Shown here: piece by piece, positions 1-64,000 of the stretch
Layout of the letters: every line of letters starts with the position of its first letter
Position numbering within the stretch: position 1 is the first letter of the stretch
DNA from: Escherichia coli
GTDB lineage: Bacteria; Pseudomonadota; Gammaproteobacteria; Enterobacterales; Enterobacteriaceae
Direction: 5' to 3' (one strand)
NCBI RefSeq assembly: GCF_016903815.1
Contig: NZ_CP069972.1
DNA: 64,000 nt
Position numbers and translations under genes: made by a program
Notes under the pieces: generated by a model
What the model was told of the DNA's origin: nothing
The model's input: only the letters and a program-made list of their open reading frames with translations
Database searches by the model: none

Positions 1-336
1 CAGCATGTCATCCAGTGGATACTCCCTTCACCGCTGGCTTCGCTGATGTCCGATGATACCTGGTTATGGCCATCCGTTCCCGGAACGCCGGCACTGAGTG
101 CCGGTGACTGGCCTGTTATGGATACTGACCCTTCCACCTTACGGCGCGTCAGACGTCGTTCTTTCAGCATCATCGATAACCGGAACAGGAAAGGTTATAT
201 CACCAGGCGATATCAGTGTTTCCCACTGGCCCCACTACCTGAAGACAGAAAATACGACAGCCTTCCTGACCTTGTGCTCCATCCCGAGCAGGAGACAATA
301 AAATGCAAAGAAAAACATTACTCGCAGCCCTTATAG
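1..336 (+). CDS. Partial CDS: 3' end of an upstream transfer-region gene running off the window start
   Basis: Frame 1 is open from nt 1 to TAG at 334-336 and overlaps the next gene start by 34 nt, as in compact tra operons; no recognisable domain. Confidence 0.3.
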   Translation, partial: QHVIQWILPSPLASLMSDDTWLWPSVPGTPALSAGDWPVMDTDPSTLRRVRRRSFSIIDNRNRKGYITRRYQCFPLAPLPEDRKYDSLPDLVLHPEQETIKCKEKHYSQPL

Positions 337-1505
337 CCACCCTGAGTGGAACGGCATGCCAGGCTCATGCTTATTCAGTCACCGTCGTCGCCAGCCGGCC
401 TGTTGAAGAGCAGGTCATCCCCAGAATGGAAGCCATCAAAGATGTCCTTGGCAACATACTGAGTACCCAGACAGCCACGGGTACCGCTATCAATCAGAAC
501 TCTGAAAAGCTGGCAAGTGTCATTGCCCAGAACGGACAGGCGACACGTCAGCAGATGATTTTCAGTAATGAAACTCAGCGCCTCGAGGAGGCTCGGAAAA
601 GCTTCACCGTGCCGGACTCCATCTGCAGTGAATCCGCATCAGGGATTGCAACAGAAAGCAAAAGTGCCTCAGCATCCGCAGCCTCAAAACTCAGTAAAGG
701 TGGCGGTGTGAGCAACCGTAGCCTCCGCGACCGTCTGGCCAGCGCAGCAAACTCTCCCGTGCGGGAAGCTTATGATGGCGCGGCCATACACGCCAGTTAC
801 TGTACAGAAGCAGAATATGCACGTTTTGGAGGAACCGCCGTTTGTCCTTCTGTGGGCGAAATACCAGGTGGAGACAGTCAGGTACGCTCGATTTACCACG
901 GCGCAGGTACAGCGGACACACCTGCGGCACTGACATGGGATCAGAAGCAAATAGATGCAGCGACTGCTTACATGAAAAACACTTCCCGCCCCTCTGCCGG
1001 TCGTGCTCTGGGTAAAGGAGAAGTGAATACCCAGAGTGGGCGAACCTACGTCGGACTCCAGAACGAATACAACGGCATCATTGATTCTGCGTCGAATCCC
1101 CAACTGACGCTGATTGCTGACAGCACGCCTAATGAAAGCACACGTAAAGCACTGGCTGAAACACTGCAGTCAGACTCAGCGGCCGCTTACTTCGACCAGG
1201 TGGCTTCACCAGAAGCAAAAGCACGGGGATATATGAGTACCCGTGAGTTTGAAGCTTTTGAGGCTGGCCGGCGCTACGCCAACACAGCATACCTGGTGGA
1301 TTTACAGGAAATGCAGGGAGATAACCTGCTCCGTGAACTGGTAAGAATCACTGCGCAAATGAACTGGCAACTGAACGACCTGAAAGAACAGATCCGCCAG
1401 GGTAATGTCATCTCTGGACAGCAACTGGCTCTGACCGCCCGCCAGTATTATGAAAAACAACTCGGTAGCCTTGAGAAAACAATCAATCAGGCAAACGCAC
1501 GTTGA
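303..1505 (+). CDS. traW: TraW-like conjugal transfer protein, secreted or lipoprotein (400 aa)
   Basis: RBS GGAGA upstream of ATG; N-terminal signal peptide MQRKTLLAALIATLSGTACQAHA; three genes upstream of excA as in R64 gene order (recollection). Confidence 0.5.
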   Translation: MQRKTLLAALIATLSGTACQAHAYSVTVVASRPVEEQVIPRMEAIKDVLGNILSTQTATGTAINQNSEKLASVIAQNGQATRQQMIFSNETQRLEEARKSFTVPDSICSESASGIATESKSASASAASKLSKGGGVSNRSLRDRLASAANSPVREAYDGAAIHASYCTEAEYARFGGTAVCPSVGEIPGGDSQVRSIYHGAGTADTPAALTWDQKQIDAATAYMKNTSRPSAGRALGKGEVNTQSGRTYVGLQNEYNGIIDSASNPQLTLIADSTPNESTRKALAETLQSDSAAAYFDQVASPEAKARGYMSTREFEAFEAGRRYANTAYLVDLQEMQGDNLLRELVRITAQMNWQLNDLKEQIRQGNVISGQQLALTARQYYEKQLGSLEKTINQANAR

Positions 1506-1533
1506 AAGCTGACGTCAGAACAGGACTGAAAAA

Positions 1534-2118
1534 ATGAATAAGTTACCGGAAAATTCAGACCAGACGAAAAACGTCAAAAAATCACCATCCATAACCCGCA
1601 TAGCCACCCGGGGGATTATTAACATTTTTGTTCCTCTGATGGAGACTCGCCTGATAACGAATTCTGTACAGCATATGCTGGAACAACAAAAACGCAGGCT
1701 GGACAGATTTCGTCAGGTAAATAATAAAAAGGCGCAACTCCACCTCACGTGGGAAGAAGCTCTGCAGGCCAGCCATATGTCAGTAGACGATCTGGATCGT
1801 CGTTTCCGCCGGCGCAGAACAGTATGGCGATTCTGTTGCTGGAGTCTGCTGGCCATCGCTTTGTTTCTCAGTGGTATGCTCTTTGCCGCCTCTTCATTAC
1901 CTCTTACGACTCTGGTACGCGCCATCAGCACTCTTGTGTTGATACTGTCAGGCGTCGCTCTTTGTGCTTCCAGAGCACTGATTGTTACATACCGCCTCTG
2001 GCAGTTGCATGAACGAAAAGTCAGCGAACCCGAGCAGGGGACTTTCCGTGATTTTCTGAACGACCGCAATGGCTGGCGCAATGCCACATTAATTGCCGTA
2101 ACCAGTAAACAATACTGA
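1534..2118 (+). CDS. traX: TraX-like small membrane transfer protein (194 aa)
   Basis: RBS AGGA before ATG; two or three hydrophobic helices in C-terminal half; position between traW-like and traY-like genes. Confidence 0.45.
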   Translation: MNKLPENSDQTKNVKKSPSITRIATRGIINIFVPLMETRLITNSVQHMLEQQKRRLDRFRQVNNKKAQLHLTWEEALQASHMSVDDLDRRFRRRRTVWRFCCWSLLAIALFLSGMLFAASSLPLTTLVRAISTLVLILSGVALCASRALIVTYRLWQLHERKVSEPEQGTFRDFLNDRNGWRNATLIAVTSKQY

Positions 2119-2145
2119 TCACGTCCAGATGCCAGTACCACTGGC

Positions 2146-4383
2146 ATGTCGCCATCCCCCTTAATTAAATCCTGTGTGGCCTTTGCCCATACGCAATTCT
2201 ATTCCGGAGTTACTGTGAAAATTTTACTTCGCGCACTCTGTGCAGGCCTTGCTATATCCTCACTGCCGGCAATGGCTTCAGTGACCTATCAGGATATTGT
2301 GTCTGCCGCAACCAATCCTGACGATCTGTCTCGCCAGGCGCTGGTCACGATATTCGGTGATGTAGTCACCAATCCACTGTCAACCAGCGCCCCCACTCTG
2401 ATCGGAAGCATGTTCGGGGCGTTCAACAGTATCATCGCCGTACTTGCCGTTGTCTGGTTTATGTTCATTGGTATCCGTCATGTTGTGCGTTCGGGGCATC
2501 AGGGACAGGTATTCAGCACCGGACGCGATATCGTCGGCACACTGAGTGTCGTTGCAGGTTTTCTGATGATCGTTCCAACCGGAAATGGCTGGAGTATCGC
2601 TCAGCTCATTATGTTATGGGGCGCATCGATAATGGGGGTTGGGTCCGCCAATGTGATGGTGCAACTTGCCGCTGATAATATCGCAAATGGTTATTCAATG
2701 ACTGTACAGCCAGTTCAGGCATCCACACGAACAGCAGCGCGTGGCATTTTTGAAATGGAACTGTGTAAGTATGCGGTTAACGCAGGACTAAATGATTTTA
2801 ATCAGACGGTCAAATCCTCGACTTCACTGATGACAGAATCAGCTAAAACCGCCAGTGGTAATTACACTGTCACGGTATCCAATGGCAGCGGTATCTGTGG
2901 TTCAGCCAGCCTGTCAGTAGAAGGAAACGGAACAACAGATCAATCGACGATTGGAAAATTCTTTAATCCCTTCAGTAAAAACGAATACAGCGGTGTTATC
3001 TCAGCACAACGTGCAGCCATGGATAATATGATTAGCGACATGGACAACGCTGCCAGTGAGTTTGTGACAACATTTCTGGAAAAAAGAAATTCTGGCAACG
3101 GAACATTGCCGGATATCGAGACACGGATTCAGAGAGCAGCCGATGAGTATGAACGCGCTGTACAAAAATCGCTACCTATTGATAACGGAGAACAATCCAG
3201 GAAAGAAGCTCTCAAGTCTTATCTCACAACCTATGGATGGGTGACGCTTGGCGCGTGGTATCAGACCTTTGCCACTGCTAACCAGCGTCTGGCAGAGCTG
3301 GCTGACAGAGCTCCAGCTGTAACTTCAATGTCATCACTTGGGGAAGTTGGCGATACTGATTTATTTAGTGCTGTTATGGGGGCATACAAGACTCAATTAC
3401 AGAACTCCACATATACTCCAACGATAGGAACGATAACAACTCAAGATGAAAGTAATGCAGCTAATAGCACAGACCCACAAAGTGTGGTCATGAAAAGTAT
3501 AGCGCCAACCATATTAAAATGGACAAACCAAGCTGCTACTGAATGGTCAGGAACAGGAACAACCAGCAACCAAGTTAACCCATTAATTAAGATGAAAAAC
3601 ATCGGCGATTATACATTGGGTACAACAGAAATTCTCTGGACAGGATATACAACTGTCAGAGTTCTCGCGACAATGGGTGATAACTCTATTTTCGGAAAGG
3701 CTGTTAATTTGTTCTCTGGATTACCTAAAGGATTTGTTGCTCTGCTGGATGCTGCAGCTCCCCCAATATATTTCTTGTTGTTCCTGTTGTTTTGTGCGGG
3801 TTTTTCCTTATCAATTTACCTACCATTTATACCATTCATTTTCTGGATGACAGGCATTGGGAACTGGATAGTAAGCGTATTAATAGGATGCACCGCCGGG
3901 CCTCTGTGGGCAGCAACACATCTAGGAACATCAGAGGACAGAGGAAGTCGAGCAGCTTACGGATATATATACTTAATTGACAGCATGATAAGACCACCTC
4001 TCATGGTATTCGGTTTCTTTTTTGCCTCTGTCGCCATCATTGCCGTCGGCACAATATTAAACTCACTGTTTGGCGCAGCACTAGTTAACGTACAGGTAAA
4101 ATCATTAACAGGGATATTCAGCCTTGCCGGGTTCCTGCTAATTTACGCCCGTATGTGTACAACGTCTGTAGCTGCAATATTTGCTTTACAAGCATATCTT
4201 CCTGACCATGTTATCAATTTCTTGGGTGGTAGAGATGGTGTAAATACTCTTGGCAACCTCACCTCATCAGTAAAAGATATTTTTGCAGGTTCTAATAGAA
4301 ATATTAGACACAGCCCTGGAGTTAGAGAGGACAGACTAAAAAATGTCACAAAGGATGATAATAAAGATGGAATAAAAGGATAA
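2146..4383 (+). CDS. traY: TraY-like polytopic inner-membrane transfer protein (entry-exclusion target in IncI1)
   Basis: 745-aa ORF with many hydrophobic segments in N- and C-terminal thirds; alternative GTG start at 2215 has a better RBS (GGAG) and gives a signal-peptide-like N-terminus; excA-like gene directly downstream. Confidence 0.55.
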   Translation: MSPSPLIKSCVAFAHTQFYSGVTVKILLRALCAGLAISSLPAMASVTYQDIVSAATNPDDLSRQALVTIFGDVVTNPLSTSAPTLIGSMFGAFNSIIAVLAVVWFMFIGIRHVVRSGHQGQVFSTGRDIVGTLSVVAGFLMIVPTGNGWSIAQLIMLWGASIMGVGSANVMVQLAADNIANGYSMTVQPVQASTRTAARGIFEMELCKYAVNAGLNDFNQTVKSSTSLMTESAKTASGNYTVTVSNGSGICGSASLSVEGNGTTDQSTIGKFFNPFSKNEYSGVISAQRAAMDNMISDMDNAASEFVTTFLEKRNSGNGTLPDIETRIQRAADEYERAVQKSLPIDNGEQSRKEALKSYLTTYGWVTLGAWYQTFATANQRLAELADRAPAVTSMSSLGEVGDTDLFSAVMGAYKTQLQNSTYTPTIGTITTQDESNAANSTDPQSVVMKSIAPTILKWTNQAATEWSGTGTTSNQVNPLIKMKNIGDYTLGTTEILWTGYTTVRVLATMGDNSIFGKAVNLFSGLPKGFVALLDAAAPPIYFLLFLLFCAGFSLSIYLPFIPFIFWMTGIGNWIVSVLIGCTAGPLWAATHLGTSEDRGSRAAYGYIYLIDSMIRPPLMVFGFFFASVAIIAVGTILNSLFGAALVNVQVKSLTGIFSLAGFLLIYARMCTTSVAAIFALQAYLPDHVINFLGGRDGVNTLGNLTSSVKDIFAGSNRNIRHSPGVREDRLKNVTKDDNKDGIKG

Positions 4384-4432
4384 TTTTAATAAAACAACCT
4401 TGCCATAAACACTCAATCGCATTAAAATATCG

Positions 4433-5107
4433 ATGAGTGTTTATGGAGGGTTTATTATGCAAATGGTAAAAACAATCAATAGATATCCTGCTTGGTGGAC
4501 ATTATATTACGCCCTTAGATTTATATATTTCATAAGCATACCAGTGTTATCCATTTTTATTCTTTTCGGCGTGCTCTCCATTACATCTTCAAGATATGTG
4601 ACGCAAGAAGATTATATTTATACTTGCGTCTGTCTGTTTTTACTAATTGCCCCTGCAATATTGATGTATTCCCGAGCAAGCTCAAGAAAAGACAAAATAA
4701 AAAAAATTGTCGCGGAGATAAAAAACACCGGTTTTTATTCACCTGACAAAGAATATGAGGGACTATCTTTTACTCAGGGCGTCTATTTTGGCGTGGATAC
4801 CAAAAAAGGCACTATGCTGTATGCTCGTGCTTACCCTGGAAATATAATGGATATTATCGGCTTTGACATTGACAACTTCACACGCACTGTGACCGACGCC
4901 AAGACACTAGAGATTTATACAAAATACATAAATATACCAATGGTCTCAATTCCGTCAGGATGCATCCATCCCAAAATGATGGCGGATACAATGCATGCAA
5001 TGGCAGAAAGAGGATATGATTACCCTGTCGACTTTCCTCGCCTAATTCAGGAGAAGCGTAAGGAGTGGGAGCAGATTGCAGGCATGCCTGTAGCCGAAGT
5101 ATTTTAA
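4433..5107 (+). CDS. excA: Entry exclusion protein ExcA-like
   Basis: 224-aa ORF immediately after traY-like gene with N-terminal membrane segments; SD GGAGGG favours internal ATG at 4457 (216 aa). Confidence 0.5.
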
Positions 5108-5127
5108 GATAAGCTCCCTCCATAACA

Positions 5128-5155
5128 GCCGGTTCAAATGAGCCGGCTTTTGTTC
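5128..5155. terminator. Intrinsic terminator hairpin after excA
   Basis: GC stem AGCCGG...CCGGCT followed by TTTTGTT. Confidence 0.45.
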
Positions 5156-5178
5156 ATTACAACAGATAACTTATGCCG

Positions 5179-5388
5179 TTACCGATAAATTCGACCAAGT
5201 GCTTTAATCGCAGCAATTTTTATTTCCATATCATCACTTTGACTCAATCTATGTAATTCACGAGTAATGTTCTCCGCCTGACACCGGCCTTCACCTAATG
5301 CATAGATCGCAGCAAGTGTAACGTCTTTTGATTTACTCTTCATCATTTCAAACAAGAAAGTATTAGCTATCGCAGGAGGCATGCTCAT
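5179..5388 (-). CDS. Small protein with HEAT/PBS-lyase-like repeat (69 aa)
   Basis: RBS GAGGA 7 nt upstream of ATG AGC ATG; repeat-like AIYALGEG...AIKALGRI; AT-rich accessory island. Confidence 0.35.
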   Translation of the reverse strand: MSMPPAIANTFLFEMMKSKSKDVTLAAIYALGEGRCQAENITRELHRLSQSDDMEIKIAAIKALGRIYR

Positions 5389-5779
5389 AATCAATCCTCT
5401 TCATGAAATAAACAATGGCACTCACTTACAAACAGGAGTCCACTATCGCAAGCGACTCAACTTAGCAATATCTCTCAATTTGAATGAAAAAAACAGATGG
5501 CATGTGACAGGGAACCGTCCGCATGATGTCCGTGACCATTTAACCCCATAAGCTAACCTTGTCACAAACGGGCGCAGAACAGCCTGCCAGACAGACAACA
5601 AAACAAAAGTCCAAGATAAAACATGAATACCGGTATCTCAATGCGAAGAAATAATCTCCGTAGAAACCCCCATGAGAAAAATATCATATGGGAGAAAATC
5701 GCAATTATCACAGCCAGCGCATTCATTACTTTCGCTGTGTTCTGGCATTAATTATTTTCAACACAAAAAGGAAAAAACA

Positions 5780-5956
5780 ATGAATCTGGTAGACGCCTTT
5801 GTCAAAAAAGTAATATCCGGTCCATATGAAGAATATGGAAAATGGTGGATAGATGTCGAATACATTTCATGGGGTGTTCCCGGGAAAACAAGACTGATGT
5901 TTGACTCAAAGGAGCAGGCACTGGAAGTTAAGGAAGGGTACAAATTTTTAACGTGA
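5780..5956 (+). CDS. Hypothetical small protein (58 aa)
   Basis: ATG at 5780 preceded by AAGGA; followed by strong hairpin at 5971-6001; no recognised domain. Confidence 0.3.
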   Translation: MNLVDAFVKKVISGPYEEYGKWWIDVEYISWGVPGKTRLMFDSKEQALEVKEGYKFLT

Positions 5957-5970
5957 GATCTCTTTTTGTT

Positions 5971-6001
5971 AAAGGGCAGGAAGCGGTAACTCCCTGCCCT
6001 T
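5971..6001. terminator. Hairpin between convergent small genes
   Basis: 11-bp stem AAGGGCAGGGA / TCCCTGCCCTT with 9-nt loop; no clean U-run on either side. Confidence 0.35.
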
Positions 6002-6020
6002 AGTTACGTTTCCAGGCTTA

Positions 6021-6128
6021 TCAGTCGACAAGTTCCCGGATCAGTTCCAGAACAGCAATCAGCGCGTTTGCAACGGCAACTACTGCCCTGAGAACGATGA
6101 TTAACAGATTAATCATCCGCTTCTCCAT
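6021..6128 (-). CDS. Small hydrophobic peptide (35 aa), DinQ/TisB-like type I toxin candidate
   Basis: ATG at 6128-6126 to TGA at 6023-6021 encodes MEKRMINLLIIVLRAVVAVANALIAVLELIRELVD, one amphipathic helix; weak SD (GGTGA 12 nt upstream); too short for the ORF track. Confidence 0.45.
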   Translation of the reverse strand: MEKRMINLLIIVLRAVVAVANALIAVLELIRELVD

Positions 6129-6187
6129 CACTGGAGGAAATCACCGTTGCTTACTCTTACATTGCCTGTCACAACGGCACTTTCAGT

Positions 6188-6211
6188 GTTAGTTGAAAAG
6201 AGACTTCCTCC
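6188..6211 (-). promoter_or_regulatory. Predicted sRNA-binding site upstream of the toxin ORF
   Basis: 24-nt segment whose reverse complement (GGAGGAAGUCUCUUUUCAACUAAC) pairs with the 5' end of the sRNA at 6375-6398 with one G-U wobble; lies 61-84 nt upstream of the toxin ATG. Confidence 0.4.
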
Positions 6212-6339
6212 TGCCAGAGCACTGAACACAGCACCACCTGTTTGTTCAGCCAGGACTTAAAATCTTGCATCCATAGTCCCGATGGATATCACGGCAGAAG
6301 TGTCGCCAGACAGAGCTAACCTGCGGATTATAAGGATGG

Positions 6340-6368
6340 TTGCTATCAAATGAACAGCTCGCTATTAT
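6340..6368 (+). promoter_or_regulatory. Sigma70-type promoter for the predicted sRNA
   Basis: -35 TTGCTA (6340-6345), 17-nt spacer, -10 TATTAT (6363-6368); predicted TSS at about 6375. Confidence 0.5.
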
Positions 6369-6374
6369 AAGAAC

Positions 6375-6461
6375 GTTAGTTGAAAAGAGATTTCCTCCGG
6401 TCAGGGCCACCCACTCTGTAACGGAACAGTAAAAAAACCGACCTCACCAGTCGGTTTTTTT
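6375..6461 (+). ncRNA. Predicted ~86-nt sRNA, candidate type I antitoxin
   Basis: Starts at the 24-nt repeat GTTAGTTGAAAAGAGATTTCCTCC and ends at an intrinsic terminator (ACCGAC-loop-GTCGGT plus T7 at 6437-6461); no ORF. Confidence 0.5.
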
Positions 6462-6614
6462 ACATCTGTTGTTTCTCAAAATCCGTCCGACATGCCCGTC
6501 ACACCGGGGAAACTCATGCTCTGAATCAGAACCAACCATCTCAACTTTGCCGTCTCCTGAAAAAACTGGCACATTCAGTTCGATAACTACCCATAAATAC
6601 AGAGAGAAAATCCG

Positions 6615-6866
6615 ATGTCAGAAAAGTGGAGTAAAGAATTCGACTCTTGCTTTCAGGTGGGGAGCATAGAAGAAATTGCAGATGCTCTCGAGAAACGCAG
6701 CGGAAGCGAGGAAAATGCGTTAGCCATGCTGGCAATGACAGCCTTCACACTCATGACCCGACGTGGTATCTGCGAAATGCAGAACGTGGCCCCCGATGGC
6801 AAAGGCATTCGGCTGGAGCTAATCGGCTTCAGGGAAAATGAAACAATACCGGATACGCTTCATTGA
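6615..6866 (+). CDS. Hypothetical protein (83 aa)
   Basis: ATG with GAGAGA upstream; followed by hairpin GCGGCGGCAG/CTGCCGCCG at 6905-6928; no recognised domain. Confidence 0.4.
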   Translation: MSEKWSKEFDSCFQVGSIEEIADALEKRSGSEENALAMLAMTAFTLMTRRGICEMQNVAPDGKGIRLELIGFRENETIPDTLH

Positions 6867-6904
6867 AGAAGAAAGGGCGCAATGAGGTCAGCCTTCGCAA
6901 CAAA

Positions 6905-6935
6905 GCGGCGGCAGAAAACCTGCCGCCGTGTTGCC
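6905..6935 (+). terminator. Terminator-like hairpin after the 83-aa ORF
   Basis: 9-10 bp GC stem with AAAAC loop followed by a U-rich tract. Confidence 0.4.
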
Positions 6936-7112
6936 CGTTAACGTTTAACTTCGTAGGCTAACGTTGCCACAAGCACTGTGTTTCCCTGCTGGAGCCGGAG
7001 TCCGCAAAGCGAATCCCTCACCATCCAGACAAAACACAGAATCGTCACACAGATGACGATTAACATCATTAAAAACGTTCGCTGTGGCATCATAGCCCCT
7101 CCATTGCCTTAC

Positions 7113-7206
7113 GGCGGTTATCGGGCTACTATAATGTTGTCTAGGCATTACAGTAGAGCCCTTGGTTGATTGATAAAAAAATCTCCAGGGGCTTTCTGCT
7201 GTATAC
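7113..7206. repeat. 85-bp direct repeat copy 1 with internal imperfect palindrome
   Basis: CGGGCTACTATAATG...CATTACAGTAGAGCCC TTGGTTGATTGA...CTCCAGGGGCTTTCTGCTGTATA; near-identical to 7421-7500. Confidence 0.6.
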
Positions 7207-7420
7207 CGTCCACAAAACGCTTTCGGCATACAGCCTCAAGCGCCCGCAGCTATTCTAACGACTTTCGTATCGGTAACAATCCTTTTAACCAGCCCCACAC
7301 ATCTTTCGGACATGGTGAGTACAAAAGGCTGCGCTCTCGAACATTTGACATTGAAAATGATTCAGGTGACAGCCTGAATGTAGCAGGAGTCCCCGTCCTT
7401 CTGGCATAGAAGATGTCAAC

Positions 7421-7500
7421 GGGCTACTATAATGTCGTTCACGCATTACAGTAGAGCCCTTGGTTGATTGACAAAAATCTCCAGGGGCTTTCTGCTGTAT
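7421..7500. repeat. 85-bp direct repeat copy 2, about 150 bp upstream of the RHH-HTH gene
   Basis: Near-identical to 7113-7206, a few substitutions and one short indel. Confidence 0.6.
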
Positions 7501-7658
7501 ATGGTTTAGTTAACAAAGAGAGCCAGTGTTCCACTGAGCAAAACCAGTAGCTATTCATGCTTACAATTATCTTCTCCATATCTGAAATAACTCAAACAGC
7601 CCAATAGAAACATATTGTTACATCTAAGATCTTGAAAAGACCTCTTTGAGAAATCAAT

Positions 7659-8645
7659 ATGAGATCACGGTATGTTGATAGGATAATATATATGAAGAAA
7701 CTATTGATTCGATTAATACCTGATGCAATATATGAGGCTCTGGAAAAGACAGCTCTGCATTCTGAACGCTCCCTGGAAGCACAGGCCAGATATATCCTTA
7801 GTTGCTCCGTAGATAATGAAAAACAATTAACTGGTGGTGAACGCTATCAAAGAGAAATAACCGCGCGTCTTAATCAAGCGTTATCAGAAGCTAATGAGGT
7901 CATAACAGCCATTAATCTTGTTCCCGCAAGAATTGCAGAACAATTAGGCCATCATGACGCCATAGAATCCGAAAATTGGTTCACCGGAAATGCTGTTCCT
8001 AGCTTTACAGAGCTTGACGAATTAAGCGATATCTTTGGATGCTCTCCAGATTGGTTAAAGTTTGGCGAAAATGTACCTTATCCAAAGAGTTCTAAAGGAA
8101 GGATAAACTGGAATCGTGGCGGAGAAAAAGATATCGATGCACTTTTAGAGCCTGACAACAAAGGTCGTAAAGTCTCATCTATTCATATTTTCAGGGTAAA
8201 TGAATCTGGCAATATACTAATACTGAGAGAATTTGAAAACAGCATAACTACAGATTTTTTCTCAACAAACCTTTACTTATCAGACAAAGAAAAAATAGGA
8301 CAGGGCGGATTCCACGACCTGGTCGATTTCCTTGTAATTTTACAATCCCTTTATTTAAAATATATAAATAGCAATCTGTTAGTGAAAAGCTATAACATTA
8401 GCCAATATGTACTGGATTCCTGTTATAAGAGCGGAGAAAAGCACCCCATAACTATATGTAGTGCAGGTGAGACAAGTACCTGGTGGGAAGACATATGGCA
8501 TGAAGACATGATAGCTCAATCGAGGAATAATGAGTCCTACTTCTGGGATGGTGACAAACCTCTTATTGATAGCCTTCATAAAGAACTTCAAAAAAATAAC
8601 AGATTAAAGCCAAACAGTGAGTTAGATATGCCACTAATTGGTTAA
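7659..8645 (+). CDS. Putative regulator: N-terminal ribbon-helix-helix, central XRE-type HTH, unknown ~190-aa C-terminal domain (328 aa)
   Basis: MKKLLIRLIPDAIYEALEKTALHSERSLEAQARYIL is RHH-like; NAVPSFTELDELSDIFGCSPDWLKFGE is HTH_XRE-like; low GC; alternative start at 7692. Confidence 0.5.
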   Translation: MRSRYVDRIIYMKKLLIRLIPDAIYEALEKTALHSERSLEAQARYILSCSVDNEKQLTGGERYQREITARLNQALSEANEVITAINLVPARIAEQLGHHDAIESENWFTGNAVPSFTELDELSDIFGCSPDWLKFGENVPYPKSSKGRINWNRGGEKDIDALLEPDNKGRKVSSIHIFRVNESGNILILREFENSITTDFFSTNLYLSDKEKIGQGGFHDLVDFLVILQSLYLKYINSNLLVKSYNISQYVLDSCYKSGEKHPITICSAGETSTWWEDIWHEDMIAQSRNNESYFWDGDKPLIDSLHKELQKNNRLKPNSELDMPLIG

Positions 8646-8862
8646 ACACCAATTAAAGATTATCTAGCTAAAACAACATCGTACACGCATACTGCAAAGC
8701 CCTTGGTGAGTTAATAGAAGAATTACTAAGGGCTTATAAAAAATATATACCCCCACATTGGTGACACATTAAAATATTTTTTGTTGATGTGTTACCAGCC
8801 TGACCCAAAAACAATTTTTAATCTTTCCGTTCGATTTAAATTCCAGAAATGGAGACTTTGTC

Positions 8863-10071
8863 ATGTCTTACAATCGACAGCCTGTCGCAGAAGATCCTAT
8901 GCAGATATGGGGCGCTGTTGGTGTCCTTCTTATCCTGCTGCTATTCGTCATATGGTTATTCTTGCCGGAAGTGGTTTACACCAGCTGCCTGATTCTTCAT
9001 ACCTTATGGGGACTGGTCGACTGGGGACCATTTCATAACTATGCAGCACCACGATACAACCTGCTTGCCATGACCGGTAACAACGCCGCCAACATAAGCT
9101 ATAGCCAGTGGGTTAACGTCATGGAACAGACCATAGGTATTCTGTGGATGTACCTCTTACCTGTGACACTCTGGTGTTTGTGGGAATGGTATCAACATCC
9201 GGGACAAAGCCGTTTCACCCGCAGACCAGTAGATATTACCCGACTGCCACACATCTTTGCTTCGTTATCCCCTGCTATCGCCCCTGTACTGGCAGATGGT
9301 GATCCGAAAAAACTCTTTCATGGTGGTAAACGACCTGAACGGCGGGTTGCTCTCACCCCGGAAGCATTTGTCGAACAGCATACTCTCATCACCAATATGC
9401 AGCTCGATGTTGCAGCTGCAAGACGATGTTTCATGGCCCAGTTGGGTAAACCTTTAACGTCCTGGAAAGACATGGCACCACATGAAAAAGCGCTCTTTGC
9501 CATATTTGGCCTTCAGTATTTCCTGGATGATCGGAAGGCAGCATTAAAGCTCATGGATACACTGAACCTCTCATGCAGAATTAAAAGCAAACGGGACAGC
9601 GGGAAATTCTGTACCCCTGTTTATTCATTGGCCAAATCAGCTTTCCAGAGCGTGATTAAAAGCAACGGAGCACAGCAATGGCTGAAACAACATCGCTACG
9701 TCCGCAGTGGGCTGGTCTGGCTGTATGCACATGACCTGCGGCTTACGCCACCCAACTGGATTTGGCTGAAAGGCGTGGACAGAACGCTGTTTTATGCATT
9801 ACACCGCGCCAATACCACGAAAGGATTTATTGAAGGCGCTGGCGTGGTGGCCGTTGCACGTGCAGAGGCCGAAGCCATGCGTTTTGGTCTTCCCTGCCCT
9901 GAACCCTGTGTTGATGAAGCGGTGGAAGGCTTACGGCGGGATATGCTCAGTCTCGGTCTTATCTGGGATGAACCACAACCAGATCGCGACCGGAAACGCC
10001 GCATCCTGACCAACTGGTCCCTCACCGACGACATCCTGCCCCGCACACCTGCTACAGACAACGAATTCTGA
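8863..10071 (+). CDS. trbA: TrbA-like conjugal transfer protein (402 aa)
   Basis: RBS GGAGA; N-terminal TM segment; first of three co-oriented genes between excA island and nikB, matching R64 trbABC order and sizes (recollection). Confidence 0.6.
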   Translation: MSYNRQPVAEDPMQIWGAVGVLLILLLFVIWLFLPEVVYTSCLILHTLWGLVDWGPFHNYAAPRYNLLAMTGNNAANISYSQWVNVMEQTIGILWMYLLPVTLWCLWEWYQHPGQSRFTRRPVDITRLPHIFASLSPAIAPVLADGDPKKLFHGGKRPERRVALTPEAFVEQHTLITNMQLDVAAARRCFMAQLGKPLTSWKDMAPHEKALFAIFGLQYFLDDRKAALKLMDTLNLSCRIKSKRDSGKFCTPVYSLAKSAFQSVIKSNGAQQWLKQHRYVRSGLVWLYAHDLRLTPPNWIWLKGVDRTLFYALHRANTTKGFIEGAGVVAVARAEAEAMRFGLPCPEPCVDEAVEGLRRDMLSLGLIWDEPQPDRDRKRRILTNWSLTDDILPRTPATDNEF

Positions 10072-10089
10072 TTATCCGGAGAACTGAAA

Positions 10090-11160
10090 ATGACAATCGA
10101 GTACTTTGCAACACGCATTGCAAAACATATTTCCGTGCAGGCAATCTGGCCGGATGGCAGGACAGAAATTATTGCCGTCCTTCCACGGGATGCCCTGTCA
10201 GGGCTGGTAACACGAAATAATCAACTGATTCATATAGCCTTTGACGCCATGGGCACCCGTAACAGAGAAACCGTCCTGATTGATAAACAGGAGCATAACG
10301 CTGACCAGATACTTACAGCTATTGATTCCTGCCTGCGCCTTGAATATCTGATGGAACGCCGCTTCAGCAGAACACCTTTGTTCCGTGGCATAATCGCCAG
10401 CGTTGTGCTGTTCGTAATGGCAACGATTGGCTTCTCTCTGTTCCGCTATGTTGATCGTGTATTCTGGGATGATACAACGCCTGAAGCAGTACAGACAGCA
10501 GGTGAGCCACGACTGCTACCCCCTCACCTGAATCACACTGTGCCATTAAATGAAGGCATTCAACTCCCGGTTCCCCCGAAAAAAGACGTCCAGGTCCCGG
10601 AGAAAACAATCACAAGCAAAAATCCGGAAGCCGCAGCTGCGCGACATAATCTGGCTACTGTTCTGAAGCGGAACGCCGATCGGGGCATGTTTACCATCAA
10701 CCTGTCATCCGGTCATGAACGAACCCTGTTCGCATTTCTCGATCCTGCCTGTCCTAACTGCAGACTTCTGGAGCCGGCCTTAAAACGCCTGGCCAGCGAC
10801 TTCAATGTCGTTATCTACCCGGTTTCAGTTATTGGTGGAGAGGAATCCACCGACCGTGTGGCACCACTGCTGTGTGAAAAAGATGCTCAGAAACGTGCTG
10901 CCGGCTGGCACCGACTGTATTCCGCAGATAACGGAATGATGACGCCATCAGAAGAAACAACGCCTGCAGATGAAACATGCCTGAAAGCAGCCAGAGCTGC
11001 GATTGATGTTAACAATGTCGCCTTCCGTAAGTTCGGATTTGCCGGTACCCCATGGGTGCTGTCCGACACCGGCTGGCATCTGCCTACAGGAATTCTGCAG
11101 GAAACTGGCACGCTTAATTTATTCCTGAAAACCACCGACAGCGAGTCTGGCCATGAGTGA
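10090..11160 (+). CDS. trbB: TrbB-like thioredoxin-fold (DsbC-like) transfer protein (356 aa)
   Basis: CPNC motif in FLDPACPNCRLLEP; N-terminal membrane anchor; stop overlaps trbC start. Confidence 0.6.
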   Translation: MTIEYFATRIAKHISVQAIWPDGRTEIIAVLPRDALSGLVTRNNQLIHIAFDAMGTRNRETVLIDKQEHNADQILTAIDSCLRLEYLMERRFSRTPLFRGIIASVVLFVMATIGFSLFRYVDRVFWDDTTPEAVQTAGEPRLLPPHLNHTVPLNEGIQLPVPPKKDVQVPEKTITSKNPEAAAARHNLATVLKRNADRGMFTINLSSGHERTLFAFLDPACPNCRLLEPALKRLASDFNVVIYPVSVIGGEESTDRVAPLLCEKDAQKRAAGWHRLYSADNGMMTPSEETTPADETCLKAARAAIDVNNVAFRKFGFAGTPWVLSDTGWHLPTGILQETGTLNLFLKTTDSESGHE

Positions 11161-13444
11161 ACATCGCGTTAACCCCGAGCTTTTACACCGTACAGCCTGG
11201 GGAAATCCTGTCTGGAATGCACTCCAGAGTCTCAATATCTATGGCTTTTGCCTGGTGGCAAGTCTTGTGGCCAGTTTTATCTGGCCACTTGCATTACCGG
11301 CATGTCTGTTGTTCACACTGATAACAATGCTGGTATTTAGTCTGCAGCGATGGCGCTGCCCTCTTCGTATGCCCATGACGCTGGAATGTGCTGACCCGTC
11401 ACAGGACAGAATGATTAAAAGAAGTCTTTTCAGCTTCTGGCCAACCCTGTTCCAGTATGAGGTCATTCTGGAATCACCGGCCAGCGGCATATTCTATGTT
11501 GGTTATCAACGCGTCAGGGATATTGGCAGGGAGTTATGGCTGAGTATGGACGATCTGACCCGCCATATAATGTTTTTCGCCACCACCGGTGGCGGTAAAA
11601 CGGAAACCATCTTTGCCTGGGCGATTAACCCACTTTGCTGGGCAAGAGGATTCACCCTTGTCGATGGCAAGGCACAGAATGATACGGCAAGAACGATCTG
11701 GTATCTGGCCAGACGCTTTGGACGTGAAGACGATGTGGAAGTCATTAACTTCATGAACGGAGGAAAATCCCGCAGTGAAATCATTCTGAGTGGTGAAAAA
11801 ACGCGTCCTCAGTCAAATACCTGGAATCCCTTCTGTTACAGCACTGAGGCATTCACAGCGGAGACAATGCAGTCAATGCTGCCCCAGAACGTCCAGGGGG
11901 GCGAGTGGCAGTCCCGGGCCATTGCCATGAATAAGGCACTGGTATTTGGTACTAAATTCTGGTGTGTGCGCGAAGGCAAAACAATGTCGCTGCAGATGCT
12001 CCGTGAACATATGACTCTCGAAGGGATGGCCAAACTTTACTGTCGTGGCCTCGATGATCAGTGGCCGGAAGAAGCTATCGCACCGTTACGTAACTACCTT
12101 CAGGACGTTCCCGGTTTCGACCTGTCGCTGGTCAGGACACCATCAGCCTGGACGGAAGAACCCAGAAAACAACATGCTTATCTCTCCGGGCAGTTTTCTG
12201 AAACTTTCAGCACATTCACGGAAGCATTCGGGGATATTTTTGCTGAAGATTCCGGTGATATCGATATCCGTGACAGCATTCACAGCGACAGGATTCTGAT
12301 GGTAATGATCCCCGCTCTGGATACATCAGCGCATACAACGTCTGCTCTTGGACGAATGTTTATCACCCAGAAAAGTATGATTCTCGCCCGTGATTTGGGC
12401 TACCGCCTCGAAGGAACTGATTCCGATGCACTGGAAGTCAAAAAATATAAGGGGCGTTTCCCTTATCTGTGTTTCCTTGATGAAGTGGGGGCATACTATA
12501 CGGACCGTATTGCTGTGGAAGCCACTCAGGTGCGTTCACTGGATTTTGCTCTGATTTTGATGGCACAGGACCAGGAACGTATAGAAGGACAGACAACAGC
12601 CACGAATACTGCAACACTGATGCAGAACACGGGGACAAAATTTGCCGGCAGGATTGTCAGCGAGGGTAGTACGGCCAGAACGCTGAAAAGCGCCGCCGGT
12701 GAAGAAGCCAGGGCGAGGATGAACAACCTGCAGCGTCAGGACGGCATATTTGGTGAATCATGGATTGACAGCCCACAAATCAGCATCCTGATGGAAAGCA
12801 AGATAAATGTTCAGGAGTTGATTGAACTTCATCCTGGCGAGTTCTTTTCTATTTTCCGGGGAGAAACCGTACCATCAGCATCATTCTTCATCCCTGACGA
12901 TGAGAAAAGCTGCAGCAGCGATCCCGTTGTTATAAACAGGTATATCAGCGTGGATGCGCCACGCCTGGACCGTCTCCGCCGTCTTGTTCCCCGTACAGCT
13001 CAACGTCGAATCCCGTCACCGGAAAATGTCAGTGCCATCATTGGCGTCCTGACTGCGAAACCCTCCAGAAAAAGACGAAAAATTCGCACGGAGCCGCACA
13101 CGATCGTGGATACATTCCAGCAACGCATTGCAGGACGTCAGGCGGCTATGGCAATGCTGGAAGAGTACGACACGGATATCAACGCACGTGAAAGTGCCTT
13201 GTGGGAAACAGCGGTGAATACGCTTAAAACGACCACACGGGAAGAGCGACGAATTCGCTATATCACGCTGAACAGGCCAGAACTACCTGAAACAAAAGAG
13301 GAAAATCAGATATCAGTGAGAGCAGAAAGAGCAGGTATAAACCTGTTAACGCTTCCACAGGACAATAACCACCCGACAGGGCGTCCTGTAAACGGGTTTC
13401 ATCATAAAAAAACCAACCGTCCGGACTGGGACGGAATGTACTGA
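11153..13444 (+). CDS. trbC: TrbC-like transfer protein with P-loop NTPase motif (763 aa)
   Basis: Walker A FATTGGGKT; N-terminal TM helices; ATGA overlap with trbB stop. Confidence 0.6.
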   Translation: MSEHRVNPELLHRTAWGNPVWNALQSLNIYGFCLVASLVASFIWPLALPACLLFTLITMLVFSLQRWRCPLRMPMTLECADPSQDRMIKRSLFSFWPTLFQYEVILESPASGIFYVGYQRVRDIGRELWLSMDDLTRHIMFFATTGGGKTETIFAWAINPLCWARGFTLVDGKAQNDTARTIWYLARRFGREDDVEVINFMNGGKSRSEIILSGEKTRPQSNTWNPFCYSTEAFTAETMQSMLPQNVQGGEWQSRAIAMNKALVFGTKFWCVREGKTMSLQMLREHMTLEGMAKLYCRGLDDQWPEEAIAPLRNYLQDVPGFDLSLVRTPSAWTEEPRKQHAYLSGQFSETFSTFTEAFGDIFAEDSGDIDIRDSIHSDRILMVMIPALDTSAHTTSALGRMFITQKSMILARDLGYRLEGTDSDALEVKKYKGRFPYLCFLDEVGAYYTDRIAVEATQVRSLDFALILMAQDQERIEGQTTATNTATLMQNTGTKFAGRIVSEGSTARTLKSAAGEEARARMNNLQRQDGIFGESWIDSPQISILMESKINVQELIELHPGEFFSIFRGETVPSASFFIPDDEKSCSSDPVVINRYISVDAPRLDRLRRLVPRTAQRRIPSPENVSAIIGVLTAKPSRKRRKIRTEPHTIVDTFQQRIAGRQAAMAMLEEYDTDINARESALWETAVNTLKTTTREERRIRYITLNRPELPETKEENQISVRAERAGINLLTLPQDNNHPTGRPVNGFHHKKTNRPDWDGMY

Positions 13445-13449
13445 ACAGT

Positions 13450-13482
13450 GGCCGCGCCGGATTCTGGCGCGGCCTTTTTTTT
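13450..13482 (+). terminator. Intrinsic terminator between convergent trbC and nikB
   Basis: 9-bp stem GGCCGCGCC/GGCGCGGCC followed by T8. Confidence 0.6.
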
Positions 13483-16180
13483 AACCTGGAGAAGGCGGTT
13501 CCCAGCGTTTATCCTGCTCCGGCGGAGGCAGTGATGCGTCATCGTTGCTGTTCGCCGCGATATAATCGCGGTAGTAGCGTTCACTTCCTTCACGGTGATG
13601 ATCCACGTCCGGTCGCGTAATCCTGTAGTCTTCGTGACCGGTACGGCCTGTCACATTATGCCAGGCAACCATTTCAGCAAAGACCTGGTTAAATTGTTTG
13701 TCGTTTCCTTCTGGTTCAAAACCCATGCGTGGATCACGCCCGAATAATACCGGTGCAATCAAATCCAGTTTATCTGCCAGCGCATTGCGGTCATGGTGAT
13801 TACGGAAAACAACCCTGTCACCATAATCCGTACAGACAAACTCTCCCGTCCGACGATCACGGAAACGAACACTCCCGTTCTTCTGCAAACGGGCCTCGAG
13901 ATCACCGGTATTACCGTATACCGGCGTTCCGCCCGGTTCACAAAGCACGACACAGCGGTCTGTTGTCGTTGTGCGTGACTTATCTTTACGGCGATCGCGA
14001 TAATCCCAGCCTCTCAGCTGCGATACAGCAGCCCTGTCTCCCTGAGCAGCCTGAATTTCGACCCACTGACGGTAAGAGGGTGGATACCACTTCCCGTCAG
14101 CAATAAGTTTCTGCCGCTCATTCCTGATGTCTTCTTTCAGCCTGATCAATGCCTGCATTCGCTGAACTTCTGCAATGTGATAATGCAGCTTACGTAATGC
14201 CGGATCATCGTACTGCGCACGAATGTGTGACTTCCGCAGACGGCATGCCTGATGAATTTCCCGACAACGTTCCCCATAACGCAGATCTGGTTTACGCCAT
14301 TGTTCACGCCATGCCAGATAGCGGGCACGCAGGTCAGCACGGGCCTCAGCTCTGGCTTCACGTCGCTGCCGGCGCAGCATTGGGTCACGTTTACTGCTGA
14401 CCCCGTACCTGTCACTGACAGCCAGCTCCGGGTTATAGCGACTTTCAGGTTGCACCCTGTCAAACAAATCTGCTGGGGCACTCACAAAAGGTCCGGCCTG
14501 TGGCTCTGCACGCCCCAGAGTCAGATCAGGATGAATGCTGCTGGCCTTCACCGGCGTTTGCTCATGATTAAAGGCATCAACGACAACAAGCCCGTGATGT
14601 TGTTTCTGTAGCATCAGTCCCTGTTGTGCAAACAACTCATGACAACGCTGCCAGGTAAACTCACCCTGTGTGATCATTTCTTCAATCTGAGGGCTACAAT
14701 GGCTGATGCTGTATCCCCACAGACTTTCTTTGTCAGAAAACAGTTCGCGTTTGATAGCCCCCTGCGGCCCCGTACCTGTACGCATACGGTGCCATTCTTT
14801 ATCGGTCGCAGGACAGCTCTCCATACGACGACCACGGAAGCGTTCTGTTGGCGTAACCTGGAGGAAAATATCTGTTGGTACAGGCTGCCAGCCACCATCG
14901 AGTTGATTCACATTGTCGAGCGTCAGCAGTGACCATACGCTGTCAGCACGAACGGGAGTCTGGTTATGATCATAACCGTCACAGATAACCAGGTGACCAT
15001 GCTGAACACGCATCCATAATCCCGCTTCAGCCAGTGTGCGGTGAATAGCCTGGCAGTTTTCCAGCCGTCCTTCCCGTGCCATTTCCGGCAGACGTTCTCC
15101 AAGATGACGACAGGCATACTGCTGCAGACTTTCTGTTTCAGCGATTTTTTCCGGGCGAACATCAGCTGCAATGAAGTCCGGATTATAGCGTCCTGGTGCT
15201 TCCACCTGGCTGAAAATGTCTTTTGGTACTGGCGTGTAGTCACCCATTTTTTTCATGAGTTTTTCTGCACACCAGGAGGGACCAAACGAGTCAAGCTGTA
15301 CACCTTCCCTGTTGCGATCCCAGCCATCCATCACCAGAAATTTTCCGTCCATCTGAGACAGGTACAGACCATCTTCCGCAAGACGACGATGCAGGGATAA
15401 CCAGTCATTTACAGGTTCACTGCGTAAACCAGCGACCGCTGTCTGCGCGACATACTCGCGAAAAGTTTGTTTTTTTCCGCGTGTCCAAGCGTTCTGGCGA
15501 TCACGTTCAACGGCAGTTTTGCGAACGATACGATTTCCCGGCGCATGGACCCAGCAACCGTTATCCGGAGCAAAACCATGCTTCAGTTCAAGCTCACGGC
15601 AGGCACGACTGAGTTTTTCCTGACTCCATGATAATCGGTTCAGATAACCCGTTTCAGGGTGTACCCGGTTAACAGCCACATGGACGTGCAGATTATCTGT
15701 ATCAGTATGCACGGCAGAGACATACTGATGGTCGGCAAGGCCGAGTGATTTCAGCGTATGACGTACACTGTCATAAATCTGTTCCGGACGCGGGCTTTCA
15801 TGTGACTGCCAGGAAAGGATGTAGTGAAAAACAGGATCAGTGTCATCTTTTGCATAGTGTGCCTGCCGGGCAATGTACTCCATATCTGCAGCGGCAGTTT
15901 CAAGAGAAGTACAGTTATGAAAGCAGGTGACACCATAAAAGTTGACCCATTCGCAGCCGTCCTTCATGACATCAACCAGCGCCACGAATGACTCATTTCG
16001 AAGACGTGTCGCATAATCAACAAGGCGACTGAAACGGCTTCGGTGCGGTTGTTCAGCCTGCGAAGAAGAAGATAAATCCAGTTCCTCATCGGTCATGTCA
16101 TCCCGGACAGAGACGTAGGATACCAGGTCTTCGAACGAAGACTTGCCGTCCCTTCTCTTTTTCGGAATGACTGCATTCAC
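13481..16180 (-). CDS. nikB: Relaxase NikB (899 aa)
   Basis: HxH relaxase motif in LHVHVAVNRVHPETGY; GTG start with SD GAGGA; directly downstream of nikA and adjacent to oriT; 899 aa as R64 NikB (recollection). Confidence 0.85.
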   Translation of the reverse strand: MNAVIPKKRRDGKSSFEDLVSYVSVRDDMTDEELDLSSSSQAEQPHRSRFSRLVDYATRLRNESFVALVDVMKDGCEWVNFYGVTCFHNCTSLETAAADMEYIARQAHYAKDDTDPVFHYILSWQSHESPRPEQIYDSVRHTLKSLGLADHQYVSAVHTDTDNLHVHVAVNRVHPETGYLNRLSWSQEKLSRACRELELKHGFAPDNGCWVHAPGNRIVRKTAVERDRQNAWTRGKKQTFREYVAQTAVAGLRSEPVNDWLSLHRRLAEDGLYLSQMDGKFLVMDGWDRNREGVQLDSFGPSWCAEKLMKKMGDYTPVPKDIFSQVEAPGRYNPDFIAADVRPEKIAETESLQQYACRHLGERLPEMAREGRLENCQAIHRTLAEAGLWMRVQHGHLVICDGYDHNQTPVRADSVWSLLTLDNVNQLDGGWQPVPTDIFLQVTPTERFRGRRMESCPATDKEWHRMRTGTGPQGAIKRELFSDKESLWGYSISHCSPQIEEMITQGEFTWQRCHELFAQQGLMLQKQHHGLVVVDAFNHEQTPVKASSIHPDLTLGRAEPQAGPFVSAPADLFDRVQPESRYNPELAVSDRYGVSSKRDPMLRRQRREARAEARADLRARYLAWREQWRKPDLRYGERCREIHQACRLRKSHIRAQYDDPALRKLHYHIAEVQRMQALIRLKEDIRNERQKLIADGKWYPPSYRQWVEIQAAQGDRAAVSQLRGWDYRDRRKDKSRTTTTDRCVVLCEPGGTPVYGNTGDLEARLQKNGSVRFRDRRTGEFVCTDYGDRVVFRNHHDRNALADKLDLIAPVLFGRDPRMGFEPEGNDKQFNQVFAEMVAWHNVTGRTGHEDYRITRPDVDHHREGSERYYRDYIAANSNDDASLPPPEQDKRWEPPSPG

Positions 16181-16190
16181 CGGAGAATCC

Positions 16191-16523
16191 TCAACCTTCC
16201 ATTAACTGTTTACGCAATGTATTTGTAAGTTCGGTTATGGCAACAAGCACTTCTGCGTATTCCTTGTCACCGGTTCTTTTTCCCTGAACAAACAGATGCT
16301 TCTGCATCCTTCCCAGTCTCATTAACTCCTTCAGAAAAGCATCATCTGTCCGGGAGTTAATTCGCTTATTCAGTGCTGCATTTCGGATGTAAGCAGATAC
16401 AGTAAGTCCGGAATCTTCAGCATTCTTACAGATAGTTTCATCCTCATCCGGTGAGAACCGGACCGCTCTCAGGATCGTCTTTTGCCGTCTTTCACTACCA
16501 CTTCTTTGACGTTTATCACTCAC
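16191..16523 (-). CDS. nikA: oriT-binding relaxosome accessory protein NikA (RHH, 110 aa)
   Basis: GTG start after AAGGAG; 110-aa product VSDKRQRSGSERRQKTILRAVRFSPDEDE... typical RHH Mob accessory protein; precedes nikB. Confidence 0.8.
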   Translation of the reverse strand: MSDKRQRSGSERRQKTILRAVRFSPDEDETICKNAEDSGLTVSAYIRNAALNKRINSRTDDAFLKELMRLGRMQKHLFVQGKRTGDKEYAEVLVAITELTNTLRKQLMEG

Positions 16524-16540
16524 GGTCAGCTCCTTACTGG

Positions 16541-16625
16541 GGTGTCGGGGCGAAGCCCTGACCAGGAGGCAATTGTATAATCGCGCGTGCGCGGTTATAC
16601 AATTGCACATCCTGTCCCGTTTTTC
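16541..16625 (+). other. oriT: Origin of transfer (oriT) with predicted nick site
   Basis: Perfect 10-bp inverted repeat AATTGTATAA/TTATACAATT (16571-16604) followed 10 bp later by ATCCTG^T (nick predicted 16614/16615) resembling the IncP nic motif; leading genes then point toward this site. Confidence 0.65.
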
Positions 16626-16755
16626 AGTCCATTATAGCCTGTTATTTTTGTGCATCATAGTCTTATGCAGACGGCAGAGGCAGGGCGCAGCCCTGCCAGG
16701 AGTCAGTTTTTGATGATAAAATCAGGCTTCAACATTAAACGGAGAGAAAGTGCCA

Positions 16756-17091
16756 ATGGCGTCTAAAAAATTTTACTCAGATGATGACATCCAGCTGGCA
16801 AAAGCTGCTTTATCGGAATTGCCAGACCTCACCGCTCAACGGAAAACATTGCGTGATTTTCTTGATGCCATTCGTGATGACATCATTATCCTGGTAAGGA
16901 CAAAGGGTTATACACTGACAGATGTTCGTGACACGCTCAAAAATGCAGGATATGAAGTAGGAGAGAAAGCACTTCGTGACATTATTCGGGAAGCAGAATC
17001 GAAAAAACCATCCCGCCGTTCTTCCTCTAAAACAGCACCTAAAAAGACAGACTCAGGCAGGAAAGATGGCATCGATATGAACAACAATTGA
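16756..17091 (+). CDS. Hypothetical protein adjacent to oriT (112 aa)
   Basis: ATG at 16756 after GGAGAGA; basic Ser/Lys-rich C-terminal tail; unusually on the + strand for a leading-region gene. Confidence 0.4.
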   Translation: MASKKFYSDDDIQLAKAALSELPDLTAQRKTLRDFLDAIRDDIIILVRTKGYTLTDVRDTLKNAGYEVGEKALRDIIREAESKKPSRRSSSKTAPKKTDSGRKDGIDMNNN

Positions 17092-17176
17092 TGTGACAAT
17101 GTCACATTGTGTTCTGAGATTATGATGATTACAGAAAAAAAAGCCCCGGCATAAATACCTGGGCTTTTCTGTTTAA

Positions 17177-18025
17177 TCAGACTCGTGGCGGCAATGCACC
17201 AGGATAATGCCGTGCAATAATATCATTCAGTTTTTCAACAAGGTCAGAACGCTTAAAGACAATGTGTACGGTCCCTTTCTGGTAGCCACGCACCGTAAAA
17301 TATTCCCCTTCTAACAGCTTACCGACATTGTCACCGTTCCCGAGAAATTCACCATACTGCGCCCCGATGCTGTTCCTGAAGTCAGGAACGTTGCGCCCCT
17401 CCAGCAGATAAAACGGACGTACCAGGTCATCCAGTGCCTCCCGTCCGCTGCAGTCCAGCGTCACACGCCCGTTACTCCAGCGGTACAGTAGGTTTTCAAT
17501 AATTATTTTCTTACCCAGACGGCAGGGATTATTGGTTCTGTAATCCCATGACAATTTCCGGTAGACATCAATCAGCCCCTGTTCAAACGTCTGCATCTTG
17601 CTGGCATTAAGATGGCGGAATGTTGCCAGTACATTGTCCAGGGTGATTTCAGGACAGGTGTCGCTCATCAGCTGGCTGTTCCACTCATCACGCTGGCATG
17701 AACTCATGAAGGTGTACATGCCCGTATCTGTCATCAGGCGGTCCCAGATTTTCCGGTCGGCAAGACGGGTGATATTCCTTTTCGCTTCTTCCGTCTTATC
17801 CATGCGACGAACGGAATCAGTCACGCAGTCTTCAAACCCGTAAAGAAAAATATCACCTGACGCATCGAGCAGAATCTTGCGCGCTGTCGCCAGGCATTCC
17901 ATCGCCTGCATGAACAGTGCAATACCTTCGTTACGCTGCGCGATGATGCGGTCGATAGCTACAGACGGAATAACATCTGTCGTGCCGGCAGTATTCAGGT
18001 CAGCAGTGGGTAAAGTCTGATTCAT
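17177..18025 (-). CDS. Leading-region protein of unknown function (282 aa), first gene behind repeat copy A
   Basis: ATG at 18025 with SD GGAGA; large hairpin repeat immediately upstream; no recognised motif. Confidence 0.55.
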   Translation of the reverse strand: MNQTLPTADLNTAGTTDVIPSVAIDRIIAQRNEGIALFMQAMECLATARKILLDASGDIFLYGFEDCVTDSVRRMDKTEEAKRNITRLADRKIWDRLMTDTGMYTFMSSCQRDEWNSQLMSDTCPEITLDNVLATFRHLNASKMQTFEQGLIDVYRKLSWDYRTNNPCRLGKKIIIENLLYRWSNGRVTLDCSGREALDDLVRPFYLLEGRNVPDFRNSIGAQYGEFLGNGDNVGKLLEGEYFTVRGYQKGTVHIVFKRSDLVEKLNDIIARHYPGALPPRV

Positions 18026-18075
18026 CACATTGTCTCCTCATCGTCACGACTGCCGGGTCAGCCAGGTCATTTCCC

Positions 18076-18386
18076 GGAGGAGCGAAGCTCCTTCTGCCGT
18101 CCGGGTCTTCGGGGATTTCCCCGCAGTGGACCTTTCCGACGGGGGACGCTCACCACGTCACGGGGCAGTTGTCCGGGGGCAGACGCAAAAGTTTTTGACG
18201 CCTGCGGCAAAAAGTTTTGTGGCTGGTACATCTCTCCCCTGGACGACTGAAACGGGATGTGGTCATGTATGTACCCCCGGAAAGTCCGTCTGCGGAGAAC
18301 AGGCCGCAGTGCGGCGGCAGACAGGCAGAGACAGCTGCGCCATCAGGCGCAGTGGCCTTACACACCGTAAGGTGTGCAGGGAGCGC
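18076..18386 (-). promoter_or_regulatory. Family-1 hairpin repeat, copy A (ssDNA-promoter-like, Frpo/ssi-type)
   Basis: Shares about 300 bp with 21469-21964 and 27812-28310, including inverted arms CCCCGCAGTGGACCTTTCC / GGAAAGTCC(A/G)...GGGG and TTGACGC...GCGGCAAAAAGTTTTGTGG. Confidence 0.6.
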
Positions 18387-18501
18387 CGCATACGGCGCGA
18401 CTGAAGAAAAACGACGGCACAACAATGGCATGTGGTGGTCACTGGCACACCACTCCCGCACAGGTGAAAACAGAGAAAACCGCACGACATTTACAACCAA
18501 A

Positions 18502-18594
18502 AAAAGTGAAATTTCTTCACTTTTTCACGCTTATTTTTCGCGTTGATTTGGTGATTATGATGATAAAATAAAGTGAAATTTTTTCACTTTTTCA
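18502..18594. promoter_or_regulatory. Two palindromic operator-like sites overlapping the promoter of the XRE gene
   Basis: AAAAAGTGAA-N5-TTCACTTTTT (18502-18526) and AAAGTGAA-N6-TTCACTTTTT (about 18570-18594) about 70 bp apart, the second abutting the ATG at 18605. Confidence 0.5.
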
Positions 18595-18604
18595 AAGGTG
18601 TTTT

Positions 18605-18856
18605 ATGACCGGCTGGGAACTGCGAATCTGGCGAAAAAGCATGCTCTGGTCACGCGAAAAAGCGGCCAGAGAATTTGGCGTGACGCAGAGAACATGGCAC
18701 GCCTGGGAAAATGCGGAACAGGTGGACGTCACCGTCTGGAGGACCACCCAGGCACTTTCAGTCCGTGACCTGCTGCCTCACATGCAGGGGATGCGTAAGG
18801 CAGATATCATCAGGCGACTGGAAAATGAACTGGGGGAAACGGCAGGGAATGTGTGA
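18605..18856 (+). CDS. Small XRE/Cro-like HTH regulator (83 aa)
   Basis: HTH-like segment WSREKAAREFGVTQRTWHAWE; preceded by paired palindromes; convergent with the Rpn operon. Confidence 0.5.
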   Translation: MTGWELRIWRKSMLWSREKAAREFGVTQRTWHAWENAEQVDVTVWRTTQALSVRDLLPHMQGMRKADIIRRLENELGETAGNV

Positions 18857-18886
18857 GCGTGATTCACAGCCTGGCTGAATGCCAGG

Positions 18887-19069
18887 CTACTGCTCATCAG
18901 GAAACAGCTTTTTCAGTTCTTCACCGGAAAGTCCCGTGACCTCCTGAATCCGTTCCAGCGGCCAGCCTATATCCCGAAGCCGGCAGGCTATTTCCCGCGC
19001 CACTTCAAGAGCCCCTTGTTTAAAACCCTCGTCGAAACCTTTCTGTATAAGACGTTCTGCAATCGTCAT
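18887..19069 (-). CDS. Stand-alone RpnS-like small protein (60 aa), homolog of the Rpn C-terminal domain
   Basis: MTIAERLIQKGFDEGFKQGALEVAREIACRL...TGLSGEELKK aligns with the last 65 aa of the adjacent Rpn; own SD AGGAG; the longer 81-aa ORF would be encoded through the rpn terminator hairpin. Confidence 0.5.
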   Translation of the reverse strand: MTIAERLIQKGFDEGFKQGALEVAREIACRLRDIGWPLERIQEVTGLSGEELKKLFPDEQ

Positions 19070-19092
19070 GCTGTTTGCTCTGCTCCTGCTGA

Positions 19093-19119
19093 CAAAAAAG
19101 CCCGGCATTTTGCCGGGCT
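19093..19119 (-). terminator. Intrinsic terminator after rpn
   Basis: Minus-strand hairpin AGCCCGGC-loop-GCCGGGCT followed by U6. Confidence 0.5.
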
Positions 19120-19131
19120 TTGTGGTTCTCA

Positions 19132-19329
19132 TCAGTGAGTGATTTTCTTCAGTTCGTCATCGGAAAGTCCGGTAGCCTGCTTAATCTGCTCCGGCGTCAT
19201 CCCCATTTTCTGAAGCTGGCACGCAATAGCCAGGGCTTTTTCAAGCGCTCCTTCCATGCGTCCTTCCATGCGTCCTTCCATCCTGCCTTCCTGGCGACCT
19301 TTTTGCTCAAGACGTTCTGCGATAGTCAT
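19132..19329 (-). CDS. Possible intragenic RpnS-like ORF (in-frame internal start, 65 aa)
   Basis: In-frame ATG at 19329 preceded by GAGGAT at -6 to -11 (CATGAGGATAAACTGATG); product corresponds to the Rpn C-terminal domain. Confidence 0.3.
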   Translation of the reverse strand: MTIAERLEQKGRQEGRMEGRMEGRMEGALEKALAIACQLQKMGMTPEQIKQATGLSDDELKKITH

Positions 19330-20058
19330 CAGTTTATCCTCATGCTGCGGCAGACGCTCAGCCAGCGCCCGCATAAATTCCGGTGATACAGAGTCCCCTG
19401 CGTTAACGATGTAATGAATCAGAACACGCACCTGCTCGTCTGAAATTTCCACCATGACCTGCGGGAGTTTGTCCAGCAGCTCCATCATGTCACGATGGCG
19501 GATATGCTTCATCAGCAGCGTCAGTGCGGCCATCCGGCGATGGTTCATGATTTCATTGTCATCAACGACAGTGATATCAACCAGCGGAAACGGCTTTGTG
19601 TATATTTTAGCCGCAAGTGCCGGATTCTCAAAACAGTCCAGCCAGTTCATGCTGTACGGGTACGGGCTGCGCTCACCGTGATAGAACAGCACCGGAATCA
19701 CCAGTGGCAACGTTTTGTGCTGCTCCAGATGTCTCTGCATCGCCGCCACACTGTAGCGTAACATGCGAAAAGGCATGTACAGATTTTCTGTGCTCTGGTG
19801 CTCGATGAGCGTATAAACATAACCATCTTCACCCCCGGTGGTTTTCACGCTCCAGAGGATATCGCTGGCGTACTGATGCAGGTCCGGCTCAACAAAGGTG
19901 GCGGGTTCCAGCTTCAGCGTGGACAGGTCGCACAACTGCCGGTACTCCGCAGGAAGATGCAGTTCCAGAAAATCCCTGGCAACGTCGGGATTCGCCAGGA
20001 ACGACCGGAACGCGGCATCATGCGGCGTGGGCGTTGTGGTGTTTTTCTTCTTACTCAC
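19132..20058 (-). CDS. Rpn family recombination-promoting nuclease (YhgA-like, PDDEXK), 308 aa
   Basis: YhgA-like N-terminal region (LIEHQS...) and conserved C-terminal domain (IAERLEQKG...TGLSDDELKK); GTG start overlapping the stop of the upstream ORF. Confidence 0.6.
   Translation of the reverse strand: MSKKKNTTTPTPHDAAFRSFLANPDVARDFLELHLPAEYRQLCDLSTLKLEPATFVEPDLHQYASDILWSVKTTGGEDGYVYTLIEHQSTENLYMPFRMLRYSVAAMQRHLEQHKTLPLVIPVLFYHGERSPYPYSMNWLDCFENPALAAKIYTKPFPLVDITVVDDNEIMNHRRMAALTLLMKHIRHRDMMELLDKLPQVMVEISDEQVRVLIHYIVNAGDSVSPEFMRALAERLPQHEDKLMTIAERLEQKGRQEGRMEGRMEGRMEGALEKALAIACQLQKMGMTPEQIKQATGLSDDELKKITH
19249..19284. repeat. 12-bp tandem repeat x3 inside rpn (encodes EGRMEGRMEGRM)
   Basis: TCCTTCCATGCG repeated twice plus variant TCCTTCCATCCT; in frame. 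Confidence 0.6.
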
Positions 20059-20444
20059 GGTTCCTCCATCAAATCAGCAGCATCGCAGCAATCATCGCCC
20101 AAATCCCCACAACCGAGAGGACAGCAATTGCGTTCAAAGCCATGACAACAATAGCCGCGTTCTGAGTCACGGCGTATTTCTTCAGCAATCTCTTCTGCGG
20201 AAAGGTAATCAAACTCCTCACGGGCCAGTTCCAGGACCAGTAGATGTTGTTCTGTCGGCAATGTGGCCACAAAATTATCAATAGCAGCACTCAAACGTCG
20301 CTGATATAGCTCATAAACAAGACCACAACGGGGCATTAGTTCTTCGGATAATAGTTCCAGTTTTGAGCGAATTCTGTCAGCGTTGAAAGTGACTTCATCA
20401 AAAGACATATGAAAAGCTTTGTCAGTATCAAAACAAGACTTCAT
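20055..20444 (-). CDS. Hypothetical protein with Cys-rich acidic C-terminus (129 aa), coupled to rpn
   Basis: ATG at 20444 with SD GGAGA; C-terminal CCHGFERNCCPLGCGDLGDDCCD; stop TGA overlaps rpn GTG start (GTGA). Confidence 0.45.
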   Translation of the reverse strand: MKSCFDTDKAFHMSFDEVTFNADRIRSKLELLSEELMPRCGLVYELYQRRLSAAIDNFVATLPTEQHLLVLELAREEFDYLSAEEIAEEIRRDSERGYCCHGFERNCCPLGCGDLGDDCCDAADLMEEP

Positions 20445-20620
20445 TGTTATCTCCAGCCCTCCCGGGCCCTGAATGAAAGAGAATCTGTTTCCCTTTTCTG
20501 TTTTTTGTGGAGACACCATGCAACACAGACGTCGTGATGTTTTTCATCTTGCTCACGGTTCCTCCTGGTAAAGTACCTGAACACATCCTGCCACCTGCAC
20601 AGGCAGACGGCAGGGGTTAA

Positions 20621-20887
20621 TCAGTGACAGACCCGTTCAATTTCAAGCGCGCGGAGCAGGTGGCCCCATTCGCTGACTTTCATGGCGGGGATACGTACCC
20701 GCTTCTGCTCACTGCAGCGTCTGGCGATATGACCGCCCATCGCCAGGACGTCCGGGTTAATCTCATCCGGTGCCAGTTCCTGGCGTCTGAAGCGGGTATG
20801 GCGGTGCAGGGGTTTGTTCTCCCGCAGGCACTCTTCACGCAGACGCTTTACATACTCGGCGGTTGCGAAGATAATTGATGGTCTCAT
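20621..20887 (-). CDS. Hypothetical leading-region protein (88 aa)
   Basis: ATG at 20887 with GGAG 9 nt upstream; basic protein; no recognised domain. Confidence 0.4.
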   Translation of the reverse strand: MRPSIIFATAEYVKRLREECLRENKPLHRHTRFRRQELAPDEINPDVLAMGGHIARRCSEQKRVRIPAMKVSEWGHLLRALEIERVCH

Positions 20888-20979
20888 GGCATAATCTCCA
20901 TAGTTAGTGAATGAGATGCCGGACTTCCGTACGGGGAAGCGCCAGCGGAGAAAGGCAGGGTTTATCGCCCTGCTTTTTT

Positions 20980-21414
20980 TCATTCCGGACAGCGACGCAG
21001 TGCCAGCGCGAGCGCTTTCATCTTCCAGCCTTCCGGCGTGCGGTACATCACCTTCCAGTAGCCGTCGATGAACACATAATGGAAGCGCACCTCTTCAGTG
21101 CTTTCCGTGGCGATGGCCTCCCTGAAAGAACGGTACTCACGCGCCTCACTGTCCATCCGGAAACCACTGTCACGTCCGTAATAAGCCGTCACACCGTCCA
21201 CCGGGTTCTGAAGCGTATGCCCGGCGGGTTTGTCGCAACGGGGACCGAGGCAACGGATATCACCGTGTTCAACCAGGGCTTCGGCCTGCTGACCGGTGGC
21301 ATAGTGGGTATGCAGGATGCGACCGTTCCAGGTCGGCTCACCGTGCAGGTGGCAGTAAACGGTACGGAACACCCCGTCGCGGCAAAAAACGGAAATCGTG
21401 CTGCTGACTGTCAT
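20980..21414 (-). CDS. Hypothetical leading-region protein (144 aa) behind repeat copy B
   Basis: ATG at 21414 with SD GGAGA; the longer 251-aa ORF in the track reads through the GC-rich repeat and is rejected. Confidence 0.5.
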   Translation of the reverse strand: MTVSSTISVFCRDGVFRTVYCHLHGEPTWNGRILHTHYATGQQAEALVEHGDIRCLGPRCDKPAGHTLQNPVDGVTAYYGRDSGFRMDSEAREYRSFREAIATESTEEVRFHYVFIDGYWKVMYRTPEGWKMKALALALRRCPE

Positions 21415-21468
21415 GAAAACGTCTCCTTCTGCTGAATCAGGTCGCCGGGCCGACCGGTTGCTCCCCCG

Positions 21469-21964
21469 GAGGGGCGAAAGCCCCTTCTGCCGTCCACTTC
21501 TTCGGGGTTTCTCCCCGCAGTGGACCTTTCCGATGGGGCAGCGACTGCCACGGCACGGGGCAGTTGTCCGGGGGCAGACGCAAAAGTTTTTGACGCTTGC
21601 GGCAAAAAGTTTTGTGGCTGGTACATCTCTCCCCTGGACGGCTGAAACGTGTTGTGGCCGCTTCAGCCCCCGGAAAGTCCACAGCGGGGAAACAGGCCGC
21701 AGGGGGGGCGGCGGAAGGGCAGACAACTGCGCCATCAGGCGCAGTTTCCTTACACACCGTCAGGTGTGCAGGGAGCGCAGGTCACGGCGCGACAGAGGCG
21801 GCGCGACCGGAACGGTCGCTGCAAGCCTGGTTTTTCAGACATCGGACCGTAGCGGCAGCCCGAAACCGCGCCAGCGGGTTCGGCGGAGACTGGCGGGTGC
21901 GCCAGCAGCTGCCTGTCGGAGTCGGGCCTGACGACCGGATGCCGCCAGGCAGCCGGGAGCCGAA
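21469..21964 (-). promoter_or_regulatory. Family-1 hairpin repeat, copy B
   Basis: About 500 bp shared with copy C and about 300 bp with copy A; long imperfect inverted repeats. Confidence 0.6.
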
Positions 21965-22146
21965 GGGTGTCCCCGCCCCCGGGAGTCAGAACAACAGAAA
22001 CGACAAAACAGAAAAATGCCTCACACTATGACAGGCAGGAAGGGTAGCGCCGCAGGCGCGGCCCTCCTGTATTTCAGGCAGGCGTAAGCCTGCCAGGGTT
22101 TTCCGGGGGCCTGGCAGGCCATCCCCCCGCCGGAGCGGGGAGTAAA

Positions 22147-22647
22147 TCACCGACGGAACACATGACCGTCAATAAAGGTGAAGGAGTCCAGGAATAAATC
22201 CCGCGCATACGCCTCATAGTCAAAATAGAGCGCCACCGTCTCCGGCACGTCAGCCAGCAGGCCGGTATCACTGACGAACTCAACCGCAAAAGCCTCCTCA
22301 CTGTCAGCCTCGCCCCACCAGGCATCGCGGAAGCTGTCAAAATCCGTCTCACCGGTATCATCCACCCAGAGACGATAAGCCTCTTCGCAGCCTTCATCCC
22401 GCGCCTGGCGGAAGCCTTCAACCCAGGCCCAGTTGATATGGCATTCAGAGGCCATATTCCCCGGGAATCCCTCATAATCCTGAAACATCAGTTCCGGGTC
22501 GGTTTCATCCTGGTGAAGGGCACGGCAGGCGGCGAAAAAGTCGCGTTCATCATCAAACGTTGTCAGGTCAAACCAGCGGCCAGCGATGCTTCCACAGTTG
22601 TATTTGTGCCAGGTTCCAACGTATACAGCAGGTGCAACAACAGACAT
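22147..22647 (-). CDS. ardA: Antirestriction protein ArdA (166 aa)
   Basis: MSVVAPAVYVGTWHKYNCGSIAGRWFDLTTFDDE...; acidic; SD GGAGGA; matches ColIb-P9 ArdA (recollection). Confidence 0.85.
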   Translation of the reverse strand: MSVVAPAVYVGTWHKYNCGSIAGRWFDLTTFDDERDFFAACRALHQDETDPELMFQDYEGFPGNMASECHINWAWVEGFRQARDEGCEEAYRLWVDDTGETDFDSFRDAWWGEADSEEAFAVEFVSDTGLLADVPETVALYFDYEAYARDLFLDSFTFIDGHVFRR

Positions 22648-22659
22648 TCCCGAATCCTC

Positions 22660-22992
22660 CATAGTCACATGTTCTGCGACACCGGGCGGTGCCGTGCCTC
22701 CATCTTTGCCGGGCCTGCAGGGATGCAAGGGCGCAAGGGAAGCCGCAGCCCGACGCACACGGCTGGCGGGAGTTGGAGGGTGAGACCGCGAAATCTGAGC
22801 GGGTGAACGACCGGAAAATCACGGCAGACGGGAAGGAGGGACCGGGTGACCGCAGCGGTTCATCTTACCTTGCATCCCGCCCGCAGAAGCCCGGCTACGA
22901 TGGAGGCACGGCACAGCCCGCACACGACACGGCGGCCACATAACTGAAAACCCACAAGGCCATGCCCCGCATGGCCGGGTAAAAGCGGAGCC
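22660..22992 (-). promoter_or_regulatory. Family-2 hairpin repeat, copy 1 (upstream of ardA)
   Basis: About 330 bp nearly identical to 31955-32286; about 45-nt inverted arms (GTGCCGTGCCTCCATC...GATGGAGGCACGGCAC) separated by about 150 nt. Confidence 0.6.
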
Positions 22993-23108
22993 GGCGGCGA
23001 CGTCCTTATTCCGGCGAGAGCAGGGAGCACACCGCATGATCTCCAGACCACCCCTGGAACGAAACGATCATGACCGGCATGTCCCTGCGTAAAATATACA
23101 TGCCTGGT

Positions 23109-23705
23109 TCACCGGAGAATATCTGTGATATCCACAAGTTTTCTGTCGCGCAGCCAGTCCTGCGCTTCACGCACCACACAACTGTCCGGTTTCACCGCTT
23201 TCAGCGATGATGCCAGTCGCTTGATCAACATCACCAGTTCCCGTGTCTGTATGTCCGGCATTGTCTCCGGCGGAGCAGGGGGACTCTCATTTCCGACGCT
23301 CATCCCATGCGCTTCCAGTGTGGCACGGACAAACCAGGCGGCATCGACCAGTTGCTGTCCAATCCAGGCCAGATCGGCATTTCTGTCACGGGCTGCCATT
23401 CGCTCGCCCGACAGCGCCTTGCTGATATGGCTGCGCACCAGATTATCCAGGAGTGCCTGCGCTTCTTCCGGTGAAAAGCCACCTGGTATCTCTGTGCGCA
23501 ACAGCCCTTTCCTGTACAGAAGCTGCAGCAGATCAACCTGCGACCGCACAGCAACTATCAGTACATAACGGACAACATTCGCACTGGCAGTGGTTTCTGT
23601 ATCATTCAGCAGTTCTTCCGGATCGTTCCCCCCGGTGTTGCAGAGCAACGGCAACAGAGGTCGCATCCACGCGGGAACCTGGTATTTTTCGTCTGATTTC
23701 ATCAT
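23109..23705 (-). CDS. Hypothetical protein (198 aa), translationally coupled to psiA
   Basis: ATG at 23705 overlaps psiA stop (ATGATGA); SD GGAGAA; no recognised domain. Confidence 0.5.
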   Translation of the reverse strand: MMKSDEKYQVPAWMRPLLPLLCNTGGNDPEELLNDTETTASANVVRYVLIVAVRSQVDLLQLLYRKGLLRTEIPGGFSPEEAQALLDNLVRSHISKALSGERMAARDRNADLAWIGQQLVDAAWFVRATLEAHGMSVGNESPPAPPETMPDIQTRELVMLIKRLASSLKAVKPDSCVVREAQDWLRDRKLVDITDILR

Positions 23706-24421
23706 ATTACGTTCTCCAGCTTGTTCGGGATCATCCACTGCTCAAGTGCACGTACCTGTACCGGTGCACCACGACCGGCCTCACCGGCTTCAAAAATCAG
23801 CCGCCAGAGTGGTTCCTCCTGCCAGAAAAACCGGTCAAATGATGACAGTGATGGAAAACGCCCGCACCACCCCCAGAAAATCGTTTCCAGATCATGCTCC
23901 TCAACAACACCAGACCAGCGGGACAACCAGCTTCCGACCGTGGCGGGAGTATGAAACGCAAGGTCAATCTGCGCCTGAGCAAAACATGTCTGGTATTCCA
24001 GTTCCCGTCGTTCTGCCTCACGTTCCCGCTGGCGGCTGTATTTCTGCTCTGTCAGCGTGGTTTTCTGACGACGACGCTCACCTTCACGAAAAGGCACGGA
24101 CGGGAACAGACGGTGCCCCGCATCGGATGGCAGGGGAAGAACACAGACTTCCCCAAAACTTTCAATCAGTTTATCCACGGCAGCCAGCCACAGGAGACGG
24201 TTGCCATGAAATTCCTCCTTCGTCAGCGCAGGGGCAAAAAAGCGGAGATCGGTCAGCGAAATCCGGCGACTGCCATTCAGGCAGCGAAAGAAAGCGGTGG
24301 CATAAGGCCATGCTGAAAGTGTGCGTCCCTGACGACGACGTTGTTCTGTGACAGCCACCGCCTGCATGGCGGCCTGTTGTTCTGCGCTGAGGGGGATCAG
24401 TGCCCGTGAACGTGCGCTCAT
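23702..24421 (-). CDS. psiA: Plasmid SOS inhibition protein PsiA (239 aa)
   Basis: [53 protein letters not shown]...; ATGA overlap with psiB stop. Confidence 0.85.
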
Positions 24422-24852
24422 GCCTGACCTCCTTCTGCCATCAGGATATGGATGATGTCGTTAACACTGTATCCCTGCGCATCCAGTGTCGCGGCAAGCG
24501 CCAGCGTGTGACTGATCGCGACAGGCGTGAAGATATGTTGCACCTGAACGACGGCGAAAGGCTGTCCACCACCATTCACCAGAACCAGCATCCAGAGCTG
24601 AGAGACGTCTCCCGGCGAACATAATGCCAGGTGGAAACGTTCGTGGGCTGGCGTGAAACGAACCTGGACGGGGAAAAAGCCCCCGAACTCACTGCCATAC
24701 TCTCCGTTCATCACCCAGTTAGCCGGTGCGTCCACTTCACGCATCACCTCGTGAGTGAGATTACGGCGCATATCGCTTCCCGCAGCACGGATATCTTCAT
24801 ATTCCTGTGCGTTCATGGACTGCAGGGCATTCAGGGTCAGTTCAGTTTTCAT
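24418..24852 (-). CDS. psiB: Plasmid SOS inhibition protein PsiB (144 aa)
   Basis: [40 protein letters not shown]...; SD AGGGAG. Confidence 0.9.
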
Positions 24853-24906
24853 CACGGTATCTCCCTTGCTGCCGCCCCGTCTCCGGCGGGGCGGTGTGGT
24901 TGTTCA

Positions 24907-26865
24907 TCAGGCGGCATCAGCCAGGTTAGCGGTGTGTTCAGTGGCATCCGTCTGTGGACGTGGTGCACACATCCAGCCAGGCACCCAGCGGTTGTCTTTC
25001 ATATGGAACTCTGCATGTTCAGCCGCATCGCCTTTCTTCATTTTCTCCGCGTCCCGTGCGGCACCGGACAGTCCGGCCTCATTCAGGGCTGCGATAATCT
25101 GCGGCTTTTTCAGGTGTCCGAAGAAGTTTGCTTTTGTCGGCTGCCACCAGTCGCGCATGTGAAAGCCGATGGCGGTTTCCAGCGAGTCCAGCGGACTGCG
25201 TGACGTGTGACCACACTCGCGGGTCTGGACACCGTTAAGACTGCACGCGGTACAGAAACTGAGCAGGGATAACAGCACCTCCTGGCTAAGTGACAGGAAC
25301 GTCGTCATATCCCGTTCCCATCCTTCCGGCAGCAGGGCAGCAAAACGAGAGTGTTCTGCCATCAGCGCCATGAATGCGGCACCTTCCTTCCCTGACGGTG
25401 CATCGCTGGTCAGCGCATAATGCTCACATTCCAGGCGAATTCTGGCGGGACTACTATGCGCTTTGCTGTCAAACACATTCAGGCAGAGCGTCCATGCCAG
25501 CAGTGCCAGGGATTTGTCCGGTTGCTGCATCAGTGCTGCCTGGACTGCCAGCGTGCGCTCTGAGGTCAATTTAGTCAGCAACGGCAGACTAATTTCCTCC
25601 ACTGACGCGCTCTCCAGCCCCTGTTCCGTGCGGTCAGCGTCGTCAGCCACATCATCCTCACTGCGCAACTGCACACCACGCTGGATACACACATTACCGT
25701 AACGCCAGGACACCACCACGCCACTTCCGGCACGCATCTCCGGCGTCCACGCCCTGACCTTCGCCATGCAGTCAATCAGCTTCATTTCTGCTGCCAGCAG
25801 GTCAGATTCCTCACACTGGTTTTCCAGCGAGTCGTAACGAGCCATCAGTTCGTTCAGACGTTCGTCTTCCGCCTCCGTCAGCACCGCTTCCGGCTCCGGC
25901 AGGTTGCGGTATGCCCGGGCATCTTCACGGCACTCACCGACAGGCTCCATGCGTCCGGCGCACCATTCCCAGCCTTCGGCTTCCCGAAGGAACTCTGCGA
26001 CAGCCTGGAGTTTTTCCAGCAGGGCGGCATCGAGCGCCACGCGGTCGACATAACCGTCCCCGTCATCGCTGAACAAATCGGTGCGCAGTTCGTCTGGCGA
26101 GAAGGCATCAGCCCCCACGAAGCGGAATTTACTGTTCCCCGCCACCGCCACTTCACTTTCGGTCACCAGACGACGAATGGTCTGTACTTCCGGTTTACCG
26201 CCCCATCCCGACTGGCAGGCGGCTTCAAACACCTGCACCTGACGCGCGGTGTCGTTCTCCAGCGCCAGCGCCTGACAGTGCTCTGTGGTGATGCGGTCTT
26301 CTGCCAGCGCATCGAGGATAACCGGAGCAAGGTCTGCCAGTTTCAGCATTCGCTGAACGTGGCGGGGTGAATAGCCCAGCAAATCACCGATTTGTGCAGG
26401 CGTTTTGCCTTCCTGCGCCATTGCGCGGAATCCGGCAATCTGTTCGGCAGGGTGCATATCCCGACGCTGACCGTTCTCGGTCATCGATGCGGCAGTCGCC
26501 AGCTCCTGCGGAATGACCTTCACGCGTACAGGCCAGTCAGCCGGAAGGATGTTGCGCTCTGCCAGCATGTTGAGTGCTGCCAGTCGGCGACCGCCTGCGG
26601 CGACAGCGTAACGGTCACCAGGCAGGGTATGCACGACCAGATTCTGCAGCAGTCCGACGCCCTTAATGGACTCCGCCAGTTCGCTGACGGACTCCGCAGA
26701 ATACGGCACCGTGCGCACATTCAGCGGTGATTTAATCAGCGAGGCCAGCGGCACGCTCACTTCCTCCGTCTGCGCCAGCAGGGCAGACAGGACAGTTTCC
26801 TGCGTTTTTACAGATTTACGGCTTGCTTTGCGGGTGGTTTCTGGTTCACACTTCGTTACAGGCAT
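24907..26865 (-). CDS. ParB-like nuclease domain protein of the leading region (about 652 aa)
   Basis: N-terminal ParB/Sulfiredoxin-like region (…VVHTLPGDRYAVAAGGRRLAAL…) plus long C-terminal extension; upstream of psiB. Confidence 0.65.
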   Translation of the reverse strand: MPVTKCEPETTRKASRKSVKTQETVLSALLAQTEEVSVPLASLIKSPLNVRTVPYSAESVSELAESIKGVGLLQNLVVHTLPGDRYAVAAGGRRLAALNMLAERNILPADWPVRVKVIPQELATAASMTENGQRRDMHPAEQIAGFRAMAQEGKTPAQIGDLLGYSPRHVQRMLKLADLAPVILDALAEDRITTEHCQALALENDTARQVQVFEAACQSGWGGKPEVQTIRRLVTESEVAVAGNSKFRFVGADAFSPDELRTDLFSDDGDGYVDRVALDAALLEKLQAVAEFLREAEGWEWCAGRMEPVGECREDARAYRNLPEPEAVLTEAEDERLNELMARYDSLENQCEESDLLAAEMKLIDCMAKVRAWTPEMRAGSGVVVSWRYGNVCIQRGVQLRSEDDVADDADRTEQGLESASVEEISLPLLTKLTSERTLAVQAALMQQPDKSLALLAWTLCLNVFDSKAHSSPARIRLECEHYALTSDAPSGKEGAAFMALMAEHSRFAALLPEGWERDMTTFLSLSQEVLLSLLSFCTACSLNGVQTRECGHTSRSPLDSLETAIGFHMRDWWQPTKANFFGHLKKPQIIAALNEAGLSGAARDAEKMKKGDAAEHAEFHMKDNRWVPGWMCAPRPQTDATEHTANLADAA

Positions 26866-26923
26866 AATCATCCCCTTATAATTGCTTATGTCCTGCCGGA
26901 CGTTCGCGCGTCCGGCACCTCTC

Positions 26924-27157
26924 TTACTTAAGAATCCCGAAATCCCTGATGTACTGGTTCATCCAGTACCCGGCACAGTCCTCAAAATTCCAGGAGCGCC
27001 AGATCAACGTGCCATCCTGACGGACAACCAGGCGAAAATGCGTTCCCTGATCATCCTCGATAAAGACGTTCCGGTACTGTGCGGCAACGGCTTCCGCCTG
27101 TTCGCGGGTAAAGGAGCCGTCCGGCAGTCCCTGAAGTATTCTGAAATATTCGCTCAT
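26924..27157 (-). CDS. Small hypothetical leading-region protein (77 aa)
   Basis: ATG at 27157 with GGAG 8 nt upstream; between ssb and the ParB-like gene. Confidence 0.45.
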
Positions 27158-27214
27158 CCTCATATCTCCGGTGATGCCCCGCACAGGGCGGGGCGGTTGT
27201 CACAGTCAGCCCGA

Positions 27215-27742
27215 TCAGAACGGGATGTCGTCTGAAAACCCGTAATCCTCCCCCTCCGGCGGTTGCGGCTGAGGCTCTGGCTGCGCGGCCTTACGTCCAC
27301 GGCCTTTCGTTTTCGCGCCACCTTTTTTCGTCGCGTCAGCACTCTGTGGCTGCCCATTCTGCTGAGGCTTCGGTTGCGCCTGAGCGTTCTGCTGTGGTGC
27401 ACGTCCCAGCATCTGCACGGTGCCCGTGGTCTTAACAAGAATTTCAGTGACGTAACGGGTGATACCGTTATCTTCCCAGCTACGGGTGCGAAGCTGACCT
27501 TCGATGTAGACCTGCGCACCCTTGCGCAGATATTCACCTGCCACTTCCGCGAGCTTGCCGAACAGCACCACGCGGTGCCATTCCGTCTGCTCCCGCATCT
27601 CCCCCGTCTGTTTGTCACGCCAGCTTTCTGATGTGGCCACCTGCAGGTTTGCCACTGCGCCCCCGTTGGGGATGTAACGGACTTCCGGATCATTGCCCAG
27701 ACGCCCGACGAGGATGACCTTGTTGATACCACGTGCACTCAT
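27215..27742 (-). CDS. ssb: Plasmid single-stranded DNA-binding protein (175 aa)
   Basis: [48 protein letters not shown]...; Gly/Pro/Gln-rich linker and acidic DDIPF tail; SD AGGAGG. Confidence 0.9.
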
Positions 27743-27811
27743 AAGAACCTCCTGACTGAAAGATGTGAGATAAACCGGATACCGGCGACGGGACGTTCAT
27801 GTGCCCCTTCA

Positions 27812-28310
27812 GAGGAGCGAAAGCTCCTCCTGCCGTCCACTTCACAGGGGTTTCTCCCCGCAGTGGACCTTTCCGATGGGGGCCCGTTTACCGCCTCACG
27901 GGGCAGCTGTCCGGGGGCGGACGCAAAATTTTTTGCCGGGTTCATGGCTAAAAATTTTGTGGCCGGTGCATCTCACCCTGGACAGATGGAACGGGAGGGG
28001 GTTACGTCTGCCCCCCGGAAAGTCCACAGCGGGGAAACAGGCCGCAGGGGGGGCGGCAGGAGGGAGGACTGCTGCGCCATCAGGCGCAGTTTCCTCACAC
28101 ACCGTCAGGTGTGCAGGGAGCGCAGGTCACGGCGCGACAGGGGCGGCGCGACCGGAACGGTCGCTGCAAGCCCGGGTTTTCACGCATCGGACCGTAGCGG
28201 CAGCCCGAAACCGCGCCAGCGGGTTCGGCGGAGACTGGCGGGTGCGCCAGCAGCTGCCCGTCGGAGTCGGGCCTGACGACCGGATGCCGCCAGGCAGCCG
28301 GGAGCCGAAG
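27812..28310 (-). promoter_or_regulatory. Family-1 hairpin repeat, copy C (upstream of ssb)
   Basis: Near-identical to copy B over about 500 bp; homology ends at about 28310, right where the group II intron begins. Confidence 0.6.
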
Positions 28311-28316
28311 TGGGCG

Positions 28317-30650
28317 GTGCGACAGGAAGTCGCTTAACGTATTGTTTTACATTGATAAAACCAGCTATCCCATTAGCTGTAGCCTACCGGGACAGGCGTT
28401 GCCGGCAACGGCGGGGTCTGAAGCTCCCGGGACAACGAGAGCCGGGCGTCAGCCCGGGTAATGCCCCGTGAGGGGCTTTACCTTGCTGCAAGCATCATGC
28501 GGCAGGAGAGCAAGGCTGGTCAGAAGGGTTAACACATGTGAACTGTTGATAAACACCGTTATCGGCAACAGGCCAAAGATGCTGACAGGCCTGAACCAAA
28601 AGGTACGGGGTCCGGTTGCTACCTCGCGCACAGGGAGCACATGGGCGCAGAGACCCCCGGTGAAGAGACAGAACCCGCCCTGACCCTCTGTATGTTAAGC
28701 GGAACCTGGTAAACCCGTATCGCTGCCTCACAGGCAGGTGAACCGCAAGGAACACTGTTAGCGGTGCGGGCATAGGAGGACGGAAAAAGCGAATGCCCGG
28801 CTGTAATAACCGGGATACGGGGCAGGTTCCCCGACGCGAAAGCGGGCAGACTTCCGTCTGGTCTTTAATTGCATGAAAAGCTGTAAAGCAGTCAAAAGGA
28901 TATCAGCGAGATGAATACACACATCAGTGTGTCCACGATACCCCACCCGACAGGCTGGCACACCATAAACTGGAAAGCATGCCATGCCCGGGTGCGAAAG
29001 CTACAGTTACGGATTGCAAAGGCAACCCGACAGCAACAATGGCGGCAGGTCAGAGAACTACAGCGCATCCTCACCCGCTCATTCTCCGGCAAAGCCGTGG
29101 CTGTCAGGCGTGTAACTGAAAATACCGGTAAAAGGACACCCGGTATTGACGGAAAAATATGGCACACACCGAAGGAGAAATGGGAAGGAATATGCAGCCT
29201 GAATCTGTGTGGTTACAGGCCACAGCCACTACGGCGAATACATATCCCAAAATCAAACGGCAAAACGCGACCGCTGGGCATACCCACAATGAGGGACCGG
29301 GCCATGCAGGCACTGTGGCTGCTGGCTCTGGAACCCGTATCCGAGACCACTGCTGACCATAACAGCTATGGTTTCAGACCAATGCGCAGCACGCATGACG
29401 CCATTGAGTCCATTTTTCTGCGGATGAGCCAGAAAGTATCGCCCAAATGGATACTGGAGGGCGATATTAAAGGGTGCTTCGATAACATCAGCCATGACTG
29501 GCTGCTTTCCCATATTCCGATGGACAGGAGACTGCTTAAAAAATGGTTGAAAGCAGGTTACATGGAAAGAGGCGTGTTTAACCATACGAACAGCGGGACA
29601 CCGCAGGGAGGCATCATATCCCCTGTTCTCGCCAACATGGCTCTGGACGGACTGGAGAAGGAACTGATGCAAACGTTCAGGAAAAGTGGTTATCACAGTG
29701 CAAAGCACCAGGTGAATTATGTGAGATATGCTGATGATTTCATCTGTTCAGGCAGCTCCCGTGAATTGCTGGAAAATGAGGTCAGACCACTGATTGCAGC
29801 TTTCATGCGCGAACGAGGGCTGGAACTGTCGGAAGAAAAAACAGCGATCACACATATAGATAAAGGCTTCGACTTTTTAGGGCAGAACGTCAGGAAGTAC
29901 AACGGTAAAATGCTGATTAAACCGTCGAAGAAAAACCTGAAGAACTTCCTCTGTAAAGTCAGAGAAATAATTAAACGCAATCCGACGCTCCCGGCATGGA
30001 AACTGATAGGCCAGCTAAACCCGGTGATCCGGGGATGGGCTACCTATCACCGACACGTCGTGGCGAAAGAAACATTTAATTATGTCGACACCCAAATCTG
30101 GCGAGCTATATGGCGATGGTGTGTAAGACGGCATCCCCGGAAAGGATTGCGGTGGATCGCCGGACGATACTTCTCCTTTGAAGGCAGGCGCTGGATCTTT
30201 AAAGCCATAACCCCGGAAGGGAAAATTCTGACACTCTTCCGGGCAATGGAAACACCGATAAAGCGCCATATAAAAATCAAAGGCGAAGCAACACCATACA
30301 CCCCCGGAATGGAAATCTACTTTGAACGTCGTCTGGATCTAATCTGGAAAGGCAAATCAAAGAAGATGAAGACAGTAGTTCAACTCTGGAAGAGGCAGGG
30401 GAAACACTGTCCGCAGTGCGGACAACTCATAACCAACCAGACCGGATGGAATATACATCACCGGATCAGGAAAGTTATGGGCGGCAGTGACGAACTGACC
30501 AATCTCGAGTTGTTACATCCGAACTGCCACCGACAGTTACACAGCAGGGAAGCCGGTGCTCACCGAAAGCACTTATAAAGGCTTGAGCGGAGTGCGGGGA
30601 AACTCGCACGCTCCGTTCTTAGGGGGCGGCGGCGCAGCAATGTGCCGCTG
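28317..30650 (+). mobile_element. Group II intron (about 2.3 kb) with intron-encoded RT/maturase/HNH protein
   Basis: 5' GTGCG at 28317; about 590 nt of upstream structured RNA; ORF in domain IV; domain V hairpin GAGCGGAGTGCGGGGAAACTCGCACGCTCCGTTC at 30585-30618; 3' end approximate. Confidence 0.75.
28911..30578 (+). CDS. Group II intron-encoded protein: reverse transcriptase, maturase, HNH endonuclease (555 aa)
   Basis: RT motifs (GIDG, YADD) and C-terminal Cys/His HNH segment (CPQCGQ...HHRIRKVMGGSD...HPNCH). Confidence 0.85.
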   Translation: MNTHISVSTIPHPTGWHTINWKACHARVRKLQLRIAKATRQQQWRQVRELQRILTRSFSGKAVAVRRVTENTGKRTPGIDGKIWHTPKEKWEGICSLNLCGYRPQPLRRIHIPKSNGKTRPLGIPTMRDRAMQALWLLALEPVSETTADHNSYGFRPMRSTHDAIESIFLRMSQKVSPKWILEGDIKGCFDNISHDWLLSHIPMDRRLLKKWLKAGYMERGVFNHTNSGTPQGGIISPVLANMALDGLEKELMQTFRKSGYHSAKHQVNYVRYADDFICSGSSRELLENEVRPLIAAFMRERGLELSEEKTAITHIDKGFDFLGQNVRKYNGKMLIKPSKKNLKNFLCKVREIIKRNPTLPAWKLIGQLNPVIRGWATYHRHVVAKETFNYVDTQIWRAIWRWCVRRHPRKGLRWIAGRYFSFEGRRWIFKAITPEGKILTLFRAMETPIKRHIKIKGEATPYTPGMEIYFERRLDLIWKGKSKKMKTVVQLWKRQGKHCPQCGQLITNQTGWNIHHRIRKVMGGSDELTNLELLHPNCHRQLHSREAGAHRKHL

Positions 30651-30856
30651 CTACCCGACCAATAAAAGACAGCCAGAAACGGTGACAGTGTCACGGAATA
30701 TCACACCTGTTCCCTGCATACAGCCATACACTACCTTCTGACCGGAAAGCCGGGCCGGCAGCGCCGCAGGCGCTGCACCCCGCGTTTCCGGCAGGCGTCA
30801 GCCTGCCAGGGGTTTTCGCGCGGGCTGACAGGCGGCCTCCACCGCCTGCCCCTGTA

Positions 30857-31048
30857 TCACCTGTTTCTGCTGCCCTGAAGGATGTAGTGACCGCCCAGGA
30901 AAACCGCCTGCTGATTCGCCACAAAATCGCAGATTTCATCAACAATCTGCGCGGTGGTGAGCGGTTTCTGCCCCATTTCACGACGCCGCGCATTAATCAC
31001 GGCCCTGTAATTACGCAGAATTTCGCGGGTTTCTGTGCTGATATTCAT
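30857..31048 (-). CDS. Small hypothetical leading-region protein (63 aa)
   Basis: ATG overlaps stop of upstream ORF (ATGA); SD GGAGA. Confidence 0.4.
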   Translation of the reverse strand: MNISTETREILRNYRAVINARRREMGQKPLTTAQIVDEICDFVANQQAVFLGGHYILQGSRNR

Positions 31049-31467
31049 GACATCGTCTCCCCGTCCAGCGCCTGCAACACAACGTCCATTGCTTCGAGTT
31101 CCTCCCTGACGAATGCGTCACCGTCGCCCCCGTTCTCACTCCCGACGGCATACAGGCGCTTCATTTCACTACCTGCCAGCGCCATCACTTTTTCCAGCAT
31201 CACCGCCGGGACTGTCACATGACGGCTGGCGCGCTTTTCTTCCATCAGTTCATTGACAATATCGGAAACAACTCTGTCACATGCGCCATATACAAAAGCA
31301 TCGTCCAGCCGCTGCATGACGGTTTCCAGCTCATCGTCTGACAGGTTCCAGTCCTGGGCTATGTGACGCACATCCCCACGGGTCAGCACCACGGCAAAAA
31401 CGCATTCACTGTCCGGCACGTCTGTATCCAGTACATCGCGGATGATTTCTTTAACAGTACAGTACAT
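31045..31467 (-). CDS. Hypothetical leading-region protein (140 aa), paralog of 33170-33604
   Basis: SD AAAGGAGA; shares the LSDxEixTVxxRLxD segment and overall pattern with the 144-aa ORF at 33170-33604. Confidence 0.5.
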   Translation of the reverse strand: MYCTVKEIIRDVLDTDVPDSECVFAVVLTRGDVRHIAQDWNLSDDELETVMQRLDDAFVYGACDRVVSDIVNELMEEKRASRHVTVPAVMLEKVMALAGSEMKRLYAVGSENGGDGDAFVREELEAMDVVLQALDGETMS

Positions 31468-31513
31468 GTTCTCGTCTCCTTTACAGGGGCGGCATTGCCG
31501 CCCCGTCCGTTAA

Positions 31514-31939
31514 TCAGTCAAGTGCCGCGTAAATCGCGTTGCATTCGGGGTGAAATTCGATGTGGCTCCACAACTGCGCATCACGCATCCTGTACAGGTG
31601 TGTCAACCCTGCATCCCCGCTGTCGTGGTACAGCCACAACTGGCGGTTAATCACAAGGGAGGTAAGGATGATGCCTGCGGCATCAGCGCTCACGGTACGG
31701 TCAAACCAGTTTGCACCGTTCACCATGTGGAAACGGTCGCCATCCGGCATCATGTAACCGCCACCGTCCGGCAGGCGGATGAAGTGCCAGAATCCGCCTT
31801 CATATTCCGGCATCATTTTTTTCGCCAGCGCGTATACAGACGCTTCGGCATACAGAAAATCCAGGCCAAACAGGTAAGGCAGAAAAGACAGACGGTCGCA
31901 CTCTTCAACGTTCAGAGTGACAGGTTTCGCATATTGCAT
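31514..31939 (-). CDS. KlcA/ArdB-like antirestriction protein (141 aa)
   Basis: Size and sequence character of the KlcA/ArdB family; sits behind the same hairpin repeat family that precedes ardA; SD GGAGGA. Confidence 0.55.
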
Positions 31940-31954
31940 GATGTTTTCCTCCGT

Positions 31955-32286
31955 TGTTCACATATTCCGCGACACCGGGCGGTGCCGTGCCTCCATCTTT
32001 GCCGGGCCTGCAGGGTTGCAAGGGCGCAAGGGAAGCCGCAGCCTGACGCGCACGGCTGACGGGAGTTGAAGGGTGAGACCGCGAAATCTGAGCGGGTGAA
32101 CGACCGGAAAATCACGGCAGACGGGAAGGAGGGACCGGGTGACCGCAGCGGTTCACCTTACCTTGCAACCCGCCCGCAGAAGCCCGGCTACGATGGAGGC
32201 ACGGCACAGCCCGCACACGGCGCTGAGGCCACATAACTGAAAACCCACAAGGCCATGCCCCGCATGGCCGGGTAAAGCGGAGCCTG
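31955..32286 (-). promoter_or_regulatory. Family-2 hairpin repeat, copy 2 (upstream of klcA-like gene)
   Basis: Near-identical to 22660-22992. Confidence 0.6.
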
Positions 32287-32354
32287 CGGCGACATCCTTT
32301 TGCTCTTTCCGGGGACCGGCTGGAAAAGGCGGAGATTTTTCCCCGCCAGCGTCA

Positions 32355-33125
32355 TCATTTCCGGATTTTCGCCAGTGCATCCGCCATGCTGCGGATTTCA
32401 GTCCGGGCTTCCAGGACCACCTCCCGCAGAATATCCCGGTCAAACCAGCGACGGGACGGTTCATCCGGTATACGCAGCACATCGCAGGCCAGCCCACTGG
32501 ACAGGATATGCTCCACACACTCACTGACCAGATACATTTCCACCGACGAAAAACGAGCGCCCCGGTTCAGGATGGCATCGAGCACCACGGGCAGGTTTTC
32601 GTCGTCTTCATCGAGCCAGCAGGGGTGATCGCTTTCCTTCACAACCAGGCGAAAGCGGCGCGTCTGGCGGGTCAGCAACGTCTGACCGGTTGTGGTCAGC
32701 GCCGCCCTGATACGCCGCGCATCTTCTGCCACCCGGCAACTGACACTGCGTACCGCATCGTGCACCGCATCAAGAACTGCCCTGATTTCGTCTTCGGTCA
32801 GCCATTCTCCGGCATACGGGAAAGACACCTGCGTTCCGTCTGCCGGAAGTACCGGCAGCGACTGCCACTGACTGCCGGACAGAACAAGTTCCGCCCCGGT
32901 TCCGGTCAGTTTCTGAATGGCAGAGGCCAGGAGCGGCGGCAGTACGCCGCCGTGACGGTTGATAAGTAACGTCGCCAGCCGGGGCGCATCCAGCAGAACA
33001 TAAATGCTGATCCAGCCCGGATACTTCGGGTTACGCTGGTCAACATCCGTCTCTTCCGGCCAGCCCTGCGCCAGCAGCAGGTTACGGGCGTGGCGACAAA
33101 TCAGTGCATTCAGCGTTTCGTTCAT
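32355..33125 (-). CDS. Hypothetical leading-region protein (256 aa)
   Basis: ATG at 33125 with GGGAGA upstream; no recognised domain. Confidence 0.45.
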
Positions 33126-33169
33126 GATTCATGGTCTCCCTGAATCGCCGCCCGCAGGCGGCGATAACA

Positions 33170-33604
33170 TCAGTCGTTTTCGCGTGTGTTGTTTTTCAGC
33201 AGGGCGCGGGCCTGATTAACCACCGCCTGTCGGCGGGTGACGCATTCCGGGACGGCGAGGCCGTTATCACGGGCGGCCCACTCACGTTTCCACAGTGCCT
33301 GTTCGGCGGTCTGAATCAGGGACGCCAGCAGTTCAGCAGGGACGGTCACCTGGCGGTTTTCTCTCACGTTATTGATGATCTCCATCGCCGCACCGGAAGA
33401 AATACCGGATTCAGTCCGCTGGTCTTCCGGGATGTCCTCCAGGCGCGCCAGGACAGTCCTGATTTCATGATCGGACAGGGAAATATCCATTCCGTCAGCG
33501 AGGGCCTGAATTTCTTCCGGGGACCAGATAACCAGCATCAGCGGCGTATCTCCCGGATACTTTGCTGCCAGCGCCCGGCAGAGCGTTTCGCATGTTCCGT
33601 ACAT
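33170..33604 (-). CDS. Hypothetical leading-region protein (144 aa), paralog of 31045-31467
   Basis: SD AAGGAGA; similar to the 140-aa ORF. Confidence 0.5.
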   Translation of the reverse strand: MYGTCETLCRALAAKYPGDTPLMLVIWSPEEIQALADGMDISLSDHEIRTVLARLEDIPEDQRTESGISSGAAMEIINNVRENRQVTVPAELLASLIQTAEQALWKREWAARDNGLAVPECVTRRQAVVNQARALLKNNTREND

Positions 33605-33617
33605 TCTCGTCTCCTTC

Positions 33618-33839
33618 TCAATCTTTGAAGCAGGAATCCAGTTCCAGAATTTCGGTATACGCTTCCATGAACAGGCGATTGGCGCGATACAGCGTCTGGC
33701 GTGTCAGGCGTTCAACAAGCACATCGGAATCAAAGCGACAGCGATGCTCCATATCGTTCAGCCTGGCCCGAAGGTCACACATGGTGTTGGCCACCTCCGC
33801 CACGTCGGCGCGAAGTTTTTCGTGTCCGGCATAGTTCAT
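33618..33839 (-). CDS. Small hypothetical protein (73 aa) downstream of the methyltransferase
   Basis: ATG directly after the methyltransferase stop (TAAATG); SD CCGGAGG. Confidence 0.4.
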   Translation of the reverse strand: MNYAGHEKLRADVAEVANTMCDLRARLNDMEHRCRFDSDVLVERLTRQTLYRANRLFMEAYTEILELDSCFKD

Positions 33840-34523
33840 TTACGCAGCCTCCGGTTCAAACCAGTTATCATTCGCGGCCCCCTGCTGCATGGCCCGTTGC
33901 ACGGCGGTCAGTCGTTGCTGTCCGGCACGGTGATACTGTTCAAGCAGCTCGATACCGATATACCGGCGTCCGGACTGAAGAGCGGCCACGCAGGTTGATC
34001 CGCTGCCTGCAAACGGGTCCAGCACAATCGCGTTCGGATGTGTGAAGCTCTCAATCAGTGGTTGCAGGCTGGTAACGGGCTTTTCCGTCGGGTGATGGCG
34101 ATTGCCCGAATATTTCCAGCCCAGCACGTCCGGCAGCGGGTTTTGTGGCAGACGTGGACGGCCTTTTGCCAGGATGTAGGCACATTCGTGGCGATAGCCC
34201 ACATATGCGGCCTTCGATGTGTAGTTTTTGGTGAAGACCAGGTGACCAACAACGCTGAATCCCGCATTTTTCCAGGCAGACATAAAACGATCGACGCGAT
34301 TCCAGCCATAGAAGCTCACCATTAACGCGTCTTTTTTGAGTACGCGGTACATCTCATTACAGGCCGGTTGCAGCCATTCATCGGTTTTATCGCCGGCAAT
34401 GGTACGCCCCTGACGGTCACGAAAACCGACGAGGTACGGCGGGTCGGTGAGGATGAAATCAATGGCGTTATCAGGGATACGGGCCATAACATCGATGCAG
34501 TTACCGAGGACAAAACGGGACAT
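33840..34523 (-). CDS. Orphan DNA methyltransferase, DPPY motif (227 aa)
   Basis: Catalytic motif IV DPPY (FILTDPPYL) and AdoMet motif (LDPFAGSGST); no adjacent restriction endonuclease gene. Confidence 0.75.
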   Translation of the reverse strand: MSRFVLGNCIDVMARIPDNAIDFILTDPPYLVGFRDRQGRTIAGDKTDEWLQPACNEMYRVLKKDALMVSFYGWNRVDRFMSAWKNAGFSVVGHLVFTKNYTSKAAYVGYRHECAYILAKGRPRLPQNPLPDVLGWKYSGNRHHPTEKPVTSLQPLIESFTHPNAIVLDPFAGSGSTCVAALQSGRRYIGIELLEQYHRAGQQRLTAVQRAMQQGAANDNWFEPEAA

Positions 34524-34876
34524 ACCAAACTCCTTCTCTTACAGAGGGCACCGGGAGGGCACCCCTGTGGTGCCCGTTCCCCGCTGCCTGTGGGCTGTTC
34601 ACCGCGTCCGGTAACGGGTCAGGCCGACCGTGGAATACCGCAGCCGTCGTCTTTTTGACGGCAAGGCTATGCCGCGAAAGCGGCTTGAAGGGCGTTCATC
34701 AGAAAAGGGCGACGGGCTGGCGTACACTGTCACCGACGCCAGCCGGGAGCGGTAAAAGCGCCCGTCCCGTGCCCGGCCGGACGCGGACACTGACCACAGG
34801 CAGCGTTTATGCCGCGCCGCGTCAGCCGGCGCAGTAAAAAGAGGAGCACGGCGACATCCTTTACCGGAAAAGAAAC

Positions 34877-34900
34877 GGGCGGTTGCCCGCCCGTCTCCGT
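34877..34900 (-). terminator. Intrinsic terminator after the 308-aa ORF
   Basis: Minus-strand hairpin ACGGGCGGGCAACCGCCCGT followed by a U-rich tract. Confidence 0.45.
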
Positions 34901-34906
34901 CATACT

Positions 34907-35833
34907 TCATCCGCCATAATGCGCCACATTGTCGATTATCCACGCAGGTCCGGTGACTTCCGGCAGCTCATCATCATCTGTCGGGGAAGACCATTCCAGT
35001 TCCCCCCACAGCACATCAACGAGCTCTCCGCGCTCATACAACTGCCAGCCACAGAAATTGCAGCCCTGTTCGGCGTACCAGTGCTCCAGCGTGCAGCCGA
35101 AACGGCGGCTTAATTCTGCAACAACGTCGCTTTCCGGCTGACACCACGGCGTGTCGAAATCTACCTGAATGAAGTTTTCCCCCTGACTGCTGATATTCAG
35201 GTCATACCCACAAGGCCACTTCACGCCATACCGTTCTGTATACCAGTGATATGCAGAAGGAACACCGTTCAGAACACCGCCGTTAAAGCCATTCACTTCA
35301 ATATCCAGGCGGGTCGGCAAAACCGTCAGCAGGTCAAACGGCATGGTTTTTTCCGGCAGTACGTTGTCACACAGACGGTTCCACCACACCGATACATCCT
35401 CGTTACCCCAGATGTCACACCAGTCACCTCTTTTTGCGGTGAAATGCACAGTGATAGTTTCCCTGACATCATCCGGTAACTCTTCCCAGCGACGCTGTCC
35501 AGTACCGCTCTGCAGCCAGAGTTCATGCAGCATCAGGCAGTTTTGCTCATCCAGCAGTACACCGTTCTGCAGGTGTGTCAGCCAGCGGGTGAACGCGATA
35601 TTTTCCGGTGATACAGCACCACGTCCGGCAGCCGTCACTCCGGGGCACTGCTCAGAGCGGATATTTTCAGTGATCTGCAGAAGTCCGGCACTTCCGGCCA
35701 GAAACAGCTGAATACCTTCATTTGTGGCGCGGCGATAAAGCGGTGTAACTGCACCGCTGGCCAGTCGTTTAATCTCAGCGATCTGTGCCGGTTCACCAGA
35801 AAAATACATACGATTCGAGCACCAGTTTGGCAT
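34907..35833 (-). CDS. Hypothetical leading-region protein (308 aa)
   Basis: ATG at 35833 with SD GGAG 8 nt upstream; Trp/Cys-rich; no recognised domain. Confidence 0.5.
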   Translation of the reverse strand: MPNWCSNRMYFSGEPAQIAEIKRLASGAVTPLYRRATNEGIQLFLAGSAGLLQITENIRSEQCPGVTAAGRGAVSPENIAFTRWLTHLQNGVLLDEQNCLMLHELWLQSGTGQRRWEELPDDVRETITVHFTAKRGDWCDIWGNEDVSVWWNRLCDNVLPEKTMPFDLLTVLPTRLDIEVNGFNGGVLNGVPSAYHWYTERYGVKWPCGYDLNISSQGENFIQVDFDTPWCQPESDVVAELSRRFGCTLEHWYAEQGCNFCGWQLYERGELVDVLWGELEWSSPTDDDELPEVTGPAWIIDNVAHYGG

Positions 35834-36156
35834 GGGAATTCTCCTCTCACATGCGGCCTCCATCAGGCCGTGCCGCACCTGTTACCGGGCGACCGCATAC
35901 GAATGCAGGTGCGGCCCCGAAGCCGCAGCGCGTGGAGGAGGAACGACGAAACGTGACCGGGTGAGGAGGCCGGCGACAGCGACACACTTGCATCGGATGC
36001 AGCCCGGTTAACGTGCCGGCACGGCCTGGGTAACCAGGTATTTTGTCCACAGAACCGTGCACAAAATGCTGTGGATAAGCTGGACACAGCAGCCCACAGC
36101 AGGCATACAGCCACACACTCAGAGAATTGAGCGTTTTTTAGTCACAACAATGACAT

Positions 36157-36203
36157 TTGACTGTGTGCGGATTCAGTTATTAGAATACTGTATAAACATA
36201 CAG
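36157..36203 (+). promoter_or_regulatory. impCAB promoter with LexA (SOS) box
   Basis: -35 TTGACT (36157-36162), -10 TAGAAT (36181-36186), then perfect SOS box CTGTATAAACATACAG (36188-36203). Confidence 0.75.
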
Positions 36204-36227
36204 CATAAAGAAAAGGGAGATGAGAAC

Positions 36228-36476
36228 ATGATCCGCATTGAAATTCTTTTCGACCGCCAGAGCACAAAAAACCTCAAATCAGGCACACTTCAGGCGCTAC
36301 AGAATGAAATCGAACAACGTCTGAAACCACACTACCCGGAAATCTGGCTGCGTATAGACCAGGGCAGCGCCCCGTCTGTATCTGTCACAGGAGCCCGCAA
36401 CGACAAGGATAAAGAACGTATCCTGTCTCTGCTGGAAGAAATCTGGCAGGACGACAGCTGGCTGCCTGCAGCATGA
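36228..36476 (+). CDS. impC: ImpC (82 aa), first gene of the impCAB operon
   Basis: ATG at 36228 after AAGGGAG; small protein preceding umuD-like and umuC-like genes. Confidence 0.75.
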   Translation: MIRIEILFDRQSTKNLKSGTLQALQNEIEQRLKPHYPEIWLRIDQGSAPSVSVTGARNDKDKERILSLLEEIWQDDSWLPAA

Positions 36477-36910
36477 GTACCGTTTATCACCGTCCGGCTG
36501 ACCCTTCAGGCGATGACAGTTACGTGCGACCGTTGTTTGCCGATCGTTGCCAGGCCGGTTTTCCTTCGCCTGCCACTGATTATGCTGAGCAGGAACTGGA
36601 TCTGAACAGCTATTGCATCAGCAGACCTGCAGCCACCTTCTTTCTGCGCGCCAGCGGTGAATCGATGAACCAGGCTGGCGTGCAGAATGGTGATCTGCTG
36701 GTAGTGGACAGGGCCGAAAAACCACAACACGGGGACATCGTTATCGCTGAGATCGACGGTGAGTTCACCGTCAAACGACTGCTGTTGCGCCCACGCCCGG
36801 CACTGGAGCCGGTTTCAGACAGCCCGGAGTTCCGCACACTGTATCCGGAAAACATCTGTATTTTTGGTGTTGTCACTCACGTGATACACAGGACGCGGGA
36901 GTTACGCTGA
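36473..36910 (+). CDS. impA: ImpA, UmuD-like S24 peptidase (145 aa)
   Basis: LexA/UmuD-type Ser-Lys dyad context (ASGESM ... K); ATGA overlap with impC stop. Confidence 0.85.
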   Translation: MSTVYHRPADPSGDDSYVRPLFADRCQAGFPSPATDYAEQELDLNSYCISRPAATFFLRASGESMNQAGVQNGDLLVVDRAEKPQHGDIVIAEIDGEFTVKRLLLRPRPALEPVSDSPEFRTLYPENICIFGVVTHVIHRTRELR

Positions 36911-38181
36911 TGTTTGCACTGGCTGATATCAACAGTTTCTACGCCTCATGTGAAAAAGTTTTCCGCCCGGACCTTCGCAACGAACCGGTCATCGTACTCA
37001 GCAATAACGATGGCTGTGTGATCGCGCGCAGCCCGGAGGCAAAAGCCCTTGGCATCAGAATGGGGCAGCCCTGGTTTCAGGTGAGACAAATGCGCCTGGA
37101 GAAGAAAATACATGTATTTTCCAGCAATTATGCGCTGTACCACAGCATGAGCCAACGGGTTATGGCTGTTCTGGAGTCGCTTTCTCCCGCAGTTGAGCCC
37201 TACTCAATTGATGAAATGTTCATTGATTTGCGGGGGATAAATCATTGCATCTCTCCGGAGATTTTTGGTCATCAGCTCAGGGAACAGGTAAAGAGCTGGA
37301 CAGGACTCACCATGGGGGTGGGCATTGCGCCTACAAAAACGCTGGCTAAAAGTGCCCAGTGGGCAACAAAGCAATGGCCACAGTTTTCCGGTGTGGTCGC
37401 GCTGACGGCAGAAAACCGTAATCGGATCTTGAAGCTACTGGGGTTGCAGCCAGTTGGTGAGGTCTGGGGAGTAGGACGCAGACTGACGGAAAAGCTGAAT
37501 GCGCTGGGTATTAACACAGCACTGCAGCTGGCGCAGGCTAACACGGCATTCATCCGGAAAAACTTCAGCGTCATTCTTGAGCGTACGGTACGCGAACTCA
37601 ACGGCGAGTCCTGCATATCTCTGGAAGAAGCACCGCCGGCAAAACAGCAGATTGTCTGTAGTCGCAGTTTTGGTGAACGAATCACAGACAAAGATGCCAT
37701 GCACCAGGCTGTTGTTCAGTATGCAGAGCGGGCCGCAGAGAAACTACGTGGGGAGCGTCAGTATTGCCGGCAGGTGACGACATTTGTACGGACATCCCCC
37801 TTTGCAGTAAAAGAACCCTGTTACAGCAATGCCGCTGTGGAAAAGCTTCCATTGCCCACACAGGACAGCCGGGACATTATTGCCGCAGCATGCAGAGCGT
37901 TAAACCATGTCTGGCGTGAAGGGTACCGCTATATGAAGGCAGGTGTCATGCTGGCTGATTTCACACCATCGGGTATAGCGCAGCCGGGATTATTTGATGA
38001 AATCCAGCCCCGTAAAAACAGTGAAAAGTTAATGAAAACACTCGATGAACTGAACCAGTCGGGAAAAGGGAAAGTGTGGTTTGCGGGGCGAGGAACCGCC
38101 CCTGAATGGCAAATGAAACGGGAAATGCTTTCTCCTGCGTATACCACCAGATGGACAGATTTGCCAGTAGCCCAGTTATGA
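36910..38181 (+). CDS. impB: ImpB, UmuC-like Y-family translesion polymerase (423 aa)
   Basis: N-terminal MFALADINSFYASCE typical of UmuC/DinB family; overlaps impA stop. Confidence 0.85.
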   Translation: MFALADINSFYASCEKVFRPDLRNEPVIVLSNNDGCVIARSPEAKALGIRMGQPWFQVRQMRLEKKIHVFSSNYALYHSMSQRVMAVLESLSPAVEPYSIDEMFIDLRGINHCISPEIFGHQLREQVKSWTGLTMGVGIAPTKTLAKSAQWATKQWPQFSGVVALTAENRNRILKLLGLQPVGEVWGVGRRLTEKLNALGINTALQLAQANTAFIRKNFSVILERTVRELNGESCISLEEAPPAKQQIVCSRSFGERITDKDAMHQAVVQYAERAAEKLRGERQYCRQVTTFVRTSPFAVKEPCYSNAAVEKLPLPTQDSRDIIAAACRALNHVWREGYRYMKAGVMLADFTPSGIAQPGLFDEIQPRKNSEKLMKTLDELNQSGKGKVWFAGRGTAPEWQMKREMLSPAYTTRWTDLPVAQL

Positions 38182-38202
38182 ATATGTAATCCACCCATAA
38201 TA

Positions 38203-38276
38203 TTGTTATCCTGTTATCCTGCTATCTTGTTATCTTGTTATCTTGTTATCTTGTTATCTTGTTATCTTGTTATCTT
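38203..38276. repeat. Array of about nine tandem 8-bp TTGTTATC repeats upstream of parA (centromere-like)
   Basis: Direct reading; followed by imperfect palindromes (TTAACAACTTGCTAAGTTGTTAA). Confidence 0.65.
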
Positions 38277-38400
38277 AATTAATCTATAAATCAAATACTT
38301 AACAACTTGCTAAGTTGTTAACATAACAAAAATAATTGCATGGTTCGCGTTCAGATGGCAATATTAAGTTGTTAACTTAACAGCTTAATATGAGGCTATA

Positions 38401-39027
38401 ATGATAATAGTATTAGGTAGTCAAAAGGGTGGGGTAGGTAAAAGTACACTGGCGGTATCTATAGCTGCGTATCTGATGTCACTAGGCAATAGAGTGATTA
38501 TTGTCGACGCAGATGACCAGAAATCAGTATTAACCTGGTACAACAATCGCCCTGAAGATCTCCCTCATATTCCGGTTACAGGCGCGACAGGTAACATCAA
38601 AGCCATGTTAAAGGAACACGAAAAATCCTATGATTTTGTTATTGCAGACTGTGCTGGCCGTGATAGCGCAGAAATGCGTAGTGGATTGATGGCCGCAGAT
38701 GTATTCATTTCTCCTTTGCGCCCATCTCAGATGGACCTGGATGTTGTGCCTCATACATGCTCCGTTTTTACAGCAGCAAAAGATTTTAATGAGGATGTTC
38801 GGGGATATCTCGTTTTAAACATGACGCCCACAAATATGTTTGTTAATGAAGCCAATGAGGCAGCTGAAGTACTTAAGGATTACCCTGAAATGCATCTGGC
38901 AAACTCCCGGGTATGTGATCGTAAAGCACATCGAGATGCTTGGGCCGAATCAATGACAATTTTTGAAACGCAAAATGATAAAGCCCAGCAAGAAATCGAA
39001 GCGTTAGTGAAAGAGGTTATTCTGTGA
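38401..39027 (+). CDS. parA: ParA-family partition ATPase (208 aa)
   Basis: Deviant Walker A GSQKGGVGKST. Confidence 0.75.
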   Translation: MIIVLGSQKGGVGKSTLAVSIAAYLMSLGNRVIIVDADDQKSVLTWYNNRPEDLPHIPVTGATGNIKAMLKEHEKSYDFVIADCAGRDSAEMRSGLMAADVFISPLRPSQMDLDVVPHTCSVFTAAKDFNEDVRGYLVLNMTPTNMFVNEANEAAEVLKDYPEMHLANSRVCDRKAHRDAWAESMTIFETQNDKAQQEIEALVKEVIL

Positions 39028-39326
39028 GAAATAGAGCAAACACTTCACCTCGTGACGAGGCAGCATTTATTAACGGTGGCACGGCTGGCCTTGATAATAC
39101 CAAAAAGTCATCAGATAAATCATCGGTTGTAAGCAAAGCAAAACCAGTGAGTATTTCTTTTTTTGAAGAAAACCTAAAAGACATTGATGCCCTTATAACG
39201 GCTGAGATGGTTTCAGGTAAAGGCAGAGTGAATCGTTCTGATGTTGTCAGGGCGGCGGTAGAAGCACTTAAAACACTATCAAAAACAGAGGTATCACGAT
39301 TGATAGCAGAAGTAAAACAAAGATAA
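39024..39326 (+). CDS. Small centromere-binding partner of ParA (100 aa)
   Basis: Overlaps parA stop; small basic protein; flanked by repeat arrays. Confidence 0.5.
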   Translation: MRNRANTSPRDEAAFINGGTAGLDNTKKSSDKSSVVSKAKPVSISFFEENLKDIDALITAEMVSGKGRVNRSDVVRAAVEALKTLSKTEVSRLIAEVKQR

Positions 39327-39330
39327 CACC

Positions 39331-39396
39331 TTGTTATCTTGTTATCTTGTTATCTTGTTATCTTGTTATCTTGTTATCTTGTTATCTTGTTATCTT
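39331..39396. repeat. Second array of about eight tandem TTGTTATC repeats downstream of the par genes
   Basis: Same 8-bp unit as 38203-38276. Confidence 0.65.
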
Positions 39397-39451
39397 CAAT
39401 GTATTTTAGGATGACCTATGTTGAATAGAACCTAAAACAAAACAAATATTA

Positions 39452-39743
39452 ATAGGGGTCCGCTTGGAAAAGGGAAATTTTCCCACGCTAAGAGAATTGA
39501 GTTGAACGAGTGGTTACATCCAGGCCAGCTAACTCACTGAACGTAAAGGCTGTACGAAATGTTCCGGCCGTCCGATAACCGTTTGGCTTACTTCCGTACA
39601 TTCCCTTGCGTAGATGTACAGAATTGTACGATTTCGGACACCAAAACCGCTGTTGTCCCGCCATTCTGGCGATTCCTGAAAGTCCTTTGACTAAAAAATA
39701 GTCTTAACGTGGTTTATTTTCCGAATTCCAAGCGGACCCCTAT
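39452..39743. mobile_element. MITE-like element (about 290 bp) with perfect 18-bp terminal inverted repeats
   Basis: ATAGGGGTCCGCTTGGAA at 39452-39469 and its exact reverse complement at 39726-39743; no ORF inside. Confidence 0.4.
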
Positions 39744-39764
39744 CAGGCCTGCCGTGGGGATTTT

Positions 39765-39926
39765 GTGGTGCGTCTCGACGGCAGCACCTGTCTGCAGTTA
39801 TGGAATAAAGAAGGCAGGGTGGTACGCCGGGAGGGCGATCCGCTGGAAGTGGCGCAGTGGCTGCTGGCCTGTCATGACGCAGGAATAGAAGTTCGCGTAC
39901 AGATAAATGAAAGTGCCGCTCCGTAA
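39765..39926 (+). CDS. Possible small ORF or 3' remnant of a disrupted gene next to the MITE-like element
   Basis: Open frame ending VRLDGSTCLQLWNKEGRVVRREGDPLEVAQWLLACHDAGIEVRVQINESAAP; only GTG starts available; frame runs into the element's right inverted repeat. Confidence 0.25.
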   Translation: MVRLDGSTCLQLWNKEGRVVRREGDPLEVAQWLLACHDAGIEVRVQINESAAP

Positions 39927-39945
39927 GAACACGCCTGTGCACGGT

Positions 39946-40293
39946 TTACACATCATCCCATGGTGGCAGCCGGTTAACTTTCCTGCGCCACCAGTGGAAA
40001 GAGGCCATGCACAGTCCGAACAAAAAACCCCCCGTGATACTTATAATAATGGCCTCACCTGCCACCATTCCTGACGGCCCCCAGTAGATAAACCACATTG
40101 CACATCCCCAGGAAATGCCCCATAAGCCCCCCGTCAGCACCGTGACCTGCCAGAACGGCATAAAGGGTAATGGCGGAAGCCGGATACCCAGCCGCCATAG
40201 AATACGCAGAAGAGGAGGGGCATAATTGCTCCGCCACATCTTTTTGCTGTCCATCAGGGCAATGGCCCGGGCTTTTTTCTGCTCAAAGGTCAC
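39946..40293 (-). CDS. Hypothetical membrane protein (115 aa)
   Basis: GTG start with SD GGAGG 7 nt upstream; two or three TM helices; adjacent to the colicin immunity gene. Confidence 0.45.
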   Translation of the reverse strand: MTFEQKKARAIALMDSKKMWRSNYAPPLLRILWRLGIRLPPLPFMPFWQVTVLTGGLWGISWGCAMWFIYWGPSGMVAGEAIIISITGGFLFGLCMASFHWWRRKVNRLPPWDDV

Positions 40294-40421
40294 AGGAGCA
40301 CCTCCGTTCCATGATGTAAACGTGACACAGCTTATTGTTATTGATTATTATTATCATGCTGTGGTTATGTTGTCATGCATCAGTACACTGACAAAAGTGC
40401 AAAAGAAAGGAAAACAGGCAG

Positions 40422-40757
40422 ATGAACAGAAAATATTATTTTAATAATATGTGGTGGGGATGGGTGACGGGGGGATATATGCTGTATATGTCATGGGATT
40501 ATGATTTTAAATACAGATTACTGTTCTGGTGTATTTCTCTCTGCGGAATGGTTTTGTATCCAGTTGCAAAATGGTATATTGAGGATACAGCTCTGAAATT
40601 TACCCGGCCTGATTTCTGGAACAGCGGTTTTTTTGCTGATACACCTGGAAAAATGGGATTGCTTGCTGTTTATACGGGTACTGTTTTCATATTATCTCTT
40701 CCGTTAAGTATGATATATACTCTTTCTGTTATTATAAAAAGGCTGTCTGTAAGATAG
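40422..40757 (+). CDS. iia: Colicin Ia immunity protein (111 aa)
   Basis: MNRKYYFNNMWWGWVTGGYMLYMSWDY...; convergent with and immediately downstream of the colicin gene; 111 aa as for Ia immunity (recollection). Confidence 0.8.
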   Translation: MNRKYYFNNMWWGWVTGGYMLYMSWDYDFKYRLLFWCISLCGMVLYPVAKWYIEDTALKFTRPDFWNSGFFADTPGKMGLLAVYTGTVFILSLPLSMIYTLSVIIKRLSVR

Positions 40758-40778
40758 ACAGCCTGTCTTATATTTTAT

Positions 40779-42659
40779 TTAAATACCCCAGAACTTATTC
40801 GCTTTTTCCACAAGCGATTCATCAATCAGCGCACCGGTGACAGCCATCAGTAAACCATACCCGATAATGCCTAAAGCGCTTCCGGTAAGAATACTGAAGA
40901 CCAGTGCAACAAGAGCCGTTGCGGCATTGCCTGCTATAATGGCTTCTGTTTTAACAAAAAGAGGACGCCAGTTCTCTGTCCGGACAGCCTTACCAAACTC
41001 AGTGATCCAGTCAGCAAGACTTGTAAATTTTCCTGCATATCCCAGTCCCCGACTGAATCTGTTCAGATTAGACGATATATCAGACAGCTTCACAGACTCA
41101 AGGGCTGCGGCAATCGCTGCACGATCTTTTGCATTAATTTTTTTGTTAATGTCAGCCCGGTACTTTTCATACGTTTTTAATGCCTCTTCAACATTACGTA
41201 TTTTCTTCCCTTTAGCCTGCCCGGCCATCTCTCTGGCTAACTGCTCAGCTTTTGCACCATATTTTTCTGAAACTGATTTCAGGAACTCTGTTGTGAAATT
41301 AATTGCGTCTTTCGTTTCCTTCAGTTCATCCTGTTTTCTTTTCTCTTCCGCTATCTTCTGATTGATGCCGGCAAGCTGGTTACGGATATTCTCTTTTTCC
41401 TTCAACAGGGCATTAAGAGCGTCATTTGCATGCTTTTGCTCATTTGTTCTGGCACTGAGGTTATTTCTCGCCGAATTTACCGCAGATTCAGCAGAGGTGA
41501 TTTTATTTCTGGCATCAAGCAATCTTTGCCGTAACTTATCCCATTCAGCAACTTCAGCATTATAAATTTTCTTGTCACCTTCCACATCCTCTGTCACCAC
41601 CGGATTCCGGTCATTCAGAATATTGCGTTTATAGTCCAGACCGGAATGGGTCAGAAGATAATTCAGGTTTGCACGGTTATCGATGACTGCGCTGGTTGTG
41701 ATTTTTATCGTACCGGCAAATCTCGGATCACCGCTCACAACAATAGAATGATTTGTTGATGAACGCCCCGGGAATTTTTCAGGGGAAACTATCGTTTTGC
41801 CGTCAGGCGTGTTTTTCTGTTGCGTCAGCTGTTGTTCAGCTCTGGTTAATGCATTACGGGCCGTGTTAAGCGATTCCGTCACTGAACTGAGTTTATTCCG
41901 GGCCTCTGAAATGGCCCTGTCATTCCGTGTCTGCTGCCCGAGCAGACGGGCCTGTTGTGCATCAAGAACGGCAAGGGCTGCCCCGCCATTTTTTTCCAGC
42001 TCTGACAACCGCGTGTCCAGAATACCTTTTCTGCGCTCGTATTCAGCAAGCATATCAGCGGCCTTCTTGTCTGCGTTCTGCGCATCCTTCTGCCGTTTTT
42101 CAGCCTGTTCGATTAACGACCTGGCCTCCCGGGGAGATATACGAAGAGAATCAGCATCAGCAAAGAGCATCCGGCTCTCTGTATGCAGCCGGAGGGCATC
42201 ATATCCGGCGATTTCAGTACGGAATCCGTATTCTCTCAGCTCTGCCTGCAGGAGTCTGAACTCCTGTCGTGTAATATCAGCGGCATCTGCGTTTCCGGCA
42301 CGGAGTGTTTTCAGTGTGTTTTCATCTTTTTCCCTTGCAGCAATCGCCGCAGAGAGGCGTTTTCCGGCTTCAGTACGCTTATTCTCATTCTCTTTCTGCT
42401 GCGCGCTGAGCGTGTTTTTGTACGCTGTGATTTCCTTGTCCCTTTTTTCGATATCACTTCGGGTTGGGGAATCATCAACCCACTCGTTTCCGCCCCAGAT
42501 GGTTTTGTTCCCGAAGGAACTCCATGCAGGCGGGGTACCATGAAAGACATCGACACGTGGAGGGTTTACATAAATATCAACGGCCATAATTTCATGGCCA
42601 TCTGAATCATACCCCAGCGATTCTGCACCGGGATTTGTAATACGTACAGGGTCAGACAT
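40779..42659 (-). CDS. cia: Colicin Ia, pore-forming (626 aa)
   Basis: MSDPVRITNPGAESLGYDSDGHEIMAVDIYVNPPRVDVFHGTPPAW... N-terminus and C-terminal hydrophobic hairpin of the Ia/Ib family; Ia vs Ib call rests on the immunity protein. Confidence 0.85.
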   Translation of the reverse strand: MSDPVRITNPGAESLGYDSDGHEIMAVDIYVNPPRVDVFHGTPPAWSSFGNKTIWGGNEWVDDSPTRSDIEKRDKEITAYKNTLSAQQKENENKRTEAGKRLSAAIAAREKDENTLKTLRAGNADAADITRQEFRLLQAELREYGFRTEIAGYDALRLHTESRMLFADADSLRISPREARSLIEQAEKRQKDAQNADKKAADMLAEYERRKGILDTRLSELEKNGGAALAVLDAQQARLLGQQTRNDRAISEARNKLSSVTESLNTARNALTRAEQQLTQQKNTPDGKTIVSPEKFPGRSSTNHSIVVSGDPRFAGTIKITTSAVIDNRANLNYLLTHSGLDYKRNILNDRNPVVTEDVEGDKKIYNAEVAEWDKLRQRLLDARNKITSAESAVNSARNNLSARTNEQKHANDALNALLKEKENIRNQLAGINQKIAEEKRKQDELKETKDAINFTTEFLKSVSEKYGAKAEQLAREMAGQAKGKKIRNVEEALKTYEKYRADINKKINAKDRAAIAAALESVKLSDISSNLNRFSRGLGYAGKFTSLADWITEFGKAVRTENWRPLFVKTEAIIAGNAATALVALVFSILTGSALGIIGYGLLMAVTGALIDESLVEKANKFWGI

Positions 42660-42699
42660 TCGGTATCTCCTTCATCCTCTGAGGAAAACAAATGAATTA

Positions 42700-42760
42700 A
42701 CTGCTTACGCATATGGATACATATACAGTATTAATTTATTAAGGAGAAAATGGCATGTCA
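42700..42760 (-). promoter_or_regulatory. Colicin promoter with LexA-box-like operator
   Basis: Minus-strand TTGACA-17-TAAATT followed by TACTGTATATGTATCCATATGCGTAAGCAG (CTGT...CAG elements). Confidence 0.55.
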
Positions 42761-42937
42761 AGATTTGATGATAGTGATTATCATTAACATGAAGTGATGT
42801 TACACCGTTCAGAAAGCCTGCTGACGCTGTGGCAGCATCACAGTCTGGGTATTCTCTGGTGCAATACAAAAACCGGACTTTCCCGTAACAACAGACAATG
42901 TTACGGGAAAAGTTACAGAACTGAGCCACAAAATATC

Positions 42938-44284
42938 TCAGTACCTGAGATGCATAAAAACACCGTACATATGTTTCTTAAAAGGGGGATGCTCGTTATC
43001 CAGCCATTTCGGTGGATCGGTATGCAGAACACCAATCTGCTTCATGCCGGTATGCTGCCTGGATTTTCTCGCGCAGTAATCACTGTCTTCATATCCCATC
43101 GTTTCGATGACCACTCTGGCCGTCTTTCCGTCAGGAGCCCTTGCTGTGACAATGAAATCCGGCAGTACATATTTCTTTTCACCATTAACATAAACTTCTG
43201 TATCAAACAGGGGCCTTTCCAGACTTAATTCCGGCGTACCTGGCTTTCTTTTAAGCCAGCTGGCCACATTCAGAAGAGCAGTGAGCGTGTTTCGTTCCAG
43301 TTTGCTGTCCACAGGCACCGGACATGTCAGTTGATAAAGAGCATGAGCATACCCTTCACTGCAGATGATTCTGCCATCGGCACTCCGGCAAAAAGCAAGA
43401 ATAACCCAGTAAGGGGGACGTATTCCGCCCTGCGCTTCACCATTAATACTGATCCCCCGCACAGGTCTGATGACCTGAATATTACCGTTCGCCCAGTGAA
43501 TTTCCACAGCATCACGACAGATGTGCTGCGCCATAAAAATCTGAAAGAACATATGCTTTCTTCTGGCAGGCCAGTGTCGTTCTGAATTCTCCAGCGTTTC
43601 CATTAACCGCTCCTGAGACCTTTCAGACATTCCTGGCCGGAAATGGATAATTTCAGATAAGGCTCTTCCCCGAATATACTCCTGCTGTAGTGTAACCTGC
43701 CGTATGGCATCAAGACACTCACGATAATTAGTCCGGATACGGGGATTAGCCAGGGAATCCAGTTTATTCAGCCCTGCATCTTCAATAAGCGACAGGAGTA
43801 AACGGCCAAGGCGCGGACGTTTCTTGCGAACGGAGGAGCGCTCACCATTATGGTAAGCAGAGCGGGCCTGCAGTCTGATAACAGAATTACTGTCATCAGG
43901 TGGTAAAAAGTTTCTGTAATTTATACGGGTGCTAACGGGATGCCGGCTTGCTCCGAAGGATGTTTCCTCTTCATTTCCGGATAACTGACGATACATGGGG
44001 CATTCAGGTGCATGCTCATGATTAAAACTGGACAGATAAAGAGTACCCGTATTGTTTTTAAGAGCAGCAAAATTCATGGCCGGCGAATCTCCCGGAATAC
44101 AGTCACACTGTAACCATGCATCATACTCACGCATTTCCCGGAGAAGATCATTGGCCAGGTTATGTTGTGCCATGGTTGCTGGCCTTTTCAGTCCACAGAC
44201 CGTCTTTACTGCAGTCTCTTCCTCACTGCTAAGCTCCCGAATCACTTTGCCCCGGGGATTCTTCTTTACAAGTATCATTGGCAT
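42938..44284 (-). CDS. Hypothetical protein (448 aa) between colicin and replicon
   Basis: ATG at 44284 with AGGAG upstream; no recognised domain. Confidence 0.45.
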   Translation of the reverse strand: MPMILVKKNPRGKVIRELSSEEETAVKTVCGLKRPATMAQHNLANDLLREMREYDAWLQCDCIPGDSPAMNFAALKNNTGTLYLSSFNHEHAPECPMYRQLSGNEEETSFGASRHPVSTRINYRNFLPPDDSNSVIRLQARSAYHNGERSSVRKKRPRLGRLLLSLIEDAGLNKLDSLANPRIRTNYRECLDAIRQVTLQQEYIRGRALSEIIHFRPGMSERSQERLMETLENSERHWPARRKHMFFQIFMAQHICRDAVEIHWANGNIQVIRPVRGISINGEAQGGIRPPYWVILAFCRSADGRIICSEGYAHALYQLTCPVPVDSKLERNTLTALLNVASWLKRKPGTPELSLERPLFDTEVYVNGEKKYVLPDFIVTARAPDGKTARVVIETMGYEDSDYCARKSRQHTGMKQIGVLHTDPPKWLDNEHPPFKKHMYGVFMHLRY

Positions 44285-44637
44285 AATGAAAGCACTCCTT
44301 ATGTACATGCTTAAACAGTAAGTAAAATATACAAAGAACCCCCCATGAAACAAAGGCAGAGATGAACTGTGCGCCCCGATATCTTCTTCTGATATCCTTT
44401 CAAATGAATTGTTTTTATTTATATCATGACAACATTAAAGTGAGAGAATATATCAACCATGTTTCTGTCAGGGTTCAGTAGAATATCAATTCGACTGTCA
44501 CGCCATAACTGTAACTACCTCGAGTATAAATATTCAGAGAATGGACTTATTAGCCATGAAAAATCACCTGATGGGAAATTTACTAATTTATGGATTGTGA
44601 TATTATTAAAGAGTAAAACCAGCCAGCCGAGGTATTT

Positions 44638-45240
44638 ATGGGAAAAAATCAGGAAGAAAGGAAAACTCCCGTCATTGTGGTGAAAAAACGTCGTACTTTT
44701 TCGCCACCGTCCTTATCCGAAAAAACAGATATTATCGCACCTGTATTTACTGAACAGACGGCAGAATCAGCCCCCGCCGGAATAAATTCATCTGCCGTCG
44801 AAACACATATCCCCGAAGCGCCAGCCAGGAAGAAGAAAAAGAAAAAACGCCGTTTCCCACGTCCCTCCCACTGGACCCGTGAGTATACTCACGAGTGCGT
44901 GGAAAAAATAAAGATCCTGTTTCCTCATCTTCGTGCTGAAGGTGGTGGATTTATTCCCCTGAAAATTGGCATAAACAATGATATTTCAGCATTTCTGGCA
45001 GAACACCCGGAGACAGAACTGACCATGGACGAATGGCTCTGTGCAGTGTCCTGCATCACCTCACGCCGTGTATATCTGCAGCGGACAGCTGTCGCCGGCG
45101 TCCCACGTTATGGTCTGGATGGTCACCCCAAAGGGCAGGTCTCAGACTCTGAAGCACAGAGTGCCGGTCGCAGACTGGCGACATTAGAACAAAAGTTGCT
45201 CAGGATGCAGGCACAGCAGGAGAATATTTCTGGGCAATAA
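44638..45240 (+). CDS. FinO/ProQ-domain RNA-binding protein (FopA-like, 200 aa)
   Basis: Hallmark FinO/ProQ segment ...GFIPLKIGINNDISAFLAEHPE...; basic N-terminal tail with KKKKKKRR. Confidence 0.6.
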   Translation: MGKNQEERKTPVIVVKKRRTFSPPSLSEKTDIIAPVFTEQTAESAPAGINSSAVETHIPEAPARKKKKKKRRFPRPSHWTREYTHECVEKIKILFPHLRAEGGGFIPLKIGINNDISAFLAEHPETELTMDEWLCAVSCITSRRVYLQRTAVAGVPRYGLDGHPKGQVSDSEAQSAGRRLATLEQKLLRMQAQQENISGQ

Positions 45241-45295
45241 ACACTCCTGATAACAGCTGGACATTACGTATCAGAAAAATGGGAAGAGAATTATT

Positions 45296-45805
45296 ATGAG
45301 TAAATCAGGTGCAGAAAAAATTCAATTCATCCTGAATAATCATGAACAGGCATACAGACGCCTGAAGCCTGTATATACTTTTTTAGAACTGGCATCTTGG
45401 ATTTCGGTTGTTCTGCTGATTATATACCTATCAGGCAAGAATCACGTGCTTACAGCAGCTTTTCTCTGCTTTGCATGGACAGCATTCTGGGTTCTTTTCC
45501 TTTTACATTATTTCCCAAAAGTTTTCTTTATTCTCGATCGTCAGAGTCTGCTCAACCTCATGGAGGCCACCAAAGACTCACCAGATGTAAAGCAGGAGCT
45601 GCTTAACCGCCTTTTTTCCGGAAAAAGAATGACCGGGCGGGATGAAATGGATATCTGCCGTCTTCTGAGAAAAAATGAAGAAGAAAAAATCCGTCAGAGT
45701 GAACTGAATATCATCAGGAATTTTATTGATGAACAGCAGTTAACGAATAGTGATATTCCGAAGAAAAGTACGGTTCCAAATGAAGATAAAAAAGGCATAA
45801 GATGA
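45296..45805 (+). CDS. Hypothetical membrane protein (169 aa)
   Basis: Two N-terminal TM helices, charged C-terminal tail. Confidence 0.4.
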   Translation: MSKSGAEKIQFILNNHEQAYRRLKPVYTFLELASWISVVLLIIYLSGKNHVLTAAFLCFAWTAFWVLFLLHYFPKVFFILDRQSLLNLMEATKDSPDVKQELLNRLFSGKRMTGRDEMDICRLLRKNEEEKIRQSELNIIRNFIDEQQLTNSDIPKKSTVPNEDKKGIR

Positions 45806-46499
45806 TATGAAATTAATAACCAGGCAAGCAGAGGATGGCGTGGTTTCATCCTAAGATTGATAGGGGTTAACCTGTAAGATAAAAGGACCGTGTTTACACG
45901 ACGTCTCTGAAGGGCTTCGTTTGGGAAACGGACAATATCTAACTGACGAGGAAATTAAATAAGGGTTTAAAAATTAACGCACCATATATTATACACAGTA
46001 TATAACGATTCAGATATCGTCACCAGGATATGCCGCGTCAGCGGCATGGAAGGCGGCACGCTGTGGTTACATGTGATACCGGAGTAAAACCGCCGAAGCC
46101 CGGCGTAAGCCGGTACGGATTGATAGATTTCACCTTACCCATCCCCAGCCCTGCTAGACCATACCCGTTTTCAGTCATGACAGAGCTTCTGTGCGCGGTC
46201 GGAGTGGTCCCGACAAGGGTTTACCCGCAGTCGGGGCGTATCTCCGCGTTAGCGGGCCGTAAGGGCCGCTTACGAGCGTGTACTGAGGACTTCCAGCCAG
46301 AAGACTGGCAGCGATGACAATGTAGTTACAACATTCATAATTAAAAGCGATGTTGTTCCCGCCCTTTGGGCGGGGGCGGCCTCGCTTTTCAGTTATGAGG
46401 GGTGGGCACGGTGCTGCGTTTGTGTGGTGTTTTTATTCCTGATGTTTTTTTGTTGTGGTTTCAGAACGGTGAGGTTCGGGGCCCGCGCGTCAGCGTGGG

Positions 46500-46870
46500 A
46501 GGTGCTTTTAGATTCTGAGCGGCGCGGCCTTGGCCGCTGCAAGCGAAGGCCTCTTTGTATTTGTTCACAGTGGTCTCAGAGATAAAGATTTTCCCTGCGG
46601 CGAAGCAACGCAGGGGATTAAATAATGGGGTTAAGACTATATTGCAGGTTTGCTGTTTCAGGTTTGCAGCTTCTTAAAGTTCTTTGTTTGCGGATTTATG
46701 TGGATAACTGAAACAACGTGGCCATGTTCTGATGACTGATGCGTGGTTTTATGGGCAGATATGCCCCTCTGAGGGGATTTAAGGTGACTACTAAGGATTT
46801 TGGGCTGAGCGGAATCTGCGCCGAAAGCCCCGGAGGGGCTGGCGATGATTCAGTGCTGAGGGAATGATGC
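46500..46870 (-). other. Replication origin region (oriV and CIS-like sequence) downstream of repZ
   Basis: Perfect DnaA box TTATCCACA (reverse complement at 46699-46707) about 170 bp downstream of repZ stop; GC-rich hairpins. Confidence 0.55.
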
Positions 46871-46873
46871 TGT

Positions 46874-47905
46874 CTAGTGCGGTGGCGGGGCAGCCAGCGT
46901 CAGTTCAAGCTGACGCAACTCCCTGATGGCCAGTCGCTTCAGATGGTCATCGGAACAGAAATAGGCTTCATCCGGCGGCAGACGCTTCCGGAGATGCTCA
47001 GCCATCTCATAAATCTGCTGGTCAACAGGTAATTTCTTCAGGCGGTTGGCACGCTTGCTGGCTGCGGCTTTTTCTCGGCGCTTCTTCAGGGCATCCTGGC
47101 TGCGCTGCAGATACCAGCGTTTTCTGGCCGCATGAACGGAGATATCTTCATCCTCACGCAGAACACCTTCCCGAATGAGCTGCTGGCGGATTTCACTTTC
47201 ACGCAGTCGTTTCTGCTGCTGTTCGTGAAGTTTTACCATGTCGACGCCCAGCATCTGCCAGCCTGCCGGTGTTATCCAGACGTAACGTGGCAGACGCTGA
47301 CGATGTTCACGGTCCCACATTGTTTCCTCTGACACACCCAGCACACCAAAGCGCACCTGTTCGGCCAGCAGACGGGAAAGACGGGAGACCGTCACTTCCA
47401 GTTCCGGAATAACATGTCCCTCGCTGTCTTTCGGGCTGATTTCTTCAGCCAGCCGAGTGACGCTCATCCCCACGGTATGTGTGCCGGCATCACTGAAGCT
47501 GACCAGAACCGGCCAGATGGCATCGAGGAGACGTTGTTTTTCCGGCCGGAAAGCGTATTTGCGACCGACGAACGTCCGTTTCTGTACATAAAAAGGATGC
47601 CGCGACATGCGCATGCGCAGGCTCTGCTCGCCGGTCACCGGGTCCTTTTTCACCAGACGGTTATAGGCGTGCCCAAGCTGCCCTTTCAGCGCTTTATAGC
47701 GCTCAGGACGATACCAGGACGGATTTTCGCATTTGGGTTTGGTGGAGTGCTCACCGCGACGGCGCTTCGTGCGCTTCCTTTCCGGTTCAACCAGGAAAGT
47801 GGTCGCCCTTCCCGCTTCATAGTCTTCCCAGAAACGGATCTGCTCTTCGGGTGCTAACTGACTCCAGTGTACTGCGTTATATGGAGTATTCTTCAGACCT
47901 GCCAC
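46874..47905 (-). CDS. repZ: Replication initiator RepZ (343 aa, GTG start coupled to repY)
   Basis: GTG at 47905 lies 7 nt before the repY stop; 343 aa as ColIb-P9 RepZ (recollection); the 358-aa track ORF starts at an upstream GTG. Confidence 0.8.
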   Translation of the reverse strand: MAGLKNTPYNAVHWSQLAPEEQIRFWEDYEAGRATTFLVEPERKRTKRRRGEHSTKPKCENPSWYRPERYKALKGQLGHAYNRLVKKDPVTGEQSLRMRMSRHPFYVQKRTFVGRKYAFRPEKQRLLDAIWPVLVSFSDAGTHTVGMSVTRLAEEISPKDSEGHVIPELEVTVSRLSRLLAEQVRFGVLGVSEETMWDREHRQRLPRYVWITPAGWQMLGVDMVKLHEQQQKRLRESEIRQQLIREGVLREDEDISVHAARKRWYLQRSQDALKKRREKAAASKRANRLKKLPVDQQIYEMAEHLRKRLPPDEAYFCSDDHLKRLAIRELRQLELTLAAPPPH

Positions 47906-47982
47906 AAGCTGTCGCTTATGGCGGAGCGATTGTGCCGTGTATTTATACACTGCACAGGGTTGAATCTCTGGTACGGTTTCAT
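47893..47982 (-). CDS. repY: Leader peptide RepY (29 aa)
   Basis: ATG at 47982 to TGA at 47893 encodes MKPYQRFNPVQCINTRHNRSAISDSLWQV; stop overlaps repZ start region. Confidence 0.65.
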   Translation of the reverse strand: MKPYQRFNPVQCINTRHNRSAISDSLWQV

Positions 47983-47994
47983 TATACTTTACCC

Positions 47995-48070
47995 GTATTC
48001 TGTGAGGCCCCCACTATCTTTCGTCGTTCCGCCAAGTTCGTAAGAAAGATAGTGGGGGTTTTCCTTTTAT
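47995..48070 (+). ncRNA. inc: Inc antisense RNA (about 70 nt) of the repZ replicon
   Basis: Promoter TTGAAT-17-TATACT (47960-47988); 15-bp stem CCCCCACTATCTTTC/GAAAGATAGTGGGGG with loop containing CGCCAA, then T-run; antisense to repZ leader. Confidence 0.6.
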
Positions 48071-49058
48071 GGCTTCCGGAACATCTTCAGTCTTCTGACT
48101 TACTGCCCGTACATGCCATCTCTCCTGAATGCCTTATGGCGCATTCTGCCGTCCGGCTTTCGCCGCTTTGCTCCACAGAGTGCCACCCTCTGCACAGCTA
48201 ATAACAGCCGAAATATACCCGCTTTACGTTAATTTGAAAAGCATTACAACGATCTCTTCTCTTCCAGTGCCTCCTCACTGATACCTCTAATAAGTTAATC
48301 TTGACCTGCGTCAAAAAAATAAAATCTATTTTTAAAAGCAGATTTTTCTGCTTTAGATCTTTCTTTTGGATTAAAAGATCGACTTTTGTCCTACTCACGA
48401 TCATTTATCTTACAACCGATCTACCTAACAGAATAATATTCTGTTTTAATGCAATTAAACGATCTAAATAACCTTTAAAAAATCATTTTGTAGATCATTC
48501 GATCGTAAATAGAATAATTCTTAGATGATAAAACCATTTGTTACACAACCCGCCAATTGTGTAACAACAGCCTCTACAAGAGCATATTTGTTCATATGTT
48601 CGTCAGAACTGCGGATTGTCTGGACGAGGGTCAGACACCGTTTCGTGCATATGGACCAGCATGTTCGAACGCCACAAAGCAGAAGCATCATGCCTGGATC
48701 GCTTCGGCGCGGAGCGTTAAGTTTTGACGCTTTTTTGTATGTTTTTTAAGCTGTTAGTTGACTCGGTGCGTTATACTAAGTACCCTTTACTGGTCACAGG
48801 CAAAACTGTGATCGGGCGTAGGAACCCGCGTAGTCATCGTCGGCGCAGAAGTTAATTTCTTCATTTGGCGTCGTTTTTTGCCATACCATAAAGACAGGAA
48901 CTTGTATTTCTTGTCGTCATCTATGGTAGCTCAGGCGGGGCAGGCATTAGCCTGGCCGGTTTCCGATGACGCCGGTATTCCTACCCCCGTCTGGGCTATC
49001 ACCAATGAGCGTAGGAACTCGGTGATAGCGTTTTTAGTTGTCATCGGAGACCGTTGCT

Positions 49059-49346
49059 ATGTCACCTCAAATGATACAGAAACTCCCGGCCATCACTCTG
49101 TTGGAAGGCATGTTTCCCGAGCTATCAACAAACCAGCTTAAAGTCTGCGTTTTTTACGCAATGGGTGTTCCTTACGACGCCATTGCTCAGAACTGTCGGC
49201 TTTCTCCCGAAACGGTACGAACCTACCTGAAGCGAAGCCTGAAGAACTTAAATCTGGAAGGATATGATGCACTTCGCTCTGCTGTGCTGATGCGAACGTT
49301 CGTTTTCATGATTAGCAATACAGCTAAAGAAAACGAAAAAATGTGA
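49059..49346 (+). CDS. LuxR/GerE-type HTH regulator (95 aa)
   Basis: LSTNQLKVCVFYAMGVPYDAIAQNCRLSPETVRTYLKRSLKNL is a LuxR-type HTH; SD GGAGA; hairpin terminator at 49351-49380. Confidence 0.55.
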   Translation: MSPQMIQKLPAITLLEGMFPELSTNQLKVCVFYAMGVPYDAIAQNCRLSPETVRTYLKRSLKNLNLEGYDALRSAVLMRTFVFMISNTAKENEKM

Positions 49347-49787
49347 ACAGGTGTCCCCATTAAAGGGGACACTTTCATGGAAATTGCATTTTGCACTTTA
49401 CAGGCGATCCCAAATTGATAAACATAAACACCAAGCACAAGTTACTTTAATAAAGCAAATCACTTCAGACGGTGTCCCAGTTATTTGTATCTGGCTCATG
49501 CCCGATATATGGCGACCTTACTCTGAACTGACGTGCTGATGTTTTATTTCGCGTATCACAATACTGTGCCACTGTATTGCTGATATTAGTGCTTAGCCGT
49601 TCTTTATCTGTGAGTTCGCCAAATCACCGATACAGAACGTACTAGAGTCTGCTGGTTATATGCCTGTCAGAACTGCAGTTTATCCAGATATGGGCTGGAC
49701 ACTGCTTCAGACATATGATTTAGCATATTCGCCTGACATCGCAAAATCGTCCATCATGGATCGGTTTTGCGCGGAGCGTTGAACTTC

Positions 49788-50321
49788 GTGAATATAGAAC
49801 ACCTGAATAACCGGAACTGGTATCTTGCGCAATATAATACAGCCGGCAAAAACAGAGAATCTTTATTCTCATGGCTGAATGAGCAAAACGTCGTACCATG
49901 GACTCCATTAATAACAAGAAAGATAAGACGGGCAGACTCCAGGTGCTGTTACCGTGAAAGAATATTCGCTATTTTTCCAGGGTACTTTTTTATTCTGGCT
50001 AATTTTGACATTCACCCAGTATCAGCATTACGTCGACATAGCGCCTTCATTGATTTCGTGAAGTTTGGCGGTGAAATAAAACCCGTCAATAAAGATATTG
50101 TTGATGGATTAATGAAGATTTACCCGGACCCTGTGCTAAATCCGGGAGCCAGGGAAGAGCTGAATGCGGCTTCCAGCATATGGCTGACAAAAGCACAATA
50201 TCAGTATCTCCTCAGAATGGAAAATACTCTCCAGCCTGAGTCGAGGATATCCCTGCTCCTGGAACTGGTATCAAATGCCGAACATCACGGCTTTATGGAG
50301 CGCCTTGTAAACATCCCATAG
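49788..50321 (+). CDS. NusG/RfaH-family transcription antiterminator paralog (TraB-like)
   Basis: N-terminal NWYLAQY... resembles RfaH WYLLYCK; the track ORF starts at TTG 49767; GTG 49788 has an SD; terminator at 50331-50357. Confidence 0.5.
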   Translation: MNIEHLNNRNWYLAQYNTAGKNRESLFSWLNEQNVVPWTPLITRKIRRADSRCCYRERIFAIFPGYFFILANFDIHPVSALRRHSAFIDFVKFGGEIKPVNKDIVDGLMKIYPDPVLNPGAREELNAASSIWLTKAQYQYLLRMENTLQPESRISLLLELVSNAEHHGFMERLVNIP

Positions 50322-50574
50322 CCAGTATTTCCCGGCCTTCGGGCCGGGCTTTTTTCAATTCCAGAGAATATTCCGGAGTGAAGCCTGCACGAAGCCATCC
50401 CCACCATGGACTCCCCCTGTCTTTTGATGGAACCGTGTATTTCTTAATGGCGAAAGAAATAAAAGGCTTCACCCCAGAGTATTGATTCGTTTTATCAAAG
50501 GCCGGCCCGTGCCATCACGTGTGGCGGAGAGAACGGATACCGGTCTTCTTTTCATCTCACAGTAGGACATTCGC

Positions 50575-51258
50575 ATGACCACGACAGAACATCCCGTGCG
50601 CCAGTTGCTCTGGTGTGCACTGAATGCCCTGAAAACGGCACAGGAAAACCACAATATAACCAGTGAAACCGGATTACGGCATTACCTGCTTGAATGGCTT
50701 TCTGGTGCCAGCAGACATCCTGAGTTCCGTAGTCTCCCTGGCGAAATCATGGCGTTAAAAGCATTGACCGAAAAAGATCGCAATATTCCCATCATCGGAA
50801 CGCTGAATACGCTCTTTCTCAGCTCTGCCACTGTCGGGGAATGTCCGTTGTTTCGTTTTCGGGCTGCACTGGGTAAATTACAGAAAGCAGGCTGGCGCAC
50901 ATATGTCTGCCCATGGCCTGAGAGGGTGTTCAATGAATCCATTGAACGGGCCTGTTCCGGGAAACGTCATCTGCTACAACTAAGTCGCACCGAAGAGTGT
51001 TTTCTACCGACAGGCGATATGAGGGCACCAGTTACGTTGCAGCTGATCACTCCACTACACCGCAAAACTATGCAGCTTCTGGAAACGGCAGAGTTAATAT
51101 TCTCCGACGAAGGATTTCAGGTGGTGAGAGGATACGAACATCAATTCGGGATCGAACGCAGAGAAACCCTCTTTCACACCCTATTTATCGGGCTGCCCAG
51201 CCTGCCAGAAGATGTCTGGGGTGCAACACAGGAGCAGACGACTATCACATTACACTGA
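50575..51258 (+). CDS. Hypothetical regulator (227 aa), TraC-like by position
   Basis: SD AGGA; located between the NusG-like gene and pilI. Confidence 0.4.
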   Translation: MTTTEHPVRQLLWCALNALKTAQENHNITSETGLRHYLLEWLSGASRHPEFRSLPGEIMALKALTEKDRNIPIIGTLNTLFLSSATVGECPLFRFRAALGKLQKAGWRTYVCPWPERVFNESIERACSGKRHLLQLSRTEECFLPTGDMRAPVTLQLITPLHRKTMQLLETAELIFSDEGFQVVRGYEHQFGIERRETLFHTLFIGLPSLPEDVWGATQEQTTITLH

Positions 51259-51269
51259 GGATGTGTAAT

Positions 51270-51390
51270 CCCCGGCATACCCCGTTTCCAGTCTTCGCAG
51301 CCTGTACCACCCTTCCTGCCGTTTCCGACATTCTTTCTGTCACTACTCGCTTGTGCCATTTTTTCGCAAGCGGCCCCCATCGACATGACG
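51270..51390 (+). repeat. About 100-bp direct repeat, copy 1 (upstream of pilI)
   Basis: CCGTTTCCxGTCTTCGCAGCCTGTACCxCCCTTCCTGCCGTTTCCGACATTCTTTCTGTCACTACTCGCTTGTGCCxTTTTTTCGCAA, near-identical to 51985-52095. Confidence 0.6.
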
Positions 51391-51430
51391 GTGCGAGTCT
51401 TTCTTTTTACCCTGAGAGGAAATTAACAGC

Positions 51431-51982
51431 ATGAAAAAACAACCACTACTCTGGATGACGATAGCCGCCGCACTGCTGTCCGGCTGCACAGGCCACAGGG
51501 AACATCACCCGCAGGTGACATTCACGGTCGATACCGTGCGAACAGACACAACGGCCAGCAACCCAATCTGCCTGGCGGAAAAATACGGAAGCCTTCTTAA
51601 TGAGCGCCATCCGGACCTGTTTGCCGGTGCTCAGGGGAGTATTTCACGCAGTGCATTTTTTAATGACAGCCTGACGCTGACACCTGAAACGCTCCACGGG
51701 ATGATACAGAATACGCCCTGTGTTGAATCACTGGTAACGTCCGTAGGTCCGGATACCTTCACTGCAGATGTCTCTCCCGGTGTCAGAATGCAGGTATCAC
51801 CGGATATTCACGGTGCGCCCGGAAATATCACTCTGCGACTCTCGACCACAGACCAGAAACGAAAACAGACTGTTGAACAAAGCATTTCTCTCAGACCGGA
51901 ACAGTCCCTTGTCGTGAATGGATTCACCGGAGACGGAGCTGGCGAAAAGCGCGTCGTTCTCATCACACCTCACGTGCGTTAA
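51431..51982 (+). CDS. Lipoprotein (183 aa), PilI-like by position
   Basis: Signal peptide with lipobox LLSGC; first gene of the pil cluster. Confidence 0.45.
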   Translation: MKKQPLLWMTIAAALLSGCTGHREHHPQVTFTVDTVRTDTTASNPICLAEKYGSLLNERHPDLFAGAQGSISRSAFFNDSLTLTPETLHGMIQNTPCVESLVTSVGPDTFTADVSPGVRMQVSPDIHGAPGNITLRLSTTDQKRKQTVEQSISLRPEQSLVVNGFTGDGAGEKRVVLITPHVR

Positions 51983-51984
51983 TT

Positions 51985-52095
51985 CCCAACACAACCCGTT
52001 TCCCGTCTTCGCAGCCTGTACCGCCCTTCCTGCCGTTTCCGACATTCTTTCTGTCACTACTCGCTTGTGCCGTTTTTTCGCAACCGGTACGTGCA
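51985..52095 (+). repeat. About 100-bp direct repeat, copy 2 (upstream of pilJ-like gene)
   Basis: See copy 1. Confidence 0.6.
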
Positions 52096-52143
52096 GTTAT
52101 GACGGTACAGCTGCTTCTTTTCCCGTTCCGGAAGGAGTCTTTG

Positions 52144-52398
52144 ATGCCACAGCAACATCCTGGACGACTGCAAATACTGGTCGTCGACGCACACTGCAAA
52201 CGCAGGCTGTTTTCAACGAAAACACCGACAGACCCCGATGAGCTTGCCCGACGTTTCTGCACGCCGGATAACTGTCTCGTGGTGGTACTACGCGACAACC
52301 GATTTCTGTTCCGACTGGAGCGTGCTCCCGGCAGCCACTGCCGCTGGCACAAGGGCAGCAGCTCCCGCCATCAGCATCTACAGGACTGGCTGTCGTAA
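52144..52398 (+). CDS. Small protein (84 aa), PilJ-like by position
   Basis: ATG at 52144 with SD GGAG. Confidence 0.35.
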   Translation: MPQQHPGRLQILVVDAHCKRRLFSTKTPTDPDELARRFCTPDNCLVVVLRDNRFLFRLERAPGSHCRWHKGSSSRHQHLQDWLS

Positions 52399-52564
52399 AC
52401 ACAACAAAAACAAAAGACCTCGTCAAAACAGGTGGGGGCCGTGTTCTTTTTAGTTAAATTAACCATCGCGATTGCGATTGTCTGTGTACACCTTTTAACG
52501 ATTTTAATTTAGCCGTTTGTTGCCATCTTTATTACCTCTCTCCCTTTTATCATGGAGATTAACG

Positions 52565-52861
52565 ATGTTTACCATGTTCTTTCTAGTTAAATTAACCATC
52601 GCGATTGTGATTGTCTGTGGAATCCTTTCTCCGATTTTAGTTTCACCACATAACAAACTGTCCACACTTTTTTGGAAGATACCAAACGCGTTCTGGATTT
52701 TCCTGATTTGCATATACTTTGCAATCGCCATGGCGGTGTTAATAGAAAGCAGTGAACAGACACGCATCCGCCGCCAACAATATTTCCAACAGTGCGAAGT
52801 GCCAAATGAGACACATAAAAATGTGGTGATAGAAAACAGTATTAAAAGTCAACTAATATGA
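52565..52861 (+). CDS. Small membrane protein (98 aa)
   Basis: SD GGAGA; two TM helices; its first about 50 nt are duplicated at 52441-52512. Confidence 0.4.
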   Translation: MFTMFFLVKLTIAIVIVCGILSPILVSPHNKLSTLFWKIPNAFWIFLICIYFAIAMAVLIESSEQTRIRRQQYFQQCEVPNETHKNVVIENSIKSQLI

Positions 52862-53451
52862 AAAATAATAACGTACCATTATATCTATGGTTGCTTTGGT
52901 GTACGCTTTGTCTGTACATCACTACCCCATGGCAATACTTACGTTATCCATACACTGACAACTTATCATTGCCTTATATGTTATATTTCTGTGTGGTGGT
53001 TGTGATTTGCATTTTCCCACTACTTTTCAGATGTGTACTTCTTATTGTAAGGTCTGCATCTAAATACGACTTCACATTCTTTGTGAAGAAGAAAAAGGGA
53101 AGCAAGAAATCAACTATACATCTTAGCCCCTATGCTGACACACGTTGCCCGAAGTCAATGAGGAAACACTGGGATGTATTGCTTTCTCTGATATCAAAAG
53201 CAATTAATAATGATGAAATCATTGTCATGCATTCACATCTCTTTACTCCAGCAAGAATAAATAAACTTATAAAGAGACTGGAATCTTATGATTTGAGTTT
53301 TTCAGTTATTACATACCCACGGAAAACAAGTCTGTACGAAAAATTATCAATTCCTTTTATATATCTCTTATTTCAGTGGTCTTTCCCGCATTTGCATTCG
53401 GACGGAATGACAGTCGTCATTCGTCCTCTCCAGCCGCCTCACACCAATTAA
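52858..53451 (+). CDS. Membrane protein (197 aa), PilK-like by position
   Basis: ATGA overlap with upstream stop; hydrophobic N-terminal half. Confidence 0.4.
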   Translation: MKNNNVPLYLWLLWCTLCLYITTPWQYLRYPYTDNLSLPYMLYFCVVVVICIFPLLFRCVLLIVRSASKYDFTFFVKKKKGSKKSTIHLSPYADTRCPKSMRKHWDVLLSLISKAINNDEIIVMHSHLFTPARINKLIKRLESYDLSFSVITYPRKTSLYEKLSIPFIYLLFQWSFPHLHSDGMTVVIRPLQPPHTN

Positions 53452-53484
53452 CAAACACGTATATACGAACACGGAGTCTCCGTT

Positions 53485-54552
53485 ATGAAAAAAAACTGTC
53501 TGACACTTATACTGCCGTCATTATTGTCCGGCTGTGCCGGAATTTCCGGCAGCAATAACGTGGCACCATCAGATACGCCTGCTCTGGTTTTTGTTGACGG
53601 ACAAATCAGTGAAAGTGCTGGCGTTCTGGCACTTACGCAACAACGTCTTTCTCCACCTAAAATAACTCCCCCCCCGAGAGTCAGCGTGCCAGAGACAGTA
53701 AAAACAGCACAGCCTGTTAGCGAATCCCGACCGTTACCTTCACCAACAATAAGTCAGAATTTCTCCCGGTTAATCATTACAGGCAAGCCTGGTAGCGCCC
53801 CTGTAACACTATCGCCGACGGCCCGTAACCGGACCGTCAGTCAGTGGATAAAAACATTACTACCGGAAGGATGGAAATTCAGACAAGAGAATGCAGCCAC
53901 GCCCAAGCTGAATACCAAACTGGTTTCATGGTCTGCCAATGATCAGTGGACCCGTTCTCTGAACCGGTTGCTGGAAGAACAACACCTATGGGGCCATCTG
54001 GACTGGGATAATAAAACGTTGACCGTCACAACATCAGCTGCTGCACCGGCACAGGACACGGCAACCACTATCTCGCCAGCAGCCATGGTAACCACATCCA
54101 CTTCCCCTGAATCTCCAACAACAGCAAATAGCCAGAACAAACCACGAAATCCATTCAGAGGAAACAGCGTATCTTCGTCAACCCCCGCCGCCACCCCAAC
54201 TCCAACCGGCTCCACAGTCAAGTCTATCCCGCTCATGACCGGGACGCCTGTCAAACCGGTATCTCAGGGTAAAGAGTGGCGTGCGCCGGCAGGCACCACA
54301 TTAAGAGAGAACATTATTAAGTGGGCAGAAGAAACAAAATGCGAAAGCATGGCATCAACGCACTGGATGGTCATATGGCCACTTTCTGTAACCGATTACC
54401 GTCTGGATGCGCCTTTAATGTTCCGGGGATCATTTGAATCAGCCATGGAGCAGGTATTTGAGTTATATCGGACTGCGCAAAAACCTTTATACGCACAGGC
54501 TTCTCGCATGCAGTGCATCATTACAGTTTCTGATACAAGGGATGGTCGCTAA
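53485..54552 (+). CDS. pilL: Thin-pilus lipoprotein PilL (355 aa)
   Basis: Lipobox LLSGCAG; Pro/Thr-rich linker; begins the conserved pilL-to-pilV order. Confidence 0.7.
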   Translation: MKKNCLTLILPSLLSGCAGISGSNNVAPSDTPALVFVDGQISESAGVLALTQQRLSPPKITPPPRVSVPETVKTAQPVSESRPLPSPTISQNFSRLIITGKPGSAPVTLSPTARNRTVSQWIKTLLPEGWKFRQENAATPKLNTKLVSWSANDQWTRSLNRLLEEQHLWGHLDWDNKTLTVTTSAAAPAQDTATTISPAAMVTTSTSPESPTTANSQNKPRNPFRGNSVSSSTPAATPTPTGSTVKSIPLMTGTPVKPVSQGKEWRAPAGTTLRENIIKWAEETKCESMASTHWMVIWPLSVTDYRLDAPLMFRGSFESAMEQVFELYRTAQKPLYAQASRMQCIITVSDTRDGR

Positions 54553-54989
54553 TGGGATGGCTGGTCATGGCCGTCGGCCTGACCATTCTGATTATCACTG
54601 GTAGCTACCAGAATCAGAAGATGTCTGAAACCACAAACGCCCAGCAATATGCAAGTGCGTCTGTATGGGCAAGTCAGATACTAATGATTGCTAACAGAAT
54701 CAATGATATCAGATACGTATCAGGCCAGCAGGACGGAGTAATTTCCTCAGATAAACTGGCTCTCCCTGTCACTCCGGACTCCCGAATTAAACATCAGTTA
54801 CAACAGGGGCGTCTGTGGGTATGGATGCCTGAACAACCAGGACTTGTTGAAACTTTGCGTTCAAAAAGTCGTGGTTCTGCACTAATAGGGATCTTCCAAA
54901 ACGGGCAACTCACCTGGCTATCAGGAACTGCAACCGGTCTGACACCCCCGGCAGGCATTACTGCTGGTTCTGTCGTCTACGTTAACTAA
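54552..54989 (+). CDS. pilM: PilM (145 aa)
   Basis: N-terminal TM anchor; overlaps pilL stop. Confidence 0.65.
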   Translation: MGWLVMAVGLTILIITGSYQNQKMSETTNAQQYASASVWASQILMIANRINDIRYVSGQQDGVISSDKLALPVTPDSRIKHQLQQGRLWVWMPEQPGLVETLRSKSRGSALIGIFQNGQLTWLSGTATGLTPPAGITAGSVVYVN

Positions 54990-55002
54990 TCTGGATATAT
55001 TC

Positions 55003-56685
55003 ATGAAAAAATCACACCAGCGTTCAATGAAGCTGGCGGTGCTCCCCTGCATGATCGCCGTCGCTCTTTCCATCTCCGGATGTACTTTCAGCGAAATCAA
55101 CAAAATGCAGAAAAAAGCACAGGAAGACTCAGCACATGCACGGGAAAAGGTATCAGCCCTTTCGGCCCGTAAATCGCAGGCTCTCACCTGGCTCGATAAT
55201 CAATGGATAAACCCTGTTCCGGTCGCTCAGGTATCAAGAGAGAAAAAACAAACAGCTCCGGCCTGCTACATCACGCAGGCAAGAAAAGGAGAGATCACTC
55301 TGCAGGAACTGGGGCAACGTATTACTGCCGTATGCGGCATCCCTGTAATCATCACGCCTGACGCAGCCAATTCAACTCTTGAAGGAGGCGCTACCCGCCA
55401 GATGACAGGAACACTACCAGCACCAGATGAAAATGGACGTCTACCGTTAAGCAGCCTGGGCAGCACAACAATGACTACCTCCACTCAGCCATTAACGCTG
55501 AATAACCTCATGTGGCAGGGAGATATCAATGGTCTTCTGGATCTGATGGCCAGCCGGAGTGGTCTGTACTGGCGCATGGATAATGGTCGGATTGTATTCT
55601 ATCTGACTGAAACCAGAACGTATCCACTTCATATGCTGAACACCAAAACCAGCAGCAGTTCCAGTGTCAGCTCTGGCTCAACAAGCACAATGGGGGCAAC
55701 AGGAGGCCAGGATAACTCAGCATCCGGTGATGCAACGTCCTCTCAGAGCACAACCGTTGGTCAGGAATACGATCTGTATGAAGACATCCGGAAAACTATT
55801 GAAGCAATGCTGACACCAGAAAAAGGCCGTTACTGGTTATCTGCATCGAGCTCAACGCTAACAGTCACTGATACTCCTGCTGTCCAGGAAGCCGTCGCAC
55901 GATATGTGGACGAACAAAACAGTATTATGAACCGCCAGGTAGCCCTGAACGTACAGGTTCTGAGCGTCAGCAATACCAGAAACGAGCAGTTCGGTCTGGA
56001 CTGGAACCTTGTTTACAAATCGCTACATTCCGCCGGAGCAACGTTGAACAATGCAAGCGGAGATTTTACAGGCGCTACATCTGCAGGCGTATCAATTCTG
56101 GATACGGCAACAGGGAATGCCGCCAAATTCAGCGGTTCCAGCCTTCTGATTAAAGCACTGAGTGAACAAGGCGATGTCAGCGTTGTAACTTCACAAGAAA
56201 GCACTGTCACAAACCTGACGCCGGTACCTATCCAGATGGCAGATCAGACAGTTTACGTCGCCCAGTCAGCAACAACTACGACTACGGATGTAGGAGCAAC
56301 AACAACATTAACACCGGGCATGATCACCACTGGATTCAATATGACCCTACTGCCTTTAATTCAGAAAACAGGCAATCTCCAGTTGCAGATGAACTTTAAT
56401 CTGTCTGATCCCCCAACTATCCGTAGCTTTACGTCAAAAGACGGAAACAGTTACATCGAAATGCCATATACCAAACTGCGTTCACTGAGCCAGAAGGTCA
56501 ATCTGAAAGAAGGGCAATCACTTGTCGTTACTGGTTTCGATCAGAACAATACGACGACAAGTAAAGCCGGTACGTTTACGCCAGCAAATCCATTATTTGG
56601 TGGTTCACAAACCGGGAAAAATGAACGCAGCACGCTTGTGATCATCATTACCCCGACTTTCCCGTCAGGAGGCAATAATGGCTGA
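55003..56685 (+). CDS. pilN: PilN secretin-like outer-membrane lipoprotein (560 aa)
   Basis: Lipoprotein signal ISGCTF; Ser/Thr-rich region; secretin-like C-terminal half. Confidence 0.75.
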   Translation: MKKSHQRSMKLAVLPCMIAVALSISGCTFSEINKMQKKAQEDSAHAREKVSALSARKSQALTWLDNQWINPVPVAQVSREKKQTAPACYITQARKGEITLQELGQRITAVCGIPVIITPDAANSTLEGGATRQMTGTLPAPDENGRLPLSSLGSTTMTTSTQPLTLNNLMWQGDINGLLDLMASRSGLYWRMDNGRIVFYLTETRTYPLHMLNTKTSSSSSVSSGSTSTMGATGGQDNSASGDATSSQSTTVGQEYDLYEDIRKTIEAMLTPEKGRYWLSASSSTLTVTDTPAVQEAVARYVDEQNSIMNRQVALNVQVLSVSNTRNEQFGLDWNLVYKSLHSAGATLNNASGDFTGATSAGVSILDTATGNAAKFSGSSLLIKALSEQGDVSVVTSQESTVTNLTPVPIQMADQTVYVAQSATTTTTDVGATTTLTPGMITTGFNMTLLPLIQKTGNLQLQMNFNLSDPPTIRSFTSKDGNSYIEMPYTKLRSLSQKVNLKEGQSLVVTGFDQNNTTTSKAGTFTPANPLFGGSQTGKNERSTLVIIITPTFPSGGNNG

Positions 56686-57973
56686 TGAAGATATCAACCC
56701 GGTAGTGCTTCTCGAAGATCCTAAAGTAAATCATCGCGTGTGGGCTGCCTGTCTTAAATGGACTCCTGTCGTAAAAAAACAGCGCGTCCCCTCACATCAT
56801 AAACACAAGTCTCATGTAAAACCCAGACGGCTTACCTCCCTGAAAGTGACTGTAGGCAGCAGAAATTCCCGTGGAAAGATCAGCCGCCTTACCGGCACAG
56901 GAATACTGACCAGGCCAGAACGCAATCATTATTTTTCCCTGGCACTGGCTTTCTGCTCATGGGTCAGAAATGGATACGGTGTCTTCCGGTACAGCGATAA
57001 GGAGCTCTTATTCCTTGCTTCCATTAATGGCCAGCCTGCCGTTATGGCTGACTTATCAGGAAATGATGCCGACGTTGCCCAAAAGGTCAGCCTTTTTCTG
57101 GCGATGAACGAAGAGCCCCCCGAAAAATGGCAGGTTGTATCGTCTCTGGAACATCCTGATAACTGGGAAAGTATTATTACCCGGTTATCATCAGCAGACC
57201 TCCGCCGTTGCAAACTTACTGTCGGCAATCGCAGCAAATTCACACTGCCTGCCGTACTGTTTTTAGTAGCAGCCGGCGCAGGCACTGTATTCTGGATGAC
57301 TCAGCCAGAGCCGGATGTCGTACCGACGCCCGAGGAGATAGCTGCTCGGGCAAGATTGCAGTTTAAAAAGCCCGATCCACCGCCAGAACTCCCGCATCCA
57401 TGGGCATCACAACCTGTAATCAGTGATTTTCTGAAAGCCTGCGCGGACCTTCGAAAACCGTCACCGGTCGCACTGGAAGGCTGGAAACTTACCGGCGGAA
57501 CATGTACTCCTGAGACATTCACACTGATTTACGAACGACAGCCTGGAGGAACCATTGAGGGTTTTCTGGCAAGAAGTAAAGAAATCTTTGGTGTTATTCC
57601 TGACTTTAACCTTAAAGATGGTGCACGCCAGGTTTCTGTAACCCGTCCACTGCCGTCCCTGCCCGGCAGGGATGAGGCTGTCCCGGCCCCCTCAGAACAA
57701 CTGATGCGGGTGTTCACGTGGTTTCAGAAAAAACAGTTAACACCGGCCATTAATGAAATAGCCATACCGGAGCCATTACCAGGCAACGATGGTGAACCAG
57801 CCCCTGTTCAGAAATGGAAAGAATATCAGTTCAGTTTATCAACTCCTGTAAATCCTGATGAGTTTTTCCCTTTACTTCAGGATACCGGCGTCCGTCTGAG
57901 CAATATCCATTTTGAATTAAACGGCGGTACTTTCAGTTATTCCTCAGAAGGTCATATATATGCGTCCAAGTAA
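56678..57973 (+). CDS. pilO: PilO (431 aa)
   Basis: Overlaps pilN stop; position and size. Confidence 0.65.
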   Translation: MADEDINPVVLLEDPKVNHRVWAACLKWTPVVKKQRVPSHHKHKSHVKPRRLTSLKVTVGSRNSRGKISRLTGTGILTRPERNHYFSLALAFCSWVRNGYGVFRYSDKELLFLASINGQPAVMADLSGNDADVAQKVSLFLAMNEEPPEKWQVVSSLEHPDNWESIITRLSSADLRRCKLTVGNRSKFTLPAVLFLVAAGAGTVFWMTQPEPDVVPTPEEIAARARLQFKKPDPPPELPHPWASQPVISDFLKACADLRKPSPVALEGWKLTGGTCTPETFTLIYERQPGGTIEGFLARSKEIFGVIPDFNLKDGARQVSVTRPLPSLPGRDEAVPAPSEQLMRVFTWFQKKQLTPAINEIAIPEPLPGNDGEPAPVQKWKEYQFSLSTPVNPDEFFPLLQDTGVRLSNIHFELNGGTFSYSSEGHIYASK

Positions 57974-58412
57974 ATTACTCATTATTCCTTCCATATTTTT
58001 CTTCTCTGGTTTTTCATTTGCCACAACACAACCTCTTGTCACAATAGGAGAACTTGAAGCACAACAAAACCGGAATATTCTTTTACAGGCAAAAGTTCAG
58101 GGTGCACAGTTACAGAAACAACTTGAAGAATCAGATGTTACTTCATCATCTGAAACTGTTTCAGGTTTCTCTGGTGTGACCGCCCCCTTGCCATCAGTTT
58201 CAGAGCAAACGGCACCGAAAAACAGAAAAGAATTGCCCATCATTATGGAAATAAACGGCAAAGATAAACGTCTTCATGCCGTTCTTCGCATGGCTGATGG
58301 ACGTCAGACAAGCGTCACCACTGGCAGCCAGCTTCCAGGTACATCCGTCACGGTGAAGTCGATCTCATTGTCTGGCGTCACGTTAAGTGATGGCACTACC
58401 CTTACTTTCTGA
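57960..58412 (+). CDS. pilP: PilP (150 aa)
   Basis: N-terminal signal/TM segment; position and size. Confidence 0.6.
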   Translation: MRPSKLLIIPSIFFFSGFSFATTQPLVTIGELEAQQNRNILLQAKVQGAQLQKQLEESDVTSSSETVSGFSGVTAPLPSVSEQTAPKNRKELPIIMEINGKDKRLHAVLRMADGRQTSVTTGSQLPGTSVTVKSISLSGVTLSDGTTLTF

Positions 58413-58422
58413 GTAACGTGAT

Positions 58423-59976
58423 ATGGATAAATATAATCTGAAGGATGCTCTCCTTTTTATATCCCGGGGAGACACCCATGAAATTCTTATAGAAACAAAC
58501 CAGCGGACAAGGCCTGACGTACAAAGTAATCTCCAGGAACTGCTAAAATTATATCCGGGTATCAACCCAAAAGTAGTCTCGTTGTCGGAGTTACAGGAAG
58601 CAGGTCAGGATGAAAAAAACAGAGGCCCGAAAGAACGAATTATTCATCTGAAAGATCTTGCTGATGTCAGTGAAAGTGAGAAGAAAGTTCTATCTTATTT
58701 TGAAACGGCCAGAAAACTTGGTGCTTCAGATATTCATTTTTTAATTTCTGAGTCTATTTTCAAAGTTCGCATGAGAATATTCGGTGAACTGCAGACTGTA
58801 GATGAAGATCAACCAGCACTGGGCTATTCACTTTGCGCAACAGCCATTCTGTCAATGGCTGATGTCACTGAAACCAGTTTCTTCCCTCAAAGGGAACAGG
58901 ATGCGCGCCTGTCCCCACAATTAATGCGAAAAATAGGAATATTTGGTGCACGCTACAGTCACAGACCTACGGGAGACGGTCTGATTGCAGTTATGCGCCT
59001 GATACCCGATGACGGAGATAAAGTTCCCACGTTTAAACAACTGGGCTTTATCCCGGAACAAATCCGGTTGCTGAACATAATGCTGCGCCGCCCGGAAGGA
59101 AAAATAGTCCTGTCAGGTCCAACCGGTTCCGGTAAATCGACAACGTTACGCAGCGCCTGCCGTGTATATCTTGACGATAATCAGGGGCGACACCTGCTAA
59201 CAATCGAAGATCCGCTGGAAGGACAGATACTGGGAGCAACACAGACTCCGATTATCTGCGACAAATCCGACGAAGATGCCGTCAAACTGGCATGGAGTCG
59301 GGCTATTTCATCGGCAATGCGACTTGACCCTGATGCCATCATGGAAGGGGAAATGCGCGATCTTATCTCGATGATGTCAACCACCTACGCGGCACAGACC
59401 GGGCACATAGTTCTGACGACATTACATACAAACTCAGCTCTGGGTATACCGGAGCGAATGATTACGATGGGTATGAATGCCGATCTTATTTGCGATGCGC
59501 AATTACTGATTGGGATGATCAGCCAGCGCCTTGTACCAACTCTGTGTCCCTCCTGCCGTATTCCATGGGAAACGCGAGCACCTGAACTTAGAGACGACGA
59601 GCGTGATTACCTTGAGCGGCACTGCAATAAAGATTCACTCTGCAGTACAGATAATATCTGGTTCCGAAATCCTCACGGATGCTCTGAATGTAATCACGAC
59701 GTAATCATTAACGGCAGAAAGCGCGGTGAAATAGGTAAAGGCCTCACCGGCAGGACTGTAATTGCTGAGGTGATAGAACCTGATAACCGCTTATTTCAGA
59801 TTCTGAAAACACGCGGCAAAGTTGCAGCACGTAAATACTGGCTGGAAAACATGAAAGGCATCAGTCGTGTAGAGCATCTTCTTCGCCGTATCAATGAAGG
59901 TCTGGTAGACCCTCTTGAAGCCGACAGAATCATCCCTCTGGACGAAGACGAGCGCCTCAGCATCGATGATGTCTAA
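58423..59976 (+). CDS. pilQ: PilQ type IV pilus assembly ATPase (517 aa)
   Basis: Walker A GPTGSGKST; tetracysteine motif (CPSC...CSEC). Confidence 0.8.
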   Translation: MDKYNLKDALLFISRGDTHEILIETNQRTRPDVQSNLQELLKLYPGINPKVVSLSELQEAGQDEKNRGPKERIIHLKDLADVSESEKKVLSYFETARKLGASDIHFLISESIFKVRMRIFGELQTVDEDQPALGYSLCATAILSMADVTETSFFPQREQDARLSPQLMRKIGIFGARYSHRPTGDGLIAVMRLIPDDGDKVPTFKQLGFIPEQIRLLNIMLRRPEGKIVLSGPTGSGKSTTLRSACRVYLDDNQGRHLLTIEDPLEGQILGATQTPIICDKSDEDAVKLAWSRAISSAMRLDPDAIMEGEMRDLISMMSTTYAAQTGHIVLTTLHTNSALGIPERMITMGMNADLICDAQLLIGMISQRLVPTLCPSCRIPWETRAPELRDDERDYLERHCNKDSLCSTDNIWFRNPHGCSECNHDVIINGRKRGEIGKGLTGRTVIAEVIEPDNRLFQILKTRGKVAARKYWLENMKGISRVEHLLRRINEGLVDPLEADRIIPLDEDERLSIDDV

Positions 59977-59988
59977 CAGGAGAACAAC

Positions 59989-61086
59989 ATGCGTGAAATG
60001 AATTTCAGTCAACGGCTGAGGCGTTTCATTGTCAGAAAAACGTTCAGCGCCCCCTACAGGGTGCAGTTTTACGAAGCCCTGCGTTTTCTGCTGGAAAATA
60101 AACAGCCATTAAAGACCGCACTGGAACAGATGCGGGATGCCTGGACAGACTTTGGACGAAAATGGCATCCCTTTGCTGAACTGGCCACAGACTGCATTGA
60201 GTCTCTTCGTGAAAACAGTGGCGAAAACTCTCTGGAATATACTCTTAGTTTATGGGTTCCTCAGGAAGAGGCCGCAGTAATCAGCGCCGGGATAAGAAGT
60301 GGTTCAATTGTGGATGCACTGCAATTCGCCACCACTCTTACAGATGCAAAAGAACAAATCCATCAGGCTATATGGCAAATGGCTATTTATCCGGTGGGAT
60401 TGTTAATCATGATGACGGGGACATTATATGTTCTGAATACACAGCTAATACCTGAACTGAGCAAAATAAGCTCCCCCGATTCATGGAGTGGTGCTCTTGG
60501 TTTTCTTTATGGATTATCTGTTTTTGTCGATAATTACGGCGCTATATGTGCCGTTCTTTTTGCAGTGATCACAGGTTTAATATCATGGTCTCTGCCAAAC
60601 TGGAAAAGCCCTGACAGTGTTCGTACTTTTGCCGACAAGATAATGCCATGGAGTATTTATCAGGATATACAGGGAGCAACATTTCTCCTGAATATGGCTG
60701 CACTTCTGAAAGCCAAAATGACGACGCTCAACTCACTAAACATTCTTCAGGAGTTTGCATCACCATGGTTAAGCACACGTCTTGACAGCATTATTTACCG
60801 CGTCCGCCAGGGGGATCATCTTGGACTGGCTTTGCGTCAGTGCGGTTATCAGTTCCCATCCAGGGAAGCAGCCAACTTCCTGTCTTTATTACAGGGAGAT
60901 GGCGCAACAGAGCTAATCAGCAATTATGGTCAACGATGGCTTAGTCAAACACTTCAACGTGTAAAGAAACGGGCAAACGTGATTCGTTTAATTATGCTGA
61001 TATTTCTTGTCATGTCTCTCATGTTACTGGTTTTTGCCATTATGGATATTCAGTCTATTAGTGACAACAGCATGGGTAACTTTTAA
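59989..61086 (+). CDS. pilR: PilR, GspF/TadB-like inner-membrane platform protein (365 aa)
   Basis: Polytopic membrane protein directly after the ATPase. Confidence 0.7.
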   Translation: MREMNFSQRLRRFIVRKTFSAPYRVQFYEALRFLLENKQPLKTALEQMRDAWTDFGRKWHPFAELATDCIESLRENSGENSLEYTLSLWVPQEEAAVISAGIRSGSIVDALQFATTLTDAKEQIHQAIWQMAIYPVGLLIMMTGTLYVLNTQLIPELSKISSPDSWSGALGFLYGLSVFVDNYGAICAVLFAVITGLISWSLPNWKSPDSVRTFADKIMPWSIYQDIQGATFLLNMAALLKAKMTTLNSLNILQEFASPWLSTRLDSIIYRVRQGDHLGLALRQCGYQFPSREAANFLSLLQGDGATELISNYGQRWLSQTLQRVKKRANVIRLIMLIFLVMSLMLLVFAIMDIQSISDNSMGNF

Positions 61087-61103
61087 ACAAAACGAGGATA
61101 TTT

Positions 61104-61718
61104 ATGTTAGTAGAAAATATTAATGCCACTTTAACTGGAAATAATAAGAAGAATGAGCCTCATGATAAAGGATGGGGAATTTTGGAGCAGGGAACAATAG
61201 CGCTCGTTGTTCTTTTTGTTATAGTCGTTGTTCTGGGTAGTTTGTATGCGTTACGTACAAGAACCAATGTGGCAACTGAAACCGCAAATATACAAACAAT
61301 TATCACAAGTGCCCAGAGCCTGCTAAAAGGTAGCGATGGATATACATTTACCAGCAGTGCCAAAATGACAGGTGCCCTCATTCAGATGGGGGCCGTTCCC
61401 TCTGGGATGACAGTACAGGGCAACAAAACATCTGGTACAGCAACGCTCTATAACGCATGGGGCGGTGCTGTAACTGTTGCCCCGGCTTCAACATCAGGGT
61501 TCAACAACGGTTTTACCGTTACCTATGATAAAGTCCCACAGGATGCCTGTATCCAGATTGCCACACGGATCAGTAAAACTGGTTTAACTAACGGCATTAC
61601 CCTGAACAGTACTGCTCACAGTGATGGAAAAGTCACTACTGAAGAAGCCAGTACGCAATGCAAGGCAGATAATGGCAGCACTGGTACAAACAAACTTATC
61701 TTCACCATCAATGGTTAA
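61104..61718 (+). CDS. pilS: PilS type IV prepilin (204 aa)
   Basis: Leader ending at Gly followed by hydrophobic stretch ...KGWGILEQGTIALVVLFVIVVVLGSLYAL. Confidence 0.75.
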   Translation: MLVENINATLTGNNKKNEPHDKGWGILEQGTIALVVLFVIVVVLGSLYALRTRTNVATETANIQTIITSAQSLLKGSDGYTFTSSAKMTGALIQMGAVPSGMTVQGNKTSGTATLYNAWGGAVTVAPASTSGFNNGFTVTYDKVPQDACIQIATRISKTGLTNGITLNSTAHSDGKVTTEEASTQCKADNGSTGTNKLIFTING

Positions 61719-61727
61719 GGAGTTTTA

Positions 61728-62288
61728 ATGTCAGGGGGTACAGTACCCCTCAGACTTATTTCATTAATCCTGCTTTTTTCTCTTATTCCACCCGCCCGAG
61801 CTTCATACGTAGCCCCCAAACAGATCTGGACCAACAAGTGGGACAATTGCTTTGCCGCTGCCGGCGCGCGCTATCAAATTGAACCATTATTATTGAAGGC
61901 TATTTCTGCCGGGGAATCTTCGTTGAGGCCGGGCGCAATTAATATAAATAAGGACAAAAAAACAGGTAAAGCCAGTAGCACGGATTATGGGTTGATGCAA
62001 ATAAACTCAACCCATATTCCAAAGCTGATAAATATGGGCGTAATAAAAAAGTCTGAGGATTTAATCACCAAACCATGCCTTAATATCCATATAGGAAGCT
62101 GGATACTGGCAAGACATTTTCAGATATGTGGCGTCAGCTGGAATTGCCTTGGGTCATACAATGCCGGATTCCGTAAGGACAGACATGAAACAAGAGAGCA
62201 ATATGCCAATAAAATATGGAGAATTTATCGTGACATGAAAGGGATATGTCTTCCCGGACAGGGAGGCAGGCAATGCAGACAATCGTAG
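61728..62288 (+). CDS. pilT: PilT lytic transglycosylase (SLT domain, 186 aa)
   Basis: SLT motifs ISAGESSL and GLMQINSTH; signal peptide. Confidence 0.75.
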   Translation: MSGGTVPLRLISLILLFSLIPPARASYVAPKQIWTNKWDNCFAAAGARYQIEPLLLKAISAGESSLRPGAININKDKKTGKASSTDYGLMQINSTHIPKLINMGVIKKSEDLITKPCLNIHIGSWILARHFQICGVSWNCLGSYNAGFRKDRHETREQYANKIWRIYRDMKGICLPGQGGRQCRQS

Positions 62289-62929
62289 GCATAAGTCTAT
62301 CCCCTGTTTATATACTGCCATTGATGTTCACATTTTCCATTATTGGACGAACTCTGCTATTCAGAGTTCGTTATTTTTTATCTGATACGGGACATCTCTG
62401 GTATAAGACACACCCTGCTGTTCTGTCAGGAATATGGCTATACAGTATAGCTGTGGCGTTAATTATTTTATCATCATCACCACTGCTCTACCGTATTCAT
62501 GCTGTCCTTATTCTTTCGTTCATACTGCAAATGGCGGTAACGGATGCACTGACAGGTTTATTACCAGGAACATTCACCCGGCGTTTTTTAATTGCAGGAA
62601 TGCTATCACAAATCACGACTGATATATGGTGGTTCCGTACAACAGAATTTGCCACTGCTGCAATTGTCTTATTCTGCCTTCATAAATTAGTTAACCGCCA
62701 TCGTCTTAATATTGGCACTGGAGACCTGTGGCTTATTGCAGGTATTACCGCATGGTCAGGGTTATATAACGCCATATGGTGTGTGTTGCTGGGCACAGGA
62801 GGATTTGTCTTATGGCATTCAACATGGTGCATAAAAGGGCATAAAGAAGGCCCTCTGGGTCCATGGCTATGTTTTGGCCATGTCCTTTTGCTGCTGGATA
62901 ATCTTTATCAACCACTATGGGTAATCTGA
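62273..62929 (+). CDS. pilU: PilU prepilin peptidase (218 aa from ATG 62273)
   Basis: Polytopic membrane protein after the prepilin gene; SD GGGAGG before ATG 62273. Confidence 0.7.
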
Positions 62930-64000
62930 TGAAAAAATATGACCGAGGCTGGGCATCGCTGGAAACTGGCGCGGCTTTACTGATTGTTATGCTCCTGATT
63001 GCCTGGGGAGCGGGCATATGGCAGGACTATATTCAAACAAAAGGATGGCAAACTGAAGCACGTCTTGTCAGCAACTGGACCAGTGCGGCCCGCTCTTATA
63101 TAGGGAAAAACTACACGACTCTCCAGGGCAGTAGTACCACAACAACTCCTGCCGTTATCACGACAACCATGCTGAAAAATACCGGCTTTTTGTCCAGCGG
63201 GTTTACTGAGACAAACAGCGAGGGGCAGCGGTTACAGGCATATGTGGTTCGAAACGCCCAAAACCCGGAATTACTACAGGCAATGGTTGTATCCAGTGGT
63301 GGCACACCTTATCCAGTGAAAGCACTTATCCAGATGGCTAAGGATATTACCACTGGTCTTGGTGGATATATCCAGGACGGCAAAACAGCCACAGGTGCAT
63401 TACGTTCCTGGTCAGTAGCTTTAAGTAATTATGGTGCCAAAAGCGGTAACGGGCATATTGCCGTATTGTTATCGACAGATGAACTTAGTGGTGCAGCTGA
63501 GGACACTGATCGTCTTTACAGATTCCAGGTCAATGGTCGCCCTGACTTAAACAAAATGCACACGGCCATTGATATGGGATCAAATAACCTGAATAACGTT
63601 GGGGCAGTAAATGCCCAGACAGGTAATTTCAGCGGCAATGTGAATGGTGTAAATGGCACTTTCAGCGGTCAGGTAAAAGGCAATAGCGGAAACTTTGACG
63701 TAAATGTCACCGCTGGCGGTGATATCAGAAGTAATAATGGTTGGTTAATTACTCGTAACAGTAAAGGCTGGCTCAATGAAACTCACGGTGGCGGATTTTA
63801 TATGTCCGATGGATCATGGGTTCGAAGTGTAAACAACAAGGGCATCTATACCGGCGGTCAGGTGAAAGGCGGTACTGTTCGGGCTGATGGTCGCCTTTAT
63901 ACTGGTGAATACTTACAACTGGAAAGAACTGCCGTTGCTGGCGCATCATGTTCGCCTAACGGCCTTGTAGGCCGCGATAATACAGGGGCAATACTTTCGT
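62929..64000 (+). CDS. pilV: PilV thin-pilus tip adhesin, N-terminal constant region (partial, runs off window end)
   Basis: ATG at 62929 overlapping pilU stop; prepilin-like N-terminus ([26 protein letters not shown]); frame open to the window end; shufflon not in window. Confidence 0.7.

Follow-up and report, generated by a model that had tools for sequence, protein, structure and literature searches.

The closest known relatives of the locus presented here are chromosomal dinQ of Escherichia coli K-12, for which a switch between leader elements 1–4 and a mechanism involving agrB and RNase III have been demonstrated (PMC5066626), and the dqlB-agrB modules of the plasmids pOXA-48 (IncL) and pOXA-484 (IncX3). 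The dql family name dates from 2016 (Kristiansen et al., PMC5066626). DqlB of pOXA-48 and pOXA-484 is toxic and agrB rescues the cells; both modules were shown in 2025 to stabilise their plasmids, and the pOXA-48 locus kills upon plasmid loss (PMC12365149, PMC12317039). The same logic, i.e. a small hydrophobic toxin, a long 5′ UTR, and a divergent trans-encoded sRNA acting upstream of the ribosome-binding site (RBS), is found in tisB/istR-1 and zorO/orzO (PMC5066626).

We conclude, with a probability of about 90%, that a region of the window (the whole 64-kb stretch of DNA that was analysed) is a dqlB/agrB type I toxin–antitoxin module of an IncI1 conjugative plasmid (Table 1). The initial annotation of this DNA had proposed a type I module composed of a DinQ-like peptide and a divergent, trans-acting antisense RNA, and this is supported by a curated DqlB protein model, the Rfam AgrB model, and an alignment with K-12 dinQ/agrB. 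Over its 531 bp, the region shows 100% identity with plasmid R64, in which the RefSeq coding sequence WP_001303310.1 (dqlB) has a position equal to 6021–6116 of the window and encodes an identical protein. Copies of the locus with at least 99% identity are present in 483 plasmid records. The initial annotation placed the module in an accessory island, and the exact module turns out to have been named and annotated before. It is therefore ordinary and nothing new as a discovery, because dqlB/agrB has a name, curated protein and RNA models, and a RefSeq annotation, and two other plasmid groups have already provided its validation. Nor is it the odd accessory element that it had been taken for: the module recurs here and in R64, and dqlB has been reported in 67.4% of IncI1 plasmids (PMC12365149). 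Four of the five related I-complex and pESI plasmids that were fetched carry it at the same site, with the same neighbours as in R64 (a HEAT-repeat gene, and a Hok/Gef gene or trbA). The literature searched contained no experiments on the IncI1 (R64) dqlB allele, and DqlB was undetected in proteomics of the IncI1 plasmid pTF2 (PMC12211044).

Table 1. Features of the dqlB/agrB locus, in window coordinates
Feature	Position	Strand	Basis
dqlB mRNA terminator stem-loop	5972–6001	-	inverted repeat; aligns with dinQ terminator region, ...GCCCTTTAAC
dqlB coding sequence, 31 aa + stop (MINLLIIVLRAVVAVANALIAVLELIRELVD)	6021–6116	-	NCBIfam NF041473; RefSeq R64 CDS; K-12 dinQ start alignment
Shine–Dalgarno (SD) GGAG (element 4 of dinQ model), 6 nt upstream of ATG 6116	6123–6126	-	read from sequence
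SD-sequestering hairpin CUCCA-GUGA-UGGAG (elements 3:4, translation off)	6123–6136	-	constrained fold; covariation
Element 3 (GAUUUCCUCC), anti-SD, pairing with either element 2 or SD	6133–6142	-	folds; covariation; inverted repeat
Antisense target site in dqlB 5′ UTR, 71 nt upstream of start codon, includes element 2	6188–6220	-	33-nt repeat
Element 2 (GGAGGAAGUC), partner of element 3 without antisense RNA	6202–6211	-	MFE folds; covariation
CTG-N10-CAG, published candidate LexA box of IncI1 dqlB (ACCTGTTTGTTCAGCCAGGA)	6238–6257		heterology index 11.64 (PMC12211044)
dqlB promoter -10 TATAAT (6332–6327) and inferred transcription start G 6320	6320–6332	-	homology only
Promoter of AgrB-like RNA, TTGCTA-17-TATTAT	6340–6368	+	promoter scan, 9/12 matches
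AgrB-family antitoxin sRNA, ~88 nt	6375–6463	+	Rfam; predicted fold; terminator scan

Relation to chromosomal and plasmid-borne systems

The locus is homologous to K-12 dinQ at the DNA level (75% mean column identity), and the alignment extends over the -10 element, start motif, leader elements 2–4, SD, start codon, and terminator. The sRNA shares 80% mean column identity with K-12 agrB/agrA. K-12 DinQ has 27 residues, whereas DqlB has 31, and the agrA/agrB pair of K-12 is replaced by a single sRNA gene in R64. The modules of pOXA-48 and pOXA-484 belong to the same family by curated models, and their peptide is identical to that of R64 at 25 of 31 positions. They also share with R64 a divergent trans-acting sRNA, the 5′ ~33–35 nt of which pair with the 5′ UTR upstream of the RBS, and a large conjugative enterobacterial plasmid as host. 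However, the pairing core has an entirely different sequence (another specificity class), and the location differs as well: in the fetched pOXA-48-type record the module is adjacent to trbC (repA-trbC according to PMC12365149), whereas in R64 it lies between excA and trbA, beside pnd.

The initial annotation had likened the locus to both dinQ and tisB, and the first relation stood while the second did not. An NCBIfam search of the peptide returned no TisB model at E ≤ 10, and an Rfam search gave no IstR match at E ≤ 1. In a single pairwise comparison, DqlB and a TisB sequence were 30% identical (E 0.002). With no matching models and a pairwise identity that looks like shared hydrophobic composition, membership in TisB/IstR-1 was rejected. 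The ZorO/OrzO family was rejected as well since the Rfam OrzO-P match, aligned mostly over the terminator hairpin, scored 33.6 bits (E 0.013), below the gathering score of 60.

A second type I stability module, pndA/pndB of the hok/sok family, is located on the same plasmid ~0.5 kb away (6938–7245; sok model, 134 bits; Hok/Gef coding sequence annotated). It represents an unrelated family with a cis-encoded antisense RNA that overlaps the leader of the toxin, in contrast to the trans-acting, repeat-based agrB. Among the neighbouring small ORFs and a 328-aa ORF, PADLOC and NCBIfam searches yielded nothing useful beyond a FitA-like RHH domain.

The DqlB peptide and its start codon

The peptide matches the NCBIfam equivalog model NF041473 ("DinQ-like type I toxin DqlB") with 66.4 bits (E 1.4e-18; cutoff 35), so in the NCBIfam profile search it is recognised as DqlB, with no TisB match at E ≤ 10. 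The DinQ model NF041472 gave 20.1 bits (E 5.8e-4), below its cutoff of 30. By these profile scores, the peptide is assigned to a DinQ-related subfamily and not to DinQ proper. The resemblance to DinQ that had been noticed in an ALIxxLELIR segment is real: in a BLASTP comparison, 11 of 17 residues in the C-terminal half are identical, and ALIA(V/L)LELIR is common to both peptides. A Pfam scan found no family even at E ≤ 10, which is uninformative because Pfam has no model for DqlB. The mean Kyte–Doolittle hydropathy is 2.50 for residues 1–23 and 0.16 for residues 24–31. The peptide described in the initial annotation as an amphipathic helix is thus better read, from its composition, as a hydrophobic membrane-type helix with a charged C-terminal tail.

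The minus-strand ORF is real and ends at 6021; as listed, it opens at GTG 6131 (36 aa), with ATG 6128 inside. The 35-aa length that had been given for its product was not upheld, and the true start is very likely the fifth codon of the 35-aa ORF, ATG 6116–6114, which would give 31 residues. Positions 1–31 of the 31-position NF041473 profile align with residues 5–35 of the 35-aa ORF, and the GTG start of K-12 dinQ aligns with ATG 6116. The GGAG at 6126–6123 aligns with the SD of dinQ (G184–G187 of PMC5066626). The SD described as weak for ATG 6128 is explained by the good GGAG that serves ATG 6116. A longer product of 35 or 36 residues, starting at ATG 6128 or GTG 6131, would be compatible with the frame, which is open from 6131 and includes the in-frame ATG 6128, but we regard this as very unlikely. 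No SD precedes 6128, and the GGAG for ATG 6116 would fall within codons 1–2 of the long form. In K-12 dinQ and IncL/M the upstream ATG lies in another frame, and IncX4/X1 have CTG in its place. Moreover, both the curated DqlB model and RefSeq begin with MINLL, and Dql peptides are often mis-annotated with an extended N-terminus (Kristiansen et al., PMC5066626).

The AgrB-family RNA and the dqlB leader

The plus-strand unit that had been predicted without an ORF, with its promoter and terminator, was recovered. Its RNA matches Rfam RF02891 (AgrB) with 55.3 bits (gathering score 40) over model positions 1–84 of 84, at 6376–6463 on the plus strand, and the match remained above threshold when the whole window was scanned. 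The start of the Rfam match agrees with the predicted transcription start (6375/6376), which is as far from the -10 element as in K-12 agrB. The promoter aligns with that of K-12 agrB/agrA (TTGCAA ... TAGTAT). In the predicted fold, the RNA has a single-stranded 5′ pairing region, a small internal hairpin, and an intrinsic terminator at 6429–6463 with a 14-bp stem.

The ends of both transcripts are placed by sequence features, and for the toxin mRNA the start would be at 6320. In its spacing and in the GTTAGCTCTG start motif, this start agrees with the +1 of K-12 dinQ (coordinates from PMC5066626), and the -10 element and start motif are kept in 10 loci. The toxin promoter combines a perfect -10 with a poor -35 and was unlisted in a simple promoter scan, and the dqlB terminator was unlisted in a simple terminator scan because its T-run is weak. 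The predicted starts of toxin mRNA and sRNA are separated by only ~55 bp, therefore the two promoters interleave.

The sRNA and the toxin leader are linked by a direct repeat of 33 nt with 88% identity (6188–6220 and 6375–6407). The initial annotation had correctly recognised the repeat and its potential for antisense pairing, but had taken it to be 24 nt long with one G-U wobble; a side-by-side reading of the copies gives a 33-nt duplex with three G-U wobbles and one G.A mismatch. An origin from a larger repeat family, raised at that stage as a possibility, finds no support in the window, as the 24-mer with up to three mismatches is confined to its two sites in 64 kb, with none expected in 100 shuffles. 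The duplex check proposed together with the pairing also had a clear outcome: the 5′ 36 nt of the sRNA and the toxin leader form a duplex of -55.5 kcal/mol, compared with -25.3 ± 2.9 for shuffled sequences (z = -10.6), and the next best unrelated site in the window reaches -35.9 kcal/mol. These energies refer to the 5′ 36 nt of the sRNA; when the complete sRNA and mRNA were folded together, the result was over-extended and rich in loops, and it was set aside. As in other members of the dinQ/dql family, the 5′ end of the sRNA pairs with the 5′ UTR upstream of the RBS and over element 2, the paired segment 6220–6188 including GGAGGAAGUC.

The leader can adopt two mutually exclusive arrangements characteristic of the dinQ/dql family, helix 2:3 with an open SD and helix 3:4 with a closed SD, and both show covariation. 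Helix 2:3 is present in every sRNA-free MFE fold, whether the mRNA is full-length or truncated. With the antisense site blocked in folding, the SD becomes part of the 3:4 hairpin and its probability of being unpaired is ≤0.01. Across 12 loci, changes on both sides are seen in four of the 10 pairs of helix 2:3 and in four of the five pairs of helix 3:4. For the leader helices overall (12 loci), 89.3% of cells are paired versus 35.7–64.7% in slid controls, with double changes in 14 pairs, although the structures tested were derived from the R64 row and are thereby somewhat favoured. Thermodynamic folding does not clearly yield the open-SD state of a processed mRNA: in 5′-truncated forms, the SD is unpaired with a probability of only 0.1–0.4. 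In the dinQ model, a 5′ element 1 pairs with element 2 in the primary transcript, and its removal by processing activates translation. When the full-length mRNA of the R64 allele is folded, segment CUUCUGCC at its 5′ end pairs directly with the SD region and not with element 2, so the fold does not confirm this 1:2 "lock". Among dql genes, variability is greatest in this 5′ (element 1) region (PMC5066626).

By analogy with dinQ, the module would operate as follows. The minus strand would give rise to a long-leader mRNA encoding DqlB, a 31-aa hydrophobic peptide related to E. coli DinQ and presumably inserted in the membrane, and the plus strand to an AgrB-family RNA of ~88 nt, transcribed from a promoter that interleaves with that of the toxin. 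The first ~33 nt of this RNA would pair with the leader and cover element 2. When the sRNA is absent, element 2 would pair with the anti-SD element 3; when it is bound, element 3 would be freed to fold onto the GGAG, and translation would be blocked. The sRNA–leader duplex would also be a likely substrate for RNase III.

SOS control, specificity classes, and plasmid role

Chromosomal dinQ is under LexA control (PMC5066626), and the R64 locus could in principle be an SOS-induced membrane-peptide module of the same kind, repressed by LexA and induced by DNA damage, and not a constitutive addiction module. A sequence identical to 6238–6257 has been reported as a candidate LexA site, with an index below the authors' limit of 15 (PMC12211044). 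We consider SOS control unlikely on several grounds. The LexA box of dinQ overlaps its -10 element, whereas R64 has TATAAT-CCGCAG there and no CTG-N10-CAG. An operator at the toxin promoter is thus absent at the homologous position in the alignment, and LexA control at the dqlB promoter was rejected; such an operator is a property of dinQ and is not stated as required for dql. The candidate site would fall within the inferred transcript, at about +64 to +83, and away from the promoter. Its CTG and CAG are part of the conserved leader motifs AAGTCCTGG and ACAGGTGGTGC, which form a covarying RNA stem-loop, and the constraints on this stem-loop explain the motif. In addition, K-12 has CGG where the CAG half-site would align, and the study that reported the site described no change in DqlB protein, which went undetected there (PMC12211044). 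The function of 6238–6257 as a LexA box is therefore doubtful.

The preferred reading remains a plasmid-borne toxin–antitoxin module, and because dqlB of R64 is carried by a plasmid, one would expect it to serve plasmid addiction and not SOS physiology of the dinQ type. By analogy with the characterised modules, this role would most likely be post-segregational killing: upon plasmid loss the antitoxin RNA would be lost, and the cells would be killed or arrested by DqlB. For this role, the toxin mRNA would have to outlast the antitoxin RNA. It is extremely improbable that the locus is a decayed, non-functional remnant travelling with the IncI1 backbone. The weak -35 of the toxin promoter would fit with decay, and a nearby second, truncated hok/sok-like remnant indicates that decay does occur in this region. 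However, the ORF is intact, with 25–30 of 31 residues identical across distant plasmid groups, and both RNA helices and the sRNA–target pairing are kept by compensatory change. The large number of near-identical copies (483 records) and the functional homologues (PMC12365149, PMC12317039) further argue against it.

Comparison of nine loci revealed strong differences between plasmid groups in the variable core at the 5′ end of the sRNA. The mean duplex energy is -52.9 kcal/mol for cognate and -34.0 kcal/mol for non-cognate combinations, and the cognate target is best for eight of the nine sRNAs. Only within three clusters of related loci (R64 and IncFIB+I-gamma, I-gamma/K1 and K2/Z, X4 and X1) does a non-cognate target match or surpass the cognate one. 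A cognate sRNA partner was also found in IncL/M, where the leader range was excluded from the search to avoid trivial leader antisense, and in one other plasmid, both missed by Rfam. With the Rfam AgrB model, the sRNAs of IncL/M and rep_cluster_1368 (L014) miss the E 0.01 level, whereas the tested IncX3 sRNA passes with 47.8 bits. A second sRNA, with the specificity of R64, is present on the IncK2/Z plasmid NZ_CP116073.1, and no second toxin was annotated or detected in the fetched 2-kb stretch.

A more elaborate reading is that the IncI1 module has lost the SOS operator and become constitutive, with interleaved divergent promoters competing for RNA polymerase and the published LexA box a mere consequence of the conserved stem-loop, and that the variable pairing core defines agrB/dqlB specificity classes. 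Taken jointly, these proposals are tentative and rather unlikely, and neither operator loss with promoter competition nor specificity classes would alter the identity of the module. For specialists, the interest of the IncI1 allele lies in its start codon, the length of the pairing region, the missing LexA box at the promoter, and the classes of sRNA–target specificity. If such classes exist, a plasmid with an extra sRNA of another class could disarm the toxin of a competitor. More generally, dqlB/agrB commonly contributes to the stability of resistance plasmids, and its small size makes it easy to overlook.

Identity of the toxin gene

The minus-strand open reading frame (ORF) ending at 6021 was present in the sequence, and its peptide scored 66.4 bits (cutoff 35) against the NCBIfam equivalog NF041473, 'DinQ-like type I toxin DqlB', all 31 positions of which aligned to residues 5–35 of the 35-codon ORF (6128–6021) proposed in the initial annotation. 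On the NCBIfam DinQ model the peptide fell below cutoff (20.1 vs 30 bits), and a Pfam search of it returned nothing. The proposed 35-residue product from the ATG at 6128 is not favored; the start codon is probably the ATG at 6116–6114, giving a product of 31 residues. This ATG aligns with the GTG start of K-12 dinQ and is preceded by GGAG with a 6-nt spacer. As for the upstream ATG, K-12 and IncL/M have it in another reading frame, and IncX4/X1 have CTG in its place. In plasmid R64 (NC_005014.1), the IncI1 reference, RefSeq annotates dqlB on the minus strand at the equivalent of 6021–6116. Residues 1–23 of DqlB are strongly hydrophobic (mean hydropathy 2.50) and the tail, ELIRELVD, is charged, a profile that fits a single membrane helix.

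The initial annotation had likened the module to both dinQ/agrB and tisB/istR-1. Homology to DinQ was borne out, and membership of the TisB or ZorO families was rejected. The toxin side has 75% mean column identity to K-12 dinQ, covering the −10 box, leader, Shine-Dalgarno sequence (SD), start codon and terminator, and the RNA side, promoters included, has 80% to K-12 agrB and agrA. The analysis supports assignment of the module as the already known dqlB/agrB type I toxin-antitoxin system, in its IncI1/R64 allele. The dinQ-like (dql) genes dqlA and dqlB were named by Kristiansen et al. (2016; PMC5066626), who found them on natural enterobacterial plasmids, often unannotated or assigned too long an N-terminus.

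Antitoxin RNA and leader structure

A consensus scan recovered both the claimed plus-strand promoter-like sequence, TTGCTA-17-TATTAT (6340–6368), and the claimed intrinsic terminator (6429–6463). The plus-strand RNA (6376–6463) matches the full Rfam model RF02891 (AgrB) with 55.3 bits (gathering score 40). The direct repeat reported as 24 nt is real but extends to 33 nt with 88% identity (6188–6220 and 6375–6407); with up to three mismatches allowed, the 24-mer occurs in the 64-kb window only at these two copies, the chance expectation being none. Read off the repeat copies, the sRNA-target duplex is 33 nt long and contains three G-U pairs and a single G·A mismatch. As anticipated, the first 36 nt of the RNA pair stably with the dqlB leader (−55.5 kcal/mol, compared with −25.3 ± 2.9 kcal/mol for shuffled controls and −35.9 kcal/mol at the strongest-pairing unrelated site in the window).

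Published dinQ coordinates were transferred to R64 through an alignment with dinQ, which puts the inferred dqlB transcription start at G6320; a perfect −10 box, TATAAT (6332–6327), lies 7 nt upstream. Both the distance from this box to the start and the start motif, GTTAGCTCTG, agree with dinQ, and the box and motif are conserved in ten loci. The predicted toxin and antitoxin starts would lie ∼55 bp apart, so that their promoters would interleave. Of the four elements in the dinQ leader model, dqlB has three (2, 3 and 4; see the table). In folding calculations, the 2:3 helix formed in all sRNA-free mRNA forms, and blocking nucleotides 100–133, the sRNA site, placed the SD in a hairpin, CUCCA-GUGA-UGGAG, where P(unpaired) was ≤0.01. 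The modeled fold reproduces the published agrB mechanism, in which the RNA closes the SD. The 1:2 'lock' of dinQ was not reproduced by folding, the 5′ segment of the full-length form pairing with the SD region instead, and a clearly open SD was not predicted in truncated forms (P(unpaired) 0.1–0.4).

The leader helices are supported by covariation over 12 loci (R64, K-12, I-gamma/K1, pESI, K2/Z, FIB+I-gamma, X3, X4, X1, two L/M and one other). For structures derived from the R64 row, the four tested helices were 89.3% paired (35.7–64.7% in slid controls), with fourteen pairs changed on both sides; in the alternative 3:4 hairpin, four of five pairs showed such changes.

In K-12, a LexA box overlaps the dinQ −10 box. 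[quoted passage not shown] It lies at about +64 to +83, within the inferred 5′ UTR, and its CTG and CAG fall in leader motifs that are conserved and pair in an RNA stem-loop supported by covariation. In the alignment, CTG-N10-CAG is absent from R64 at the position homologous to the dinQ box. Since the −10 region has no box and the candidate would sit inside the transcript, in conserved stem-loop motifs, SOS control of the IncI1 allele appears unlikely.

Plasmid setting

The module is carried by an IncI1-type conjugative plasmid, between excA and trbA. Positions 5950–6480 are 100% identical to R64 and to hundreds of other plasmids, with 483 records matching at ≥99% identity. Small conserved hypothetical ORFs of 58 and 83 residues flank the module, neither matched by NCBIfam or PADLOC; 16 nt separate the end of the former from the dqlB terminator stem-loop, a structure that could terminate transcription on both strands.

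Features of the plasmid and of related loci
Feature	Position	Strand	Remark
Leader element 2, GGAGGAAGUC	6211–6202	−	within antisense site
Leader element 3, GAUUUCCUCC	6142–6133	−	dinQ model mapping
Leader element 4 (SD, GGAG)	6126–6123	−	dinQ model mapping
excA	4433–5107		
58-aa ORF	5780–5956	+	
83-aa ORF	6615–6866	+	
pndA toxin	6938–7093	−	Hok/Gef family
sok-family antisense RNA region	7088–7245	−	Rfam sok, 134 bits
328-aa ORF	7659–8645	+	
trbA	8863–10071		
Group II intron domain D1-D4-7	28361–28510	+	Rfam, 122 bits
Intron_gpII	30583–30659	+	Rfam, 60 bits
PK-repZ	47918–48066	−	194 bits
C4 antisense RNA	48919–49006	+	77.5 bits
AgrB-like sRNA, second copy	NZ_CP116073.1 (IncK2/Z): 1320–1407		
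AgrB-like sRNAs	CP044022.1: 329–416 and 1058–1145		

A second type I system, pnd (6938–7245, minus strand), lies ∼0.5 kb from dqlB/agrB, so the plasmid has two adjacent type I modules. A further, sub-threshold sok-like match (7394–7601, minus strand; 38.4 bits, gathering score 59) overlaps a 46-aa ORF (7439–7579) that has a C-terminal motif in common with the pnd leader ORF; the match resembles a truncated second copy of this leader lacking a toxin. The window diverges from R64 at ∼7250–8870 (trbA would be expected to start near 7382 from R64), and this variant, with ∼1.5 kb of additional sequence, occurs in 94 plasmid records at ≥99% identity. The 328-aa ORF within it has an N-terminal FitA-like ribbon-helix-helix domain (Pfam E 3e-6); NCBIfam gave nothing above cutoff (only a far sub-threshold DicA match, 16.9 bits) and PADLOC no match. 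Elsewhere, Rfam domain matches indicate a putative group II intron insertion (28361–30659, plus strand), and PK-repZ, the repZ regulatory pseudoknot, marks the IncI1 replicon. The C4 match, ∼0.9 kb from PK-repZ, belongs to an antisense RNA family known in the immunity regions of P1/P7-type phages.

Co-evolution of the pair and its likely role

Plasmid groups diverge strongly in the core of the pairing region. Mean duplex energies were −52.9 kcal/mol for cognate and −34.0 kcal/mol for non-cognate pairs, and the best target was the cognate one for eight of nine sRNAs. Non-cognate pairing equaled or exceeded cognate pairing only inside three related clusters (R64 with FIB+I-gamma, I-gamma/K1 with K2/Z, and X4 with X1). 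The IncL/M loci and one other have no AgrB by Rfam, yet a partner for the leader is encoded on their plus strand (−54 to −61 kcal/mol). DqlB retains 25–30 of 31 residues across the groups compared. A variable pairing core with cognate preference beside a conserved peptide is the pattern expected of a functional antisense pair under selection.

Some IncK2/Z plasmids have two AgrB-like sRNA genes. The second sRNA of NZ_CP116073.1 has an R64-type 5′ end, and its duplex with the leader of R64 dqlB has an energy of −59.8 kcal/mol, compared with −36.9 kcal/mol for its own toxin leader; a second toxin was neither annotated nor detected in the 2-kb stretch retrieved, and this sRNA could represent a remnant or an orphan antitoxin. 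CP044022.1 appears to contain two modules in tandem.

Our literature search found no experiments on the IncI1 dqlB/agrB allele itself. The pOXA-48 study reports dqlB in 67.4% of IncI1 plasmids (PMC12365149). For both pOXA-48 (IncL) and pOXA-484 (IncX3), toxicity of DqlB and rescue by agrB have been demonstrated; a test plasmid was stabilized by the locus from pOXA-484, and the one from pOXA-48 caused killing upon plasmid loss (2025; PMC12365149, PMC12317039). By analogy with these homologues, the role of the module is most likely plasmid addiction.

Follow-up and report, generated by a model that had tools for sequence, protein, structure and literature searches.

An exchangeable gene for a protein with two DNA-binding folds, bracketed by sok-type repeats in the pnd-trbA spacer of an IncI1 plasmid

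What are the two near-identical repeats that precede an open reading frame (ORF) with two DNA-binding folds in an Escherichia coli plasmid, and what might the encoded protein do there? We analysed the surroundings of this ORF in a 64,000-nt stretch of contig NZ_CP069972.1 (the window). They are IncI1 conjugative plasmid backbone from pndA to trbA; the region in question is the pnd-trbA spacer. As originally described, a 328-residue ORF (7659..8645, + strand) lies in a low-GC segment, with a GC fraction of 0.34-0.43 over 7450-8800 versus ~0.50 in the flanks. The first backbone gene to the right is trbA (8863..10071, + strand), an ORF annotated as IncI1-type TrbA and mentioned here for context only. 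The upstream repeats are also real: copy 1 (7117-7205) and copy 2 (7415-7501) are 92% identical over 84 nt (BLAST E 2.5e-25), end 454 and 158 bp before 7659, respectively, and both contain the imperfect palindrome GGGCTACTATAATG-9-CATTACAGTAGAGCCC. The repeats are almost certainly copies of the antisense-RNA gene of pnd, the well-known IncI1 killer system of the hok/sok family.

Copy 1 is the PndB/Sok antisense-RNA gene together with the mRNA target hairpin, and forms part of a type I toxin-antitoxin locus, pndBCA, that is intact. On the + strand, copy 1 (repeat family D2) comprises a TATAAT box, a 5' tail and a long hairpin; its transcription is predicted, and the predicted RNA (7138-7205) folds with -29.8 kcal/mol (z -5.8) and a free 5' tail of 11 nt. 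This gene runs antisense to a match on the - strand to the Rfam model 'sok' (RF01794; 7088..7245), which covers the full model (positions 1-157) with 134.2 bits (gathering score 59) and E 8.6e-32 and marks the leader at the 5' end of the pnd mRNA, with the stem-loop that the antisense RNA targets. The imperfect palindrome is this conserved target stem-loop of hok-family mRNA leaders. The toxin gene pndA (6938..7093, - strand, 51 aa) matches the NCBIfam models for HokA (E 3.2e-19) and the Hok family (E 1.1e-11); its HokA score of 68.7 bits is below the equivalog cut-off of 89 and places it at family level only; PGAP labels it 'Hok/Gef family protein' in identical plasmids. Overlapping pndA is the mok-like leader ORF pndC (6945..7148, - strand), part of an in-frame ORF from 7229. 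Its start codon falls within copy 1, and the 67-residue form beginning 'MPRQHYSS' at 7148 has the size annotated for PndC of pESBL (PMC4288162).

The ends of the pnd transcript can be placed as well. A candidate promoter for the mRNA (TTGTTA-16-TAGAAT, 7252..7279, - strand), proposed on its consensus match in a promoter scan, is just within the conserved backbone, with the end of its -10 element 7 nt upstream of position 1 of the Rfam model. At the other end is the terminator-type 3' hairpin of the hok-family mRNA (6906..6928, - strand; inverted repeat I3), with 10 pairs, 8 of them GC, followed by CTTTGTT; it is unchanged in ColIb-P9 and pC271. The mechanism of pndBCA has been described (PMC5330492; PMC4147584): Sok blocks mok (PMC4147584), and pnd of IncI1 plasmids brings about post-segregational killing of plasmid-free cells (PMC5330492).

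Copies 2 and 3, judged by sequence comparison, are what remains of another hok/sok allele. Copy 2 is a Sok-type antisense-RNA gene on the + strand, left from a second, decayed hok/sok locus. All six of its differences from copy 1 are in the 5' tail and loop and none is in the stems, and its predicted fold (-29.9 kcal/mol, z -5.9) is as stable. Its Rfam match to RF01794 reaches 38.4 bits, short of the gathering score (59), and the alignment is forced to take an 84-nt insertion. The - strand of copy 2 retains a PndC-like start, 'MRERHYSSPLTSS' (53-residue ORF, 7285..7446), which then runs into an insertion-sequence remnant; no Hok-like peptide was found among the minus-strand ORFs after the copy 2 leader. 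ColIb-P9 carries an extra sok relic of the copy 2 lineage (L003:1021-1162, 67.5 bits).

In place of the toxin gene of copy 2 there is a 65-bp right-end remnant of the IS200/IS605 family (tnpA/tnpB-insQ type; 7355..7420, + strand), which abuts and truncates copy 2. The matching stretch in pEC1266-mcr (L012:2501-2566; 86% identity) takes in the 3' end of insQ and the end of the element, and the similarity stops at ...GATGTCAA (TCAA end). The ORF list holds no tnpA, tnpB or other transposase ORF in 7288-7420.

A third copy, absent from the original prediction, is downstream of the ORF (~8666-8745, + strand; third member of repeat family D1, ~70-72% similar). Its local alignment score of 31-33 compares with a shuffle mean of 14-15 (sd 2.1-2.3), and none of 2000 shuffles scored as well. 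It folds with -19.6 kcal/mol (z -3.8), and its hairpin (~8697-8736) is the terminator-like stem after the ORF. The 5' tail of this degenerate Sok-type relic is akin to that of copy 2, and in the alignment the copy falls in the same register as the sok copy that follows finQ. Together the three sok-type copies bracket a low-GC cassette of ~1.5 kb.

We set the limits of the cassette (7288..8812) by a three-way alignment of the window with ColIb-P9, in which the spacer is empty, and pC271, which carries finQ. On the left, identity with both plasmids stops after ...AATCCTTTTA at 7287; on the right, it resumes near AATTTTTAA(T/C)CTTTCCG, at ~8813. The cassette thus defined replaces ~50 bp of the empty spacer. 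This alignment and the plasmids searched mark the pnd-trbA spacer as a variable cargo slot. A census of plasmids gave finQ in the slot in 518, also flanked by a duplicated sok region, and the present cassette with its ORF in ~100. In ~500 plasmids a complete second sok region comes after finQ, and the insertion of finQ with a 173-bp duplication has been described (PMC8004404).

Two other readings of the repeats have to be weighed against this history. The leading idea of the original prediction was that the repeats are operators bound by the RHH-HTH (ribbon-helix-helix, helix-turn-helix) protein, which would thereby autoregulate or control pnd. Proteins of the RHH and XRE types often bind repeats close to their own genes, copy 2 sits 158-190 bp upstream of the ORF, and the palindrome is present in both upstream copies. 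We nevertheless regard this reading as very improbable. The repeat is a Sok/hok-leader element found with the pnd locus in ~1950 plasmids, only ~100 of which carry the ORF; family members from Klebsiella, Serratia, metagenomes and other loci lack this repeat; p80DF1 retains the ORF and lacks copies 1 and 2; and the palindrome is accounted for by the conserved RNA stem of the Rfam model. The guess that the repeats are small-RNA promoters came closest, in that they are Sok/PndB-type antisense-RNA genes, in each of which a -10 box precedes an 11-nt 5' tail and a long hairpin. Recombination sites, the third suggestion, survive only in the sense of homology arms (see below). The prediction had named a fragment of a known element as the finding that would count against it, and this is what the repeats turned out to be: pieces of a hok/sok-type locus, with an IS200/IS605 remnant beside copy 2.

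The other reading grants that copy 2 is a sok gene and takes it to be live, either as an orphan PndB-like RNA whose altered 5' tail lets it modulate pndA or another hok homologue, or as the promoter and attenuating leader of the ORF. Its good -10 (an intact TATAAT box) and both intact stems agree with this, as does the confinement of all six differences to the tail and loop, which determine the specificity of Sok-type RNAs. The promoter scan found no convincing sigma-70-like promoter for the ORF in 7501-7690, leaving none other than that of copy 2 between the repeat and the ORF. Against it, neither the promoter scan nor inspection of the sequence gave a convincing -35 for copy 2, the Rfam score is under threshold and the cognate hok is lost. 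Alleles of the repeat also differ where it matters: L013 and L022 carry a stem-breaking G-to-A change at 7484, and L021 a base change 3 nt upstream of the -10, which suggests relaxed constraint on copy 2. The tail- and loop-only differences had suggested selection keeping copy 2, a claim that we do not make in view of the stem-breaking allelic change. We consider a live copy 2 doubtful; copy 2 may be a dead relic.

The cargo gene itself encodes WP_001257838.1. Translation probably begins at the second ATG (7692..8645, + strand), which gives 317 residues instead of the 328 annotated from 7659, because the cluster representative has 317 residues and because 7659-7691 varies like non-coding DNA among alleles. 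The protein consists of an RHH domain, an HTH domain and a C-terminal domain of ~190 residues, as the original prediction had it, and in all three regions dN/dS is 0.15, indicating purifying selection. The FitA/VapB-type RHH domain (7692..7826, + strand; residues 1-45) matches Pfam FitA-like_RHH (PF22513) at residues 15-48 of the 328-residue form (E 3.1e-6, 34 of 39 model positions); R7, P10 and the ERS.EAE.R (ERS.E..AR) motif are invariant or nearly so across the family. The XRE/lambda-cI-type HTH domain (7917..8075, + strand; residues ~76-128) has the five helices of a lambda-repressor-like fold. By sequence profile it is a candidate HTH: the searches gave HTH_3 at E 0.062 over a partial model, NCBIfam DicA at E 0.004 with a score well under the cut-off, and PHROG repressor families at E 5e-5 to 4e-3.

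Structure prediction gave a confident, well-folded model of the C-terminal domain (8076..8642, + strand), and the comparison left it, as first thought, without a described family: neither model nor profile found a counterpart in Pfam or the PDB, or any toxin, nuclease, NTPase or pore-forming match. The domain is marked by the motifs G.L.IV, T..H.S..G.GG, HPL, WWEDIWD and YW.G. Within it, G78, W139 and W160 are invariant and R43, G48, G81, P127, D142 and W144 nearly so; family conservation revealed no conserved catalytic residue set. By Foldseek, the domain is weakly similar to Mrr-nuclease and Schlafen/AlbA_2 proteins in their C-terminal portions (E ~1e-5, TM 0.57). A word-indexed profile search for other architectures of the domain returned only family members that contain the RHH.

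The protein family is confined to plasmids and integrative conjugative elements (ICEs) of Proteobacteria. It occurs in 619 plasmids, of which 530 are conjugative (~400 from Klebsiella; ~100 IncI plasmids from E. coli, Salmonella and Shigella), and 177 family representatives share the same architecture. Its neighbours in plasmids and ICEs include par, res and umuDC genes, a type I restriction-modification (R-M) system, CBASS and T6SS cargo. Current annotations read 'hypothetical' or 'FitA-like RHH' only, and WP_001257838 was not found in the literature searched. No conserved partner gene was found in the window or the other family loci examined, and the cargo gene is solitary. A phage origin was rejected: a tblastn search of 50,697 phage genomes returned no family member. 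Kinship of the cargo protein with FinQ was likewise rejected (best BLASTP E 8.3); the two have the genomic slot alone in common. Our literature search found no fertility inhibitors that combine an RHH and an HTH.

Of the two rival accounts of the protein, the less improbable is a single-gene anti-phage (abortive infection) or anti-plasmid protein, with N-terminal modules for recognition or autoregulation and the C-terminal domain as effector. CBASS, the type I R-M system and T6SS cargo are joined among its neighbours elsewhere by a KAP NTPase and AAA_15/21 ATPases, the Mrr/Schlafen likeness fits this account equally well, and IncI1 plasmids alter the phage type of Salmonella (PMC8004404). Many of the neighbourhoods are, however, plasmid maintenance regions and not defence islands; the C-terminal domain lacks both a conserved catalytic residue set and matches to nuclease, NTPase or pore-forming folds; and a search of PADLOC-DB 2.0 with the ORF returned no family at E up to 1 (FinQ itself has a marginal match there, E 0.009). 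We judge a defence protein unlikely. The other account, an antitoxin-like autoregulator of a type II toxin-antitoxin module that is either orphaned by loss of its toxin or fused, with the C-terminal domain as toxin or toxin-binding part, draws on the FitA/VapB antitoxin type of the RHH and on the location of the gene in plasmid stability regions. XRE HTH domains, too, are frequent in antitoxins, and in Klebsiella plasmids a 69-residue DUF7706 gene overlaps the stop codon by 8 nt. That small downstream gene is not conserved family-wide, the protein is 3-4 times the size of a typical antitoxin, the C-terminal domain matches no toxin family, and there is no adjacent toxin gene (PIN/VapC or other) in the window, in 8 other genomic contexts or, more broadly, in most loci. 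This makes an antitoxin decidedly improbable.

We favour, by a modest degree, a combined explanation in which sok copies serve the exchange of cassettes and the protein acts on other elements. For the exchange, which we rate as evenly balanced, the sok copies would be homology arms: one Campbell-type crossover of the resident pnd locus with a donor that is circular or plasmid-borne and has a single sok copy would leave the cargo between direct sok repeats, and cassettes could then be swapped. It is the architecture of the locus that points to such arms. The stretch 7288-7419 is not sok-derived, so the history would have involved more than one crossover.

The role proposed for the protein is more tentative. 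It would recognise specific DNA with both of its N-terminal modules, as a dimer or a larger oligomer. Without a conserved catalytic set and with many invariant tryptophans and glycines, the C-terminal domain would most likely serve in sensing or protein interaction and not as an enzyme. Because the gene is partnerless, in the slot of FinQ and beside exclusion genes, the protein's most likely role is that of a trans-acting factor in inter-element competition or regulation, directed at other DNA (rival plasmids, or promoters of the plasmid or the host). Position and neighbourhood, rather than homology to a characterised factor, suggest the competitive role. Counting against the proposed role, palindromes conserved in front of seven family members were sought as operators, and none was consistent. 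A bolder version, which we put forward as a long shot, is that the ORF is the founding member of a class of solitary RHH-HTH proteins specific to plasmids and ICEs. Their C-terminal domain, a new fold, would sense or bind a component of a rival mobile element, which would make the protein a new kind of fertility-inhibition or exclusion factor parallel in function to FinQ; the sok genes would be portable homology arms, perhaps also promoter and terminator parts, for swaps in the pnd-trbA slot of IncI plasmids.

As to the repeats, much is already known: the pnd killer system is established, its further copies here are decayed, and the finQ-linked duplication was described before. Of more interest is a protein family with two DNA-binding folds and a confidently modelled domain that has no Pfam or PDB counterpart, in the slot of a classical fertility inhibitor. 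Its IncI carriers in E. coli, Salmonella and Shigella and its Klebsiella plasmids circulate in clinical and food-animal isolates. Should the protein prove to influence how co-resident plasmids or phages transfer or establish themselves, plasmid-plasmid conflict on resistance-carrying replicons would gain a new player. The repeated bracketing of slot cargo by sok-derived repeats suggests a simple, homology-based exchange of accessory genes among IncI plasmids.

The protein resembles known regulators in its parts and departs from them as a whole. Like FitA/VapB RHH antitoxins and Arc/MetJ, it has an R-x-x-P transition from strand to helix and an (H)xRSxExExR helix motif in its N-terminal ~45 residues. 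Unlike the FitA/VapB antitoxins, it has no adjacent VapC/PIN toxin, and behind its RHH come another DNA-binding fold and a large additional domain. It differs from XRE/cI-type repressors (cI, ImmR, ComR/PlcR, CapH) in that its C-terminal module is not an S24 peptidase, TPR or known sensor fold, in the extra RHH ahead of the HTH and in the absence of the family from phage genomes. The remnant beside copy 2 shares with IS200/IS605 elements (IS609/insQ-tnpB type) the last ~65 bp, including the subterminal hairpin ATTCAGG-N6-CCTGAAT. Only its right end is left, and tnpA, tnpB and the left end are missing; this makes it a scar, not a mobile element.

The closest parallels are the pnd locus and the finQ insertion. 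All parts of pndBCA of IncI1/IncB plasmids (R64, R483) are here: the Hok-family toxin, the overlapping pndC, the leader, the antisense gene and the 3' hairpin. The copy 1 region and the pnd regions of many IncI1 plasmids share 98-100% identity, whereas copies 2 and 3 have no hok ORF and are non-functional as loci. The finQ insertion of pESBL, pC271 and Salmonella IncI1 plasmids (PMC8004404) carries an unrelated cargo protein. Its duplication is clean, a second copy of ~170-190 bp downstream of finQ, whereas the flanking copies in the window come from a different sok allele, one of them degenerate, and the IS remnant and another 65 bp of unassigned origin stand at the left. In both insertions, the same slot is occupied, with left junctions equal to within 1-2 bp, by one low-GC cargo gene oriented towards trbA with direct copies of the sok region on both sides.

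The segment at window positions 6600–9000 is 100% identical in more than 20 E. coli and Shigella IncI1 plasmids, including pSF-468-2. Gene order in these plasmids is annotated as traY, excA, a HEAT-repeat gene, dqlB, a hypothetical gene, Hok/Gef, a hypothetical gene of 987 bp, trbA, trbB and trbC, which places the RHH-HTH gene and the repeats in the stretch that separates the trbABC transfer genes from the pnd post-segregational killing locus. The remainder of the window is consistent with an IncI1 replicon, with a PK-repZ pseudoknot (Rfam) at 47918–48066. A C4 antisense RNA match (Rfam; 48919–49006, plus strand; 77.5 bits, gathering score 45) lies ~1 kb from the pseudoknot; the C4 family is known in the immunity regions of P1/P7-type phages. 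Matches to group II intron domains (Rfam, plus strand; D1–D4 at 28361–28510, 122 bits; D5–D6 at 30583–30659, 60 bits) indicate that a group II intron of ~2.3 kb sits in the plasmid.

Just left of pnd is a second type I toxin-antitoxin module, comprising dqlB (DinQ-like toxin; 6021–6116, minus strand; annotation from an identical plasmid, L001:3422–3517) and an AgrB antisense-RNA match (Rfam; 6376–6463, plus strand; 55 bits versus a gathering score of 40). A 33-nt direct repeat here (6188–6220 and 6375–6407, 88% identity) is probably the mark of AgrA/AgrB-type duplicate antisense genes, and ColIb-P9 has two AgrB matches at the position of this module. An 83-aa hypothetical ORF (WP_001291964/5; 6615–6866, plus strand) between the module and pndA is conserved in all IncI plasmids examined and gave no NCBIfam match.

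The RHH-HTH ORF (7659..8645, plus strand, 328 aa) lies, as predicted, within a low-GC segment (0.34–0.43 versus ~0.50 on both sides). The representative of its protein cluster in the database is 317 aa long and begins MKKLLIRL, and the 33 nt that separate the first ATG from the second carry substitutions in allelic plasmids at a rate like that of the upstream non-coding DNA; the ATG at 7692 is probably the real start codon. Comparison with the 93%-identical allele of plasmid pUA1136 gave a dN/dS of 0.15 (RHH 0.20, HTH 0.13, C-terminal domain 0.13), and the ORF is a real gene under constraint.

The N-terminal FitA-like RHH is detected by Pfam (E 3e-6), and R7, P10 and the motif ERS.E..AR, typical of the RHH fold, are invariant or almost so across the family. 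Foldseek searches of AFDB50 returned members of the family whose labels go no further than 'HTH cro/C1', 'Arc-like' or 'plasmid stability protein'. Weaker matches of the C-terminal domain (E ~1e-5, TM 0.57) were to the C-terminal parts of one Schlafen/AlbA_2-domain protein and one Mrr-domain protein (A0A1Y0N2X8 and A0A6M5J9Y1; Mrr is a restriction endonuclease-domain type), which hints that the domain may be a module common to DNA-targeting proteins. Two tryptophans and one glycine of this domain are invariant across the family, and R43, G48, G81, P127, D142 and W144, lying within the motifs G.GG, HPL, WWEDIWD and YW.G, are near-invariant, a pattern that resembles a surface for binding or packing rather than a catalytic centre. 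The original prediction of an unmatched C-terminal domain, joined to an unusual RHH and HTH pairing in an uncharacterised family, was upheld.

A phmmer search run exhaustively against 1.84 billion cluster representatives gave 177 relatives at E ≤0.001 (91 at ≤1e-10), most of them 290–350 aa long and aligned across most of the query. By tblastn, the family occurs in 619 PLSDB plasmids (401 from Klebsiella, 530 predicted to be conjugative) and is absent from 50,697 phage genomes. Among complete E. coli genomes, 103 of 5426 carry it, with 102 of the 104 copies plasmid-borne. No neighbour gene is conserved across the loci compared (Klebsiella, Providencia, Serratia, metagenomic and others). In a Klebsiella branch of ~400 plasmids, the RHH-HTH stop codon lies in an 8-nt overlap with a 69-aa DUF7706 gene (9052–9261 and 8052–8261 in the IncFII loci L005 and L023, respectively); the window and most other branches lack this partner.

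The gene product is a solitary protein confined to mobile elements. It joins two sequence-specific DNA-binding folds to a novel C-terminal domain that does not look like an enzyme. On IncI plasmids its slot is exchangeable, otherwise carries a fertility inhibitor, and lies near the exclusion gene excA. An RHH sheet requires two chains, so the protein would bind DNA in dimeric or higher oligomeric form, with the C-terminal domain serving perhaps in oligomerisation, sensing or partner binding; its targets would lie in trans because it has no operon partner. We tentatively prefer a role as a regulator or interference factor that acts on rival plasmids, or else on promoters of the plasmid or the host.

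The surroundings of the gene differ among hosts. In Klebsiella IncFII plasmids its neighbours are parM/parR, a recombinase gene, umuDC and relE, and in Providencia and one metagenomic plasmid it diverges from a resolvase gene or parA. The Serratia copy is carried by an ICE, flanked by a VgrG/T6SS cargo block and a CBASS operon, and at other loci the gene adjoins a type I R-M system, IS elements or a PIN gene. A role as a single-gene defence protein seems less likely than the preferred one, and an orphan or fused antitoxin-like autoregulator less likely still. As a putative regulator or interference factor, the family is a moderately interesting lead in plasmid competition.

The two direct repeats upstream of the gene were recovered (copy 1, 7117–7205; copy 2, 7415–7501; 92% identity over 84 nt, BLAST E 2.5e-25), each with the expected imperfect palindrome. 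The proposal that they are operators of the ORF is contradicted by comparative evidence. The pnd region occurs in ~1950 PLSDB plasmids versus 103 for the ORF. No sequence similar to the repeats was found near family members in Klebsiella plasmids, the Serratia ICE and several metagenomic contigs, and in p80DF1 the ORF is joined to other DNA leftwards of 7562 and both upstream copies are missing. Known biology accounts for the repeat half of the finding.

Copy 2 retains the -10 box, tail and both stems, and its predicted folding (-29.9 kcal/mol, z -5.9) is on par with that of copy 1, from which it has six differences (four substitutions in the 5' tail; one substitution and a 2-nt deletion in the loop). 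A functional hok/sok locus at copy 2 was ruled out (Rfam sok 38 bits, with an 84-nt insertion forced into the alignment). Homology stops at 7501, short of the mRNA 5' end and promoter, and on the minus strand the PndC-like start MRERHYSSPLTSS... enters unrelated sequence, with no Hok ORF.

Positions 7355–7420 share 86% identity with the terminal 65 bp of an IS200/IS605-family tnpA/tnpB(insQ) element, and the match ends at ...GATGTCAA (TCAA), abutting the first base of copy 2. The reference for this scar was the right end of a full element copy on the IncI2 plasmid pEC1266-mcr; in an intact element, 7355–7420 would be within the TnpB guide-RNA scaffold and the adjoining sok sequence would be the guide. 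In the simplest history, a second hok/sok locus would have received an IS605-type element immediately upstream of its Sok -10 box, and later deletion would have removed the toxin gene together with most of the IS. ColIb-P9 (L003) carries a toxin-less sok relic at 1021–1162, ~1 kb left of pnd (Rfam 67.5 bits). This relic is of the same sok lineage as copy 2 (PndC-like 'HYSSPLTSSTPEG'), so that decayed hok/sok copies are scattered across the IncI excA–trbA region. A degenerate copy 3 (~8666–8745; ~70% similarity, score matched by 0 of 2000 shuffles) follows the ORF, with a tail, TCGTACACGCA, like that of copy 2 and unlike that of copy 1, and a hairpin at the position expected for the ORF terminator.

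Alignment of the window, ColIb-P9 and pC271 gave three states of the pnd–trbA slot. In ColIb-P9, the distance from ...AACAATCCTTTTAT to the trbA start is ~100 bp. In pC271, a finQ cassette begins at the ...AACAATCCTTTTAT junction; after it come a full second copy of the sok region and pnd promoter (Rfam 84.6 bits) and then normal trbA upstream sequence. The same 173-bp duplication has been reported for finQ in Salmonella IncI1 plasmids (PMC8004404). In PLSDB, 518 plasmids carry finQ. In the window, identity stops at the same junction (7287) and returns near 8813, the intervening DNA comprising 65 bp of unknown origin, the IS remnant, copy 2, the ORF and copy 3. From this architecture we infer that sok-derived sequence serves as a homology arm for cargo swaps, since direct repeats of a resident sequence flanking a cargo are the expected product of a single homologous crossover with a one-copy donor. 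The ORF alleles of the window and pUA1136 (L021) are mosaic (7600–8480 versus 8490–8645): ~8% of positions differ in the ORF centre and the 80 bp upstream, and hardly any in the final 150 bp of the ORF, in copy 3 or in the flanking backbone, which suggests recombination inside the cassette.

Copy 1 lies in an intact pnd locus. A 51-aa Hok-family peptide is encoded at 6938–7093 on the minus strand (NCBIfam HokA E 3e-19; annotated Hok/Gef), and sok (RF01794) matches at full model length at 7088–7245, also on the minus strand (134 bits versus a gathering score of 59). RF01794 as built describes a hok-type mRNA leader, its final three positions being the toxin AUG; the palindrome of the original prediction is its long stem-loop (positions 84–125), the antisense target hairpin. 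The mok-like ORF pndC starts at 7148, within copy 1, and overlaps the toxin gene; PndC and PndA are likewise annotated as overlapping in pESBL (PMC4288162). A candidate promoter (7252–7279, minus strand) and a 3' hairpin (6906–6928) complete the locus, making copy 1 an integral part of a known system. The target-hairpin loop (7141–7145), which coincides with the very 5' end of the predicted PndB RNA, varies among IncI plasmids (CTAGG in the window, TGAGG in pC271, CGAAG in ColIb-P9), and the stems are invariant; pndB has been reported as identical across 125 IncI1 plasmids (PMC5330492). In such systems an unstable antisense RNA stops translation of the leader ORF, so that no toxin is made, and plasmid-free segregants are killed (PMC4147584, PMC5330492). 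On the plus strand, copy 1 presents a TATAAT box and then ~65 nt, and its predicted RNA folds into a free 11-nt 5' tail and a long hairpin (-29.8 kcal/mol, z -5.8), the architecture of Sok and PndB.

What the first reader, a model, noticed from the sequence alone, without database searches (positions are those of the whole stretch)
16541..16625. oriT nick-site prediction fixes which strand is transferred and explains leading-region gene polarity
Seen in sequence: inverted repeat AATTGTATAA/TTATACAATT followed by ATCCTG^T. If the + strand is nicked here and transferred 5' to 3', the leading region (16.7 kb onward) enters first and its minus-strand genes are templated by the incoming strand, which matches the observed polarity.
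Basis: partly seen in the sequence, partly recalled or inferred. Interest (0 to 1): 0.3.

Follow-up and report, generated by a model that had tools for sequence, protein, structure and literature searches.

The report
R64-type plasmid transfer origin (oriT)

Summary

The nick region and the 8-bp repeat are identical to plasmid R64. nikA (RHH protein) and nikB (MOBP relaxase, 895/899 identical to R64) lie directly to the left on the minus strand.

Three independent sequence tests favour the + strand as the transferred strand:
- The MOBP nick motif YATCCTG|Y with its repeat on the 5' side is on the + strand.
- Across 14 related oriTs, non-Watson-Crick positions in the repeats are G·T on the + strand in 36 cells and A·C in none.
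- The three Frpo/ssi single-strand promoter elements of the leading region fold 19-25 kcal/mol better on the + strand.

About 21 of 25 mapped genes between 16.7 and 35.9 kb are on the minus strand, including ardA, psiAB and ssb.

One detail is less familiar. A 176-bp mosaic segment (16422-16597) swaps the NikA DNA-binding N-terminus together with compensatory changes in both repeat arms, relative to R64, ColIb-P9 and R621a. The same variant occurs in the highly mobile pCol1B9 of Salmonella Typhimurium.

Verdict: correct, and already known. The nick itself was not mapped here.

The parts
16544..16562 (+). Upstream 8-bp inverted repeat GTCGGGGC-GAA-GCCCTGAC, containing a G·T pair on the + strand
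   Evidence: It is identical in R64 and nearly invariant in 14 related oriTs; the G·T pair is present in all 14.
16569..16586 (+). Nick-distal arm of the 18-nt imperfect inverted repeat
   Evidence: I1. Nine of the 15 pairs in this helix change on both sides across 14 oriTs.
16589..16606 (+). Nick-proximal arm of the inverted repeat. By homology with R64 'repeat A' this is the NikA-binding sequence.
   Evidence: PMC4743918 states that the nick region plus repeat A form the core needed for transfer. That repeat A is the nick-proximal arm is from my memory of Furuya & Komano 1997.
16607..16615 (+). Nick region ACATCCTG|T. The predicted cleavage is between G16614 and T16615 on the + strand, 8 nt after the repeat.
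   Evidence: It is identical to R64 and invariant in 13 of 14 related oriTs. It matches the MOBP consensus YATCCTG|Y. It is the only such motif in the window with an adjacent long repeat. The cleavage position is inferred, not mapped here.
16191..16523 (-). nikA, encoding the RHH relaxosome accessory protein (110 aa; GTG start with an AAGGAG Shine-Dalgarno sequence)
   Evidence: NCBIfam MobA at 4e-34. Pfam NikA-like. PDB 2BA3 NikA(1-51) at 8e-17. It is 97/110 identical to R64 NikA, and all 13 differences fall in residues 1-33.
13481..16180 (-). nikB, encoding the MOBP relaxase (899 aa)
   Evidence: NCBIfam TraI/MobA(P) relaxase at 3.6e-124. It is 895/899 identical to R64 NikB; Tyr22 and the HTDTDNLHVHV motif are visible in the sequence.
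16422..16597 (.). Mosaic segment that differs from R64. It covers nikA codons 1-34, the spacer, and the variable part of both repeat arms.
   Evidence: 51 differences in 176 nt, against 5 in the 622 nt to its left and roughly 1-3% to its right.
16756..17091 (+). yggA-like first gene of the leading side (annotated 'MobC' in databases). It is divergent from nikA and lies on the + strand.
   Evidence: PMC6112013 calls yggA the first gene of the R64 leading region; its pCTX-M3 homologue represses transfer genes.
18040..18420 (+). Frpo/ssi class-1 single-strand promoter-like element A, upstream of the DUF4942 gene
   Evidence: It belongs to a direct-repeat family. It folds at -107.2 kcal/mol on the + strand and -87.1 on the - strand. 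It shows the strongest strand asymmetry among 638 windows, z = -4.9. It has a weak match to an F Frpo region.
21440..21970 (+). Frpo/ssi class-1 element B
   Evidence: -167.7 vs -148.4 kcal/mol; z = -4.2; 92.9-94.1% identity over 68-70 nt to two F leading-region sites.
27780..28320 (+). Frpo/ssi class-1 element C, upstream of ssb
   Evidence: -169.1 vs -144.5 kcal/mol; z = -3.3; it matches F just upstream of ssb.
22650..22970 (+). Class-2 repeat upstream of ardA
   Evidence: It is 96% identical to the copy at 31958-32257 and 89% identical to the F sequence upstream of klcA. PMC12672017 describes class-2 ssDNA promoters for ardA and klcA. Its strand asymmetry is small, -2.2 kcal/mol.
31945..32260 (+). 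Class-2 repeat upstream of the klcA/ArdB-like antirestriction gene
17177..35809 (-). Co-oriented leading-region gene block: DUF4942, Rpn, ardA, psiA, psiB, parB-like, DUF905, ssb, DUF1380, klcA-like, DNA methylase, DUF1281 and others
   Evidence: Genes were mapped from the annotated pDETEC47 record, with family hits. About 21 genes are on the - strand and 4 on the + strand.

Best explanation
[quoted passage not shown] It is of the R64 type and is served by NikA and NikB.

Initiation. NikA, a ribbon-helix-helix protein, binds the nick-proximal arm of the 18-nt inverted repeat and recruits the MOBP relaxase NikB. NikB cleaves the + strand between G16614 and T16615 and stays covalently bound to the 5' end at T16615.

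Transfer. The + strand is transferred 5' to 3', so coordinates from 16.6 kb upward enter the recipient first. nikB, nikA and the two inverted repeats enter last. There the repeats can refold as hairpins in the single strand and present the nick region to NikB for the rejoining reaction.

Early expression. In the recipient, the incoming + strand forms Frpo/ssi hairpin promoters. Host RNA polymerase uses these to transcribe the minus-sense leading genes (ardA, psiB, ssb, klcA and others) before the complementary strand is made.

What is shown and what is inferred. Shown here: the sequence anatomy, the identity of the nick region and relaxase to R64, covariation of the repeat arms with each other and with the NikA N-terminus, + strand-specific folding, and the gene polarity. 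Inferred: the exact cleavage position, covalent attachment, 5'-to-3' direction, NikA binding to the proximal arm, and promoter activity. These rest on homology and published work on R64, RP4, F, ColIb-P9 and pESBL.
For: - The nick region TTGCACATCCTGTCCCGTTTTTC and the 8-bp repeat are identical to R64.
- The motif fits the MOBP consensus, with the repeat 5' of it and the relaxase bound to the 5' cleaved end (PMC3772185).
- NikB is 99.6% identical to R64 NikB. NikA matches the NikA RHH structure 2BA3.
- Across 14 oriTs, 94.3% of cells in the repeats are paired. Ten pairs change on both sides, which 0 of 500 shuffles reach, and slid controls give only 34-43% paired.
- Non-Watson-Crick cells in those repeats are 36 G·T on the + strand and 0 A·C, spread over 9 pair positions.
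- The + strand oriT fold is -26.0 kcal/mol against -22.9 for the - strand.
- The three Frpo/ssi class-1 elements fold 19-25 kcal/mol better on the + strand. They are the three most + strand-favoured of 638 windows and are homologous to F Frpo regions.
- About 21 of 25 genes between 16.7 and 35.9 kb are on the minus strand.
- The same oriT variant (280/281 identity) is found in TY474p2, the pCol1B9 plasmid. The corresponding P2 plasmid of SL1344 is described as highly mobile and is blocked by a deletion of oriT and nikA (PMC3879352).
- The published deletion primers match the window exactly at 16151-16190 and 16629-16668.
- Early ssDNA-promoter-driven expression of IncI1 leading genes is published (PMC12672017; PMC11541004).
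Against: - No nick was mapped for this sequence, and I could not read the original R64 nick-site papers. The exact G|T position and the '8 bp from the repeat' detail rest on my memory of Furuya & Komano 1991 plus the MOBP consensus.
- The NikA-binding repeat differs from R64 at several positions. Recognition by this NikA is inferred from co-variation, not tested.
- Four genes on the leading side are on the + strand.
- The two class-2 elements show almost no strand asymmetry in folding.
- G·T counts are per cell and per alignment column and are not phylogenetically independent. The loop-proximal columns of alignment A2 are uncertain.
- The published deletion of oriT and nikA also removes nikA, so it does not localise oriT on its own.
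Confidence: 0.93

Rival explanations
1. The oriT is real, but the nick is on the minus strand, or transfer runs the other way, so that nikAB, trb and tra enter first and the 16.7-36 kb block enters last.
For: Nothing was mapped experimentally here. Inverted repeats are nearly symmetric, so a hairpin can form on either strand; the - strand fold is still -22.9 kcal/mol with z = -4.9.
Against: - ATCCTG is read on the cleaved strand in MOBP systems and here lies on the + strand. The - strand carries no such motif next to the repeat.
- The G·T versus A·C count is 36:0 in favour of the + strand.
- The Frpo/ssi elements favour the + strand by 19-25 kcal/mol.
- The relaxase would lie on the leading side, contrary to the usual arrangement.
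- ardA, psiB and ssb are documented early-entering IncI1 genes.
Confidence: 0.03
2. The inverted repeat is mainly a transcriptional element: an operator for NikA autoregulation of nikAB, or a terminator or attenuator between the divergent nikA and yggA genes. On this view the ATCCTG next to it is coincidental.
For: - RHH accessory proteins are often autorepressors, for example MobC of RA3.
- The repeat lies between divergent genes, 45 nt upstream of the nikA start.
- YATCCTGY is frequent in the window, with 18 copies.
Against: - The 23-nt nick region is identical to the functional R64 oriT. It is conserved even in 1.5-4 kb mobilisable plasmids that have no nikB, and in some cases no nikA.
- The distance between repeat and motif is fixed.
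- An operator role would be additional to oriT function, not an alternative to it.
Confidence: 0.03
3. The variant repeat makes this a defective or orphan oriT that its own NikA does not recognise efficiently, left behind by recombination.
For: The repeat differs from R64, ColIb-P9 and R621a, which all share one NikA. The segment is clearly mosaic.
Against: - The changes are compensatory in both arms.
- They co-occur with changes confined to the NikA DNA-binding N-terminus.
- The identical variant is present in 39-120 sequenced plasmids, most of them typed as conjugative. These include pCol1B9/P2, which is highly mobile.
Confidence: 0.02

Closest known systems
oriT of IncI1 plasmid R64 with NikA/NikB (Furuya & Komano 1991, 1997, 2000; NikA RHH structure PDB 2BA3)
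   Same: - Identical nick region and 8-bp repeat.
- Same layout: 8-bp repeat, 17/18-nt imperfect repeat, 8 nt, then the nick.
- nikA and nikB immediately adjacent and read away from oriT.
- NikB 895/899 identical.
- Same leading-region gene order.
   Different: The central part of both repeat arms differs by compensatory swaps (R64 TGTAATAGCG / CGGTATTACA; here TGTATAATCG / CGGTTATACA). NikA differs at 13 of its first 33 residues, including the predicted beta-strand (KTVVRTLRF against KTILRAVRF).
oriT of IncP plasmid RP4 with TraJ/TraI (MOBP prototype)
   Same: Core nick hexamer ATCCTG, with an inverted repeat immediately 5' of it on the cleaved strand and the relaxase attached to the 5' end (PMC3772185). 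An accessory protein binds the repeat. The relaxase has a catalytic Tyr22 and a His-rich motif (seen; the RP4 details are from memory).
   Different: There is no sequence similarity outside the nick core. The base after the nick is T here and C in RP4. The accessory protein belongs to the NikA (RHH) family rather than TraJ, and the mating-pair system is MPF_I rather than MPF_T.
Frpo/ssi single-strand promoters of F and ColIb-P9, and the six ssDNA promoters of the IncI1 plasmid pESBL (Masai & Arai 1997; Bates et al. 1999; PMC12672017)
   Same: Three class-1 and two class-2 repeats sit upstream of minus-strand leading operons. They are homologous to F sequences upstream of ssb and klcA. The class-1 elements fold far better on the predicted transferred strand.
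   Different: Promoter activity and transcription start sites were not tested here. The class-2 elements show no clear strand preference in folding energy.
R64-like oriT mimics on small mobilisable plasmids (pEC156; NTP16/pCERC7-type nikA plasmids)
   Same: The same 8-bp repeat, the same repeat-plus-nick architecture and the same ACATCCTGTCC core. pEC156 is mobilised by R64 (PMC4743918).
   Different: Those plasmids lack nikB, and often nikA, and rely on a helper plasmid. Their repeat sequences form further variants.

Membership tests
R64-type (IncI-complex) oriT | Nick-region sequence identical or near-identical to R64 (…TTGCACATCCTG|TCCCG…) | tested here: met
   23 of 23 nt are identical to R64 in alignment A1. 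ACATCCTGTCC is conserved in 13 of 14 related oriTs.
R64-type (IncI-complex) oriT | A 17/18-nt imperfect inverted repeat ending 8 nt 5' of the nick, plus an 8-bp inverted repeat further upstream | tested here: met
   PMC3817090 describes the two repeat sets (17 bp and 8 bp) of R64 oriT.
R64-type (IncI-complex) oriT | NikA-binding repeat sequence the same as in R64 | tested here: not met
   The arms differ at several positions in a compensatory way. This makes it a variant within the family, not an identical copy of the R64 site.
R64-type (IncI-complex) oriT | Adjacent nikA (RHH accessory protein) and nikB (relaxase) operon read away from oriT | tested here: met
R64-type (IncI-complex) oriT | Site- and strand-specific cleavage by NikAB at G|T | not testable with these tools
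   This needs nick mapping on relaxosome DNA. The original R64 papers were not available to read.
MOBP relaxase nick sites | Consensus 5'-(C/T)ATCCTG(C/T)-3' with an inverted repeat immediately 5' on the same strand | tested here: met
   CATCCTGT lies at 16608-16615 on the + strand and the repeat ends at 16606. The consensus is taken from PMC3772185.
MOBP relaxases | N-terminal catalytic tyrosine and an HxDx(3-4)HxH-type motif | tested here: met
   Y22 and HTDTDNLHVHV (residues 158-168) are visible in the sequence. NCBIfam TraI/MobA(P) relaxase scores 415 bits against a cut-off of 250.
Leading region with Frpo/ssi single-strand promoters | Sequence homology to F Frpo regions, located upstream of leading operons | tested here: met
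   Class-1 elements B and C show 92.9-94.1% identity over 68-73 nt, plus weaker flanking matches, to two F sites. One of these sites lies just upstream of F ssb.
Leading region with Frpo/ssi single-strand promoters | Extensive hairpin formed specifically by the transferred strand | tested here: met
   The + strand is favoured by 19-25 kcal/mol for all three class-1 elements. They rank as the top three of 638 windows. The class-2 elements favour the + strand by only 1-2 kcal/mol.
Leading region with Frpo/ssi single-strand promoters | Transcription initiates on single-stranded DNA in the recipient | not testable with these tools
   This is shown for the related plasmid pESBL by RNA-seq and 5' RACE (PMC12672017), not for this sequence.

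The most novel reading that the evidence does not exclude
The 176-bp mosaic segment (16422-16597) may be a portable specificity cassette. It carries the DNA-reading N-terminus of NikA together with matching changes in both arms of its binding repeat, and sits in an otherwise R64-identical relaxosome with the same NikB and the same nick region.

If NikA of R64/ColIb-P9/R621a cannot serve this oriT and this NikA cannot serve theirs, then IncI1 plasmids fall into orthogonal oriT-recognition groups that exchange by recombination. That would affect which co-resident plasmids and small oriT mimics each group can mobilise.

Separately, the 36:0 excess of G·T over A·C in oriT hairpins could serve as a purely computational indicator of which strand is transferred.
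Probability: 0.4. Interest if true: 0.3.

Novelty: already known. Interest (0 to 1): 0.15.

Why it matters
The result fixes the orientation of this plasmid segment. The + strand is the transferred strand and 16.6 kb upward enters first. This identifies which genes can be expressed from single-stranded DNA early in conjugation: ardA, klcA, psiB, ssb and the methylase can, whereas yggA, the HTH pair, impCAB and the intron ORF cannot.

This is useful for annotation but adds nothing new to the biology of IncI1 transfer, which has been worked out on R64, ColIb-P9 and pESBL.

The only modestly new point is the NikA N-terminus/repeat co-variation cassette. It suggests different oriT specificities among otherwise near-identical IncI1 relaxosomes.

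Tried and rejected
- I tried to read the original R64 papers (PMC208999, PMC179678, PMC161590). None is held. The exact R64 nick position therefore rests on memory, plus the MOBP consensus quoted in PMC3772185.
- I expected from memory that the IncI-gamma plasmid R621a carried a different NikA/oriT and might be the source of this variant. That was checked and rejected: R621a, R64 and ColIb-P9 all carry the same NikA, WP_001283947.1.
- The apparent excess of YATCCTGY (18 copies against 8.1 expected) was considered as possible secondary nick sites. It was rejected because no other copy has an adjacent long repeat. The excess is plausibly a codon effect (ATC-CTG) that dinucleotide shuffles do not model.
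- The promoter and terminator consensus scan around oriT gave only weak matches and nothing for a nikA promoter. It was not used.
- Folding-energy asymmetry did not discriminate strands for the class-2 elements.
- Accessions AP005147 and AP001918 are not in the plasmid collection. The RefSeq equivalents NC_005014 and NC_002483 were used instead.
- The large protein and metagenome searches and structure prediction were not used, because close annotated relatives answered the question.

Full report
**1. The observation**

AATTGTATAA (16571-16580) and TTATACAATT (16595-16604) are the core of an 18-nt imperfect inverted repeat, 16569-16586 / 16589-16606. It has a single T·G mismatch and a 2-nt gap between the arms. 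Eight nucleotides after the repeat (ACATCCTG, 16607-16614) comes T16615.

A second, 8-bp repeat lies upstream at 16544-16562 (GTCGGGGC-GAA-GCCCTGAC).

The repeat pattern occurs once in the window and never in 100 shuffles. The 85-nt stretch folds as single-stranded DNA at -26 kcal/mol, z = -6.7.

The 8-mer YATCCTGY alone is common, with 18 copies. Only the copy at 16608 has a long repeat directly 5' of it.

**2. What it is**

The 281 bp around the site match 2,189 plasmid records, almost all from Escherichia, Salmonella and Shigella. Most are typed conjugative, with a MOBP relaxase and an MPF_I mating system.

To the left, on the minus strand, lie two genes:
- nikA (16191-16523) is a 110-aa ribbon-helix-helix protein that matches the solved NikA(1-51) structure 2BA3.
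- nikB (13481-16180) is an 899-aa MOBP relaxase, 895/899 identical to R64 NikB, with Tyr22 and the HTDTDNLHVHV motif.

Aligned with R64 itself (NC_005014), the nick region TTGCACATCCTGTCCCGTTTTTC and the 8-bp repeat are identical.

The rest of the window has the IncI1/ColIb layout: trbABC, nikBA, oriT, leading region, impCAB, parA, colicin Ib, repZ.

**3. Which strand is nicked, and in which direction it travels**

For MOBP relaxases the consensus 5'-(C/T)ATCCTG(C/T)-3' is read on the cleaved strand. The inverted repeat lies 5' of it, and the relaxase becomes attached to the 5' cleaved end (PMC3772185; that paper cites the R64 nick-site study). Here the motif is on the + strand.

I could not read Furuya & Komano 1991. 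The exact G|T position and the 8-nt spacing for R64 are therefore from memory, although they agree with the consensus.

Three further lines of evidence point the same way.

(a) *Covariation in the repeats.* In an alignment of 14 diverse R64-type oriTs, 94.3% of repeat cells are paired. Ten pairs change on both sides, which 0 of 500 shuffles reach, and slid controls give 34-43% paired. Complementarity itself is therefore under selection.

(b) *Strand asymmetry in the oriT hairpins.* The non-Watson-Crick cells in these repeats are G·T on the + strand 36 times, across 9 pair positions. They are never A·C, which would be G·T on the minus strand. This is expected if the hairpins act in the single-stranded + strand. 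The cells are not phylogenetically independent, so this evidence is suggestive rather than a formal probability.

(c) *Strand asymmetry in the leading-region elements.* The leading region contains three copies of a Frpo/ssi class-1 element (18040-18420, 21440-21970, 27780-28320) and two class-2 repeats (22650-22970, 31945-32260). They are homologous to F-plasmid sequences upstream of ssb and klcA.
- The class-1 elements fold 19-25 kcal/mol better on the + strand than on the minus strand.
- In a scan of 638 windows across the whole 64 kb, they are the three most + strand-favoured positions (z = -4.9, -4.2, -3.3). The mean difference across all windows is 0.26 kcal/mol.
- The class-2 elements show no clear asymmetry.

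**4. Gene polarity**

I mapped the annotated genes of a 98%-identical plasmid onto the window and added family hits.

About 21 genes between 16.7 and 35.9 kb are on the minus strand: DUF4942, Rpn, ardA, psiA, psiB, a parB-like gene, DUF905, ssb, DUF1380, a klcA-like gene, a DNA methylase, DUF1281 and several hypotheticals.

Four are on the + strand: yggA (16756-17091, the first gene after oriT), a hypothetical/HTH pair (18374-18856) and the reverse-transcriptase ORF of a group II intron (28911-30578).

Beyond 36 kb, impCAB and parA are on the + strand. [quoted passage not shown]

**5. How this compares with what is known**

All of this is established for IncI1 and F plasmids:
- ardA, psiB and ssb of ColIb-P9 are induced in the recipient within minutes.
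- Frpo/ssi hairpins act as single-strand promoters.
- Six such promoters were mapped by 5' RACE on the IncI1 plasmid pESBL, including class-1 elements (ssi1-3) and class-2 elements (ardA, klcA).
- A survey of 21,907 elements found anti-defence, methylase and ssb genes oriented for transcription from the transferred strand, with the relaxase on the lagging side.

The finding is therefore right, but it is a rediscovery.

**6. The one less familiar detail**

Relative to R64, differences are concentrated in 16422-16597: 51 in 176 nt. By contrast there are 5 in the 622 nt to the left and 1-3% to the right. This segment covers nikA codons 1-34 and the variable part of both repeat arms.

The arm changes are compensatory (R64 TGTAATAGCG / CGGTATTACA; here TGTATAATCG / CGGTTATACA). 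All 13 NikA differences lie in residues 1-33, the RHH DNA-binding part, including the predicted beta-strand.

Across five repeat types, each has its own NikA N-terminus, while the C-terminal half of NikA is conserved.

R64, ColIb-P9 and R621a all share one NikA. The variant here is the one found in TY474p2/pCol1B9 of Salmonella Typhimurium ST4/74 and in 39-120 other records.

That variant is functional. The corresponding P2 plasmid of SL1344 is described as highly mobile and is blocked by a deletion of oriT and nikA. The published deletion primers match this window exactly, bounding 16191-16628.

Whether the variant has a distinct specificity from R64 was not tested. PMC3817090 notes a comparable link between repeat sequence and NikA in IncB-type plasmids.

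**7. Verdict**

- Observation: confirmed.
- Interpretation: supported, with two caveats. The nick is inferred from homology and sequence tests rather than mapped, and the polarity rule has four exceptions.
- Novelty: already known.
- Interest: low.

Noticed in passing
window 28330-30680 (+): A group II intron lies on the + strand, immediately to the right of the Frpo/ssi element upstream of ssb. Rfam gives RF02012 at 28361-28510 and RF00029 at 30583-30659, and the RT/maturase/HNH ORF spans 28911-30578. Its sense strand is the predicted transferred strand, antisense to the surrounding leading genes. It is absent at this place in R64, ColIb-P9, R621a and TY474p2 but present in pDETEC47. Reverse splicing into the single-stranded transferred DNA is a speculative possibility.
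   Followed up: partly
window 16548-16568 and 16683-16702: The motif GGGCG(A/C)AGCCCTG(A)CCAGGAG, which contains the 8-bp oriT repeat, occurs a second time about 135 nt to the right. There it forms its own inverted repeat (16679-16697) that overlaps the -35 of a promoter-like site in front of yggA (16693-16722). The second copy is conserved in R64. Its function is unknown; it could be a second protein-binding site or an operator.
   Followed up: partly
window 16756-17091 (+): The first gene on the leading side is widely annotated as 'molybdopterin-guanine dinucleotide biosynthesis protein MobC', although it has no Pfam or NCBIfam hit. It corresponds to yggA of R64. The yggA homologue in pCTX-M3, orf35, represses transfer genes (PMC6112013). 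The database name therefore looks like a mis-annotation.
   Followed up: partly
whole window, both strands: YATCCTGY occurs 18 times against 8.1 expected from dinucleotide shuffles, and 0 of 100 shuffles reach 18. This is probably a codon-pair effect (ATC-CTG). None of the other copies has an adjacent long repeat.
   Followed up: partly
window 46200-46800 (+): There is a further region of + strand-favoured single-strand folding (z about -3.2 in the 200-nt scan). It lies roughly 1.2-1.7 kb from the repZ regulatory pseudoknot at 47918-48066. It was not examined.
   Followed up: no
window 40779-42659 (-), 47918-48066 (-), 7088-7245 (-): The window also contains a colicin Ia/Ib-type gene (626 aa), the repZ pseudoknot of the IncI replicon, and a sok antitoxin RNA within the transfer region. 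These confirm that the window comes from a ColIb-type I-complex plasmid.
   Followed up: partly
L012-L016 (small plasmids of 1.5-4 kb): Hundreds of small Col-type plasmids carry R64-like oriT copies with the same 8-bp repeat and the same ACATCCTGTCC core. Their long-repeat sequences differ, and most have no relaxase gene.
   Followed up: partly
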